Source of the DNA: Diadema antillarum
Lineage: Eukaryota
DNA length: 64,000 nt
Direction: 5' to 3'
NCBI RefSeq assembly: GCF_040938485.1
Contig: NW_027271236.1
Coordinates: forward strand, 62,001-126,000
Shown here: positions 1 through 64,000 of the stretch, piece after piece
Layout: every line of letters begins with the position of its first letter
Position numbering within the stretch: the first letter of the stretch is position 1
The notes under the pieces: generated by a model
Told to the model about the DNA's origin: nothing
The model's database searches: none
Seen by the model: the letters and a program-made list of their open reading frames with translations, nothing else
Position numbers and translations under genes: made by a program

Positions 1-560
1 GAGGTGATGTATTTGTACTCGTGTTCACTGTGTGTTAGATTACATATAATGTGTCACTTTTTGTTTATTTCAGATTTTTCACTTTTTCATCAGATTCTGG
101 GGAAAGGGTTGTCAATTTCAAGAATTCAATGTACATGTAAAATCACAGTCTTTCGTCACTTACTGTTGTGTTCAAAGGCACTTGTGGCTTGTAGAATCCT
201 GCGCTGTACCAAACCGTGTGATACCCCTGTTATACAGGGACTTAACTCGCTTCAGGTCCAAACCTGAAGCAAGCTAACCTATCTCTCAGTATAAAAGGTC
301 AAAAACTATGTAGTCTGAGCTAAAGTTAGCCCACTCTCGGTAGGTTGTAGATTGGGTCCGCTTCAGGCCCAAGCTAACATCAGTATAAAAGGTATGTAGA
401 TTTTATCTAGGGCTAAATTCACTGACCCATAATCAAAGAAAGCGTGTCTAATCTGGCACTTCCCTGTTGCCACCAGTGTGCTGTGCATTACATGTATGTA
501 TACTTGGGTGACCCGCACCTCGTCATAGTTACCCACGCCGATGAAAATCGGCAGGGGGTT

Positions 561-692
561 NNNNNNNNNNNNNNNNNNNNNNNNNNNNNNNNNNNNNNNN
601 NNNNNNNNNNNNNNNNNNNNNNNNNNNNNNNNNNNNNNNNNNNNNNNNNNNNNNNNNNNNNNNNNNNNNNNNNNNNNNNNNNNNNNNNNNNN
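561..692. other. Assembly gap (132 N)
   Basis: Run of N. Confidence 1.
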
Positions 693-1025
693 GAATGGGT
701 AAACGGATTTGCACGAAATGTTCAGGGAATGTTTGGATAATGACAGGAAAGAATCGATTAGATTTTGGTGATAATCGGTTGACCCTTGCAAATTCTGTGT
801 GACCTTGAAGTTTTGACCTCATGGTATAGTGACCATTCCGAAAATTTCCCGTTTCTCACTTTGCGATTTTCCGCTACCATACGAACACATAAACTTCCCA
901 ACGATCCGACTTCGCTGCTCAAATGTTCGTAAGAATTCCGAAATTTACGTTTAGGCCTATTTGAGGGACTATGTCCTTCTAGATTTATGAAAGTTCGTTC
1001 TCCGTCATCACAAACTGGCCCGTAT

Positions 1026-1718
1026 TTTGATGATTTTTCAAATTAACATTGATTGTTTTTTTCGTTGGAGGAGCATTTTGCTCGGTCGCAGTCACACTGC
1101 ACGATATGCGTGCTCAATGTCAATGCGTGTGCAAGGCCGCTGAAAATGCATCGCGCTCTACACTGTTGGTGCAAAATTGCACCGGGGACGTTGCGGCGCT
1201 CGTTGGTGGCCGAATACTGGTGCAGTAGACATTTGCATTCAACCCTTGCATTGAATAATTCCCGTAGACACTAATCATAGGGGTAATTGCCTAGGGGGTA
1301 CGTAAATTTTGTTTTTCTTTTTTGCTTTTGTGGATACCATCAAAGATCGTACACTCATACGACCTTTGATATTTGATGATTTTTCAAATTAACATTGATT
1401 GTTTTTTTCGTTGGAGGAGCATTTTGCTCGGTCGCAGTCACACTGCACGATATGCGTGCTCAATGTCAATGCGTGTGCAAGGCCGCTGAAAATGCATCGC
1501 GCTCTACACTGTTGGTGCAAAATTGCACCGGGGACGTTGCGGCGCTCGTTGGTGGCCGAATACTGGTGCAGTAGACATTTGCATTCAACCCTTGCATTGA
1601 ATAATTCCCGTAGACACTAATCATAGGGGTAATTGCCTAGTGGGTACGTAAATTTTGTTTTTCTTTTTTGCTTTTGTGGATACCATCAAAGATCGTACAC
1701 TCATACGACCTTTGATAT
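1026..1718 (+). repeat. Tandem duplication, 2 x 346 bp
   Basis: Identical ORFs at 1053 and 1399. I found one mismatch between the copies (g1295 vs t1641). Confidence 0.95.
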
Positions 1719-3308
1719 CATCACACTCTCGGCTTGCTATAATCAAAATATCCCGCAAGAAAAAGTAACGGCGTATTTCTCGATTTTTAGCGCTTTTTCC
1801 ACGACCCGTCGCGTAGACAATACTCTTAAAACTGGACTTAATTCGCGCGCGCTTGGAAAAGTTCCGATTCTGCACTTTTGACGGTGGAATTTGGGATTTT
1901 CGATGGATTTTTGGAGGAGACTTAAGGACTTTCCTGTACTTGAATGAGTGTTAATACCGTATGTGTAATGATGTGATTTGCGTGTGATGTGACTGTAGAA
2001 CCAAAGATCGTACACTTCAGTGTACGATCTTTGGTAGAACTCACTGGCTGGTGATAAAGCACACTGGCAATTAAGTGGCCGAATTCTGGTAGATGACCGA
2101 ATGCACATTATGTTTACCCCGACTTTGTACTAAGGCGTGGGTCTGCCGCCTTTGACGGCCCCTCTCTAGTTAATGTTTGCGCGTATTTGAATCACATTTC
2201 GCCACTGAAATTCTTTGAAATTCAACTCACATACAGGAAAAATGCTGAAAATTCCAATGGAATCACAAGCTCACTGATCGATATCGAAAATTTGCAGCTA
2301 TCGTCGTCAAACGCGAACGATACGAAATAGCTGTGCGCTAAGGAAGGGGCCCGCAACTCGTCACCCGCGCTCCCACAGACAAAGCACGTAAAAGACGTGT
2401 GCGGGTGACCGTGATGCTCCCATAGACATACACGTAAAAGATGCGTGCGGGGACAGTGGTGATACCGTACGTAGGGTCCTATTCCGATTAAAATTTCCGA
2501 TTTTCGCGAAAAACTGTTCGGTTTTCACCAAAAATTTGCTTTGCCCTGCCAAGTTTCAGGCATACTGAACACAGTCCCGGGCTTAAATTTTTGTTTAGTG
2601 CGCTTAAAACAATTTTAAGCGGGGTGACGGTATTCGGGCCCCTGACGAGGTGCGGGTACCTCGCTATACCGCATTATAGTGTATAACACATACAGTATTC
2701 TATGCAGTCACTGTTCACTGTTTGAGAAAACTTTTTTTTTTCACTCTTTGGACATAGCCAACATATTGACATTATTATTAAGATTGTGTATAAAGTATAG
2801 ATCAGTGTAGTACATACTGGATTATGCTGATGACAGGTTGAATTTTGCATAGAATGTAACAACTGAACTGCATTCATACTCACAAGTAAGCTTGCATACT
2901 GCCACTGAATGTTTGTGCTCATGGGAAGCACAGCAGGCTGATGTGGGGGGGGGGGGGTGGTGGGGAGATGGTTACCATGACAAATATTCTGGTCTTGCAC
3001 GTAACTCAGATGATCTAGAATGGCAGTATAAAAAGTCTGAGCGCGGTGTAAATTTATCTTGCTTTAGAAGCTAGCTAAAGTTGTTCACAGTATAAAAGAG
3101 GTAGGCCTATGTGAAAACCGTTAGTTAATACGGCAAACACATTAGTAAGAATAATGTTGCAATGTGCTGCTATAAGACACTCTTGAAACCTGTAATCCAA
3201 CCCCATGTTTACATTCCTGCCTGTTGATACTAGGTATTTTGTGTCATGTCAGACATAAGATTACCTCACCAGCTGAGGTTGTCAACGGTCTGGTAAGAAG
3301 ACACTTCA

Positions 3309-3861
3309 GGGCTTTTTACATTTGTAAATTTTTGCTTAGCCCTGGACCAACGGTGGGGCTAAGGGGGGGGGGGGGGGGCCTTAGCCCCACCGTTGGTACG
3401 GGACTGTCCTTAGCCCACTTTCTGTTTACACTCGTTTTTGCCAAAGTGGGCTAGCCCCACCGATAGTACGGTACTATCTGGCCCTGCAAAATAGCAGGGG
3501 TTAGCACCGCAATTGCGGTGCCAAGCAAGTGAGTGTAAACAGAACGAAAAAATAATCCTGGGCTAAGCGACGGAGACGAAGTCCGACCCTCACTGACCAA
3601 TCAGAAACGAGGTAATCAAGTGCTGCCGGTGCGTGCGTGTACGCGTACAGTACACAGCGTAATTATGAATATTCATGTGGTTTGGAAAGTCCGGGGCTAA
3701 GAAATACGAGTGTAAAAAGGTCAGTTTTCTCCTTAGCCCCGGACAAGAGATAGTACGGGACTAATTGGCTAGTGTAAAAAGCTGAAAAAATTGGTACGGG
3801 ACTAACGATAGTCCTGGGTCAGAGAAAGTCCGGGGTTAAGAAACACAAGTGTAAAAAGCCC
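3309..3861. mobile_element. PIF/Harbinger-like MITE (~550 bp)
   Basis: TIR (A)GGGCTTTTTACAYTTGT at both ends (17/18). TCA/TTA flanks; internal TTAGCCCC and GTACGGGACT repeats. Confidence 0.8.
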
Positions 3862-4089
3862 TTACATGTCTCAAGCAAGGAAAGTGTTTTGCTCTTGGAA
3901 TCAGTTGGTGGGGGGGGGGGGGGGGGGGAGGGGAACAAGCAAACTACAGTGTATGGTAAGCCACAACTCGTCGTTTGTACTTTTTTCAGTACTTTTAGTT
4001 CCTTTTTTTCCGCACACTGTGGTGTTAATGCAATATGTAAATTAAATTTTCCACATTAACTATTTATTTCATTAGCACAAGGTCGAAAG

Positions 4090-4121
4090 GAGAGAGCGAG
4101 AGAGAGAGAGAGAGAGAGAGA
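4090..4121. repeat. (GA)n microsatellite
   Basis: Direct reading. Confidence 0.95.
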
Positions 4122-5045
4122 AGGATTCTGCCGTTCAGTTGATTGATGGTGTTCTGACATTGAAAGGGCACAGTTAATCTAATTTCGATGCTAACATGTC
4201 ATGTCTTCATTAGGCTTATCTTCCTTGAGGAAAGTGCCAATGTCTGTTTGAAATCTTGTGTGCGATTAATACGACCTGTGTAATGGCATGTAATCGTATG
4301 CTTACCCTGTGTTCTGCAACCCTGTAATGCAGTGTTTGAGTAGCTACTTAACTAGGGGCGCTTTGTCAGACCGAGGTCTTGGCAAATTAGCTTATCCGGA
4401 GAGCATTGTGGCAATTGATGTGGTGGTAAATATGGTCCAGTGACTTCAAGAGATCAGTCAAATCATTGGAATTGTTGGTGGTGGTTCTAATGCCTCAGTC
4501 ACTGGTTGCTAGGATGTATTTTACAACATAAACAAGGTTTTTAATTAGTGTGGTTTAACCTCAGCGCTAGCATTAACCATAACGGAACTTCAGGTTTTTA
4601 GTTTGACCCAATATGAATTGATAAATTGACCATACAAGCCTTGATTTTGACCTCATTGAGGGCATGTCCAAATTAAACAGTAACTTAGCAACTAGTGAAG
4701 TCCAGCAGTTCAGCGGTATACCTAGTAGGCCTAATATCTATCAACAAAACACTTGACAATTTACTGTATGAACTCCAGTTCCTTTACAACTGAGGGCATG
4801 CATGGACATTCTAATCGAGAGTACCAAAAAGTCACAAATGGCTCGAGGTACTCTGTTCAGAACATTATGCTTTTGGCCTCCAAATGTGGTAACTGGGAAA
4901 CTGAGTCTGGAAATGTGGCGATATTCTGAAACCGCAAACAGTATACCACAACACTACACAGGGATCATGGAAGCTTGCATTGTTGATGCTGTTCTCAGAA
5001 ACGAATCTGACATATTTGGCAGCCAGTCCTGCCCGCTGTACTTAT

Positions 5046-5059
5046 GTTTCCATGGCAAT
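5046..5059 (+). promoter_or_regulatory. X-box-like GTTTCCATGGCAAT
   Basis: 13/14 match to the X-box consensus. Confidence 0.3.
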
Positions 5060-5358
5060 GGAATCACGGGTACAGCTCAATCACTGATGTGGAGTAGCTG
5101 ACACACTGACTCCCCTGTGGGCCCCATGGCTGTTCACTTGTCTTTCTTTCTTTCCTGGCCGCTGGCACTTTTCCTACTCGCCATAGTTTGAACGTGAAGG
5201 AAAAGTATCGGCTTGTACCAGATTATACAGCAGAGCCTTTAAGAACTGATAGCTCACCTTATGAGTTCTCAATGTTAATGGCATTGGTGCTTGCTTGCAG
5301 AATGCATAATTGTGTGGTTTTCCCAGAGTCTTTTCCTCTTGTCATACTATTGTACACA

Positions 5359-5922
5359 AGGAAACCAAAACACAAAGAACAATGTGGATTGAGTGAAAGC
5401 AGCAACATAAGTAGAACACATCAGTGAAAGTTTGAGGAAAATCGTACTGTCAGTGCAAAAAGTTATTAATTTCTAAAGTTTTGGTGTTGTAATGACTGGA
5501 TAAGGAGACTTCTAGAGTTCATGATGTCATCTGTGGACAGCAATATAAAGAAAATATAGAGAGAATTCCACAAAAATTCATTTTTCATGAAAATTACACA
5601 TTCTATCAACTTGATACTGACATATGTTAAGGGTAGTAATTATTCCCCCTGCTTTCTGAAAGCGGTTAGTCAAGTGCTCTTTCATTACGCTAGGGAAGTG
5701 AAAGCATGTTGAATTTTCTTTATATTTTCTTTATATTGTTGTCCACGCATGATGCTATAAACTCAAGTAGTTTCCTTATCCAGTGGTTTCAACACCAAAA
5801 CTTTTTAAGTTCATAACTTTTGCATCGATTATCCGATTTTCCTCAAACTTTCATTGATGTGCTCTACTAATGTCACTGCTTTCGCTCAATCCACATTTCT
5901 CTAAGTTGGGTTTTGGTTTCCT
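5359..5922 (-). mobile_element. TTAA-type (Kolobok-like) MITE, related to 48240-48808 and inverted relative to it
   Basis: TIR AGGAAACCAAAAC / GTTTTGGTTTCCT followed by TTAA. The interior aligns by eye to the reverse complement of the 48.2-kb copy. Confidence 0.8.
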
Positions 5923-6472
5923 TTAATACATGCTGTATTGTCTGGTATCGATAGCAAGATTGATTCTGCATTACTGATGCCATATAGTAGATCAGTAGTG
6001 ATTTCCCTCCCCATTAGCAACAAGAAACGAGTGCTGATGGGCAAAGTTTACTCATCACACAACAAACATGAAGCAAAAATCCAACAGCATTTTATGCGCT
6101 GAATGTCAGTTGCAATGAATGAAACAAAACTTGATACACCTCGTGAGTATGATGATGAAGGAAAGAGTGATTGCTTTACATCAACAGTCCCTTTGTGCCA
6201 ATGCATTCACCAGAGACAATCCTTTCCCTCCTGAAGATCCACTTTTATTGTCATGGAAAGTACAGAGGTACCAAACAACCTGTCAACTAATCGTTCTTTG
6301 GAGTCATGTAGCAGGTGTAATTCTCTATCACTCTTCACTCTCAAAGACCCCTTCACACTTCTTTAGTGAACATTAAGTGGTATTTTGAAGTGCGAGAGGC
6401 TACTGGTTAATAGGAAACATAAGGTCGTTATTTCTGTTCAAATTATTGAAATTCTTGCGTCATGGTGATTTT

Positions 6473-6607
6473 ATCGCAACTGATCGACAAAGTGCCCTTC
6501 AATGTACATTGATGTAAATATGCCCATGTTTGCCCATGATTTTTATCATGGCTACTACAAAACCCTTATCTACATTGATGATGGGCAATTTGTCAATCAG
6601 CTGCAAT
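6473..6607. mobile_element. Short palindromic MITE (family shared with 39387-39601)
   Basis: ATCGCAACTGATCGACAAA ... TTTGTCAATCAGCTGCAAT. Confidence 0.7.
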
Positions 6608-9528
6608 TGTTTTTGTTGTTTGACTCTGCACACAGCAGCCACCTCTCCACAGTAACAAGTTATGCAAGTGCTCCCATGTTCACCAATTGTACTGGTGCCA
6701 TAACTTTGAAGAAAGATGAAAATCAAATACTCAAATTAGCAGCTCACATTGCAGAAAGCCTTTCTATTGAGGAAACAGGATGTGTAAAACTTTTCAGGAA
6801 GATGTCTTCACACTAGAACAAGTTGCTTTGATAACATCCTGAACTTAGAGAATTGAGTTGTTGAAAGAAATTACTCTCATTTTCACACCAATTAGGCCTA
6901 CTGTAATCCACCAACCCATTTTACAGTAATTCAGTCAGATTAATGTTTCTTTGCTATCCTGAATAGCCCTCAATAATCAACATATCTTTCCATTCTGTTA
7001 ATATTGTACTGTATCTTTGTAATTTTAGTTGTGCTTGAATGTAGTAGCTGTGTACATGTCTTATTCTTTTTTAATGGAAAAATTTGCTATTTCATTTGTG
7101 ATATGTTCAATGCAGAAACCTCTGTAAATTTGAAGTTAAAAATTTAAGATAACATTGTGGTTCTAATTCCAAATTCAAACCACTTGTGACTTGTCTTGCT
7201 AGTTCCAGTTAGCAAAATGGATTACAATTTCACATATATGGAATACAGTACATGTGTTCTTCACATTCAGATGTGAATGAAGATGACATTCACACTGTGT
7301 TCTTGACCTTGGATGATGTGGGAGAAAGTGCGAGCTGATATTGAGCAAAGTTGCAGTACAAGAAAAGTTGTTAAGGCTAAACACAGACTAAGGTTTAAAG
7401 GTCATATGCTACAGGTTACAGTTGAGATTGTGGAGTCTGTCTGACCCACCCAAATATCCTGCATTGATAGAAATGGCTATGGATGCATTCAGAATGTATT
7501 CAGAATCAATGAGGAATGGATATGACTGGGTTCATCTGGTGGGCGTGCACCTGCCCTGTACCCAACCCTGGATGATGTCTCTTGGCACCCATGCCAGCCC
7601 TGGCTTTTCCTCCTTGGCATATTATCAAAATGGGGAATATCCTAGTGCTGTTCTGAATGTTGGTTTTCTATCTTATTAATAGTAAACACATAAATACACA
7701 GAGTCAGTGGAAGGGCATCTACAAGAACACATTAAACAAAAACTTGCACTGTAGTGTCGATGTATCATGTGGTAATAGAACCCTACAGTCTACATGGTGT
7801 ATAACTAAGGCTTACATACTCCTGTACCTTGACCTTTTAATATGGTAGGATTAAATATGTAGTCACATAGTTACTTTTTCTTTAGATCGTCTGTGCACAG
7901 ACTTTCAATCTTGTATTTCTAGTTGACTAAGAAACCTGCAGAATTATTGTCAGTTATTGCCAATCACATATCGATGCAAGAAACATTAATATGCTTCATT
8001 GGCAGTGCTAAGGTTTGAGTTTTGAGAAAGAAATACCGGTAATGAGGGCAATGACTCAGCATTTTTGTGCAATATTGCTTGTTTATGCCTTAACATATTT
8101 CGTCTCAAAGATAAAGAATTCTGTGTTTTTGAACAGTTTGTATTTGTTCCAAAATTTACTACTTTAACTTATTGTTACTATTTCATTGGGTAAGGTAAAA
8201 CTTATTTCATTTGAGCTGTGTTTTCGTCATGTACAGTAGCAGTATTTTAGTAACGTTTCAATTACAGTAAATTCAGTAACATAATGTGGAGGATTGATTT
8301 CAATACTTCTCTCTCAAATTGGCACATTTGTCTTTTTTGTGAATTTGTGCAGATTCAGTGAATTCTATCGATTCCATGTATTTTATATATAGGAAATTCA
8401 CTAAATATATGATTTTCCAAATTAATGAACAAGATAGTAATTTCTGCTAGAATATCAAACCAAGACTTGATGGGATCAAGGAGCTATGTGTAGCTCTTTG
8501 ATTTGATTACGGATATTCATGTCTTGTCAGCAAGCATGTTCACACAAGAATCGCCCATAAATTATATTTTTGTATGTACAGGAGTTTCCTTTTTTGGGAC
8601 ATTCACTGTGTATACCAGCACCCAGATATAATTGGCTAAAGTTGGACAAAAGAGCAAAAAATGTATTCTTGAATGGAACATCTTATGATTGATTTATCCA
8701 GTTTATCCACATTGATAGGAAAAAAAGTAATTGACTACTAGTACATGGTAAGACAAGCAGTGCAAAAGTCTAGTGCATGTATTTATAAGTGTACAAAATG
8801 TATCCTGGCAGTGTCTTCAAGGATGGGGCCCAACCAGACTCTGAGAAACGATTAATCTTGTGATCTGTTTTCCTGACAGATAGGCCTCTTTTCACAGACT
8901 TGTTGACATAATCCCTTAGTCTCGCATCAATCACCTTAGACTGGCTTGCCTTGCGATGCTTTTTCCAACCCAACTTTACTCTGCTTGGCCCGTTTCTGGT
9001 AGCAATACGTCTTGTTTAGGTAGGGGGAAAAATTCACTCCATGTATTTCTTTTCGTCATACCAAAGTGATATTGATGAGGCAGGGAGCTGCTCCCTGATG
9101 CCAAACACTTCTCCTAGCTGTCTCATTACCAACAAGCTGTACATCCTACATGAGCGGATGTCAATAGTATTTCACATTTAAATCCTCAAAAGAGTTTGTA
9201 AATCCACAGGGCCTGCAGATGCACTTCAAACCAAAGGCGCGACAAACCTAATTGCCATTTTGTCTGAGGTGACCTGAAATAACAATTCGGCAAGTAACAT
9301 GAATTGGCACCCGCCTGCAGAAAGCATTGGATCTTGCTCTGAATGCTCATTTTCAGCGGGAGAAGTATTTTTTTTTTTCATGCGCTAATAGGTTTTGTAA
9401 GAAGAAATATCAAGTGGTGTCATTTTAGAATTCTACAGTTGAGTGCATGGTATGGGATTCAAACAGGAGCTGCATCAGTTACAGCTCTAAATATCATTTA
9501 TATGACATACAATTTGCTATTTGGTCAA

Positions 9529-9750
9529 TACTGTAAATGCATAAATGTTCACAGTACATTTATTTTCGCATATTTTGTGCTACTTCTGAATAGCGCGGAT
9601 TCTAAAACCCACAAAAATATCTTCACAATTTTATCTGCACATTTTGAATGGGTTGACAAGCGCACAGCACGAATTCAAGAACCCACTAATATGTTTTTAA
9701 GCTGTTCAGCATGAAAAAATAATCACGCGAAAATATTGACTTTTACTATG
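9529..9750. mobile_element. Degenerate TA-flanked MITE related to the TACTGTAAA family
   Basis: Starts TACTGTAAA and ends CGCGAAAATATTGACTTTTAC. Confidence 0.55.
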
Positions 9751-10099
9751 ATATCTACAAAGTATAAGGGATAAATTTCCTCTTGCAGTTGATGTATTAC
9801 AATTCAGCTAGAGGATCGTAAAATATTAAAGAGTTTCATTTCAGTTACACCTTTGGGGCATCTAGATAGGTAGCATGTTGTTCATTGAATAAACAAATGC
9901 CATGTTAAATGATCTTTATGGATTATTTCTGAATCTTGACAGGTCCTACAGAAAAGTCAGGAAGATTAAAAAAAAGAATGATACAGTTTCGCTTCAGATA
10001 GAGCTTGAGGTTTTCAAATTTTTTTTTTATGATGATTTTTTTTTAAACATAATGGGAAACCTTATGAAATATGAAAAAGCATTTTATGATTCTGAGAGA

Positions 10100-10340
10100 A
10101 ATTCAAAGTTTATTTGATTAAAATTGGTTTGAAAATGGCTGAGATGTCTAAAACAAAGCGATCCTAATAAAAGATAAAAGGTGGAACCCACCTTTTATTA
10201 GGGTCGCTTTGTTTTACTTTGTTTTGGATATATCCATTTCAAAATGGATTCTCTTGAAATATATATTGAAATCCTCTCAGAACTGTATGCTTTCTAACAT
10301 TTATAAAGTGGTTTCAAAGTATATTGTGAAAAGTTAAAAG
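10100..10340. mobile_element. Centre of a palindromic MITE remnant
   Basis: AAAACAAAGCGATCCTAATAAAAG...CTTTTATTAGGGTCGCTTTGTTTT hairpin with extended imperfect arms. Confidence 0.6.
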
Positions 10341-11496
10341 CTTTGAAATTCTCACCTCAGCCAATACTATACTACGATGTATGCTATCCCTTCAAAATAA
10401 AAACATTGTTTCTTATGGTTTTATTCACCTGTTCTCTTTTAACATGGAGAATTGACTTTGCAGTATCATGTACAAAGTATGTACAATGGATCCATCATGG
10501 AATATTATACATTGTATCTTATGGTAGCTCTCCAAATAACCTGTTTGTAATTGCTGCCTTTTTTTTTTTCTTTTTTCTTTTTTTAGATGGGTAGATCAGT
10601 TTCCAGAAGTGCCAATCATACTTGTTTTGTTCAAAATGATCCTTGATCATTTGTTAGCCTTTGTCAAACCCAGGTGCATTTTTAGTGCCACAAAAGCATG
10701 AAAGAAAAATATGAAATTAAATATATCTATTCACACTGTACTCCAGTCAACATCTCTTCCTAGACAGAGTAGTTTATTCCAGATGCACAGGAAATGGTTT
10801 GTGTGTTTGGCATAAATCATAATTATTGGTGCATAATGGTATAAAATACATTGGAGTTTTCCCTGGCTTGCTCCTTGAACTGTGTGACTTTTGATTGGGC
10901 TTATTACTCACTGTTGGTCAATATTCCACTATATTCTATGCCATCAACTTACAATGTATTTGGAGTGTGTGTTTGTGTGTATGTTGATTTTATGTTGGGA
11001 ATGTAATGTGCAGTTTTCTCTTTCAAAAGAAGCACAAACTTCACGTATGATGCCTAAATGATTTTATAGAAATGTTCCAACACAAATATATTTCTTTTGG
11101 CACTTGACTTCAGGATTTTTATAAGCAGAGATGATGCCAAACTTTTGATTGATAGACTTTATACAATGTAGAGTGCAAGGCAAGTCAAAATCAAAAGAGA
11201 TGTAAAAAGTCACCCCTAGTCAAATGTCATGTACACATTCTAATAAACATTGACATAATCCTTCTTTATGTCAGTTGTCAGTGTAATCTATGCAGCTGAC
11301 TCAATACTCATTTGCTTTTTTGTTTTGTTAAAAAATAAATGATGCTACTAAAACAAGACTGGCAAGTTTTATTGTTCAGTTGCACACAAACTTCATTCTC
11401 TTCCTTTGCTAAGGGGTTGAATGAAATCGTATGTGCTGGAAGTTTTATAGTAAGGCTCATTTTGTACTGTGCTTCATTCTGTTTCTTTTACTGCAG

Positions 11497-11626
11497 AGAT
11501 GCTTCGTTTGGTGCCTGTACCTACAACCTCACGTTACTGGACTGCCTCAAGGGAATTGACAAGGCAGTCACCCACGGCTTCCTGGACTTTGAGAACTTTG
11601 ACATTGAAGAATATGAACATTATGAG
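11497..11626 (+). CDS. CDC14: CDC14 phosphatase internal exon (A domain): (R)[43 protein letters not shown]
   Basis: ctgcag acceptor ends at 11496 and GTGAGG donor starts at 11627; 130 nt, phase 2 to 0. Peptide matches the CDC14A/B DASFG..CTY..LDCL...GF.DFE.FD..EYEHYE motif. Confidence 0.97.
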
Positions 11627-12007
11627 GTGAGGGCTTGCTCTCCAAAGGACAAGTTCACCTTAATATTGCTGTATTCACTCAATCCATATGTATATTAAGG
11701 TGGACTTGTCCTTATATCTTCCATGTTTTCCCTGCCCAGCTAGAGATGTTAGTACTATTACATCACACTATAACAATTTGCAGTACTTTAACTCGTGATG
11801 TGGCAGGTTTATGTGCTCACCCTAACTGATAGAATTCCAAGTTCTCATTTTCTACCCTCAGACAATTTAACTCAAAGTTATCAGTAATTATAGACTTGGA
11901 ACAGTGTAGTGACTTGCAAGTACACAGGGGTTGTACAGTGAACCTGCTTGGCTAGGGCCCATCTATTGTGATTTGGACAAGCGGAACAGTTTCATTTCTA
12001 ATGCAAA

Positions 12008-12113
12008 AGTAGTGATGTTGAACCTAGCAAGCCCCAGAAATTGCATTTCTGTGCATTGCAAGTAGTGATGTTGAACCTAGCAAGCCCCAGAAATTGCATT
12101 TCAGTGCATTGCA
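12008..12113 (+). repeat. Tandem duplication, 2 x 53 bp
   Basis: agtagtgatgttgaacctagcaagccccagaaattgcatttc(t/a)gtgcattgca occurs twice. Confidence 0.95.
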
Positions 12114-12560
12114 TTTGTGTGCACATGGTACTGTACATGTACATTTTGATTTTCAAGATTTTATGTACAATACGTAGTACATTTAATCATATTCTCTTTA
12201 CAATAATCATTATGTATACATGTTTCACAGGATAAATCAAAACAAAAATGTTCTTTCATTTTTATTCTTGTTCATAAGATATAATTCTTTGTGTTGTTGC
12301 AGAATCTTCATAATCCTCTAACATAACAACAGATTATGAAATTGGCAACACACTACTGGAAGATTTGCTTTTTTTTTGGGGGGGGGGGGGGAGAGGTATA
12401 TACACTCTGTGCGGTTTCTTTATCCCGTGATCATATAGTATGGTACTCCACTTGCTCCATCAGTGAAAGCAAATATGTGATGAAGAGATGAAAAATTGAA
12501 TTTTGTTCAAAGGAATATTACACACAAGGTTTATCCCCACAGAAGCGCCCCATTTAAAAC

Positions 12561-12773
12561 TACTGTAAAAGTGGATATTTTCGTGCGACTAATTTTTCGC
12601 GCTTCGCCGGGTCAGAAGAGTTTCGCGTGTTTTTAATTCCGCGGAATCAAGACATCATGCACAGGAACGTATGGCAAGCAAAAATATTCGCGTGCTTTTA
12701 TTTTCGCTCTAGTTTCCGATTGCGCAAAATGCGCGAAAATTTCAACACCGTGAAAATTTCCACTTTTACAGTA
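12561..12773 (+). mobile_element. Tc1/mariner-type MITE, copy A (~210 bp, TA TSD)
   Basis: TA-CTGTAAAAGTGGATATTTTCG ... GAAAATTTCCACTTTTACAG-TA. Confidence 0.9.
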
Positions 12774-15700
12774 GAGTAGTACCCTGTTATAGGGAAACTG
12801 CTGTACATACTTGCAAGCATACAAATATAATTTTGCAGAGCACTTTCCAATAGAGAATGCAAGTTGATAGATTGTAGGTTGAAACCTGTACCCTCTACAC
12901 ATAGACTTTAGAAGTTTCTGTGTTGGCCATTAATGAAGGCATTTGGTTTTCATGTTTAGTTTCTGTTTCGTAACGCACAATAATGATCACAAGTTATTGA
13001 AGAAAAGTGAAGAGCTGCCATTGTTGCACATTTAGATATTATGCTGCATAGTAGCATAAATGAAGATAGGTCAGTTTACATGTCATATAGTGAGCTATTT
13101 GCGGTCACTTAATGGTTATGACTTGTTTGGTGATACGCTTACAGCTTATCACCTATTTGCATTTGTCATAAATCTTCCGTTTTATCTTTTTTCTTCTTTC
13201 TTTCTGACGTATTTTGTCAATGCTATATCTCTACAATGACTTGACCAATTACTGTAACATGAAAGTTTCAGTCATTTGATCTCATGTCAATATATCGATA
13301 AAGAAAACTTGTCATAGCATTAACTTATATGCGACGTCATTTAGGCGCCATTTTGTGATTTAGAGATGATGTCCAATGATCAATCATATCGTCGTCCTAA
13401 ATGTCATATCTTTATCATTTTTAGTGGAGAAAATGTTCATGTGACGGCTAGTCTTCTTGCACAATACTTGTTAGGTTATCATGACATGCGCGTATGCCAT
13501 CTTAAAGTGACGAGTTTCATATCTCGTGTTGCTTTTCTAGTATACATAATTATGTAAAACTATCGATCTCGGCATTTATGTCAATATGGAATCAACTACA
13601 ATTAAAGGACTTTATTTGATACTTCTCTTGACTTTTGTGTCAGAATAGGAAGTTATTATAGTTTGTTTTGTTTGTTTTTTAGTACTGGAGACTAATTATG
13701 CATTTTGGCTTTTTATTCTAAAGTGTGGGTATGAAGTATATATTCATTCAAAATTAATGTAATCTCAAGACGTATGGAGAATAGTTATTGACCTATATTT
13801 ACATGTCGTACGCAATTCATACAACAGACTTCAAACACTGCATAGTTTAGACTTTGAGGTGCATGTTCAGTACTAAAAGTATGTTAGGACCTCAACAGAA
13901 ATGGACATTGATGGAGTCACTTTGCCTGTAGCAATAACTAAAATCTTGGAAAATGTAATAAAAGTATCAAGGGAGCTACCTTTGAAAATAGCACTTCATA
14001 AAGTCACAAAAATATCATTGCAGGGTGCATGCTACTGTACCCATAAGTGCCCGCTGAAATATGAGTAGAGGTACGCTGTAGCTTTATTAAGAGGGTGAAG
14101 TGTTTTGATCGAACCATTATGAAGTATATTTTTTGGTGATGGATTTAGAGGATGAGTCTGATCCTGCCAAAATGAAACGGGAATCTTCTGCCTGTGGACA
14201 AGGAGAGGTCAATATACCAGATTACAGTCATGCCAGAGACAGCCAGACACATTCAAGCAGTCTTCAAAAAGAATTTATGTCCCCCCCCCCCCCCAAGTAT
14301 TCTCTGCCCTGTGACCCACCTTTACACTTTCTGTGCCCAATGATCCCTAAGTAGGCAACTCTTATTTTGATGTTCCTCATTGGATTTATCCCATCATGCC
14401 TGAGGGCTTAACATGTATTTTTTTGCTTCATTAATCACTACATTCAATATCCTGTATCACCCTGCATCGATGACGGAGATAAAATGTCAAATGCAGGGAT
14501 ACAGTCGTTCATCATAATCAAGTTAATTTCATATAGGGCCTAAATCAAATTACTTGAACTTTCATCAGAATTATTGAACAACACAGCATTTAAGATTCTG
14601 GCTCCTATATTCTGGCTCCTATAGATGGGTAAAAATGGTACATGTATCTAGAGGCCAAAATGTAAAATGCTAAAATTATTATAAGGAGAGACAGAGGAAA
14701 AGAGATAGATGTGTTCAATAGTTATACACGATGCATACATACTAGAACATGGAAAGAGAGGTATTGATTAGTGGTTGATTGATTGTTTGATTGATTTAAT
14801 CAATTGATCAGGATAGATCAAAAGACAAAGTAGATGGGGTGTTACTACATGTGTAGTGTGTATAAAGAAGGGGGATTTTTTTGACTGCATCACTTCCATA
14901 GTACAGGGTAGCACAATTACCTTGTATCGTAAGATGTGTCACATACTTTAACATGGCCCATAATGTCAGTTGAAATTGCTCTGCTATTTGTGGATGTGAC
15001 TACCAAAAGACATCTGAAACGTGATCATGTTTTCAACCCAGGAAGCATTTACAATAAGTGCCTCAAATCTATGGTCCTGTTCGATTGCTTCTTTGAAAAC
15101 ACCATCCACTGCAGGGCTGTATTCATGATTCATACAGATTCCTATTACACATCCTCAGAGGAGTCAATATCAAACTGTGCATTTTGCTACAGACGGTCAT
15201 TCCTTAGCATATAATCTGCACGTGCCCCCAAATATTGCAAGTTAATTTCACAAATATGCCCTCTCCAGCCAGCTGAGTGATATGCATCTGAATCTGATTT
15301 CCGTTCCATCCCAAGTGCGCAGCGCAATTAATTCTCGATTGCTGTGTAGGAATGCGGGAAGGTGCATGAGCATCCAATTTTGAGATGATTTCCTTCCTCC
15401 AGTATTTTACAATCAAACCCCACTCCCTGGCTACAGCATCGTTTCCTCATCGCTGTCTCTACTCCGGATCCCGCTTCCTGGGGGCTGAATGCATACTGCT
15501 GGTTCCTCCCAGGGCAATTTTGTTGGAGAAGTCATCCCACTGTAATTGGTCGTTGAACTCTGGGAGGGCCTTAGCCATGTCTGGTATTGGCCTGCATGCA
15601 TTGCATTATCAGTGGTTTTGTGAATGAAGCTTGTTGAAACTGGTATAGTTGATCAATCAGGGAAATATCTCGATCACAGTGTGATCGAAACTTTGTACAG

Positions 15701-15985
15701 CGGTACCTGTTATAGATAATGCAGAAAATTCAGAAATATTCAAAATACACATGTATGTGTCACTCAAATTTTGAAATGTACCTGTGTTGATTGTGCTATT
15801 GTTTTTTTTTTTGTTTTTTTTTACATTGATCTTTCAAATGAATGAAAGAATTAGTGATGATATTGTTCCAGGGACAGTTGAGGTTATCACTTTGATGCTG
15901 ATGTATCAATGCAGTTTAGAAAGTTTTGTTGTGCTGCAGCACTGTAAGCACACCCAGTGTTTCTGCATCTAGATTCCATCCTTAA

Positions 15986-16374
15986 AGGACAAGTTCACCT
16001 TAATTTATGTTTCACTTTTCTGGCATAATACAAGAGCACTTGACTTCTCTCTTTCAGAAGGCGGGAGAAATAATATTACCCTTAACACATGTCGGTAACG
16101 AGTCGAGGGAATGTGTACTTTTCAACAACAACAAAATTGAATTTGGTGGAATTCTCTTTTTATTTTCTTAAAAACCCTTCTACGCATGTGGCATCACAAA
16201 CTGTAGTAGTTGTTTCTCAACCAGCTATGGCAGCACTTAAACTTTGAAAAATCATAACTTTTGAACAGATAATTCAATTTTCATCAAACTTTCACGTATA
16301 CATGTGTAATACATATATTGCTGAACGGTATACATTCACTCAATCAACTCATGTATGCTAAGGAAAACATGTCT
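15986..16374 (+). mobile_element. Kolobok-like TTAA MITE, internally deleted copy
   Basis: TTAA-AGGACAAGTTCACCTT start and degenerate ...CATGTCT-TTAA end; interior matches 48240-48808. Confidence 0.75.
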
Positions 16375-16501
16375 TTAAATCTCACCCAGTAACAAAGACA
16401 CATGGACATGCTTGCACAGAACCCTGCAGTTGATCTCTAGGGTCCAGACATAATGTCAATGTACACTGTAGTAACTTACCAAACTCCCGTATAAGGTGTA
16501 G

Positions 16502-16714
16502 TACTGTAAAAGTGGATATTTTCGTGTGACTAATTTTTCGCGCTTGGCCGGGTCGGAAGAGTTTCGCGTGTTTTTAATTCCGCGGAATCAAGACATCACG
16601 CACAGGCACATATTGCAAGCAAAAATATTCGCATGCTTTTATTTTCGCGCTAGTTTCTGGTTGCGCGAAATGCGCGAAAATTTGAACACCGCGAAAATTT
16701 CCACTTTTACAGTA
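16502..16714 (+). mobile_element. Tc1/mariner-type MITE, copy B
   Basis: Same TIRs and interior as copy A. Confidence 0.9.
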
Positions 16715-18921
16715 TACGAATAATTTATGAGTTGTGAGTGCATTAGGGCACGAATATCGCACGAGGCGCGAGATAAGCCACTGGTCTATTCAACAAGGCG
16801 GGAACAGAAATTGAGGAAAAAATGCTGAAATGAAAATGAAAATTATTCAACTGGGCATATGCGGGCACTAATCTGATATATCTATCAGTAAAGAATTATA
16901 CTTGAAGATTATTACATGTTAGTTTCATTTGGGGAAATAAAGTCGAAAAGTGATAAAATCAGCTTTCCAGGATGATACAGTTTTAAACATTTTCACATAA
17001 TACAGCTCTGATTGACATTTTTGCGCAAATTTCTGAAAGGAATTGATTTTTGTTTTACATGCTTTATTATTAAGTGAAATTTCATTTCATGTAATAAATA
17101 GATTTATAAGCAAAATATAGCCAACATTATGATAATGTTCAAAATGAATCTTCAGATTGCTCAGCAAGAGGGCGGCTTGGAACAACGATCATCAAAGGCA
17201 CAAGTGCACCGGTGGAATTCTTTTGTACATCAATAGAAATCTGACAACTGTTTGAATAAATTACAGCCAGTTGGAACTCCATGTATAAAACCTCCTTGGT
17301 ATAACACACATATAAAATACACACGCATACACACATTCAGCACACACCACATGTGCACAGCATGTACAATGTATGATAATGAGCTTCAAAGGAGACATTC
17401 TAATTTTATGTTGAGAGATGGTGGAAAGACGTGAAATCTTTCCTCCCACACAAAACCTGAAAGTGGCATGTTTATAGTTGATAGGCACTACATCTATGGC
17501 ATGCATGATGACATCCTATAAAGATCACACATGCTCCATACTACAAACAATGTACATTTGCCAGTATATCCTTTTTTTTTTTCTACATGATGTCAACGCT
17601 TGGGTTTGCTTGCAATCAAAGCTTCTATGGGACAGTATGTGTGGATAGCAATTGTCAAATTTGCTGGTTTCCACTGCATTGTTGGTGCCCACTCATTCAT
17701 AGCAGGCATGTCTACAGTTCAAGATAAACACTGTCGTGTTGGTGATTCGGTGGCATTGTGTAAACTTTCCCACACTATGTCAAGATTTTGCACAAACTGT
17801 CATGCCAAATAACAGTCCTTTCTTTTCTCTCTCTCTTTCCAATCCCACACTTGACTCTTATTCCATGGCAGGGATTCAGAAAATCCTTTTCTTGAGATTG
17901 GACAAGTCAACAACAACAGTAACAAAAGTGCTGGAATAGATAGTGCCACCCTCAACTGCTTTTAAATGCAGTTTATGTGCCGAGTTGTAAACAATGCTTT
18001 TTATACCCTCCATACCTTGACTTTAGCACGTACTTCACCACACATTTAAAAGAAAATACTCTGTATGACAGTGATTAGAGTGCACAATGGCATTCAAGAA
18101 TGATTCCCCCCCCCCCCCCAAATCTGTGAACCATTAAAGTTTCTGGGGCACTCTAAATACTAATGGTTATCACTGATACAACATATGACCAATTAGTGTC
18201 AAACTACTGCTGTGACATAGATCTAGAAGAAATAGACAGGTGCTGGAATATTCTTGAATTTCATTGAATGCCCAGTACATAATTCTAGTGACAGTGGACA
18301 ACAGGGCAAATTTGATTGAGAGTGGCGACATGAATTTCTCTCATCTTCTCAGGGAAACATAGATGAATAAACTTACACGAGGGTGCAATATAAGTTTGCA
18401 ATTACTTCAAATGTAAGGTAAAAAAGATTTACATATAGTTGCTACAGTGAAAAATAGACCTGTATGTACCAAAACTCAAAACTCTTCTTTGGGTTTGTGC
18501 ACAAATGTGGATGATAATAATGATGATGAACAGCTTTGTATGTTTCACTATTTATCTGTATAATATTCAAAGGTGCCCGGCTCTCACAGAGTGTCACACA
18601 TCTTTCACAAAGTTGCTGGAAAAAAACAGGTCTTCAGTTCAGATTTCAAGGTCTAGCATTGAGTTTGGTTTGCACCAAGCTGTCTGGCATGTGGAGTTAT
18701 TGTGCTGTGTAGATACCATCTACAAAAGCCATTGATTGTATTCTTCATTTTATCACACTCTATTGGATTGCATACCTAGAATGTGACGTCCGCATTATAT
18801 ATTTGGAAGCAGCTAGGGGAACAACTGAATAGATAATGTGTTTTGATGGCTTGACTGAGTGCTGGATGGTATTGCAGCCTTTTACCTCAAGCAATTAATT
18901 TACATCCTTTGGACAATATAA

Positions 18922-19143
<222 letters not shown>

Positions 19144-19795
19144 TGAGGACATGAAGGAATGGAAGTTTGGGTGCAGTACCAACAACTGAGAGTAAATTTG
19201 GATGTCTTTTTTTTTTTCCAACTCAATTTCAAAGAGTCATAACCTTGGGTCATATTTTTACTTAATTATCAAAGTGCTTTTTCATGATGGGGCAGTGAAC
19301 TATTATGCATAGAAAATGTTGAGTTGTTTGTGTAGGATGCTTTGAGATCGTTTTGAATGAGGCAGAATAGTGGGGTACAAAGCTAGAGTACTCCTTTTCC
19401 AATGTGTACTGTCTTTGCCATGTTGCAGCTCAGTATCCAGACTCATCTTGGTTTTTTTTTTCTTCTTTAGATAATTATTTACCTTATTCTTTACCCAAGT
19501 TACAATGAATGCATTCATAGTCAAGGTGGGGAGCACTACCATTATTTACAACACTAGAGCATCTTTGTCATCCACTCACCTAGTATATGTAGGGGCTTAT
19601 AAGTAAAAAGACTTGTAAATATATTTAAGTATGCAAATTGAATTAGCATGACATTTATTGGAGCTTGATCAGCCCACAGCCTGGATACTAGACTAACTAC
19701 TGACATACATTAACTTCTGTCAGATCCTGACATCAAGTCCCGAGAAGTAATAGGTGACTCTCCATGTATCCATTAAACGTCTTTCTTTATGATAG

Positions 19796-20026
19796 GCTAT
19801 CCCTACCATGCACCGGAGGCATACTTTCCCTACTTCAGAAAACACAACATCACAGCGATAGTCCGGCTGAACAAGAAGATCTACGACGCCAGGCGGTTCA
19901 CCGACGCCGGCTTCGACCACTACGATCTGTTCTTCATCGACGGCAGCACGCCCAGCGACGCCATCCTCCAGAAGTTCCTCACGTTATCAGAGAATGCTGA
20001 GGGAGCCCTTGCAGTCCATTGTAAAG
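19796..20026 (+). CDS. CDC14: CDC14 exon (G)[76 protein letters not shown](A)
   Basis: gatag acceptor and GTGAGG donor; 231 nt, phase 1 to 1. Contains the DGSTP acid loop and the HC of the catalytic motif. Confidence 0.98.
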
Positions 20027-20280
20027 GTGAGGCTGGTGTGATGTTCTTATATCATGTATGTGTGATGTCTTCTCTAACACTGAGTTGTATAGGGTTCAGT
20101 TCAACTGTGTAATGGCAGAAGTTCATGAGATATATCTATTTGGAAAGTCAGTGCTTGGGTGATAACTTCACTAGCTCATATATTTAGCCAAAGTATTCAT
20201 TTTTAGTTTGTGGGTAATGAGCACCAGAGGATGATTCTGACATATGAAACAAGCAAGTGCCCAGAGGGGATGCATGTATA

Positions 20281-21088
20281 CGGGTAATTCCATGAAGTTG
20301 GGGCAGTGTCCATGTAGCATCATGATATTTGAAAAATACATTTCAGCATAACTCAATATTAATTATGCTATACATTTATTGTTTGTAGACTTTACATTTG
20401 CATTGAGGCCACACATTTTCCTGGAAATTTTGTGCCATTCAGACTCAATTTTGATGAGGTTATTAAACAATATGTAACGGTGTCCTGTAGCATCGTGACG
20501 TGTCCATGTAGCATCGTGAAATTTTAACATTTGGTCCTAAGAGACAAATTATGGCAATTAGCTTGACCAAAATTTGATGCAATATGCATATTTATTAGAT
20601 TAGTCAGATAGCTAAATATCTCAAATTTCCTGTACACAGTTTTAATTCTAAAAGAAAATTACAAAATGTATCACGATGCTACGCGGTGTCCTTTTTTGTT
20701 ACATTAGGTTGACACCGTGTAGCATAGTGACACATTGTGTAATTTTCTTGTATAAGTAAAACTGTGGAAAATAGAGTTAAGATATTTAGCTATCTGACCA
20801 ATCTAGTAATTATGCATATTATATCAAATTTTGGTCGAGCTAATTGCATTAATTTGTCGTTTAGGACCAGATTTTAACTATCACGATGCTACATGGACAC
20901 GTCACGATGCTACAGGACACTGTTACATTTTTTAAAAATAACTTCATCAAAATTGAGTGTGAATGGCACAAAATTTCCAGGAAAATGTATGGTCTCAATA
21001 CAAATGTAAAGCCTATAAAGATAGCATAATTAGTATTGAGGTATGCTAATATGTAACACTTTGTGTCCCAACTTCACGGAATTACCCA
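20281..21088. mobile_element. 808-bp fold-back (palindromic) element with TA TSD
   Basis: TA-CGGGTAATTCCATGAAGTTGGG ... CCCAACTTCACGGAATTACCCA-TA. The arms are reverse-complementary over ~400 bp. Confidence 0.9.
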
Positions 21089-21205
21089 TACATATATGTC
21101 GAGCCAAAAGTTAGGCTACTTCTAAATCTGCAGTCAAGGATTCTGTAGTATAATTACGACAAAGGGTCTTACACGCTTCGGGGACCCCCCCCCCCCCCTT
21201 CATTA

Positions 21206-21418
21206 TACTGTAAAAGTGGAAATTTTCGCAGTGTTGAAATTTTCGCGCATTTCGCGCAACCGCAAGCTAGCGCGAAAATAAAAGCACGCGAATATTTTTG
21301 CGTGCCATATGTCCCAGTTGTTGATGTCTTGATTCCGCGGAATTAATAACACGCGAAACTCTTCTTACGTGGGCAAGCGCGAAAAATTAGTCGCGCGAAA
21401 ATATCCACTTTTACAGTA
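21206..21418 (-). mobile_element. Tc1/mariner-type MITE, copy C (inverted relative to A, B, D)
   Basis: Same TIRs; the interior is the reverse complement of A and B. Confidence 0.9.
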
Positions 21419-21419
21419 A

Positions 21420-21504
21420 CCCGTTGAGGACAGACTGACTTTGCTACAACATGCATTTCCCATTGACCCCTGCTTGAGTATACTCGGGACTCGTCTTCAA
21501 CGGG
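21420..21504. mobile_element. 85-bp piggyBac-like MITE
   Basis: CCCGTTGAGGAC ... GTCTTCAACGGG-TTAA; second copy at 28280. Confidence 0.75.
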
Positions 21505-24500
21505 TTAACTGTCTTAACACATACTCCACTCCTCTCCAACCCTTCCTGAAGGACACAGGGGTAGCTACATTCGCATCATATGCAGCCTTTTGAATGTCAT
21601 GTCTGCATGTACAAAACTTCGGGATGAGGGTTGATTGATAGCAAGGAGTGGAGTTGTGGAGGAACGTAACCAGACAAAGACACAAGAATTAATGAGTAAG
21701 GAAATGCCAGTCACTAAAGATAGCTGAACCAGACTGAACAGCTGGTCTTCAGCAATTGAGAACGAAAGAAATGGATGGAGAAAGTTGATGTGTACAGACA
21801 GGAAAACGAAGAGGCTTCGGAAAGAGGAGACTGTGACTAAAAGACAAAAAGGATGAGAAGTTGAGGGATAGGAAAATACAAACTTGTAATTGAAGAAAGA
21901 GAGAGAGAGGAGAGAGAGAGAGGTGGACTGGAGAAATTAAGTTACAGCTGAAATGAGACTACTGCAAAGCTGGGATTCCCCATAAATTGCATCATGGGAT
22001 ATTGCTCACGAGTGTATATTTGCATATCACACTTTCTTGATCTTGTGTTTGGGGTACTTCGTAGTATTTAATGCCTTACCATATTTTAGTGCTGTTCGAT
22101 TGCTCAAATCTCTTGAGATAGTACACTTCATGTTAGAGTGAGTAGGGTCTTGTTTGCACTTGGGTGAAATTGTTTTTGACTGGTTAGGTTTAAAACAAGA
22201 TCAGAAACACTTTTGCATGTGCATCATAGTGTAGAAAAGTATTACAATTGCATGAAATTGACATTTCAATTACCCTCAAAATTTAGGGTCAACCTACTGA
22301 CTCTCAGCAATGCAGAATTTAAAGCTTTTTGATAGAAAAATGGTCATAGCTTAAATTGCAACCGGAACACTATAATTATTAAGAGGCATTGAAACTGATT
22401 GGATTTTCAGAGCCCTTTGATATGCATGTGACATGGTTTTAAAGATCATGAAAGGTAACATTGAAATTATGACTGTAATCATTTTAGAAGACCATTTAAA
22501 AAATAGTAGTGATAATTGTAAATTACAGATTTGATGTGTCAGAAGTTTGAGTTATGCTGTATTACCTCACATAAGTTGCTTAATACCTTACATCAGGTGA
22601 AGGACAGGCTAACTTGACGATCTCGAGGGAATCATAATTCCCACAACCTCCGCCAACTCTCTGTATTTTCTCCTGTCATTAGGGAAGCATTAGATCACAG
22701 ATGAGTTTTACAGAGCTAATGTAGTGACACAATTTGATCATTACGAGGCTGAATGGCTGTGTGATTAATGCACCGCGGTGTAATACCCGTACATGTGTGC
22801 CGTGTGTAGCATGATGCTCAGCAGTAAATTCAACCTCTGCCTGAGTGAGGGAAAATATACGGGCATCTATTGTGCATGTAAGCACATACAAAATTAGTCA
22901 TGATACTAAATTTGATAGTGTCAGTTTATTTTTCCTCCTAGTTTCGCGTAAATATGTGAATAGAAACATTTTGTATTTATATAAGTAATACAATATTAAG
23001 TGCCATGAAGTAGAATTCCTCAATATAAACTATGAATAGATGTCAATCAAATAAAGAATGTGCAAGTATCGCTTACTTATGAAAGATTTCCATTCTCAGT
23101 CTTGTTTGCAATCATCATAACAATGATGTAACTTATTCTTTAACGGCATATAGTTGAAGTGATACTACAGTTGTCTGCCACATAGGAAAATATGCATCTC
23201 TCCAGTCTATTCCTTCTTTTGTTTCCAAACTCCATTTCTATTCAATTGTTGACAGAACCTATTTGTATGTCATACTCTGCCCACATGTAAGACGTTTGTA
23301 GGGGTGCAATGTAGCATCAAAGTATCTTTGCATGTTTCTGACACTGTGATAGTGTTGCTTCTTTGAGTTTGTTGGTTACCATGCAAACTTTCTTCATTAT
23401 TACAGTCTATGCTAGATGTTATTTGTTTTTCTTTGTAGGCTGTTGTAGGTCATGATCAAAGTAGGTCAGAGTTTCTGGTTTCCTTCAGGGTAAAATCTTT
23501 GTGATATCAACAGCTCTATTACAAACATTGACCTGAGAAATTCTCAATAGTTTATCGCTTGGAATTGGAAATGAATCTTTCCCTGTGAGTAGCAAGGCAT
23601 GGAACTTGACCGTCATGTTTATATCTAGTGGCAGTCCTGGACCTTAATATTTAGAAGCCAGCACACTAGCATCCACTGTATTGCAGTGTTAGAGGAGAAT
23701 GCTGGGCATCACCCCATCGGTGAGAAATCCCAAGAGAAATACCCATTGATTTTGATGTGCGAAATCAATAGTATAAATCTCTCTGAACGACCTTGTATGT
23801 GTTCTCTTGGAATTCCTTCTATTGTTTCTTTTGTTTGGTCACCCATTCTTTGAGTTGTGTATTGTGGTAACTCGCAATCCAATTGGTGTGATATGGTCAC
23901 TTATCATTGCATTGCTTAATACTTGGCAATACAAAGAATACAAGTGTATTTCTTCACTGGTCCCCGTGGAATATACATGTACAAAATTGTATAGGCATAA
24001 GTCCCACTGTAAAGGTGGGCAAGGTCCTCATAATGTATTGGAACAGGAAAGGGCCCCATACTTCATCAAAACAGGCAAGGGCCCCATACTTTATTAAAAC
24101 AGACAAGAGCCCATTCATTTTTTGAGTATTGCCTGACAATAAGTTGTAGCTGCCCTGTCGGTCAAATGGGTGCTTAAAGCACCCTGGCTGTTATTACTTT
24201 TATTTCCACTAATATTGGATTGTGTATTTTGCTATATTGTAGTAGATACTAATCTGAAGTACCACTGTATTGAGATAAGAAATATTACCTTCAAAGCCAG
24301 ACTATGTCATCAGTATAAACTTTAGAACTTTATGCTGCAGAGTTTATTCCAACAATGTATTAAGACCTGTATGTTACCAAGTTTGCCAATAATTTTTAGG
24401 TTGTGATTTATTATGAAAACGGGGAGGTGACCATCGTTTATAAGTGATAAGTGAACAAATAAATTGGTATATTGTTGTAAGCCCACAACTGTTTAAATTA

Positions 24501-24933
24501 CTTGAGTAGAAGATGCATGGGAATCTTCCACAAACGATAATGTTATGTATTCTATGTAGTATGATTTGGTAGTCTCGTTAATGGATGGTGATTACAAAAA
24601 GTTTACACAGCAGAGAACCTCTTGTGCTGTTTATCAATTTAATATGTATTTTACACAAACTGGATAAGAGCTAGTAATTTTTTTTGGTTATTTAATTCAC
24701 AAATAGCACACAGCATGCAAAATTTGTGCGAGAAAACCCTGCAAAATATAGCGGTGACAGTAGTGTGTCTATAACAAAGTTCTGTGATGAAATGCAGAGA
24801 TTGAGGGGATAATGCAATGAGCAAGGTTATTCTGTAGTTTGGTCATTTTATCCGACTTTGATGATATACGTCAAAACTCTGGATGACGTTAGAATTTTCC
24901 CTCCTTTTTTTCTTTGGTTGCCATGGTTTCCAG

Positions 24934-25072
24934 CCGGCCTTGGGCGGACAGGCACACTGATAGGCTGCTACATCATGAAGCACTACCGGTTCACGGCGGC
25001 TGAGACCATTGCCTGGATTAGGATATGTAGGCCAGGCTCTGTCATTGGGCCTCAGCAGCACTATATGGAGGA
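24934..25072 (+). CDS. CDC14: CDC14 exon (A)[45 protein letters not shown](E)
   Basis: ttccag acceptor and GTGAGT donor; 139 nt, phase 1 to 2. Completes HCKAGLGRT (CX5R) with the previous exon. Confidence 0.98.
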
Positions 25073-26044
25073 GTGAGTATCCATACAATTGACTGATTTA
25101 CTATCAAATGTAGTCAAATTTATTATTGTTTCGTTTATTTGGTCCAAGTAACAAGCTTTCCCATTAAACTGTTCCTAATGGATAAACTTCAGTACTTGGT
25201 ATCCATCCTGTATGCATTAATTGTTGTAATGTTGGGCAAGCCTTGGGCAAACTTTATGGTTGCCAGGAACAATCCTTGTGTAAAAGATATGCATGGAATT
25301 TGAATGTGTTTGTAAACGAGTCTATTTGGGGTTTATTTATAGGGATGATATAACTGTAGCACATGAAACAGTATAAATTCAAACAAATCAGAGCAAAATG
25401 TTGACATCTTTAAATGATGTACGGTATTTTCTCATTGTTATGCAACAGTGATACAGCTGACCTTGTGCCATTCAGTTAGACAAGGAAATGAATGCCCCTC
25501 ATCTTTCTTCTCACTGTTAAAAAGGATAATCACTTTTTTCAAAGACTCTAAAGCAACTGTGAACCTCTCTCAACGTAGAGTCATTGTTGCGAATTCATGT
25601 AACTCTTGATGAATTTGATGTAGGGGATGCATTTTCTCCTTTTTTAATCAGTTTCTTGAAATGAATGGTGTTTTTTTTAGAGAACAGCATACACTCCAAT
25701 TGATGATTTTTGAGGCAATAACATTGCATGTGATTTGCTTGTATGGTTTCCACTTACATTTTGCCCCTAGTGAAAACATATGATACTATACATTGTAACA
25801 ATTTACAGTGTGTTTACTTTGAATGAAATGTAATTCTACTACCGTTTGATTGCACACTTTTATCAAAGTCATCTGGAATACAGTTTTCCCTGTTCCGTCA
25901 TAACATGCCTTAAATCTACCCAAAAAGAAACTGGAGTACAAATATATTATCTCTCTGAAGCATGGGAATGAAATCTGTGTATTCTGACCTTAGCTTGCTA
26001 TAACAGTGTGTGTAATTGTTCTTGTGTGTTTTTCTCCCTCTCAG

Positions 26045-26192
26045 GAAGCAAGCCAGTATGTGGGTACAAGGTGACATCTTTAGGAAGAAGGCTAGAGAGG
26101 GACAGGTTGCAAATAAGAACAGCGTGTCGAGGATACTCAGCGCTGTGGACGACATCACCATCAACGACAACGACCGGACGATGCCGTACGGG
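26045..26192 (+). CDS. CDC14: CDC14 exon (E)KQASMWVQGDIFRKKAREGQVANKNSVSRILSAVDDITINDNDRTMPYG
   Basis: Polypyrimidine tract plus cag acceptor, GTGAGT donor; 148 nt, phase 2 to 0. KQAS.WVQGDIFR and I.S..DD..I match CDC14A. Confidence 0.95.
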
Positions 26193-28279
26193 GTGAGTGG
26201 AGGAGGGGAGGGAATATATTCAAACAGTGGAATACTAGTATTCACTCTTTGGAATTCTGATGGAATCTTGATTTATTAATTTGTGTATTTTTGATAAATT
26301 ATTACTTTTTCATAGTGTTGCAGGACCCCCAAGAATAGTAGTTAGTATACCACTGATAGGCTAAATAAATGAATTAAATATATTGAACCAAAGAGGGGGT
26401 TTACACTTTGAACGACAGAATGCATTGTGGAATTACATATGTGAAACACATTTCTAAATGTGTATAGAGTTATGGAGTGTTCACACACTGAAATCAATTC
26501 TCTTCTTCTGACTGCTAACTGCACATGACATTACACTTTCCATTGTACAGGACCTACAGTAGGAGTAAAACACCATTCATTTGCTGATCTTGTAATCTAG
26601 TCAGAATAATTATGTTGAAATAAATAGATATAATAGCTGCCTCACAAACTTTAATCTGTAAATCAAAATATGCAATGAAGAATACACTTACACTTGGCAG
26701 TAGTATACTATGTGAATGTACCATGGAGAAAGTAATAATGCAGTCATGTCAAACTCCACCCCTTAGTCACCTTACAGAGGTCAAACCATTCAGAGTATAA
26801 ACCTGCCACCCGTGATTACGTACAAATTGATGGAAAAGACCTCTGTAGAGACCATGTTTTGGAAAAATGTGATGAAACTTTGCTTTCAGACCCATTAAAG
26901 TTATATTGATAGCATACACATTTGGGCACACGTTTCTGTATATGTTTTTAAACCAACAAGTTCTTAAATACGTGTGAGAGCCTTGAACAAAGAAATTGAA
27001 ATGCAGAATAGGGAAAGCAAGCTGGAAAGAAGATGGATGGGCAGAAATGAAAAGAAATTCAAATGGAGAGAGATGAAGAGATTCAGTGGAAATGCTCAGA
27101 AAAACATTCACACCTGAAAAAAAGATATACTCAGTTGATGGATCTGTAGAAAGATAGGAGACAGTATGTAAAACGTCGAAGCCTTCAGATGCAAGCTGTT
27201 CCAAGAATGTGCACCTGGCATAGAACGCTTGCAACCTTGGTTGCTGAATAGGTGCATTAGGCAATGTAGAGAAATGTATGGTGATCTGTAGACCCACATT
27301 GGCAAGGGCATAGGACTCGGCAGGGATCCACACAAGCGACCTTGTATTACAAAATCAGCAGTAGGTGGCATGGCGAACCTTCCTTTAGGTCACATTTGGA
27401 AAGAAGAAACAGCCAGCTTTGACGTTATGCATACACTTCGTAACTCGTCAAAATGGGAACATTCCTAACCCACTGAAATAAATGAAAAAAAAAATTGTAG
27501 GAATTTACTTCTGTGAAAACGTGTTGTAAACTGAGTGGTTCATTGCTGACTCAGTTAGGCTTCATGTTTTGTCCACACAAAAGGGGATTTAGAAATCCAT
27601 TATGGATTTAGAAATCCATAGCAACCACTATGAAGTGTTTTTCAGATAATCCTGGTACTTGGCATATTCATTAAAGCACACTCTATTCAGGATTATTGCA
27701 AAGTGTCAGTGTTACTGATGGCTGTTTTTGAAAACTTGCAAGGATTTCACGTTTCTCGAGGGCAAAAGATGGAGAAAAGTGAGAAGAAAAATGTGTCTAA
27801 AAAGCCTGTAGAATCTTCATCCATATTCATGCTTCCAACTTGAGGGTAAGATGCAAAAAGGGATTATTTCTTCAGGAAGTATTATTATGGGACATCAACA
27901 TTGTTCACCGACTGTAAAACATGCTATTAGATGTGACCTTTCAGAAATTTGTAGGTAGTGTTGGTATGGTCTCAAATGCAGATTGCGTAATTGTATGAGT
28001 AAGGTCTGTGGTGTCTTGTTGCAAAATAGGTAGGGTTGAAATGAGGACTGTAGGATATCTCTAATACATGTCACACATTCACAATGAAGAACTGATTAGA
28101 GATACAAAGTAGGCTTGGCAAGCATTAGTTTATTACAGGCATTGTTTGTGTCTGCGTATGTGTGTAAGAGTTTGCATTTTGTGTGTGTGTATTTCTTGAA
28201 AAGGAAGAAGTGTAGAATTAACGCGAGAAATGGAGAAAAAAACAAGAAAAATGTTTGGTCCCCGTCTGCATAGTTTAAA

Positions 28280-28364
28280 CCCATTGAGGACGGTATGATT
28301 TTGCTACAACACGCATTTCCCATAGACACCTGCCCGAGTATACTCAGGACTCTTCCTCAACAGG
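28280..28364. mobile_element. 85-bp piggyBac-like MITE, second copy
   Basis: CCCATTGAGGAC ... TTCCTCAACAGG-TTAA; same length and interior as 21420. Confidence 0.75.
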
Positions 28365-30126
28365 TTAAGTATCTGTTGCACTATTGAGAGCCACTGTACA
28401 GAGCGAGACACCTTTTGAACTCATGCGTTTTTTCCTCTCCTTGTGCCACTTCACCCATCCTTAATCATCTTCAGGCACACAGGATAGCATCTTCAGCTTT
28501 GTGACACAATGGAAAGTAATCCATACTTTATCTATTCTGACCAGACTGGGGATATCTTCCATTCATACTCACCCATCCACACCATGATATAGCCCCAGAC
28601 TGGGCCCTTTGAATGCAAGCCATTGATCTTCAGTGGTGAGGGAACAAAAGCAGGCAGGTGCTTTATACCATCCAAGCGGGCGCCTCCAACTGTAGGGGAG
28701 GGTCAAGATGCCATTGTTTGAACAAAGGAGAGGGGAAGATATGTCTTTGGTGCATCCAGCCTTGAAGAGTTAACTCATGCAGAACACCTATGGGGAGAAC
28801 TCAGTGTGATGACAGCACTGACTACGGAGACCGAATTATTCTGAGAAATGGGTGCACACATGTGCATGACATTCATTTTCATTTTACCTTGAGAAGAGGG
28901 TAGAGAGGGAGACAAAGCTGGAGTTGTCTAACAAACAAGCAGGAGGGGTGGAGGTGGGGTGGGGTAGGGAATAGAACACTGCTGTACCCTTCCAAGTCAT
29001 TCATTGATTTTCCTCAACTGATATTACCACACTAGTTACTCCATACTCCTGGACAGCGTTTCCTAAAAGTTTTCAGCCCTGACAAGTTGCCAGTTTTTGA
29101 CAATGTCAGTAAAGTTCTTGGGTTTTGATCGGCTGAGAAGTTCTGGTCACTGACTGTAATACTATGGTGATTTTCAGAGACTGGCAACTTGTCAGGGCCG
29201 ACAAATTTCATGAAATGGAGCCCTGCAAGATCCTTCTGATCCTTCACTATTCTGCATGCAGAGCAAGGCCTTCTGTTTTTGACCCCACCTTGATGTCTTG
29301 ATGAGATTGAGATATCAAATTATTCATTCTGTTTTTATAAACATCAAGTGACAATGTCACCTACTCAAAATTTTCATCTTTCAAAAATATTGCTGCTACT
29401 TACATTTGGAATATGTGAATAACTTGGGCAAAAGAGAGATAGATAGAGGCAGAGAACACTTCATTTGATGTACAAATGTCATGTCAAAAGTTTTTTCTTC
29501 AGTCAGTATCTCTGAAGTGTTTTTCTCCTGACTCCAGAAATGTTTTGAGGTTTGGTTGGTCCGCTCGGGTGACAAGGGCTTTAATCTCCCATGTAGCTGT
29601 AGTTTTGAATTATGTCCTATAAAACACCAGTTGCAGCTTGCATGTGTGCCATCTTGTGGGAGTTACAAGCCTGTAGTGAGTGATTGATTCATCGTTTCCT
29701 GTCATATGACCTTTGACCCCCAATTTATGGTAATACACATCGCTGTAGGAACAACAAGAACAAAAATCTTGAAAACAGAATTTCACAAATAAAAGATAGA
29801 AGAAAAAACTCAGAGAACAACTTCATTTTATTTTCTATTACTAAAGTACATGCCTCTATCACAAGATTAATTCTACCTGGTACCATATTTTGCTTGAAAT
29901 GATCAGTGTATCACCTGCAATGAGTTTGCAGTCATTCCCAGAGTAGATCAGCAAGATGATGCTACCCTTGACCTGTAGTACTAATCCTTCCCGTGTGGAT
30001 GAACGGACAATGATACACCTCCATGTGAGCCTTGTCCATGGTGCATTAGGGGCCCGTAAACGCCAAGTGATAATTGGCAAAGTCTGATTGTCATCGTGAC
30101 CTTATGCCATGTCATCCTTTGCCTTT

Positions 30127-30140
30127 GTCTCCATAGCAAC
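30127..30140 (+). promoter_or_regulatory. RFX X-box GTCTCCATAGCAAC overlapping a splice acceptor
   Basis: Full match to the GTHNYYATRRNAAC consensus. Confidence 0.5.
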
Positions 30141-30261
30141 CTGGTGAGTCCTACAAACTCCGCTCCTCCATCAGCTCCTCGCAGACGATGACGCAGGGCG
30201 ACAAGCTGCGGCAGCTCAAGGTTTCAAGGAAGGCGAGGTCGGCGACCACAGGAAGTCTCAA
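30137..30261 (+). CDS. CDC14: CDC14 exon QPGESYKLRSSISSSQTMTQGDKLRQLKVSRKARSATTGSL(K)
   Basis: ccatag acceptor and GTAAGA donor; 125 nt, phase 0 to 2. Carries the conserved TQGDKLRxLK motif. Confidence 0.93.
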
Positions 30262-31159
30262 GTAAGAGAGAAGAAGAGATATAAACCAGACCTTGTGTTA
30301 TGCTTCTTCCTCAAAGTAAATGCAAACTTATTCTGTCTCAGTCATCATATCTCTTTTTAAAAGCACAATCTTCATCACACGTTTTGTATTTTCCTTTCAT
30401 GTCCAGTTTCGTGATATTGCCATGTTGAAGTGTGGCATATCTTTCCTTTCTTGTAAAGTGTGATTTTATGTAATTTTATGTTGTATATATATATTCAACA
30501 CATGTACAATATTGCAGTTGAAAACAAAAAACATAGTCAATTTCATGACAAGTGAAATGTAGTGGTTCCTGATAACCCCATCCCAACACTTAGTGATATG
30601 AATGCACTCACAAAGAAACCAAAGTCTGTTTATTAAGGCTTGACCAATAAATATTGATACCCTGAAATTGATTTTTGCAAGTGACATTATACTATGATTT
30701 ATACTGTGTCCAATATCCAAAGCTGATGCTACAATTAGCTCATTTTATAGCTCAGTGTTCCATTAGATGTCTTTGTGATATTCTCATGGCATATTCATTG
30801 CAGCATTACCTGCAGTTTTCATTCATACAACCTTTTGAGTGTTTTGAGCTCTGATTGGCATGGAAAAAATGTAACAACATAGCTTTGTACACTTTGTCTA
30901 AGGTCCCTGACACAGAAAGGGTTAATTGATTGGGAGACTCTGTTCAGTCTGGCATATGTACAAATGTTTTTTCTTTTTAACCATCCTGGTTTATCCCACT
31001 CCTTTCTCTCAACCTCTTCTATTCTCTTCTCCTTTTCTCATCTGTTGCTGTTTCCTCCTGTTACCCCTAGGCCTGGGAAAATAATATTTGTGGGCCTGGG
31101 AATAATTGGGAAGAGGTTACATCTCGGCAGGTAAAACTCTGGGCTGCATTACACTCTTT

Positions 31160-31438
31160 GGCCTGAATTCGTGAAGGTGGTACAATTTTGTCCATGGTTT
31201 ATACCATGAACAAAGACCGTTGGGCGCCAAGGGTCACATGGGATATTTTGTTATGAAATCAATCATTTCGTTGATGAAATGACCATTTCGTTAACGACAT
31301 TATCATTTCATTACAAAATTCGTCGGTGAAATTACTGATTTCGTAACAAAATATTCCATGCGATGCTTGGCACTGCATGGTCTTTGTCCATGGTTTTAAC
31401 CATGGACAAGATTGTACCACCTTCATGAAATTCGGGCC
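31160..31438. mobile_element. Palindromic Harbinger-like MITE (279 bp)
   Basis: GGCCTGAATTCGTGAAGGTGGTACAAT ... ATTGTACCACCTTCATGAAATTCGGGCC. Confidence 0.8.
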
Positions 31439-32802
31439 TCTGTGTACCAAATTATAGTAATAGAAATGATGATGAGAATAGAAATAACAGTGATAATAGA
31501 AATAGTGACAGTGATGAAAGTGACAATTTTCCTGCACTTTGCACAACAGAAAAATATTTCAGCATGCAAATATTTTTGCTTGATATATATTTGTACTATA
31601 TGTACTATCTTATACTTTGATTCCACAGAATTAAAAACACACCTGTCTTTATCTTACCTGACACAGAGCGAAAAATTCTCACACTAAAATGTCTGTGTTT
31701 ACAGTATGGCGATAATGATAATGAGAACGGTAGGAATAATGAAAATGATGATGGTAGTAGTAATGATAATGGTAATTATACAATTTGTTACTATGACCAT
31801 GAATATAATGACAGTGATATTAGTGATAGTGCACATGTTTTGCGGAGTGCATATTCCCATGAGTACCCCAACATGCTCAGACACCTCAGAAGAACTGTTA
31901 TAGAGAAAAGAATAAGAGAGAGAAATGAAATACGGCAACATGACAGCATGGATTGGAACTAAAAATCAAAGGGTAACTGTTTGTTATATTATAGAATCTT
32001 TTGGCGATGAGAAATTAATACTGACTTGCTCCCACAATTTATAATCGCATTTGTGATCGTGATATGCAGAAATTTGTATTGTTCACGTAAGGATACAGTG
32101 GCATTTGATGCTACAAACATGAGTAGCATGCTTCAGTGTTCTAGATGTTGGGAGTATACGCATTCCCCTCAGTGGTTTAGTTCGTTCGATTTCAGACCAG
32201 TGGTACTGAAAAACAATTTACGCAATACTTAAATATCATGCATAATATGCTCACAAGAACAGAGAGGCTGTAGGTCTTTTGAAGTAGTACTGATCTTTGT
32301 GGTTAATGGAAATGTGAGGTCAGATATGTAGTCACCAAAATATAGATAATCTTGAATAGACGTCTTTCTGCACTTTTTGGCTCATATCTTGTGAATAGTG
32401 TCTTAGATTTTGTTTTGAAAGGTTAGGCAAGATTTTAAAATGCTTTTTTAAATGTGATTGCCATTCAGTATGACAGGACTTAGTGTTGTGATGTCAGAAT
32501 AATTCTGAGAACAGCCCAAAAGAGATTCCTTTTTTGTCTGTTAAGTCAAGATAAATTAATGTACTTCTTCACTTTTATCTGTGTCTGAGCTTGTGTGTGC
32601 CCCCAAATCTCATTGATAAATACCTTCAAGTCCATTCATTATCTCTCAATACCATGTGAAGCCCAGTCTTTTACTCGCATTACCGTATTAAGTACTCTGA
32701 TTGAGTCTGCCATGGCTTAAGCTTCCTCCAGTGGCAGTATCCCATCATAACTGAATACTACAAGCCTCTCAATTGTTTCATCCATGTTGTTTTTTTCCCC
32801 AG

Positions 32803-32850
32803 GATGGAGGACGGTAAAATCCACACAAGGTCAACCACGCAGCCCATCAG
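32803..32850 (+). CDS. CDC14: CDC14 48-nt exon (K)MEDGKIHTRSTTQPI(R)
   Basis: ttttttccccag acceptor and GTTAGT donor; phase 2 to 2. Resembles the 48-nt human CDC14A exon SDDTKGHPRAVSQPFR (recalled). Confidence 0.88.
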
Positions 32851-33469
32851 GTTAGTATTGATTTGTTGGTCAGTAGTCGAGCCTACGTGGTGTAAAGTGT
32901 CTGGTGGAATACAGTGAATCTTTGTTGTTGGGTGTGCTTATGATTGGCTGTCTGCCCTGAATGTGCAGAATTCAATTTTAGTTGACACCAGTCATTTACT
33001 GCACCATGCAGTGTTTGGCACTTAATGACCATGCATTTTTTTGATTAAGTGCTGTCCACTAATCACAGAAAAAAAAAAAAATTATTTGAGAATACAAAAT
33101 ACTGATAATTTTCAGAGGTATTGATAGAACATGTGTCATTATGCATCCATCAAAAAAGAAGATGACGGAGAACATAAAAGCCTTTCAGTCATGGGACCTA
33201 TAAAATTGTGGCTGCACTTTCATTGCTTAATAACAATTTTAAAAATGAGTTGAGCACATGACAGTTTTGATAGTGCTGTGCACCTGGGGAAAAGGGACAA
33301 CTTATTATTATCATTATTATTTTTTGTTTGCTTTGTGTGTATTGCTCATTATTCACCAAATGTTCTTTCTTTCTGTGAGGAAGATACTCCAGGAATAACA
33401 CTGCAGGCCACAAGATATGAATAATTCTCACAATATTCCTTTGTGTAAACTGATTCGTGTGTTGCACAT

Positions 33470-33517
33470 GTTTCTAATTCGGTTTGATGGCCAGTTTCTA
33501 ATTCGATTTGATGGCCA
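33470..33517 (+). repeat. Tandem duplication, 2 x 24 bp
   Basis: gtttctaattcg(g/a)tttgatggcca occurs twice. Confidence 0.9.
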
Positions 33518-36155
33518 GTTGTTAATGGGCTATTGGGAATTTGACGTTTTATAATAGCATCCAATTTTATTTTTGATGCTTTTAGTTTCTATAAAGGTCA
33601 TTACCTATGTCTAATAGCAGTTATTACTCTCTTATTACTTTACATCAAATCTTCAATTCAAATCCATTACAATTGCTGACATTGATACTTTTCTTTTTGT
33701 GTACTCACATCTCTTGCAACGCTCACTCTGTTATATTTATGCCCTATGGCAGCACAAAGTATTCAGAGAACTCATAAATTGAATTTTGTGAAATCATGCT
33801 TTGATTTGCTGTTGTTATTTTTTTCTACTTTGAACAAAATATTTGATTTTGATAACAGTCCTCAAGTTCTGCGCACTTTTCTGAGGTATTGTATTTTGCA
33901 TCTCAAGTGTTTGGAAATAATTTTTCTCGTTTGCATCTTACTGACCCTCACTCTCTTAACTCACCACACTCCCTGAAAATTGATCAGCAAGTGTTGATTG
34001 GTAATTATAGTCTTGATGTAGTAGAGTGATAAACTGCAGCCAGCCTCACTGACAAAATGCTGAATAAAAGTTAGATCAAACTTGCTAACAGGCCAAACTG
34101 CCATATGTGAGAAATTTTGTCTATGCTCAACTTACAGTTATAACATTTTCCTGTCAGTGAAGAGGAACTGTGTAAAAGTGTGGAATTCCATTTGTAATTT
34201 AAGCAGAGTTTTGAATAGAATTACCCTCAAGAGTAGATTGTCAGCATAATAGTGGTAGTAGATGTCAAGTAATGGAGACCATTCCATGAGAGGCACAGTG
34301 GAGATTCCTTTAATAACCTTTAATGATGTCGTTTAAGAGATAGTTATATGTCAGTACCATCTACTAAAGACTTAACAACCACTTATAAGCACAGTGGTAA
34401 TGGGTGTGCTAGGTTAACATGATACGTCTCTATCAGCTCAGCACCCGTTCTGTTTACTTCCCAGCTCAGTGTGTCATTAGACTTTATTCTGCGTAGGACA
34501 GGGTTACGGATGAAATGAAAGGGACCTAAAATCTCAAATGAGTTCTTGTTCGACTCTTCCTGGAAAAATATCCCAATTTTATTTCAGACATAATGTCAGA
34601 CATAATGTCATACAGGAGTGCTAACACACACATTTATGAAGACATGTTTGCCTAGAACAGAAATGATTACTCAATATGCCGTTGTACAAAGAAAGAGCCC
34701 CTTACACACACACACACCAATACAAAACAAAACAAAGCAATGCAATAATGGAAGAAAGTGAGGAGATTTAGAGAAGCCTGCATCTCTACTAAAACTACAT
34801 TGTATATCTTATAAAGCTTGGGAAGGATTTATCACTAAAAGTAGAAATTATCTTGCTTGTATATTTCTTTTGAAAAGGAGCGATAGTGATGGTTACGTGA
34901 CCAGAGTCAAATTATAGCACGTAAAAAGAAAAAATGGATATTCTGATAATGCACTAATTTTGTCATTGAACAGAATGTACATATTTTTGTTTAGCTTCCT
35001 TTATTTATATGTAAAGATATTGATATATGTGGTGTATAATCTATATATCTATCAAATTCTTGCATGATGTAATATGGGATCCTGGGAGTTGACTGTAAGA
35101 ATCTCATCCCTTCAGATTTACGCTTAGTTGGATCTGAGTTTGGGCATCTGTGTTTCCTAACAGAGAGTTAAGAAAGACAAGAGTAAATGAACGGGAGAAT
35201 GTTATGTTTGAATAGTCTTGTTATTGATTATTAAGAGTAGCATGCAAGTGTGTGCTTAGTGTTTACAATATAAATGCATTTTGTATACTATTAACACGTA
35301 TACTCTCTTTCTTGCATTTAATAGAGATTTTAATGGAGAGAATGATTGTTTCTGTACACTTGAAGAAATAATGTCTTCTACTTTCACTACTCAAAAGTGA
35401 CCATAAAATTCCAAGCATGCCTTTGACGTATTTGAGATCTGTCATTAGTCACCCATAGGTTACTTGTAATCCCCCTTTGTTGGAATGCAAGTGTGTGATG
35501 TGTATAAAATTGTACAATGTCCAGTCCTAATATAACTAATGATGAACTTTACTCTGGGTTTGGAATTAATGTAGTCTAGCGCTAATCAGTGTACCAGAAC
35601 TTACAATAGACAGTTTCCCTTTTGACAATATTGCATTTGCTTTCATGGCAAAAGGCAGACACAGTAGGTAAGTTATTGCTAGCCATTTTTAAATCCACAG
35701 ACATGTTTCCATGTCACATAGTGTTCTGCTTCCAGTGAACTATGTTTCTGACATCCCAACACACTAGCAGTATGTGTAGTAAATATCAGTATGGCTCTAT
35801 TTGCTCATTATGAACAAGAAACATGAACAAGAAATGGTACAATGCGTGGATTTGAGTTAGAACTTAATTCTTGTTACCTACTTTCATGACCTTTACCTCA
35901 ATTGGTGTTTGTCAACAGGAATTATCAAGTACTATTTTGTCTGGAAATGGTTTTGCAAATGGCGTAACATGAATATTTTTGTCTTACCCCCTCCCCCATT
36001 TCTCAACCATGCCTTTCACTATTTTATAATCCCCAAACATACCTTAAAACCTTTGTCCCCTTGTTGATTTCATATACCTTCCAACATACACCACACACCC
36101 CTCATTGTATCATCTTTACATCACTTATACCCCTGCTTCCCTTCTGAACGATGAT

Positions 36156-36169
36156 GTCGCCATGGCAAC
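36156..36169 (+). promoter_or_regulatory. RFX X-box GTCGCCATGGCAAC
   Basis: One base from the canonical GTTGCCATGGCAAC palindrome. Confidence 0.55.
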
Positions 36170-36647
36170 AGGAGCAAAGCAAGTAGTAAAAAGTAAGAAT
36201 GAATGTTTGGATTGTCACGTCTAGATTCTGCTGTGGTATGTCACAAAGGGCAAAAATGGTTGGTTGCTGTGCAAGTTGTAAAAGTTTGCTGCTTCATATT
36301 AATACAGCATCTTGCTTGGTGAGCCTTCATTGTTTGTTTAAATTCTGTTGTTTGTGTATGCATTTCATTGCTGGTTTGCATTTATCTTCGCTCTACACAT
36401 TATTGGCAGTTTTAAGATTTAGGAGAGCAAAATTGTATATTGCCACCAGAAAAACAGTATTGTCACAATTTCTGTACCATTAACCCTAAAATGGCTGGGG
36501 GGGGGGGGGGGGATGGGATCTGCCTTCCCCTGATTTAGCATAGCCAAAAAGGCCCGGCCTGATTGGGGATAACATATACAAAACCTACTGGTTGTTAGAC
36601 TGGTCTTCTTAATGAATCCTCTATCATGTTTATCTATCTATAGTTAC

Positions 36648-37357
36648 GTTCAGACGACAAGCCTTAAAGGGGAAGGCTAGTAACTGATCAGTGGGAATCA
36701 GTGGAAATGCTGGGAGATGATTGTTCCAATCCTTATGGGATTCATTCAAGAGTTCATTGTATATCTCTTGTTGTGTGAAAATGATTTGCTTCAGAACGGT
36801 CTCATATTCAAGTAATGTGCAGATTAATGCTCCGTCACTGACCAGGGACGCTAACCTGGAAGCATTAAACTGCACATTACTTGAATATGAGACCATTCTG
36901 AAGCAAATCATTTTCACACAACAATAGATATACAATGAACTCTTGAATGAATCCCATAAGGATTGGAACAATCAACTCCCAGCATTTCCACTGATTCCCA
37001 CTGATCAGTTACTAGCCTTCCCCTTTAACCTCGAGGGTAGGAAACCTTGAGGTTAGCGCTTGTAGTTAGGGGCCGTGAAGATGCACTCGTAGTTAGCTAA
37101 CCTCGAGGTTTGCTCGATGTTAAGAGCCACAAGAAATCTTATGATTATCGCTCTAACCATGAGCCGCGGGGGGTCCCCACTCGTAGTTAAGCACCATGTG
37201 GACACAAAAATCAACGCACTCAAAGGGGCAGGAATTTGACCTCGAGGTTTCGTAACCGCGAGGTTAAGATTCGTCGTGTGGACACACGTCGTAGTTAGGG
37301 GGCAAGAGCTTAACATTGAGGTTTCATAACCTCGAGGTTAGGATTTGTCGTCTGAAC
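36648..37357. mobile_element. Harbinger-like MITE (host of the nested element)
   Basis: GTTCAGACGACAAGCC[TTAA]CCTCGAGG on the left vs CCTCGAGGTTAGGATTTGTCGTCTGAAC on the right; repeated AACCTCGAGGTT palindromes. Confidence 0.75.
36668..37024. mobile_element. 357-bp near-perfect hairpin MITE with TTAA TSD (Kolobok-like)
   Basis: TTAA-AGGGGAAGGCTAGTAACTGATCAG ... CTGATCAGTTACTAGCCTTCCCCT-TTAA; ~164-bp arms with about 4 mismatches by eye. Confidence 0.93.
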
Positions 37358-39041
37358 ATGATTTATATTATGGGTTGTGCAGGAGCAGGAATAGAGGTCA
37401 GTTGACCAATGGATGGAGTGATTTGACCCATTTTAGGAAAAATTTGAGGTGATGCAGACAGGGAAAGGCAACATCTCCAAGGATAGTACAACATAGTTCT
37501 ATCCAGTTTATCTAATGTTCTGAAGGCCTCTAATACTCTGAGAAATTAACTATTACAGTGACAGTTAATCTTTCCTGAGGAAGAAAATTATCCACTTATC
37601 TTAGGGAAAGTGTAGGTGAGAAAAATTATGGGGGAAATTTTAGTCGTCGTTGTGGATTCTCAGGTATACATTTATTTATTCATTCTTCTTTTTTTTTTGG
37701 GGGGGGGGAGGGGGTGGAGACAATACTTATTGAATGTCATACACGATGAGTATAAACCTAATAAAGGAACACCTTAACAAGAAAGGTCCTGAGTGTTTGA
37801 TTTCAGCTTATGAAAGATTTGTAGAGGAGCTGTTTCTGTGTCTGTGTGAATTAGGAGGAAAAAATTTACATGCAGGTTATCCTTTTTGAATGTTACCACA
37901 ACAGCAAAGAAAAAATGCTGCATGCAAAAGTGCCTTAAAAGTTGCCAAAAATAACATTGCTTCTATTTTGTAATTGTGTGTTTGTGTTTGTTCACTTCTA
38001 TTAATCTTGATATAGAATTTTAAAAGAAAAAGAGAAAATGTGCTGCAAGCTCTGAGCTGGAGTGTTAGTTTATCTTGCGTGTAGCAAATTTGTGTTATAG
38101 CAATCAGAGCATGTCTGAGTCTGTATCTGAGCAAAAATCAGTTGGTTTTGTTTTGTTTTGTTTTGGTTTTTTGCACTTTATGGAAACCTAAACCTAAAGA
38201 TGGCCTCTTTCTAGAGATAACATACTGTGTCATCCCTTACCATTTCTAACAACTCCACTTACACATTGTAATGAATAATTTTTCTCATTTGTTGAGCATT
38301 GTGTCATTCTGTGCACAGATCATCATTTTTATTTGTCATAGGTAAAGTAAAGTAAACGGAGAAATGCATGCATATTTATACATATCATTATTATCAAATC
38401 ACCATTAAGATTTGACAATACTCTTAATATGTTGACCATTCTCATTCAAAGAAAGATACAATTATATATATCCATATGCATATATTTATCAATCTGTCAT
38501 CGTGGTGATAGTGTACTTGATACTGCCTAATGAAAAGAAATGCCAAAGATGTATAACTTGTATGGTAAGGACATTACATTCATTGCAGAATATTTCACCA
38601 TTAATTCCACTTCACTGATGTTTCATTGTGCCTATAGTATTGGCTGGCTAAGTGTGAAAAAGGTTTACATGTTTATATGTTAACATTTTGTAATTAACAA
38701 AAAAAAGTAATTCAGGCTACTGAAGAATTCTTGGAGGGAACAGAGAAAGTGTTTTAGGCTACGGATACGATAACTCCCTGAGCACAAGCTGTAAGCAGTT
38801 CAGATAAAATGCCACAAAGAATGTGCATCTAAGCATTGATATCAATTTGAAGAGTACATGTACCAATGAAATCGAAATGAACTGTTACAGAGAAAGAGTT
38901 TTCTGTGTACAATAAAATGGAATCTATGGTGGAATGTGTTCTAGAACATCTGTACATTTTGTAGTTTCCCCTTTGCCTTTAAAAAGAAGTAAAACAATTT
39001 TTTACAAATCATTTGTCTTCTTCTTTTCACAACTTATCCAG

Positions 39042-39167
39042 GATTTCCTCAGCCACAACCTCTGCGACCTCTCCTGCCAAATCTTCCAAGGCCATCCCGT
39101 CCACCCACGTGTCCAGTGTGCGGCGGTCAACCAGGCACTCTGCGGCTGCAAACTCAGCCCTCAAAAG
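39042..39167 (+). CDS. CDC14: CDC14 Ser/Thr-rich tail exon (R)ISSATTSATSPAKSSKAIPSTHVSSVRRSTRHSAAANSALK(S/R)
   Basis: Long pyrimidine tract plus cag acceptor, GTAAGA donor; 126 nt, phase 2 to 2, open in the expected frame. Confidence 0.87.
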
Positions 39168-39386
39168 GTAAGAAAGAAAAAAAAATATGGCATCAGCAGA
39201 TGCTTCCAGTTATGAATGTCAATCTGACAAGATATTGATGACATTATGATTACTATCTAACAAGAGGGAGGGGAGGGGTATTGAGGGAGAAAGAGAGGTG
39301 TTTTTTTTTTTGGGGGGGGTGGGGGAGTTCTACGGCTCCCCGCCATATGCTTATCCTGATTAATCTTTCTTGCATTGAGTTGTTTT

Positions 39387-39601
39387 ATTGCAACTGATTG
39401 ACAAACTGCCCTTCGTTGACGTGAATACACACCAATAATCCAGTGTGAAGAGTTATAGCCATGAAAAAAATCATGGCCATATGTACTCTAGTACATACTC
39501 GAGTATGATGTCCATGATTTTTGTCATGGCTATTGCTATGAACAGTAAATAATCGGTGCTTATCGATGTTGTAGAAGAGCAACTTGTCAATCAGTTGCAA
39601 T
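39387..39601. mobile_element. Palindromic MITE (family shared with 6473)
   Basis: ATTGCAACTGATTGACAA ... TTGTCAATCAGTTGCAAT. Confidence 0.8.
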
Positions 39602-39880
39602 GTCAAAGTTAGCAAGTGGTAACAAAGAAATGAAAAGAAAAGTATGGAGATGAAGTCTTGAAATCCGACTCTTAGTGGATAAAAGGGGGAAAAAAGACAA
39701 ACAAATTTGTATTAATGCAGACACTAGTCGAACACAGCTTGGGGGCATGGTGCACAATATCACCAAACACCAGGTTCATTCACACACTGTGCTGCAAACC
39801 CTAAACACACATGCACACCCAATCCAGCACTCATTCCAAGCCTTTAAGCTTTCCAGCGCTTTCCCACCGTAGCACTTCAG

Positions 39881-40037
39881 GGCCCCGTTTCATAAAAGAT
39901 GTTAGGATAGCAACTCTTGCTGGAATGACAACTTCCAATAGCAGCAGCCAATCAGGAAGCTGGATTCTTGTCGTTACCACGACAATTGCCATCCCAGCAA
40001 GAGTTGCTATCATATCAATTTTTAATGAAACGGGGCC
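39881..40037. mobile_element. 157-bp PIF/Harbinger-type MITE with CAG TSD
   Basis: CAG-GGCCCCGTTTCAT ... ATGAAACGGGGCC-CAG. Confidence 0.88.
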
Positions 40038-41170
40038 CAGAACTCGGCCTGACACCACCTGTGTTGAAATGCAATGAGACATTCACCTCGTGCTTCAATT
40101 TGCACACTGCTATCAACCAGCACCAGCCTTTTATGAAAAAAAGAAAGAAAGAAAACCCCACCTGCGTTGAAATGATTGCAGTTTGAACAGAATGTACATT
40201 TACAAAGCTGAAAGAGCATTGCAAAGAAAAGTGAATCAAGCTGCTCAGCAAAGTGATAGTTTCTTTGTGGTTCTTCCCAATGACCAGTCTGCCCACACTG
40301 TTCTGTATTGAGATGAAACGTGAACTCTGTTTTCAGAACTTGCTGTTTCTCCATATTTCTGCATCATCAGTGGCTTTACCACTGAAAGAAAAATACTCCA
40401 GATAGTCTTGTCAATAGTGGGTTGGTGTGGTGTGGGAAAATTGACATGTCCATTCCCTTATTACATTTTCAGTGCTGTTACCCTTTGTGATTGAAATGGG
40501 ATTGTGGTGGTGGTATTAAATTCAAGTTTGACCTCTGAATTTAAGTGTTGTGTTGATAAATACACTCTTATTTAAAAAAAAAACACAAATGTGTCTACAT
40601 CCTGTCTATGCACATTTTGCACACAACATAATTGATTAGCATTAAATTTTTAATAACATGTTGAGTCTCAGCACATTAACAGAGAATAATTAGATGGATG
40701 TATGTGTTCTGTAGCACATTGGATGGTTTGATGCAACTCACACAAAACTGACAGGTTTTCTTAAGCTTGTAATAAGGACCAGTATATAGGGTATACAACA
40801 GTGATTAAAATGCTGCTGTGTATAAACATTCCACATTTATTACTCGTCATGTGCAAATTTTTTGTCATCTTCTAAAGTTATAACCAGTTTTACCTCCGTA
40901 CCTGTTGTGACTCCTTGCAAACAAAGAATCATTTAGTGTTTTTCTGTCAAGAAATTGAAATATAGATACGGTGTTTTGTGTTTGACTATCCCTTTGCTTG
41001 TGAAAACTGTTAATTGCTCTTCAGCAAACCATCCAGCTAATCTAAGAATCTCTCGTCATCTTGTCAGTGTCATTCTTGTTGTACCATTTTTTGTGAGAGC
41101 TTTGTCATTAACAAAGGAATAACTTCTTTGTACCGCTCCACCCGACCCCGCCCCGCGCCCTCTGCCACAG

Positions 41171-41270
41171 CTCGGTCCGGATTAGCAAAGAGTATAGCAC
41201 AGGACATAATGCGGGCGACTACACCACCAGTACCACGTCCTCATCACTGAAATACACCCGTTCCACACCA
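41171..41270 (+). CDS. CDC14: CDC14 penultimate (probably skippable) exon (S)SVRISKEYSTGHNAGDYTTSTTSSSLKYTRSTP
   Basis: ccacag acceptor and GTAAGT donor; 100 nt, phase 2 to 0. Ends in RSTP, compared with human CDC14A RSIP at the equivalent junction (recalled). Confidence 0.8.
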
Positions 41271-44200
41271 GTAAGTGGTCCTCTCGCCCATCCATCCCTC
41301 CTCAGTCATCCCCACCCTCTTTCATCTACTTGTAGCTAACAAAAGACTCCCCTGTGGTTATCCTGTCTCGTGCTGTGTTCACTAATGTTCATGTTTCTGA
41401 TGATTTCTTCCTTTCTGTTCTGACTGCATGTGTTGCTGTATCAACCATGATTCTTCTAGATATCTAACACATCTGAGCTCTTTGTCTGAAAAACTTCCTC
41501 CTTCAACCATATCTATTTTTGGTGTTTAGTCTCATCCATGTTTGTCTCTAGACACAAAGTTTCAGTTTCAGTTTCAGTAAGTTTTATTTCTCCACTTGTA
41601 CATAACAGAAAATAATATAAGAATATCGAACATATTAATCACAAGTCATGAAAATATAAACAAAATTTCGCATTACAAATATATAATCATGTGAAATAAT
41701 ACATAAATATCCTTTCAGATCTTAAAGTGTACAGGTGGAGGAGACCGTTATCAAAGTCTTCTTGTCTGTCTGTGTACAATACATGTACATTTCCTTCCAT
41801 TAATCTTCACAGAACAGATGTCTGTTGCTCAATATCCAATCTTTATGATCTCCTTTAGATTGCAAGATGAATGGGCCTATAGGATTAAAAAAAAAGAATC
41901 AGTATGTAAGCTAAACTAAACTAAACTAAAACTAAACAGAAGGGAAACATTATGTGGGGCTTGGTCAATTGGCCAAATGATAAGTGAGTAGCAACAAGAC
42001 ATTGAGAATATGATTTTCATTGTTCCTTTGCTTTCTTAATGGGGTTAATAAACTGAGGATCTTATTGCATCTTCAAAATTCAACCTGTTGGAGGTGTATG
42101 TGTGTTTGTGGGGAGGGGGGGGGGGGGACCACTTTAACTCTAAGATGGTTGCTATGATAAGTCTTTTTTTTCTGACTATGCAACACTCTGTACTGGACAA
42201 TATTGCAACTAATGTGGTGGCAATAATGCCATACCTTTTTAATGTTGTAAAATGGACAAAGCAACTTCAGCTGTGTACTTCTTGGCTTTTTCAGACTTGA
42301 TGGTTCTGTCTCTTTATTTCTTACCAGTACTTTCTTCATCTAAGCCTTTCTATTTAAGGGTCTCTTTTTGTTAATAGTGTTGTTCACTGTGAAGATCATC
42401 CTAACATAGCCAAAAAGATTTGTCAATAATCATCTATCCTTTTGTGTGTACATTAACATATTTTGCCTAGACATGGCATTTATTTTCATTCTAACAAACG
42501 AAAACATGTAGAGTTAACATTCCACTTGTTTCATGTTTGAATCTTGCATGCACTTGTTTTCCCTTTATCACCACCCATTCTTTCATTGTTTCTGAACAAG
42601 AGAGTTAATATCCAGTTCCTGTGTGAAGCTTTCATTCCTAACTCCTCTCCTCAAGTCATATGCCATGCCTAACTTACAGATAACATTGCATGTGTTATGA
42701 TGTGTGAATTGTACCAAACAAATGGAGATGGTTCATCTTGATATTGTCAATGCATTTCTTTCCAAACAGGACAACAGAATGCATCCATGGAGAAATATAG
42801 CACAGTTATACTGTTGTAAAGTACAAATTATAATGTTTCACTAACTACGGATTAATTTTTGTTGTAATTTTGATGATTTGTCATTTTATTTGGCTGCCAT
42901 GTGTATGTATACAACCATGTTTTGAATCTGTTTTACAGGGTGCTTATTACAGGAGTACCAACCCCTGCATCCATGATGATTTGAATAAATATTTCTGACA
43001 AAAATCAGACTTTCCAACCAATCTGAATTTGGAGGAAAGAATCTAAATTTTGACCATTCCCAGCTCTTGTTTCAGTAGGATTTTCATATTTTTCTTGATA
43101 ATTTTACCACACACTCCTATGGGAAGTGCTCTTCTTTTCCTACTTTTGAGCTACATGTAAACCCAAACCTATTTTTCAGTCAGAAAGGTTAGGAGGTCTG
43201 CCTGTGAATATAACAATGTGATTTAGCTTTGGTTGGCAAGAGAGAAATGATCATGTACTTTTTAAAAATTTGTATGGTATAACATTTGACAAAATAAATG
43301 AAGGCTTGATAAGATTGTGTAAGTATCTTTGATACACATTTCTTTCTTTTTTCTTTTGCTGGTATGTCACCTATACCTCCCTTCCCAGTACTGCTTACTA
43401 AGAGCAACACGTGGCTTTGTATGTCACAGTGATTACATTTTAGAGTTCATATACTGCGGTATGAGTTGGTGGTAGATAAAGAAGTTGATTGTAGTTTAGC
43501 AATTTTATCACTTCATGTATCACATTTTTGCTCTGATTACTGGCAGAATGATTTAAGGAATCAAAACACTGACCTGCACAAAACTGAAAGACTGTAAAGT
43601 TTGCTAGAGTCTTTCATCGGCCTGCATCTGTTGTTTATTTACATATTTCTACCTTGTATTCAAACAGACACTGTACCTGTATGTACTGATTAACGTGCAT
43701 GAATCGTGAAAAAACTCCCCCAAAAACTGAACAGTCCTATTGTGGCAACATCATCTATTGATAGATAAATCTTGAATCAATCCATCGTGAGCATTTTCAA
43801 ATGCTCTTATGTAGATGTATGTATTATGAATGTTGTTAGTGTGATATGCACTCCTTATTGTGTAGGCATATAAGTCCACAAGCTTTATGTAGATCACCAA
43901 AATGCATGCATTTGACACTGATTCGTGTCAGTCCTTAGCCTACGCATATTTAGCCAGAATCATGTGATATTTAGCATAGGATGCATGAATAAAACAGCTG
44001 TCACTTTATATCTGAACAGAAATGTAAAACCATCCTCAGGGATGCCATCTCGTTCATTTTTCCTTTTTTTCAGTATTTGTACTATTTTTTTTTTCCAAAA
44101 TTACTGCAGCTTTCATCCATAATACTGTCTTTCCCAAATTGTATTACTTCACATATCCATTGCAGGAAAGTAAGCATTTTTAAAAAACCAAATAATAGAA

Positions 44201-44403
44201 TTTTCACCCCTCAGAACAATGCAGTGCTGTTTATAACATGTGCATCTCTCAAACAGAAATGTAAAGCCATATAAAGCAGTAGAAAAACAAAAAACAAAAA
44301 AGCAATTTAAGAATAAAGCTCCAACGTGGTATGAGATTATGTTCTAACCATCACCCGTTTTCTTTTTCAAATACATTCTCCTTCCCTCCGCTACCTGACA
44401 AAG

Positions 44404-44538
44404 GCACTAATAGCTAGTGGCAGGTTGAGATATCTCGAGGCCAACTTAGCCAACCACCCAAGGAGATACATATACATGTACGACCCAGGACAGCCTGTCT
44501 ACCCAGATTATGTAAACTCCCAGTTTTGTGTCTTTGTG
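44404..44538 (+). CDS. CDC14: Candidate CDC14 cassette exon ALIASGRLRYLEANLANHPRRYIYMYDPGQPVYPDY(VNSQFCVFV)
   Basis: Pyrimidine tract, ctaac branch-like motif near 44344, aag acceptor at 44403. Donors at 44512 (GTAAAC, weak) or 44539 (GTACGC) both give phase 0 to 0. Confidence 0.45.
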
Positions 44539-44725
44539 GTACGCCATCACAGTTGCCTAATGAGTTGGGCACGTTTGCTTGCGTGCCAGAGAGCTATAAA
44601 TGTACATCTGGCGTCGTCCTTGTTTTCTCGTGGACATGTTTTTGTGTCGAGCTCACTTTGATTTTAGCTTTGAAGGTCTCGCTGCCTGAGAATCCCTACT
44701 TTTGATTTTTTCCCCCATTCTGTAG

Positions 44726-44960
44726 ACTGTCTTTCCTCATTACACTCGTCTTTGGTTACATAGCCCTCTCGCTCGGCACTGTATACTTTGTGTTTCAGAA
44801 GGTCAGCCTCATATCTGTGGCAAAGCATTATTATCACCGTTTCATTATTGGCTTGTTTGCAGCTTCTTGCTTGGTGTCAGATGTTGTACTGAAGTTAATT
44901 CCGTTGTTTGTCTCAGGTATGAATGCAGGTATGGCTAGAGAACTGACTAAGAGGAGATGA
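44726..44960 (+). CDS. CDC14: Candidate hydrophobic alternative CDC14 exon (R)LSFLITLVFGYIALSLGTVYFVFQKVSLISVAKHYYHRFIIGLFAASCLVSDVVLKLIPLFVS(GMNAGMARELTKRR*)
   Basis: ttttttcccccattctgtag acceptor. Phase-2 entry matches the donor at 39167. 77 further sense codons run to TGA 44958-60. Strong donors at 44917 (cag|GTATGA) and 44929 (cag|GTATGG), both phase 1. Confidence 0.62.
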
Positions 44961-47311
44961 AAACAATCTAACCTTGCCTGGAAAGCTTTGCTGCAGTGAA
45001 ATCGTACATTTGCTGCCTAAACTTTAGGGAGATGAGGCAAACAGTAGTGTTGAAATTTTGAAACAAAATGAAATGAAAGAATTAAAGTCAAAATTGTTAG
45101 TTGAGTCCTATCATAGAAGGCTCCCAGTTGATTGATGTATTGTTGCTTTTTAAACCCAAATTTAGCAGTTTCAGTACTAGATTCATCAGAAGGTGCAAGC
45201 AGTAGTTTTAGGAAGCTGGAACCCCGTCACCAGAGAAGTGGCTTTCAAGCATGGCCACGTGATCATGTAATCATGCTTCAGCCCCCACTCCCACAAAAAA
45301 AAGAAAAGATAAAAAGAAGAAAACTTAACAGACAGTTGTCAGAGGTATACGTTTTCAAGCTGCCAAGAGGGCCATTCATCTCTGTGTATGTTCCAGATTT
45401 TGTTCATATGATTTAAGAATGTGTTTTCCATGATTGTTTGCTAGAAATCAGTAAACATTAGAAGATATAATTTTCCAGCCAAGCCTTCAGGTAGAAAAGA
45501 AAATTCAGTCAGTTGTTATTCTGTATGATAGACAGAAATAGACTGGAACACTTTTCTTTTGTGCTTCTGAATAGGAACAAAGGTCAGAGGTCAAGAGTTA
45601 TGAATTTTATCTGACATGAATAAAGGGTCGCGTGTGTAGGAGAATGGTTAGTGACTGACTGCATGAGATGGCAGAGGCAATCCAGTGGCTGTGTGTGTAG
45701 AATTGTTATCGTTGTGTTTTTTCATCTATCTGTGTGCGTGCAAAGTGTTGATCTTGGTATCTTGAATTCTGTTTCAGTTGTCAAATCTTGAATATTGTGA
45801 TTAGTTGGAGCTGTCCTGTTAATTTTTGCTAGCCCTACTCAACCTGTTTGTCTTGACTGTGCAAGAGACTGCTGTATGCTAATATTTCTGCTACCAGAAA
45901 TATTACTGTGAGGTGGCCCCTTACATGTACATGCTTTCCGTACTGCTCCTTTCCTTTTGTGGACAATGCAGGCCTCGCGCCGATCACGGGTTGCTCCCGC
46001 CATTTGCCGCTGCTACGAAATGGTCCAAGTTTGGTAAAAGAGGCACGGCTTGCCTTGCATGGCAACTGCATGCATGAAGCTCAGCTGACATGAGAAAGGC
46101 TTGCACTGTACATGTGTGTTTTACAACGAGTTGTTCTCACACATCGGTTGAGCATGCTTCCCCAGTTTTTTCTTTAAATAGGAAATGGTGCATTACATGT
46201 AACCATACATGTTTTCATATATTACTGACAAATTTATGAAGTGTCCATGAATGCCTCTCACATATTCTAATGTGCTCATGTCCGTGGAAGTGCATGGCCA
46301 CTTTTTATTGTCACATAAGAATTATGCCTTCAACAGTTATGAAATAATCTGCCCTTTTGAGAATGTGAGCTCTTTCTTTTCTTTAAAGCCTGATACTTCT
46401 TTAGTAAGCATACATTGCTCCTTTATTCTCTGTTAAACATTTACAATGAGTGTTCTTACATATGATTTTTTTGTCCAAAGATTTTTGCTTATGAGAAAAA
46501 GAGGAAATGACATGCTACCTACAATGCATTTGTCTATGGAACTCTTCTCAAGTATTTGGATGAATGAATTTGATTCTGTTTTCTGAATTGGAGTTCCCGG
46601 GGTTCCCTTATTTCAAAGAAGGCCAAGCATTTGATGGAGGTTTAAATGGGAAGTGATACATGTACATGTATGCAGCAATTTGAAGAAGTAATTATTTTCC
46701 ATTGAGTTCCAAACTACATTGTATTCTTGTTGATGATCACAAGATCACAAGTATTGTGTCTACTCTCTCTATTTCACAATAAGTTGCAGAATTTCATTTA
46801 AGCTAAAATTAGATGCCAGTGATTTATTTTGCCCATCATTTTTTATTTTTTTTTATTTCATGGCCCTGTAAATCTATTCTCAAAATTGGATGTATGCATG
46901 TCGATTCAACCTTGAGATTCTGCTTAAGTTGATTTAGTCATTCTTGAATGTGCAATCCTTACAGTATATGATTTGCTTCTTTTTTTTTCAGCTATTGTAC
47001 CGATTCATCAACACAAATCTCTTGATTTACCTTGCTTTGAAGGAAATGCAAACAGAATAGTCAATCCTTCTATTATGTCACTCATCAATTTTCCATTGTC
47101 ATTAATGATCATCCCTAACACAGAATTTACTCCATTTAATATGATCCACTTTGTACTATTCTGACATGCAGTTGTTCAGTCAATAAGTATCTGTGTGTGT
47201 GTGTGTGTGTATGTGTATGTATGTATCCAAACCTATCCAACTTTTGATAATGAAACCATTTCGATTGTGATCTGAAACCAGAGAGTTGAAATGCCCGTCA
47301 TATCCTCCCAG

Positions 47312-47373
47312 GTAATCCAACAGTTATACTCCAGCACAACCCGAGACAAAGTATATTCTGTCTCGTACCCGGG
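47312..47373 (+). CDS. CDC14: Candidate frame-switching cassette exon VIQQLYSSTTRDKVYSVSYP(G); may start at 47282 (adds RVEMPVISSQ)
   Basis: cctcccag acceptor and gg|GTGAGT consensus donor at 47374. 62 or 92 nt, phase 0 to 2, no stop codons. Confidence 0.4.
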
Positions 47374-48239
47374 GTGAGTGGAATCAAATGACGGGAGGAA
47401 ATCCTGCCTCCTTCATCCTCCTTTCCACCTATATTTATCTTCCGATTCAACAACATCCAAACTTGACAAGCTTCCATTCAGTGAGTCAGGTAGTGAGTGA
47501 GCTACATCTCAATCATAATGATTTCAAATAACCCAACATCTTTTAGCATCCTGCTTCACTCTGATTTATTGACTGCTGAGCTCACTTACATCTTATGCCT
47601 TCCTAGTTTCAGATTCATAAAAAGGATCTACACTGAAAATTTCTACCAATTACTCCTCTCTTTGCTTGTGCATCATTCCCACAAAGAAATGTCACACATT
47701 CTTCATGGTTCTTCCTGGAGGAGCCACAAAATAAGGCTTCATAGTATTCAAAATTCACTTCAAGTCAGTCAGAAGGTCTGTATTGATTTTAGCAAGTAGC
47801 TAGGTTTTTAACAAAGTCCTCTCGTTGCCAAATCTGATCAAAAGAAATCTTTCAATACATGAGATTTTAAATAAGAATATTTTCACACCACTTTTATCAC
47901 CGTCAATTTCACCTATTTCTTTAAACAATTTTTAATTATCAATGATAAACAAGAGGATATAAGAGTGGTTGTTTACATTGCTACTAGAATCATAAAAGTG
48001 ATACAGATTCAAAAAAAGCTACAGTGAAGTAGAAAGATGTGTTCCCGAAAGGGCTACCTCATTATATTTGTGATAAAGACTGCACAAGCCATGCATGACA
48101 GTTACATGTAGCTGAAAAGGGACTTTGGGGAGGGCTGCCCATAGGCTGCTTTGTAGTTTTACACACATCAAAGGCCGTATGGTATGCGCATTGCCCCATT
48201 ACCTCAACGAAAATCATTTTCTCTACATCAAGTGCTTAA

Positions 48240-48808
48240 AGGACAAGTTCACCTTCACAAACATAAGGATTGAGAAAATGCAACAATATAAGTAGAGCAC
48301 ATCAGTGAAAGTTTGAGGAAAATTGGACAATCGATGCAAAAGTTATGAATTTTTTAAATTTTTGTGTTGGAACCGCTGGATGAGGAGACTACTACAGCTT
48401 GTGAGTCATATGCGTACAACAGTATAAAGAAAATGTAAAAGAAAATTCAACATATTTTCACTTTTTTCGCACAATAAAAGAGCACTTGACTTGCCTCTTT
48501 CTAAAGGCAGGGGGAATAGTATTACCCATAACATTTGTCGGTAACGAGGCAGGGGAATGTGTACTTTTTCGAAAAGATGGAGTTTTGTGAAATTCTCTTT
48601 ATATTTTCCTTATATTGTTGTACGCATGTGACATCTAAGTTATTCGTACACTGCAGTAGTCTTCTCATCCAGCGGGTACTGCACAAAAACTTCAAAAATT
48701 CATAACTTTTGAACGGATTGTCTGATTTTCCTCAAAATTTCAATGATGTGTTCTACTAATATTGCTACATTCTCTCAATCCTTATGTTTATGAAGGTGAA
48801 CTTGTCCT
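48240..48808 (+). mobile_element. Full-length 569-bp Kolobok-like MITE with TTAA TSD
   Basis: TTAA-AGGACAAGTTCACCTTCA ... TGAAGGTGAACTTGTCCT-TTAA, with long imperfect arms. Confidence 0.92.
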
Positions 48809-49139
48809 TTAAACTGGGAAGGATCTCCAGAAATTCATCCACATTCCAATATATTATCTCATCCAGCTCACAACTGATTATATATACACTCGACCACTCC
48901 TATCTATGGGCAAGTTCACTGCATTGATTGAGGTGAATTTGATCCAGTCGATGAAACATTCAAAGAATAGAGGAAGAAAGAAAGAGAAAGAGAAATGTAT
49001 TATGCCTTTGACTTTAGAAGCATTCTTGTGTTATACTTAAAAGCTTCCACTGACAAAAAATGCATGTGTACAATGCTACCTTTGGCCATGATTTTTGTGT
49101 GTAACCTGGCTGTAATTACTCAAATGCATGTTTAGAACC

Positions 49140-49334
49140 TACTGTAAAAGTGGATATTTTCGCCCGACTAATTTATCGCGCTTGGCAAGGTATGAAGAGT
49201 TTTGCATGTTTTTAGTTCAGCGGAATCGAGACGTCAACTACTGGAACGGATGGCTAGCAAGAATATTTGCTTGCTTTTATTTTCGCGCTAGTTTTCTAGT
49301 TGCGCGAAATCCGCAAAAATTTCCACTTTTTCAG
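49140..49334 (+). mobile_element. Tc1/mariner-type MITE, copy D (degenerate right end)
   Basis: TACTGTAAAAGTGGATATTTTCG start and AAAATTTCCACTTTTTCAG end. Confidence 0.85.
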
Positions 49335-51030
49335 GATGTGATGTGATTTTTTTTTTCCTTTAGTGTAGTTGCATGATTAGTTCCCTTGAAAACTTGCTCC
49401 CTCCCTCAGAAAATGCAAGCCACTTCTGCTTTGTTTTGTGTGTGTTTTTCATTTTTTTAAATTCAGTCTGAATCTGCATGAAATGGGTGACCCTTCAGGT
49501 CTTACCGCGAAGGGTCATAGGTCAGGGGACACGTGAATGATGACAAACCAGGTGTCACTTGATTGGTCTCTAGTTAGGCATCACCTTATGGCTCACTAGT
49601 CGAGTGTCCCCTATTGGCTCACTTGTTAAGTGTCATTTGATTAGTCACCAGCCATACGTCTGTCACTTGAGATTACTGAAGTACAGTGTAGCTCTTGTGA
49701 GCAAGCTTGTCAACTCTGTTGAGTTGGTTTGTGGATAACATTGACCATTCGAAATGTGTAGCTTGCACAAATTGCCAAATGGAGCAACCCTTTGCATGTT
49801 TACGTGTGAATTGATATGATTGCTCGGATTCTCTTTTGTTTTTGTTTAAATGCTCAAAGCATCTTCCAGTTGGCTTTGAAAAATGAACTGTATCTGATGT
49901 CAATATCCCTTTCAGACTCAGCTGGATGTTAAAACTCATTTACACAACTTAAGTCATCATTAAAATTGCAGTGAGTGCATATCTGTTTGATGTTCTCATG
50001 ATAATTTTGCAAATTACAGCTGCAACATTGCCCATCGATTATTATTTTTTCTCTCTCCTCTATTTTAATGACTGTTCCTGCAAGTTGCAATTGATCATTG
50101 CCTTGCCTCCAAGTTTATTTTTCTTCCAGTTTTCATATGTGTCATCTACATTCAATATTTATCTTCATTCAATATTTATTTCTTCATTTCAGCTACAAGA
50201 TTCTGCTGCCATTATACACTTTTTGTTTTCCTCGTTTGAGGTCATTTCAGCATTCTTCTTTACGCAGCTTCAAGACATGTCATTCTCTTTTTTTAAAATC
50301 TCTCCTTGTGCCGCATTGCATCTCTTTGACTAATGTCAGACATACCTTTTGATTTTTTTTTTACACGATTCCTCAGCCGTTTCTCTGTATTCATTTATTC
50401 ATTTATGCTTTATCATAAGCACAATGTAACATATTCACATGCCATCCAACTGAGTGATTGGCAAGTACAAGAAAATGTCATTTCCAGGCATGATTGATGT
50501 GCTGTCAGTGTACTCAGTTCCTTTAAAGATGCACCTTTAATACAGAAGCATGTAACTTATTATCATTCTTCTTTTTTTTTTCATTTCTTTTCTACTGAAA
50601 AAGATGTTGATTTGTTTTTATACTGAAAAAAAAAAAATTTAAAATTGGTAAAATCTGTTGTTTTTAGTGAAATCATGTCTCAGAGCCAACTAGGAGAAGT
50701 TGTGTTTTATTTGTGCTCTGCTGTGATTGACCAGTAAAAGCTACATTGTACAATGTGTATATGCCTCAAGATTAAGTTGTGAAAAGACATTAAAAGTATG
50801 TGCATTTGAGGTTAGATCGAAGTAGAAAATGTGCTGCATATCACAAGTAAGCACTTTCAACAGAACATATCAGTAATATGTGAATGGGCCCAAGAAGTGG
50901 CCTATGTATTGCATTTATCAGAATTATTTTGGAAATTCTGTAGCATCAATGAACTAGAGTATGATAATATTAAGAGGCTAACTGAAGTATTTTTTTTCTT
51001 TCTTTTCATGTTTTTCTCACCATGCCACAG

Positions 51031-51110
51031 TCGTACAAGCCCTCGTATTCATTCTACTAAGTCGGCAGCGCTTCGCTGATCCTGATCCCGTGACCCGTCT
51101 CCTCTCCTAA
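51031..51110 (+). CDS. CDC14: CDC14 terminal exon: frame 0 SYKPSYSFY* (stop 51058-60); phase 2 (S)RTSPRIHSTKSAALR* (stop 51077-79); phase 1 (V)VQALVFILLSRQRFADPDPVTRLLS* (stop 51108-10)
   Basis: Very strong pyrimidine tract plus ccacag acceptor at 51030, followed by a GC/CpG-rich block. Frame 0 and phase 2 peptides resemble the human CDC14A (SLQSEYVHY*) and CDC14B (SLSISRTKTVLR*) termini (recalled). Confidence 0.82.
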
Positions 51111-51615
51111 GCGTTCCCTCCACTCCTCCTTCACCCTTGCTGTGGCCTTCCAGACAATGACGACGAGGAACAAGACTCGCGTTCACACATCACACAATCT
51201 TCTCAGGAATTTTGATGGAGAGAGTTCACACTCTGACAAGGATTTCAGAGAAAGAGAGAAAAAAAAACAACAACTTTTTCACATCTTCTTTCCTACTCGC
51301 TGATGTATTCTATGCCCAAAGTGCCTTGTGAATGTTCTCAGAGTAGAACAGCTGAACACCATTGACTTGTATATGTCCTTCTGTCGGGTTCGTTGTCCCC
51401 TGTTTTACTAGATCTTTCTGCAAACTTTTATTTCAGCTCATAGCCTTTCTATTTAATTTTTGCCTTTTTATATATGCTCTGTACATAGTAGATTAAGTTA
51501 TGATTTTTAATGGGAGACCTGAGCTAATTTATCAGCCTTACGTATTCTCTTTCTGAAGTCCTTAATTTTTTCCCCTTTATTGTGCCAGGATGTTTTTAGT
51601 TGAATACATCCATGT

Positions 51616-51621
51616 AATAAA
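51616..51621 (+). other. First AATAAA I found downstream of the CDC14 stops (candidate poly(A) signal)
   Basis: gtAATAAAtgtac; the true 3' end may be much further downstream. Confidence 0.3.
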
Positions 51622-54600
51622 TGTACATTCTTTCCGCATTCCCTTGGTTTGTCCTTGTGAATTATTATGGATTAACAGGACACGTGTCTATTGCTATGAT
51701 ATGAACAAATATAATATCAAACGTACTCTGCATGTTCAACCATAAGAATCTTTGGCCTGAAATTCTTCATAAAAAGAGATAATTTTGTTGCATTAGTTGT
51801 GGTAACTGCTTTGTAGTATTCGAAATATGCTACTCAAAAATTTCTCGTAATATCACAGCAATGTTAAACGTTTGAATCTTGTAAGTTCACAATACAGTAG
51901 TCCCGATTCTTCTGTTTCAACAAATTGAGAGTTGCTGGACTCTACTAGAAACTTATAGTATATATTGGTGTGATTGAGTTTGCAAGTACTGCTTCAATGC
52001 AGAGTGTATCAAATTGCTGTCCAGCCTTATTGTAATATACATTTTATGTTGCTACCACATTCCAACCCTACGAGTAAGATTTAGGAATTGCTCCAATTAG
52101 CCTAGTCTGTATGTATACGTGTGTCACAGACTGCATGTGCGTACTGTGTGAGGAGATTAGTCATTAGTCCTGCGATTGCTTACCTACAGGTTACAATTCT
52201 CATAATACTCCAAAATCTGACATTTTGCATATTATATCAATATATCAATTATATCAATTCTGTAATGAGACACAGGTAGAAATGTACAGTGAAGTTTTTG
52301 ATAATTACACATTGCATGTTTCCCCTAATTTCTTGGTGGACCAAATATGTCACACTTTTAAGAGTCACACTGAGGAATGTTGGTCCTTCATTTACCAGAT
52401 ATTTTGCTGAGTGCTGTGTAGTGCCCAGTCATGTGAAAGTATTTTGTTTTTGTTTTTTACTCATTGATGAATGAAGCTCTTCTTTTGACCAAATTTCCCC
52501 ATTCTGTACACTTACGAACAAAACAGTTTATTTACCTCTCCATTCATTGGATATTCCTTGTCATTTGAGTTTGCAGTTCAAACAACTGAAACAACTGTTT
52601 CAGGGAGTGTGGTCATCTAATATAATGCTTTCTTTGTCACTCGCAGTGCAAAACAGAAACATGAGAAATTGTCAGTGAGGCTGACTTGGTTTCCATTTCG
52701 GTGCATATCAAAATAATTGTAAGGAAAGATTTTGACAGTCATCATCTTGTGTTTCTGATTTCATGACTTGATCTTTGATCTTTAATGAAAGGAATGATAC
52801 TTTGAGGTGAAAAATGTTCACTTGTCCTGTGCAAGCATGTGCCATCCCCATTGACTTTATTCAGTTAAAATATTTATGACCTGCAAAATTTACATTAAGT
52901 GAAGTAGAAGTCACAAGTTTTGAGCACCCAAAGATTGTGTTAGAGCATTGCTGTTGTTGTTTTAGTTTTAAAATCACTATTTTCCACAGTGCACAAGCAT
53001 TTCATGAAGTGAATGTTAAGGGAACTTTGAAATGTGACAGGAAATGCATATATTCTCTAAAAGGTACACAGCAAGGTAAATTGTTATTGTTGATAATGAA
53101 ATATTGTTAAATGTAAGGTATGAGATATATATATCAAGATATTGTCATTAGTTGTGATCATTGTTGCAGACAGTTGAAATACACGACTGAGTGCCTTTAG
53201 ATACAGTCATTCCAGTATAGAACATAAGCAAGATGACTCTTGGAGTTGAGTTTTCTTACAATGCTGTCGAATATGAGTATAGGGAAATTTGCAGTTTTAG
53301 GGTGATTTTAACATTTTATTCAGAAACTCTTTGTTGTTGATTTTTTTTCTCTGTTAGGATTTGAGATGAATGTGCCAAGGTTTGAAGTGAAGAAAAGTTT
53401 TGAAAGGATCCTGAGTAATTGTCTTGTATTTTCCTTTCTCTTTTGTAAGCTAATTTCCTCTCCTAGTATTCCATTATTCTCTGTCTTCATTTCCACATTA
53501 GAGCCTATGCGTGAACCAATTACGTAGCATTCTATTTTCATGTACCTAGGATGTGGATTGTTGATGAATGCACTCTCATGTTTACATTCTAAGTCTCTAC
53601 AATGCTCTAAACTTTCCATGTCCTTTGCAAAACCTACCATGGTATACATGTGGTTCTTGTTTTGTGTGGCTCTCTCAGTTTCTCTCTCTTTCTGCCTGTT
53701 GTATAGGCACAACCATTTAGGATATATCCAGAGCAGCTTTGTAGTCTATGCACACAAGTAACTCCTCTTCGTGGGTCCGTCTTGCACACTTTTACTACTA
53801 AGAGAACCTAGGGTTGTATATTTCTAAAGAGCTTGTGATACATATTTTTATACCGTACCAAAGTTGGAGAAGTAAAGAGTAAGAAGTGTGAAACGTGTAC
53901 ACAGAATTCTGAGAGATCAATGCAATCCACGTAGACAGTAGAGAGACAGAATATTAGATCGCTAGCAACTTTAGGTCATTCCATATAGCAGTTAGCAATT
54001 GCTGTATTTTGAATGTGCGCAACAAACTGATGTGCATTGCTCGTCTATGAAATACGATAAAAACCTAACTGTTGCAATGCTCATATTAAAAAAAAAAGAG
54101 TGGCTAAGTGTTGATTGTATGTTTCTGTAGTTTTTGAATTTTCACTATTATGTAGGTTTTATTTCTGTTATGAAGCTGTACTTTGAGATCTGCTCATCTA
54201 GTGTGTTTGTATTAGCTTTTGATGTAGTATAGTCCTTCATCAGCGCATATACTCTCAGGTAGCAGTGGTGTCGTGTTCTTATATCAGCTGGATTTTATTC
54301 AAGAGGGTCATCTTATGTACATGTATATGAGACCAACGTTTTTCCCCTAAGTTATCGCAGTTTGAATCAATCATATCCCAGTAGTATCAGCTGTTCATAT
54401 TTCAGAGAGAGTATATGATTAAGATAGCACTTCATTTGTGGAATAATGTTCAGTGAATTAAGTTGATGCTATGTTGAGTTTGAAGTAAGAGTTTTTCTTT
54501 TCTTTTTCAATAAGAAGTCAGTTGTAGAGATTATTCAGCATTTGTGAGATTAAAAAGAGCCAGTTAATTAGTATTTGTATCCATGCTTAACTGATACTAA

Positions 54601-57600
54601 TTCACGCTCACACAAGTATTCTTTTAAAGAAAACCAAATATATCTCCTTCCATTATGTAATGCTTTAAAGTTTGTTTGTGATGGAAAATTAATTGCTGTC
54701 ACTTGAGAACCTGATCAATTATGAGTTTCAATTTTCAGTTCAGTAAACTTGTTTGTTTATTATGTCAGATGATTTCATGATTGTGTGGAAAATTTTACTG
54801 TTGTCATGGCTTTTGAAGCTATTTTGTATTTTGATGCTTTTTAATTTGGAATGAGATATACCTTACTTTGCTGCCTCGTAATCATGTTTTCATTTAAAAT
54901 TTTCAGAATGTATTTCTTACTTTTTCAATGTGACCATGTTATTACACTCGTTGAGATTACAGTGTGTTGTAACCATGTTCCATGGACTACAATCACAGTA
55001 TACTAGTATCTCATTTAACCAGCAGTTGTCTTCTTTAAACCACACAATCCTTTTTCCTTTAATTACACAACAGCTGACACCCTTTCCTTCAGTAAATAAT
55101 CCAGGTCGGTCAATAGCTGTCAAATTAAGCAATTCTCAACAAATTACAGTTTAGATTTTAACATTTACAGTGTAGAATTGTTCTTCCTGAGCGATCATGA
55201 TTGGTACGTTCATGAGAGCGTATTCTTGTCTTCAGCTGTGCTTCAGAGCTAATATAAAGGTTTCTGCAAGGCCAGAATTTTGAAGTACACTGTTCCCTTG
55301 TCATTAATGTACTTACAGTGGTTTAAGAAAATCCTTAAAGACATTTGTCTCTTCTGCATTGAACACACAGTGTCTTGCCTATCCTGTCAAAGATAATTCC
55401 TTTGTTATAATGTAGACAATTTCTAACAAAAACAGTCAAATTTGTTTATCACATGATAAGACACTTATTCAGGTAGATTCACTTACTATATCTTGTTACC
55501 ATTATTTGCATGGCCAGATACATACTGAACAAACAAAATACAAAACAAGTGGAAATAATACACATATTTATTCTTGAGTTTCCATGTTGCCAAAGCAGCA
55601 AACATTCCTGTAGATGATTGTAAAACTTTGCTCAGTTTTTTAGTAAAATCTGTGTTCTAGGATATAATTTTGCAAAGTGATGTATCATTGAGAACATGAT
55701 GAGAAATATGTTAGTGATGGTAAAGTGTGTCATTTGGATTTGTTTTTATTGTCTTAGCACCTCATGATATTGCTGGTTTTGTTACAACAGCTCATAGGTG
55801 TCCCATTTGATCATCTGTTGTCACATAGCTGTGTGCTGATCACCAGAAAGTATGTTGCATAGACTGTGAAGGACATTTATTCAATAATACAGTAGTGGAC
55901 TGATGGTGTGTCTCAATGACCCTGATTTCATATCTCTTTAATATCTGTCTGTCAAAATAGACTGGCCCCTCAAAAACCATGTTGGTGTGGTACAGGGTTA
56001 GGCAAGAAATGGACTCATTTGATTTGAGCAAGCAAATAACATACATCATTTCAAGTAATTGGTAATCAATGTAACAAATCTTCTCAGAAAACTACTGTGT
56101 GCATGTCAGGCAGTCAATGCTTCACTGGTGTTGGTGCGAATTTTGTTGGTATGTTTTGAATTTACATTTGTAATACTAGGAAGTTTATTCAGAAGTGTTC
56201 ATATTTTCTTTTCAAGGCAAATTTATGACAAGTGTGGTAGTTGTAAAAGAGAAGTTTGCAAATATAACAGGAAAAAAAAGACAGGAAAATTAATAGTGAG
56301 AAGTATGAATTGACTTGTCATTTTAGTGACTGCTAAACATTAGGTTCCCATTTCCAGTTTTATTGTTTGTTTGTTTGTTGTTGTTTTTTAGGGAACACCA
56401 GCTATTGAGTGGTTTGTCCAAATTGATTTTATTCCGGTCAACCCAAGTTAAAGTGAATGCGGCCTCAGTCTCATGTCTGGCTTTGTACGAAGAAAAACAG
56501 GGCACAAGGATGATTTCGTGTATCTTGAAAATAACTGTGTTTTTCTTTCCTGAATTTGGCTTTGTGTGTAGTCATTTTAGCATGATGTTCTGGTTTATTG
56601 GTACTCTGTGTTTTTAAAAGTGTGTTTTGATGACACTTGGCTCACTCTATTGCTGTAGGTTCTTTGTTGTGTGGCTCTCCTAAGATGATACCCCGGGCCT
56701 TGAGACTGAAGACTCGGCATGAACATTCAGATATGGGGACCATTTTTATCTTCTAATTTCATGTTTATGTGTGACGTGGCTGTATAGGTTTCTTTTTATT
56801 AGTGCTTTCCATCCCTGCTTGGCCACTATTATGCTTGTATATGCGTCTTGAAACTAAAACATGTATTGTTTAAGAGGAGATGAAGAATTAATCACAAATA
56901 GGTTATTTTTGTATCTATGAATTAACAACCAAAAGTAAAGACATATATATTGTGTGTACCTGTATATAGGAATGTGAATTGACTGTAATGATGCTATGAG
57001 ATTATGATGGTTTTCATTGTACATGTTGAATAGTTTTTGAAAGTATTTGTAACCTGGTTTTTCATTTCAGTGGAAGAATCTGTCAGAAAATTATTGGCTT
57101 TATCTCCAAATGCCATGTCACGAGAGAGGCGTTGGATTTTATGGGGGAAGACGTATTCTGTATTGGTTTCAGCAGTGGCAAATTGATGTGGCCAAAGTGT
57201 AAGAATGTCACTCTTGCTACAGCAGCGTTATTAAATACTTTGTGGTCTAAATCTTACAAGAGAAACCATGAAATCCTAGCGACTCATCTGTTTGTGTTTT
57301 GTGAATTACTTCATAGAAGGTGTACAATATCATTGCTGTGTTTGTCAAAGTGCAGGCTGTCTTGTCTTCAGTTTAATCCTCGTCTGTATTAAAGTCCTTA
57401 TTTTCAGCCTCTCCTCAAATGCTTGGAAGATACGACTAGCCAATATGGTTGCGCTATTAGGGGGAAAAAAAGCACAACCAGTGGACCTCGGCTCTCTGAG
57501 CTGTATTACGACTTTCAAATAAATTGAAAATACAAAGCCAGCCCCGCGGATTATGAAGATTTTGAAAATGACAACATCCCTTTAAATTTATTTGTGAACA

Positions 57601-59689
57601 AAAATCATTATGCTACTAAAGGGGAATTCTTGACCAGCTAAAGATAATTTCTAAAAAGAGAAAGTAATATTTTACAATCACACTAGTGAAAATGTACTCA
57701 AATTCAGAAGTAATATTTGAGTCTGGGAAGTAGTTGTGTTTGGAAAAAAAAAAGGAATTTCATGATTTTGTCATTTGTGTAAAAGCTATATGGCAAGATA
57801 CGGCAAGTTGTGAGTTAAATTGATATTGGCGCGCTTTTTGCATGTTCATATTGACTGTTCAGTAGCAGTTTGGGGAATATTAGTGATTGTAATTAACAAT
57901 TACAACATACCCCTTTTCGTGCAGGTTAGTTATAGCAGACATAATCTGCCGCTTTGCAGTTTGGCACAGTCAACCCTCCAGAGCATGTTACACAAATGCT
58001 ATTGAGGCTTTGGTGAGAATTTGAATGTGCTTTTGTGGTCATGCATGTGTGGGTGTGTATGAGTATGTGTCTGTCTGTCTGTCTGACTGTACCAGTGGTA
58101 TTTGCATTGCAGAAATGGCAAGAATATAAGAGATTACATATACATCACAACCTGCATTTCCTCCATGTAAAGTCCATCAGTAAAAAACCACACACCTCCA
58201 CCAATCCAGCAAGGGCGTAACCCTCTCACATTCGGGTGACCTGCCTAGATTGTTCTACCAGCATATTATGAGTGTGGACACCTTTGTTTCTATTTTATAT
58301 TTAATTGAGTGGAGAAAGAATGACACTGTTAACACACCTCACACTTAGGGCATACATTTGATATGTATGTATACATTGTATACATACATACATACATACG
58401 TACAACTGTATATATTTATTCATTTTAACATTTACATCTGTATGTATGTGTATGTGTGTGTGTGTGTGTGTGTGTGTCTATTAGCCTTGAATATTCATTT
58501 TTTAAGTTAGTTTGTTAATTTCATTGGCAAATTGAGTTTGGTTTAACCTTTACTTTGTGCAATATTCAGGTTGACAAATGAACCACAGAAGTGCTCATGT
58601 AATTTGTTGTTTGTTTTGAAATCTTTGTTTCAGTTAATGAGTATAAAACTTGTCATTACAAGATTTTGCTACTTATTTTTTGATGGCATCCTTTTGACAT
58701 GTCCTGGCACTTTTCCATTGGTGCAGGTATAGACTGAAGAGATTGCACCTTCATTTCTGTGTGTGTATGACACACTGTTCATTAGCATGTTTGCTACTTT
58801 CATCAGCAGAATAAACAAAATATAGGCTATTTGTAAATTTATAAGTGAATAAGGAAATTAATGAATCATAAATAGATGTATAAAGAAGAAAGAAAGAAAG
58901 AAAGAAAGAAAATATTAGTAGATAAGGAAGTGAATGAATAACAGATGAATGAATAAATATAAAATCCAAATGGAAAAGTTATGATAATGAATAGAGAGAT
59001 AAACAAGAGAAGTGGATGAATGAAAAAAAAAAATTAAACAGTAGGGCCTACATGTAACTAAATCAATAAGTAGATCTATACCTGGAGATTAGTAATGTAG
59101 AAGTTAATGATAGATTAAATGCATTATCAAATACTCAGTATTGGTAGATAACTAATGAAATATATTGTAATGGCTCTAGGCGCTATGTGTAGTCCCCCTT
59201 GCTGCAAACCCTTTTGATTTTTTTTTTGTGGTCATATACACAGTACATTATAAAAATTTATAACAATACATTGTCTACACTGCGTAAAATATTAAGAAAG
59301 TATAGATTTTGCAAAGCCTTGAGAGTGCTGTCAATATGATCAACATAATTATCACTAAATGGCAATCAAGCCCAAACTTTTATGAGGGCCAGGTATAAAA
59401 GGGAATTGCAACTGTCAATCCCTACCAGCAAATACTATAGGTTGTATTTTTTTCCTCTCTCGCTCTCTCTTTTTTCCTTAATTCTCATTGCAACTGGCAG
59501 TTCAAGAAGTGCTTTCCCCTAGTTTGTGATTTAGTCCAACTGGCATCAAGCAAAAATGTTCAGTCGCTCCTAAAACCCTCCATGCGAATTACTCAGTAAA
59601 TGAAATGCTCGCTACTCATAAACAAAAGATATTCGAAGTATCGAAGCGCAAAGCCCGTCCTCCCCTTTGACACAACTTGGACTCGTCCT

Positions 59690-60311
59690 CTTCATACTCG
59701 CAAAATGGCCACTATAGAACACACATTGAGAAATTAGCGAAGGAAATTTAGTGAAGACAGAGTCTGGTGAAATTGCATCGCCCTTCCTTATCATCTACTG
59801 ACGAAATACTGACGAAGGAAATGCTCATAATTAGCGTGGGTTTTTCGCCATTTGTCCGTCATTTTTATCGATAGCTGACGAAACTTTGGAGCAGAGAGCG
59901 GACATCGGTTATTCTCACCCTTTATACCGCAGGGTACGTAAACACAGCATTATAACGCATTGACAAAGTCACAATGTAAAGTCATGGGCGCAAGTGTGTA
60001 CACAAGTAATGTCGCATGGTACGACGCCGTGCCTGCCTACACTAACATTACACTTTTTGCGTAGAGTACTTTAACGTAAAACTGAGTAAAGCAACCACAT
60101 TAATAATTAAGTGTCAGTCGTCCCCTATATCAGTATATGGGGATATTGAATTATTTCCTGCCCAGATAGCATCTGGGCACCTGAAACTTTAACTAATCGC
60201 TGGGCTGATTGATGGTCTTCTGTTGCTGTTCCAAAAATGTTATCACCAACTGGCCAAGCGTTGTGGGACCAGACAGGTTGTGGGACTGGACGCGTATTGT
60301 AAAATGTAAGT
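59690..60311 (+). promoter_or_regulatory. Candidate native TMEM259 promoter and non-coding exon region
   Basis: CpG content rises after an 8-kb CpG-poor stretch. YY1-like CAAAATGGC at 59701 and CGCCATTT near 59847. Donor-like gg|GTACGT at 59934 and at|GTAAGT at 60306. Confidence 0.35.
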
Positions 60312-61843
60312 GTGTGTATTTAGTGCGTCTGTAATGAAAATGACGCTGTGAAAGTCTCACAAGGTGTTACGAGTTTAACATTTATACACACATATGTCAT
60401 TAGGCCAGTTCGATCGAATGTTCGATAGCATCGATCGTACGGCGAGAATGTAAACACCGTGCACGCTCGCTCCCCATATATTTCCCGTACAAGATCAACG
60501 CGTGCACAACTCTCTTTGATACATTCCTACATGGAGTCACTTTGAAGGGGAAAATCCAACAATTTAGTAGGTTCTCACGCCGTTTTCAGAGTATGTTGTC
60601 TAGTATATGAGGAGTCTATATCAAGTCTTTGAGGTAAAGAAGGGGGCATATTCTATGTAAGATAGGCAAGTTTTCACGTGCGAACTTAAGTGTCCAGAAA
60701 AACAACCCCCCATCATACATCTAAATTTACAGTCAACAGTGTAGCATCGAGACCTATTATATTTGACACACGTTACTGTCGTTTAGTATGGTTGGACCTA
60801 CTACTCATCGACCGCCTAATATCCGTTTGCTTGATAAGAATATCTAACACTGAAATTCATGTAAAAACTTGACCTACGTGATTGAGAAAATCCAGCACTA
60901 TCAAATGCCGTTGTTCCCTTTTCAATTCGAAGTTTCAGTGCAAAAATATCGCCGTCGAACTTGCGTGGCCTCGTTTCAGCTCCCCGTGGTACCACTCCTT
61001 ATTGAGATCGACCGCTGTTTTTGCATTGACAATGCACACAAACCGAGTTGTATTGAACACCGTGTTGTACGAGGCTTTTTAGGAACTTTCATACCCCGGT
61101 AGACGTTACATATACGATTCGGTTAAAATATTCATTCGAAATTATGTCCTTGATTTAAACAATTAATGAACAGTGAATTTTCGTGTTTTCCCACACATCC
61201 TCATCAACAGTCAAAGCCAATCCATTTTTATGTGCTCTGCGCGCAGTGAAGTGTGTACCGGTACTATTAAGCGTTCTGTGCGCCAGTACTTCGCGGTCAC
61301 TTTCAATAAGGGCGGTCGATATGTAGTAGGGTTACCATGTACTCTAAAAGTCTACTGTAATGTTAGAGAAATCCAGAAATGGGATTGGGCAAGCTCCACA
61401 TCCTTTTGCATTGGCATGACATGATAGCTGCATAGAAACAAGATTGTATTAGGTAAGGTAAGGCAATACTATACATGATGGGAAGTGTCAAGTGAACTAA
61501 TCAACTGGTGTGTGCATTCACTCAAGGGCTCAAAAGCACCAAAGGCAAAGCGAACCATACTTCTGTATGATAATACTGTCGTGCCAGGTTTGGAGTGTTC
61601 AAGCTCATGCTGGCTGGTCTCTAAAGAAAGCATACCTCATGAGTTATTTTTAGAGGGGGGGGGGTCACACATTTTGTAGCAACAGGGTCGTTGATTCACC
61701 TGGTGCACTTAAACTACTTTACAGATGTCCCGAACAAAGAGAATAAACTCTTTGTGACTTTGCATTATATGATGTGCAATGTCTACGCGCATTCTTCACA
61801 TGCAAACTGTTGGTATGCTTTCGGTACGCTTTTGGAGTACATC

Positions 61844-62066
61844 GGGAAATGGTCCACTTTTTTGGCTTGGTTCGATTCAGCTATCAGTAAGGCACACTTT
61901 ACTCTTCTTAGCTTTAGGAGCATTTGAGCGCTCCTCTGGCACGGTTTTGGCACGAGGGAAATGGTCCACTTTTTTGGTTTGGTTCAATTCAGCTATCAGT
62001 AAGGCACACTTTACTCTTCTTAGCTTTAGGAGCGTTTGAACGCTCCTCTGGCATGGTTTTGGCACA
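61844..62066 (+). repeat. Tandem duplication, 2 x 112 bp, probably within a decayed DNA transposon (~61510-62105)
   Basis: gggaaatggtccacttttttgg...ggttttggcac occurs twice. Flanking partial inverted TCAAGGGCTC / GAGCCCTTGA. Confidence 0.85.
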
Positions 62067-62200
62067 ATTTGGTTCGCTTAAGGAGAGCCCTTGAACGCAT
62101 CCCGAGTTTGCCATACTCCAAAGCCAGGTGTCACAACACATATGAAGAGAATGTATCCACATAATCTAGTAGACAGGAAACCCATGAAGGGCTCGAAATT

Positions 62201-63208
62201 CTCGCTATCGCCAATGACGTAAAAAGTACCCGGATGTTGATTTATGCGTCATTTACGGTGCATTATGGGATAGTCCGGTAGCAAAGTCACTTCCGTTCGT
62301 ACGCGCGTGATACGTGACAAATGCTATTTACACACACAACCGACTGTATTCTATGTGTACTTCCGGTTTTCTCGACTTGAATTACAGCTTTAATATGATT
62401 TGAAATTTCTCCATTCTTAAGAAATTGCTGTTCATACGACTTTTGGTTGTTGCTGCGAAGCTGCCATGTGTTGTTCGCACGACAATAAATGAAAAAAATC
62501 TGCAGAAATAGGACCCTTACTGGCATGCGAGACGTGACGTGGCCGCGTGGGTGAAGTTTGCGGGTGACTCCACAGCGCAGTATGTGCACGCGCGACTTAC
62601 TAGCTGCTAGTAGTGGTACTTAGTAGTATATGTACTCAGTAGTAGGCCTAGTGCCTACGTACATTGTACGTACTTACTTGGAAGAAGTTGCTTCGGAGAC
62701 AGGATAAATTCGACATCACTGTTCGTTCCCGATTGTGTTCGCGACATTTCGACAGAGAACAAATAAAAAAAAAAGATGGGCATTCCATGACGATATACTG
62801 TATATCCAGGTGGGTGAATATTTTCCAGCATATTTTCAGCGTATGCAGAGATGACTGATCTGTGATGTGCACATCGATCGCATGATCAAGCAGTACGCTA
62901 CTGGTATGTGTGAGCTTATGCGCTGCGTGCAGAGTGGTGCATGCTAATGCTGCAAGGCCGGCCGGCCGCCGGAGGGGACTATACAGTGTACGAGTATGAC
63001 AGGCCTGGCCACTCGCTGGCTCGGGCGGTACAGGGGCCTACTGTACTTTACCCGTGGTCGGCGCTGCGCTATAGGTAAGGTATACGTACGCGCACGCTAG
63101 CGTTGTGCAAATTATGCTCCGCGCCGGAAGTGCCCTTGCTACCAAGTGTACTACATCTTGACGAAAAAGCCACATCCGGGTACTTTTTACGTCATTGGCG
63201 ATAGTGAG
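62201..63208 (+). mobile_element. ~1-kb TIR DNA transposon with a decayed THAP domain
   Basis: 41-bp inverted repeats, 62197-62237 vs 63172-63212 (40/41, including flanking AATT). CpG-rich interior with a THAP-like peptide. Confidence 0.85.
62679..62795 (+). pseudogene. THAP zinc-finger C-terminal half, degenerate
   Basis: WKKLLRRQDKFDITVRSRLCSRHFDREQI matches the THAP W..RR....CS.HF motif. Small indels restore KDGIPTI (AVPTIF-like). The N-terminal C2 half was not found. Confidence 0.7.
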
Positions 63209-63536
63209 AATTAGCAATGGCCCATTGCCACTAAAAATCTATGATGGGCTACCAAAAGGCTATCTCTTGATGGCTTGATCAGGCACTCAAGATTGAAAAT
63301 GGATTGTTAAATGTTATGTTTCGTTTATTGTTGGCCACTACATTTCTTTTTCTGGCCACCAGAGAAAGAGTTATTATTGAGTCTTGCATGTATGATTGCA
63401 AGTCTTTGCTTAGTATACTGATACAGCAGAAAGGCATAATTTATATTCACATGAGTGGAAAGATGTATAAAATTGTATATGAATTGTTAACAAATTTGTG
63501 CAATTTCTATACTGTTGTAACTTTGTCTACACGTAG

Positions 63537-63966
<430 letters not shown>

Positions 63967-64000
63967 TAGATGACCACATTTGTTTCGTTTGTTTGTTTAT

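What the first reader, a model, noticed from the sequence alone, without database searches (positions are those of the whole stretch)
44726..44960. Hidden exon encoding a membrane anchor for CDC14
The ORF track does not list this frame. It has a strong acceptor, phase-2 entry compatible with exon 39167, and a 23-residue hydrophobic stretch (LSFLITLVFGYIALSLGTVYFVF) followed by a second hydrophobic segment. It either ends with a basic tail (RELTKRR*; ATTAAA at 45081, AATAAA at 45619) or splices in phase 1 to 51031, adding LIPLFVSVVQALVFILLS-RQR. This predicts a membrane-tethered CDC14 isoform with 2-3 hydrophobic helices. I recall that vertebrate CDC14B has splice variants with hydrophobic C-termini and that hominoid CDC14Bretro localises to the ER, so membrane-anchoring by splicing may be ancestral.
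Basis: partly seen in the sequence, partly recalled or inferred. Interest (0 to 1): 0.85.

Follow-up and report, generated by a model that had tools for sequence, protein, structure and literature searches.

The report
Candidate hydrophobic-tail exon in sea-urchin CDC14
A 191-base stretch in the last intron of a sea-urchin CDC14 phosphatase gene looks like a usable alternative exon that would add a membrane-type tail, but no transcript or close-relative data could be reached to show that it is used.

Summary

For a real exon:
- With my own approximate splice matrices, the only + strand stretches with strong acceptor, strong donor, 120-300 nt and an open frame are known CDC14 exons and this one. 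Antisense DNA gives about 0.3 decoys per 10 kb, so about 0.1 in-phase decoy is expected here.
- The exon is open in exactly the two phases offered by the upstream exons (p about 0.007 in composition-preserving shuffles).
- Codon usage, a protein-language-model score and an AlphaFold control mildly favour the hydrophobic frame.

Against:
- Hydrophobicity alone is ordinary: 6-13% of intronic open frames match it.
- Only the first segment qualifies as a membrane helix.
- There are no homologues in 1.8 billion proteins.
- A distant invertebrate CDC14 locus conserves the neighbouring exons but has no counterpart, so "ancestral" is unsupported.

No echinoid sequence or transcript was reachable. My odds: real hydrophobic-tail exon 0.45, chance pseudo-exon 0.35.

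The parts
39042..39167 (+). CDC14 tail exon upstream of the candidate. It is Ser/Thr-rich and ends with two extra bases (AG).
   Evidence: The phase chain runs from exons 26045-26192 and 30137-30261. tblastn matches to other invertebrate CDC14 loci give E 2e-5 and 1e-4. Acceptor score 8.7, donor score 10.5.
41171..41270 (+). 100-nt cassette exon, Ser/Thr/Tyr-rich. It starts with one base that completes a codon and ends in phase 0. Including it changes the frame in which every downstream exon is read.
   Evidence: Acceptor 10.8, donor 7.5. A counterpart with the same phase and the same length class (1 mod 3) lies at L001:14775-14946 and carries a similar 'S..LKY(Y)TRS' motif.
44696..44725 (+). 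Pyrimidine tract and AG acceptor of the candidate exon. There is no AG in the last ~35 bases before the acceptor AG.
   Evidence: Sequence. The acceptor score of 11.8 equals the best real exons of this gene, which range from 5.1 to 13.9.
44726..44916 (+). Candidate exon, short form, 191 nt. It is open in phase 1 (the hydrophobic frame, used after 39167) and in phase 0 (a Cys/Trp/His-rich frame, used after 41270). It is closed in phase 2.
   Evidence: Donor GT at 44917 scores 8.3.
44727..44795 (+). Codons for the 23-residue uncharged segment, flanked by K-R on one side and Q-K on the other. This is the only convincing membrane-helix candidate.
   Evidence: Kyte-Doolittle 19-residue mean 2.04. 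Summed Hessa value -0.2. AlphaFold2 helix with pLDDT 92-93.
44841..44915 (+). Second hydrophobic stretch, interrupted by Asp and Lys. It is not a stand-alone membrane helix.
   Evidence: Kyte-Doolittle 2.15, but summed Hessa values of +3.7 to +6.7.
44917..44928 (+). 12-nt extension to a second donor (GT at 44929). It keeps the same phase and adds four residues. The two donor sites form an imperfect 12-nt tandem copy of CAGGTATG.
   Evidence: Donor score 9.2.
44929..44960 (+). Read-through end if neither donor is used. It gives a short basic tail and the TGA stop at 44958-44960.
45081..45086 (+). ATTAAA hexamer that could serve a terminal-exon version. It is not significant on its own.
   Evidence: Such hexamers occur 1.08 times per kb on this strand.
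51031..51110 (+). Terminal coding exon of CDC14. Phase 1 gives a basic tail ending at TGA 51077-51079. Phase 0 gives a Tyr-rich tail ending at TAA 51058-51060. Phase 2 gives the hydrophobic-then-RQR tail ending at TAA 51108-51110 and is reached only through the candidate exon without 41171-41270.
   Evidence: The first two frames are conserved at L001:16754.

Best explanation
44726-44916 (or -44928) is a genuine, probably minor or condition-specific, alternative exon in the last intron of a sea-urchin CDC14 gene.

How it would work:
- When cassette exon 41171-41270 is skipped, exon 39042-39167 is joined to 44726 and the exon is read in the hydrophobic frame.
- This replaces the usual basic or Tyr-rich CDC14 tail with a tail that starts with one 23-residue membrane-type helix flanked by basic residues, followed by a weaker amphipathic or hydrophobic stretch.
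- The message then either ends at 44958-44960 or continues into the third frame of terminal exon 51031.
- The catalytic domain would stay in the cytosol, tethered to a membrane, most simply the ER. This is the way alternative 3' splicing gives the TC48 form of TC-PTP its hydrophobic ER-directing tail.

Shown: the sequence features, the phases, the exon-likeness relative to decoys, and the better protein-likeness of the hydrophobic frame.

Inferred: that the exon is spliced at all, which frame is used, membrane insertion, and which membrane.
For: 1. Splice signals are as strong as at this gene's real exons. The acceptor scores 11.8 and the donors 8.3 and 9.2, against real exons at 5.1-13.9 and 4.1-11.7.
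2. With thresholds of acceptor >=8, donor >=8, length 120-300 nt and at least one open frame, the + strand of the 64-kb window yields only known CDC14 exons and this exon. The same filter on 133 kb of antisense DNA gives 4 decoys, none with two open frames. That predicts about 0.3 decoys in any frame, or about 0.1 in phase, in the 11.9 kb between exons 39167 and 51031. In locus L001 a laxer filter recovers the real exons with few decoys.
3. The 191 nt are open in phases 0 and 1. These are exactly the phases delivered by exons 41270 and 39167, so all four exon combinations reach a stop in the last exon. Dinucleotide-preserving shuffles give 0.11 for one given frame and 0.007 for both.
4. The synonymous-codon log-odds of the hydrophobic frame (-0.01 per codon) exceeds 47 of 49 intronic decoy frames (median -0.28) and overlaps the low end of real exons (-0.03 to +0.47). 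The other open frame scores -0.36. GC3 is 0.51, against flank GC of 0.38.
5. The language-model 'recognition' score is 2186 for the hydrophobic frame, with membrane-transporter fragments as nearest neighbours. It is 1063 for the other frame and 1390 for a length- and hydrophobicity-matched intronic decoy.
6. AlphaFold2 on the single sequence gives mean pLDDT 85 for the hydrophobic frame and 66 for the matched decoy.
7. The first segment has 23 uncharged residues and a summed Hessa value of -0.2.
8. There are precedents for localisation set by alternative 3' splicing. CDC14B has four 3' variants with different localisations (PMC2422853). TC48 has a hydrophobic C-terminus and localises to the ER (PMC5764380).
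Against: - No transcript evidence of any kind was reachable.
- phmmer found no similar protein among 1.84 billion representatives, the word-indexed search found none, and a metagenome scan found none.
- There is no counterpart in the last intron of the one distant CDC14 locus that could be fully read.
- The scan's follow-up on the terminal exon (s1-220762) judged the membrane-type frame not real. Its basis was not visible to me.
- The codon-usage value lies in the overlap between decoys and real exons.
- The splice matrices are my own approximations from general knowledge.
- The language-model and AlphaFold controls are single comparisons.
- The exon is T-rich and A-poor (T 40%, A 18%). That composition by itself favours pyrimidine tracts, open frames and hydrophobic translations.
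- The language-model recognition score is still below the 2300 that 91% of known-family proteins reach.
Confidence: 0.45

Rival explanations
1. It is a chance pseudo-exon. A T-rich, A-poor stretch of intron happens to carry a pyrimidine tract with an AG, two GT sites and open frames, and its translation is hydrophobic simply because T-rich codons encode Phe, Leu, Ile and Val. It is not spliced into CDC14 mRNA at any meaningful level.
For: - Open frames of at least 70 codons are common here, about 20 on the + strand between 39.2 and 51 kb.
- 13% of decoy frames are as hydrophobic, rising to 20% on the + strand.
- Given the exon's own composition, one frame stays open in 11% of shuffles.
- Another strong decoy acceptor lies nearby at 44074.
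- There are no homologues anywhere.
- The hexamers after the stop are at background density.
- There is no counterpart in L001.
- The earlier scan note says the membrane-type frame is not real.
Against: - The joint occurrence of strong acceptor, strong donors, 191 nt open and correct phase is expected only about 0.1 times in this interval.
- Both relevant phases being open has p of about 0.007.
- Codon usage ranks third of 50 against decoys.
- The matched decoy scores clearly lower in both the language-model and AlphaFold comparisons.
Confidence: 0.35
2. It is a real exon, but the hydrophobic frame is not the one that matters. It may be included together with cassette exon 41171-41270 and read in phase 0, which returns the last exon to its usual basic-tail frame. 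Alternatively it may be low-level splicing noise or a regulatory exon with no selected protein product.
For: - Phase 0 is also open across the whole exon, and 100 + 191 nt restores the basic-tail frame.
Against: - The phase-0 translation is rich in Cys, Trp and His.
- It has decoy-like codon usage (-0.36), a GC3 of about 0.31, and the lowest language-model recognition, 1063.
Confidence: 0.13
3. The stretch belongs to something else: an exon of a separate or antisense gene, or a fragment of a mobile element lying in the CDC14 intron.
For: - GC is raised (0.44-0.475) over 44300-44700, just upstream.
- Several long open frames overlap at 44335-44960.
Against: - There is no second copy in the window.
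- There is no Pfam or Rfam match on either strand.
- There are no exon-like signals on the - strand here.
- The next gene, membralin, starts only at about 63574.
Confidence: 0.05

Closest known systems
TC-PTP (PTPN2) isoforms TC45 and TC48
   Same: [quoted passage not shown] This is the mechanism proposed here.
   Different: It is a different phosphatase family (classical PTP, not CDC14) and shows no sequence similarity. TC48 is experimentally established, whereas the exon here has no transcript support.
Vertebrate CDC14B 3' splice variants (CDC14B1, B2, B3, CDC14Bpar) and hominoid CDC14Bretro
   Same: It is the same gene family. Alternative 3' exons change the C-terminal tail and with it the localisation, and the retrocopy sits on the ER (PMC2422853).
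   Different: [quoted passage not shown] It mentions no transmembrane or hydrophobic C-terminal anchor. No sequence similarity to the candidate exon was detectable.
The two-frame terminal exon of CDC14 with its upstream cassette exon
   Same: It uses the same locus logic. A cassette exon whose length is not a multiple of three (41171-41270; L001:14775-14946) decides in which frame the last exon is read. The candidate exon (191 nt, 2 mod 3) would add a third setting.
   Different: The two-frame arrangement is conserved in a distant invertebrate. The candidate exon and the third frame are not seen there.

Membership tests
CDC14 dual-specificity phosphatase gene (host gene) | DSPn and DSPc catalytic core with the HCxxGxxR(T) active-site loop, encoded by the exons on the same strand | tested here: met
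   Per-exon Pfam hits are DSPn (E 3.8e-6) and DSPc (E 1.7e-6). They fall just under the whole-protein cut-offs because each exon is only a piece of the domain. The junction reads AVHCK|AGLGRTG across exons 19796-20026 and 24934-25072. The catalytic exon is 83-87% identical to CDC14 exons of many animals.
Alternatively spliced coding exon | Functional-looking acceptor and donor | tested here: met
   Acceptor 11.8 and donors 8.3 and 9.2 with my approximate matrices, within or above the range of the gene's real exons.
Alternatively spliced coding exon | Open frame in the phase set by the upstream exon, leading to a stop that does not truncate prematurely | tested here: met
   The exon is open in phases 0 and 1, and every combination ends in the last exon or at 44958-44960.
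Alternatively spliced coding exon | Spliced reads or cDNA across the junctions | not testable with these tools
   No transcript collection for this species was reachable. The fragment database holds no echinoid sequence, as shown by control searches.
Alternatively spliced coding exon | Conservation of frame and splice sites in orthologues | tested here: inconclusive
   Only distant invertebrate loci could be fetched. L001 has the flanking exons but no counterpart. Close relatives (echinoids) could not be reached.
C-terminal membrane anchor (tail-anchor-like or signal-anchor segment) | One hydrophobic segment of about 19-25 residues predicted to insert, flanked by charged residues | tested here: met
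   The first segment has 23 uncharged residues between K-R and Q-K, a summed Hessa value of -0.2 and a Kyte-Doolittle mean of 2.04. It is marginal rather than strong. No dedicated topology predictor was available.
C-terminal membrane anchor (tail-anchor-like or signal-anchor segment) | For a classical tail anchor, the membrane segment lies within about 30-40 residues of the C-terminus | tested here: not met
   The first segment is followed by 54 residues in the read-through form and about 66 in the form spliced to 51031. If used, it would be a late signal-anchor or hairpin, not a textbook tail anchor.
   The second stretch has summed Hessa values of +3.7 to +6.7 and contains Asp and Lys. No 19-residue window of the spliced tail falls below +1.5 apart from those in the first segment.
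TC48-type localisation switch | Membrane (ER) localisation of the isoform that depends on the alternative tail | not testable with these tools
   This needs expression of tagged constructs.

The most novel reading that the evidence does not exclude
The exon is real and conserved among sea urchins. In that case one CDC14 gene makes a membrane-tethered isoform, and two upstream cassette exons of 100 nt and 191 nt act as a frame selector, so that the single terminal coding exon is translated in all three reading frames: a basic tail, a Tyr-rich tail and a hydrophobic tail.
Probability: 0.3. Interest if true: 0.65.

Novelty: new member of a known kind. Interest (0 to 1): 0.4.

Why it matters
CDC14 phosphatases act at nucleoli, centrosomes, spindles and cilia, and their C-terminal tails decide where they go.

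If the exon is used:
- A membrane-tethered isoform would add a compartment not described for this family. It would be a second example, after TC48, of a phosphatase moved to a membrane by a 3' splice choice.
- Together with the conserved cassette exon, it would make the last exon a rare case of a coding exon read in three frames.

If it is a pseudo-exon, the case is still useful as a calibration. Hydrophobic open frames after good acceptors are common in T-rich introns and should not be called membrane anchors without junction reads.

Tried and rejected
1. A word-indexed homology search with the 77-residue peptide found nothing. The same search with the real neighbouring exon as a control also found nothing. 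The negative is therefore uninformative for this species.
2. phmmer of the peptide against 1.84 billion representatives gave 0 hits. This rules out a separate known protein family. It does not rule out an isoform hidden inside a 50% cluster.
3. A metagenome scan for relatives found none.
4. I spent the last homology search on the catalytic exon, hoping for spliced fragments or echinoid loci. It returned only genomic reading frames of distant animals at 87% identity or less.
5. I fetched four such loci.
   - L001 could be read through to its terminal exon and shows no counterpart.
   - L007 ends before its terminal exon.
   - In L004 and L006 the 3' ends were not reached.
   - The organisms behind the records could not be identified.
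6. Repeat, Pfam and Rfam checks of 43.5-46.5 kb found nothing.
7. Full-length CDC14 isoforms of sea urchins or vertebrates could not be retrieved. The length window of the homology tool excludes them for any stop-free query from this window, and typing a spliced protein was not appropriate.
8. The vertebrate 'hydrophobic C-terminus' recollection stayed unverified after four literature searches and reading PMC2422853.
9. Poly(A) hexamers were rejected as evidence because they are at background density.

Full report
**What is in the window**

The + strand carries a CDC14 dual-specificity phosphatase gene.
- Per-exon Pfam hits to DSPn and DSPc and 83-87% identity of the catalytic exon to CDC14 exons of many animals identify it.
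- From splice sites and phase continuity I read these exons: 11497-11626, 18958-19045, 19796-20026, 24934-25072, 26045-26192, 30137-30261, 39042-39167, a 100-nt cassette at 41171-41270, and a terminal coding exon from 51031.
- The next gene, membralin, starts near 63574.

Exon 26045-26192 ends in phase 0. Exons 30137-30261 and 39042-39167 each end with two extra bases. The reading frame of exon 39042-39167 is confirmed by tblastn matches of its Ser-rich peptide, with an 'SV(K/R)RSTRHS' motif, to three other invertebrate CDC14 loci.

**The observation**

All the stated features are present.
- An AG at 44724-44725 follows a long pyrimidine tract with no other AG in the last ~35 bases.
- Base 44726 completes an Arg codon with the AG that ends exon 39167.
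- The frame from 44727 is open to TGA 44958-44960 and starts with 23 uncharged residues between K-R and Q-K.
- Two CAG|GTATG donors lie at 44917 and 44929, 12 nt apart and in the same phase.
- Both donors join 51031 in its third frame, which reads a hydrophobic run, then RQR, and stops at 51108-51110.

**Is it more than chance?**

Three parts of the observation carry no weight.
- Open frames of at least 70 codons are common: about 20 lie on the + strand between 39.2 and 51 kb.
- Of 189 non-exonic open frames of at least 63 codons, 13% reach the same Kyte-Doolittle maximum and 6% the same summed Hessa value. Locus L001 shows the same pattern, with four of six long frames in its last intron exceeding 2.0.
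- Poly(A) hexamers occur about once per kb.

One part is overstated. The second hydrophobic stretch contains Asp and Lys and has summed Hessa values of +3.7 to +6.7, so '2-3 helices' does not hold. Only the first segment (-0.2) is a credible, if marginal, membrane helix.

Other parts do carry weight.
- *Splice scores.* I used approximate splice-site matrices written from general knowledge, for ranking only. The acceptor (11.8) equals the best real acceptors of the gene, and the donors (8.3 and 9.2) lie inside the real range.
- *Decoy rate.* I required acceptor >=8, donor >=8, length 120-300 nt and an open frame. The + strand of the whole window then returns only known CDC14 exons and this one.
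  - The same filter on 133 kb of antisense sequence (this window and four fetched loci) returns four decoys, each with a single open frame.
  - That is about 0.3 per 10 kb, or about 0.1 in-phase decoy expected between 39168 and 51030.
- *Two open phases.* The 191-nt exon is open in phase 1, the phase offered by exon 39167, and in phase 0, the phase offered by cassette 41171-41270. It is closed in the third phase.
  - In 20,000 dinucleotide-preserving shuffles of the exon itself, a given frame stays open in 11% and both frames in 0.7%.
  - All four inclusion/skipping combinations of the two cassettes therefore reach a stop in the terminal exon.

**Which frame, if any, codes?**

Every comparison favours the hydrophobic frame over the phase-0 frame, but none is strong.

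| Measure | Hydrophobic frame | Phase-0 frame | Decoys | Real exons |
|---|---|---|---|---|
| Synonymous-codon log-odds per codon | -0.01 | -0.36 | 49 intronic frames, median -0.28; only 2 score higher | -0.03 to +0.47, leave-one-out |
| GC3 | 0.51 | about 0.31 | flank GC 0.38 | 0.50-0.71 (five core exons and 39042-39167) |
| Language-model 'recognition' | 2186, nearest clusters are membrane-transporter fragments | 1063 | 1390 for one matched 77-residue decoy at 53528-53758 | - |
| AlphaFold2 mean pLDDT, single sequence | 85, one long helix | - | 66 for the same matched decoy | - |

The codon value sits in the overlap of the two distributions. The language-model and AlphaFold results each rest on a single control.

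**External evidence**

None could be obtained for this species or its close relatives.
- The peptide has no homologue among short proteins, among 1.84 billion representatives or in metagenome contigs.
- A real neighbouring exon also finds nothing.
- The catalytic exon finds only reading frames called on genomic contigs of distant animals, at 87% identity or less.

Echinoid sequences are therefore absent from the reachable fragment set. Full-length isoforms are excluded by the length window of the search tool.

**What the distant loci show**

L001 (an unidentified invertebrate, NCBI assembly GCA_022702875.1) has a compact CDC14 gene with the same 3' architecture.
- A Ser-rich exon ends with two extra bases at 12364.
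- A cassette at 14775-14946 (172 nt, 1 mod 3) carries an 'S..LKYYTRS' motif like exon 41171-41270.
- A terminal exon at 16754 has a phase-0 reading that ends in a Tyr-rich tail and a phase-1 reading that ends in a basic '...TMLR' tail. These match the two ordinary tails in the window.

This independently supports the earlier scan note that the last exon is read in two frames chosen by exon skipping.

L001's 1.8-kb last intron contains no exon-like candidate even at lax thresholds. Its third terminal frame is not membrane-like. In L007 no hydrophobic candidate lies between the corresponding exons.

The idea that membrane anchoring by splicing is ancestral therefore has no support. A lineage-specific exon is not excluded.

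**Literature**

- Rosso et al. 2008 (PMC2422853) show four CDC14B 3' splice variants that localise to nucleoli, nuclear speckles or microtubules.
[quoted passage not shown] It mentions no transmembrane or hydrophobic C-terminal anchor.
- Searches for a hydrophobic or tail-anchored CDC14B/C variant found nothing.
The recollection about hydrophobic C-termini is unverified.
- The closest established mechanism is TC-PTP. Alternative 3' splicing gives TC45, with nuclear signals, or TC48, with a hydrophobic C-terminus at the ER (PMC5764380).

**Weighing**

For a real exon:
- The expected number of in-phase decoys is about 0.1.
- CDC14 genes are known for complex 3' splicing.
- The two-phase openness and the frame-specific protein-likeness both point the same way.

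Against:
- There is no transcript or conservation evidence at all.
- The T-rich composition favours all the features at once.
- The distant locus is negative.
- The earlier follow-up note says the membrane-type frame is not real. I could not see its basis, and I count it as a moderate negative.

My odds:
- 0.45: a real alternative exon read in the hydrophobic frame.
- 0.35: a chance pseudo-exon.
- 0.13: a real exon that matters in the other frame or is splicing noise.
- 0.05: something else.

If the exon is used, the tail is not a textbook tail anchor, because 54-66 residues follow the helix. It would more likely be a late signal-anchor or hairpin that leaves the phosphatase domain in the cytosol.

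Noticed in passing
window 41171-41270 and 51031-51079; L001:14775-14946 and L001:16754-16800: A cassette exon with length 1 mod 3, followed by a terminal exon read in two frames (Tyr-rich tail or basic tail). The arrangement is conserved between this gene and a distant invertebrate CDC14 gene, including the phases.
   Followed up: partly
window 1026-1325 and 1372-1671: Two 300-nt direct copies at 100% identity, 346 nt apart, a few hundred bases from the N run at 561-692. They may be a recent tandem duplication or an assembly artefact.
   Followed up: no
window 12561-12773, 16502-16714, 49140-49352 (direct); 21204-21418 (inverted): An interspersed repeat family of about 213 nt, at 70-93% identity, scattered through the CDC14 introns in both orientations.
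   Followed up: no
window 36664-36831 / 36861-37028 and 20524-20690 / 20711-20877: Long near-perfect inverted repeats with 168-nt arms (98% and 84% complementary) and short loops. They look like MITE-type or foldback elements inside introns.
   Followed up: no
window 26770-27354 (- strand): A 195-codon open frame antisense to CDC14, inside its intron. It has an exon-like acceptor/donor pair at 26771-27021 (scores 12.0 and 8.2) and no Pfam match.
   Followed up: partly
window 44914-44937: The two candidate donors form an imperfect 12-nt tandem copy (CAGGTATGAATG / CAGGTATGGCTA), so both lie in the same phase.
   Followed up: yes
window 44074-44169: A second strong acceptor (score 11.6) with a weaker donor (7.5) and a low-complexity open frame, 650 nt upstream of the candidate exon. 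It is probably a decoy.
   Followed up: partly
L001:6431-6517 and 7548-7634; L006:1495-1581 and 5251-5337: Other invertebrate CDC14 genes carry two tandem versions of the 'VENGD.NW...[10 protein letters not shown]' exon, possibly mutually exclusive. The window has only one, at 18958-19045.
   Followed up: no
L006:10421-10492 and 10508-10579: Two extra tandem copies of the last 24 codons of the catalytic exon lie just downstream of the intact exon.
   Followed up: no
L004:7913-9343 (- strand): A DDE transposase gene (PF13843) sits inside the CDC14 intron between the second catalytic exon and the next exon in that species.
   Followed up: no

Follow-up and report, generated by a model that had tools for sequence, protein, structure and literature searches.

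The C-termini of CDC14A and CDC14B are usually regarded as unrelated, poorly conserved and disordered, and CDC14A is tied to deafness (DFNB32) and male infertility. A window of 64,000 nucleotides from the sea urchin Diadema antillarum raises the question of whether both kinds of tail can come from one exon, and from how many of its frames. A first-pass annotation had proposed that a single CDC14 gene that predates the vertebrate duplication makes A-type, B-type and membrane-type C-termini by reading its last exon in up to three frames, and that the vertebrate paralogues later partitioned these frames. We find that position 51031 very probably opens the terminal exon of the single Diadema CDC14 gene, and that this exon is, on comparative sequence evidence, an alternatively spliced dual-coding region.

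The window carries, on its + strand and with most of the gene inside it, what its sequence identifies as a CDC14 dual-specificity phosphatase. Catalytic exons at approximately 11.4–26.2 kb encode the HCKAGLGR active-site loop, an HC(X)5R motif formed across the junction between the exon ending near 20007 (..GALAVHCK) and the exon at 24933, and the D. setosum orthologue (P0272) has the paired DSPn and DSPc domains (PF14671 and PF00782). Catalytic exons and tails both match CDC14 proteins. Exon bodies align with Diadema proteins in HSPs of 94–100% identity, with mismatches where HSP ends overrun into introns; the introns are 85–92% identical to those of the D. setosum locus (L001). The spliced window exons reproduce D. 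antillarum RefSeq isoform X7 (115 of 115 residues), as well as isoforms X1 and X5 as far as the next cassette junction. The Diadema lineage split off before CDC14A and CDC14B arose by duplication in vertebrates. Another contig of D. antillarum has a second CDC14 model (P0368) with a one-residue difference in its VIQQLY cassette (TTQDKVY versus TTRDKVY), which suggests a haplotig or a recent duplicate in the assembly. The window also contains a run of 132 N at 561–692 and, downstream of CDC14 on the same strand, a Gln/Asn-rich open frame at 63547–63966.

The long disordered C-terminal region is split among small exons and reaches 51 kb. Two of these are in-frame micro-exons that jointly add PQVLRTFLRSKASSK to the disordered part of some isoforms:

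33859–33885, + strand: in-frame micro-cassette of 27 nt (PQVLRTFL), present in D. antillarum X1 (P0372)
36172–36192, + strand: in-frame micro-cassette of 21 nt (SKASSK)

The acceptor of the terminal exon, a polypyrimidine tract with AG at 51029–51030, lies directly before 51031. From this position all three frames read as the first-pass annotation had given them: SYKPSYSFY in frame 0 (A; stop at 51058–51060), RTSPRIHSTKSAALR in frame +1 (B; stop at 51077–51079) and VQALVFILLSRQRFADPDPVTRLLS in frame +2 (C; stop at 51108–51110). When the exon is read in frame B, base 51031 completes a split codon. The shared core TACTAAG does give Y-stop or T-K, depending on the frame. The parts of the exon are as follows:

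51031–51060, + strand: coding part in frame A, SYKPSYSFY and stop TAA; the same nine residues end D. setosum X1 (P0272) and D. antillarum X5 (P0376)
51032–51079, + strand: coding part in frame B, RTSPRIHSTKSAALR and stop TGA; 15 of 15 residues identical in four sea urchins
51033–51110, + strand: frame C reading, VQALVFILLSRQRF..., rejected as coding
51080–51616, + strand: 3′ untranslated region up to the first AATAAA (51616), containing the frame C stretch; the transcript 3′ end is predicted from a polyadenylation-signal scan

Frames that stay open for 9, 15 and 25 codons are within what chance allows, so comparative data are needed to decide which of them are used. A search of 38–56 kb against Rfam gave no match, and a known RNA family is therefore not the reason for the conservation of the last exon.

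The reading phase of the terminal exon is predicted to depend on two upstream non-triplet cassettes. The exons concerned are these:

39042–39167, + strand: constitutive-type exon of 126 nt in the disordered region (..SPAKSSK..RRSTRHSAAANSALK); 42 of 42 residues identical to D. antillarum P0373
41171–41270, + strand: non-triplet cassette of 100 nt (SVRISKEYSTGHNAGDYTTSTTSSSLKYTRSTP); inclusion alone gives phase 0 and frame A, skipping gives frame B
45972–46033, + strand: alternative cassette of 62 nt (ASRRSRVAPAICRCYEMVQV) with an AG acceptor and a GTAAAA donor; tblastn E = 1e-9 to the S. purpuratus/L. variegatus cassette
47312–47373, + strand: non-triplet cassette of 62 nt (VIQQLYSSTTRDKVYSVSYPG, VIQQLY...), present in D. 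antillarum X1–X4

We assembled and translated every combination of real exons into 51031. The change of frame comes from cassette lengths of 100 nt (1 mod 3) and 62 nt (2 mod 3), and the phases are those that the earlier reading had assigned: exon 39042–39167 ends on two bases of a codon and leads into frame B when spliced straight to 51031, and the 100-nt exon ends in phase 0. Inclusion of the 100-nt exon alone would open the terminal exon in phase 0 and yield the A tail, SYKPSYSFY. If it is skipped, the last exon would be entered one base later and yield the B tail (product ..ALK-S-RTSPRIHSTKSAALR), and this predicted skipping route is annotated in D. antillarum X6/X7 and L. variegatus X9. 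The same B frame would be reached when the 100-nt exon is joined by one 62-nt cassette: with 47312–47373 the 162 added nucleotides restore phase 2, so that the terminal exon is read in frame B, and 45972–46033 placed after the 100-nt exon also shifts the assembled product to frame B. Immediate stops result if both 62-nt cassettes are included, or if 47312–47373 is used without the 100-nt exon.

The A and B stops fall 30 and 49 nt inside the last exon. Because they lie in the last exon, both mRNAs should escape nonsense-mediated decay. Cassette 45972–46033 is annotated in S. purpuratus and L. variegatus and absent among the Diadema RefSeq isoforms listed; it probably represents an unannotated Diadema isoform. 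Annotations of D. antillarum and/or D. setosum cover every other assembled A or B product. Read-through of the donor of this cassette gives W-stop, and other urchins show ..VQVW-stop forms. Separately, an alternative exon conserved in all four urchins (LIASGRLRYLEANLANHPRRYIYM) lies at 44407–44478 and matches the alternative terminal exon of L. variegatus X4 (..GKLQYLDSRLAYQPRRYIYM-stop); in Diadema its frame continues beyond the M.

The isoforms considered here are RefSeq predictions (XP_), and use of both frames is accordingly known at the level of annotation. At that level the isoforms assembled from the window coincide with D. antillarum RefSeq isoforms that have A and B tails. Both tails are also annotated in D. 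setosum, S. purpuratus, L. variegatus, sea stars (Asterias and Patiria), a brittle star (Amphiura), a sea cucumber (Apostichopus), the acorn worm Ptychodera and three amphioxus species (Branchiostoma). Among annotated proteins, a crinoid has the B tail only and Saccoglossus the A tail only. Both inclusion and skipping of the 100-nt exon are annotated in the two Diadema species, S. purpuratus, L. variegatus, Asterias, Patiria, Ptychodera and Branchiostoma, and homologous VIQ/MIQQLY cassettes occur in every echinoderm class sampled and in hemichordates. Several A-type and B-type proteins were found on Logan contigs of 2–3 kb; such contigs are too short for introns, and the tailed sequences on them must be spliced transcripts.

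At the DNA level we compared seven species: the window, D. setosum, S. purpuratus, L. variegatus, Asterias amurensis, Ptychodera flava and the bonefish Albula (a cdc14a-type gene). In each, frame 0 of a single genomic exon with a good acceptor upstream gives the A tail, and frame +1 gives the B tail. The A stop occupies one shared alignment column in 8 of the 8 sequences compared. An alignment of last-exon nucleotides thus has frames A and B conserved, and both are annotated, across the species compared. Annotated isoforms and genomic exons together bear out the proposal that one terminal exon gives a Tyr-ended A-type and a basic, ...LR-ended B-type C-terminus by choice of frame.

Splicing that breaks the triplet is frequently noise, and Gnomon annotates many combinatorial isoforms (27 for Ptychodera). 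It could be argued on these grounds that frame A alone matters and that B-frame transcripts are tolerated by-products, spared decay by their last-exon stop. We consider this very unlikely, because the 15 residues of the B tail are identical in four sea urchins despite five silent changes in the non-overlapping codons, recognisable B tails (R..R.H/T.T[KR]....[LI]R-stop) extend from molluscs to vertebrates, CDC14B has B as its only tail, and frame B is reached by two independent splice routes and two different 62-nt cassettes. The pattern of substitution points the same way. Across the gene, the window and S. purpuratus share the amino acid at 347 codons, of which 147 (42%) differ silently; the corresponding figure for the window and L. 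variegatus is 48%. In the 30-nt overlap, by comparison, 0 of 9 conserved codons differ silently from S. purpuratus (0.58^9 = 0.007), and its one substitution replaces S by T in frame A but is synonymous in frame B. Beyond the overlap, K, S, A, A and R of frame B each have a silently changed codon relative to S. purpuratus, no residue is replaced, and the B stop codon differs too. This pattern is the signature expected of a protein-coding B frame together with a doubly constrained overlap.

Conservation is thus seen in the B residues, in the overlap and in the A tail, but the last is not independent of B: frame A lies wholly inside frame B, so selection on A is not cleanly separable from selection on B. 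The support for frame A is the conservation of a Tyr-ended tail across phyla, from a brachiopod and molluscs to vertebrates.

The third frame fares differently. The first-pass annotation had a hydrophobic exon starting at 44726 enter the terminal exon in phase 1, so that frame C would yield a membrane-type CDC14 and the exon would be triple-coding:

44726–44928, + strand: proposed hydrophobic exon, rejected as intron on the basis of D. setosum indels and background identity

Frame C is open for 25 codons with a hydrophobic run at its start, and vertebrate CDC14B and CDC14C do possess a hydrophobic-tailed isoform, from a separate exon. There is also a route through real exons, with the 100-nt exon skipped and 45972–46033 included, that reaches frame C free of stops in both Diadema species; it stops after 7–8 codons in S. 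purpuratus and L. variegatus. The 44726 feeder, however, is an intron. In D. setosum an 18-nt deletion removes its acceptor and first 4 bases, a further 2-nt deletion and a 1-nt insertion fall inside the reading, and the peptide is scattered over three frames, with an identity of 88.7% that equals the intron background. Searching S. purpuratus and L. variegatus with the 44726 peptide by tblastn gave no match, whereas three real alternative exons were found in the same way. The conserved exon 44407–44478 sits approximately 250 nt upstream of this rejected candidate.

Frame C itself diverges fully after the B stop. Past that point it cannot be aligned and has neither similarity nor a common stop in S. 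purpuratus/L. variegatus, Asterias or Ptychodera, and in Albula it reads PSV-stop, ending at codon 4. S. purpuratus and L. variegatus differ in it by 3 synonymous and 6 non-synonymous changes, among them the loss of its stop. The initial VQALVFILL, nine residues, is fixed by what A and B require of these nucleotides. None of the >150 isoform tails inspected uses frame C. We searched the window and six loci by tblastn with two vertebrate CDC14B/CDC14C hydrophobic tails (..WLLAMLVSTLCSIVIWWIVCGSLLPSLLFCLDGLR.) and found nothing below E = 0.02 and no match in a consistent place or frame; the best E bearing on frame C was 0.15, in the wrong frame, and homology of the 44726 reading to the vertebrate CDC14B hydrophobic tail is rejected. 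GC-rich sequence does run past the first two stops, as had been noted, but it continues for approximately 80 nt beyond the third (GC 0.56 for 51111–51190), and the whole 3′ untranslated region is approximately 96% identical to that of D. setosum well beyond all three stops. GC-richness is therefore no coding mark of frame C, and comparison within Diadema is uninformative on this frame, for which camarodont urchins are needed. With neither a real splice path to the third phase nor conservation of the third frame, triple coding is less probable still than splicing noise and can be set aside.

Dual coding in frames A and B, the reading that we favour, extends to vertebrates. The human tails given in the first-pass annotation agree in kind with the vertebrate sequences, in which CDC14A ends ...SLQSEYVQY and CDC14B ...SPSISRTKTVLR. 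In the Albula cdc14a terminal exon the same DNA reads SLQSEYVQY-stop and PFSLNMFNTKGTTLR-stop. The common form of CDC14A ends ..SRSIPSLQSEYVQY, and B-type CDC14A isoforms ending ..NLK-SPFSLNMFSTKALLLR are found in Crocodylus (X2), Chelonoidis (X3), Podarcis (X6), a caecilian and many fish cdc14ab. CDC14B of mammals, birds, reptiles and amphibians ends ..S[IV][SP]RT[KR]TVLR, a B-type tail, and the Tyr motif ends none of approximately 115 CDC14B tails. The kakapo CDC14B exon has QPIHPKG-stop in frame A, with the stop in the ancestral column and the motif gone. The A and B tails of vertebrates thus appear as two frames of a homologous exon. The proposed partition of frames between the paralogues holds for CDC14B, which lost the A reading, but not for CDC14A, which retains both tails; the split after the vertebrate duplication appears to have been asymmetric, with CDC14A keeping both frames and CDC14B only B. 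The acceptor of the kakapo CDC14B terminal exon is a tandem CAGCAG (NAGNAG; L007, 39541–39546), in keeping with bird isoforms that have either two Ser or one at this point (..LKSSQS.. versus ..LKSQS..).

Outside deuterostomes, molluscs, a brachiopod and annelid-type sequences have both A-type tails (..STYPQY, ..ALPYY and ..SSYSSY) and B-type tails (..RSVPHTRTSKPTVIR and ..VPLTRSTKASLIR). Shifting by one base turns YPQY-stop into TRSTK and YTNY-stop into TRTTK, both of which match B tails of related species, and from this codon compatibility of tails from related species we infer an overlap in protostomes. The overlap appears to be old, on DNA-level evidence from echinoderms, a hemichordate and teleost cdc14a and on protein-level evidence from amphioxus and tetrapod CDC14A. 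The 30-nt A/B overlap was probably already present in the bilaterian ancestor. If so, it ranks with the oldest known dual-coding regions that arise by alternative splicing and exceeds the age of jawed vertebrates, at which current surveys stop, and the unlike C-termini of human CDC14A (..EYVHY) and CDC14B (..RTKTVLR) are two frames of one exon.

On this evidence the extreme C-termini of CDC14 would be two deeply conserved short motifs in overlapping frames, switched by the 100-nt and 62-nt cassettes. The tails make up 9–15 residues of a disordered region. By analogy with the 3′ splice isoforms of human CDC14B, they most likely serve as short linear motifs through which a phosphatase that is the same in all other respects is localised or binds its partners, and the A/B switch offers a testable handle on such isoform-specific behaviour. 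Predicted isoforms indicate that vertebrate CDC14A makes a B-type protein too. For annotation, frame-shifting CDC14 isoforms should not be written off as noise, and a single variant inside the overlap would alter two proteins together.

Human CDC14B has the 3′ splice isoforms CDC14B1, B2, B3 and CDC14Bpar, and its C-terminus decides between the nucleolus, nuclear speckles and microtubules (Rosso et al. 2008, PMC2422853); that study does not describe frame sharing with CDC14A. The Diadema gene resembles it in that 3′-terminal alternative splicing provides one phosphatase core with different short C-termini, and the tetrapod CDC14B tail (...S[IV][SP]RT[KR]TVLR) corresponds to the B-type reading. 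CDC14B differs in having no A reading (QPIHPKG-stop in the kakapo, and no Tyr-ended isoform seen), and its hydrophobic isoform has a separate exon and stop of its own rather than a third frame of the last exon. Vertebrate CDC14A, of which the 623-residue form ends SLQSEYV[QH]Y and exons 11–15 are alternatively spliced (PMC12796106), is closer: the same exon is read in two frames, as SLQSEYVQY-stop (A) and (S)PFSLNMFSTKALLLR-stop (B), with B entered from the ..NLK exon when the downstream exons of the disordered region are skipped. Unlike the Diadema gene, it has a longer disordered region and further alternative terminal exons (..VSSQT.. forms), and both of its tails have drifted in sequence.

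Ancient alternatively spliced dual-coding 3′ exons of human genes have been surveyed (bioRxiv 10.64898/2026.05.28.727796; PMC13160074; PMC13247117). The texts of these surveys do not discuss CDC14, although the supplementary lists of two could still contain CDC14A; the only CDC14A entry that we found in the dual-coding literature is a different, NMD-sensitive cassette far upstream. In the literature searched we found no paper that calls the CDC14 terminal exon dual-coding or links the A and B tails, so the earlier remark that this arrangement was undescribed stands for the shared dual-frame origin, but the isoforms themselves are in RefSeq for many species. Triple-coding regions, the kind first proposed here, are reported in CCSER2 and SH2B1 (bioRxiv 10.64898/2026.05.28.727796) and SRD5A1 (PMC13352861); the third frame of CDC14, by contrast, fails every test of conservation. 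As in the surveyed dual-coding exons, upstream non-triplet splicing shifts the frame of a shared CDC14 exon, the C-termini are unrelated and both frames are constrained, although the CDC14 overlap is only 30 nt. Dual-coding 3′ exons that arise by non-triplet splicing are a recognised class, to whose catalogue the CDC14 terminal exon adds an unusually old case: the oldest age class of the surveyed human exons is jawed vertebrates, whereas the CDC14 overlap appears older than the deuterostome–protostome split.
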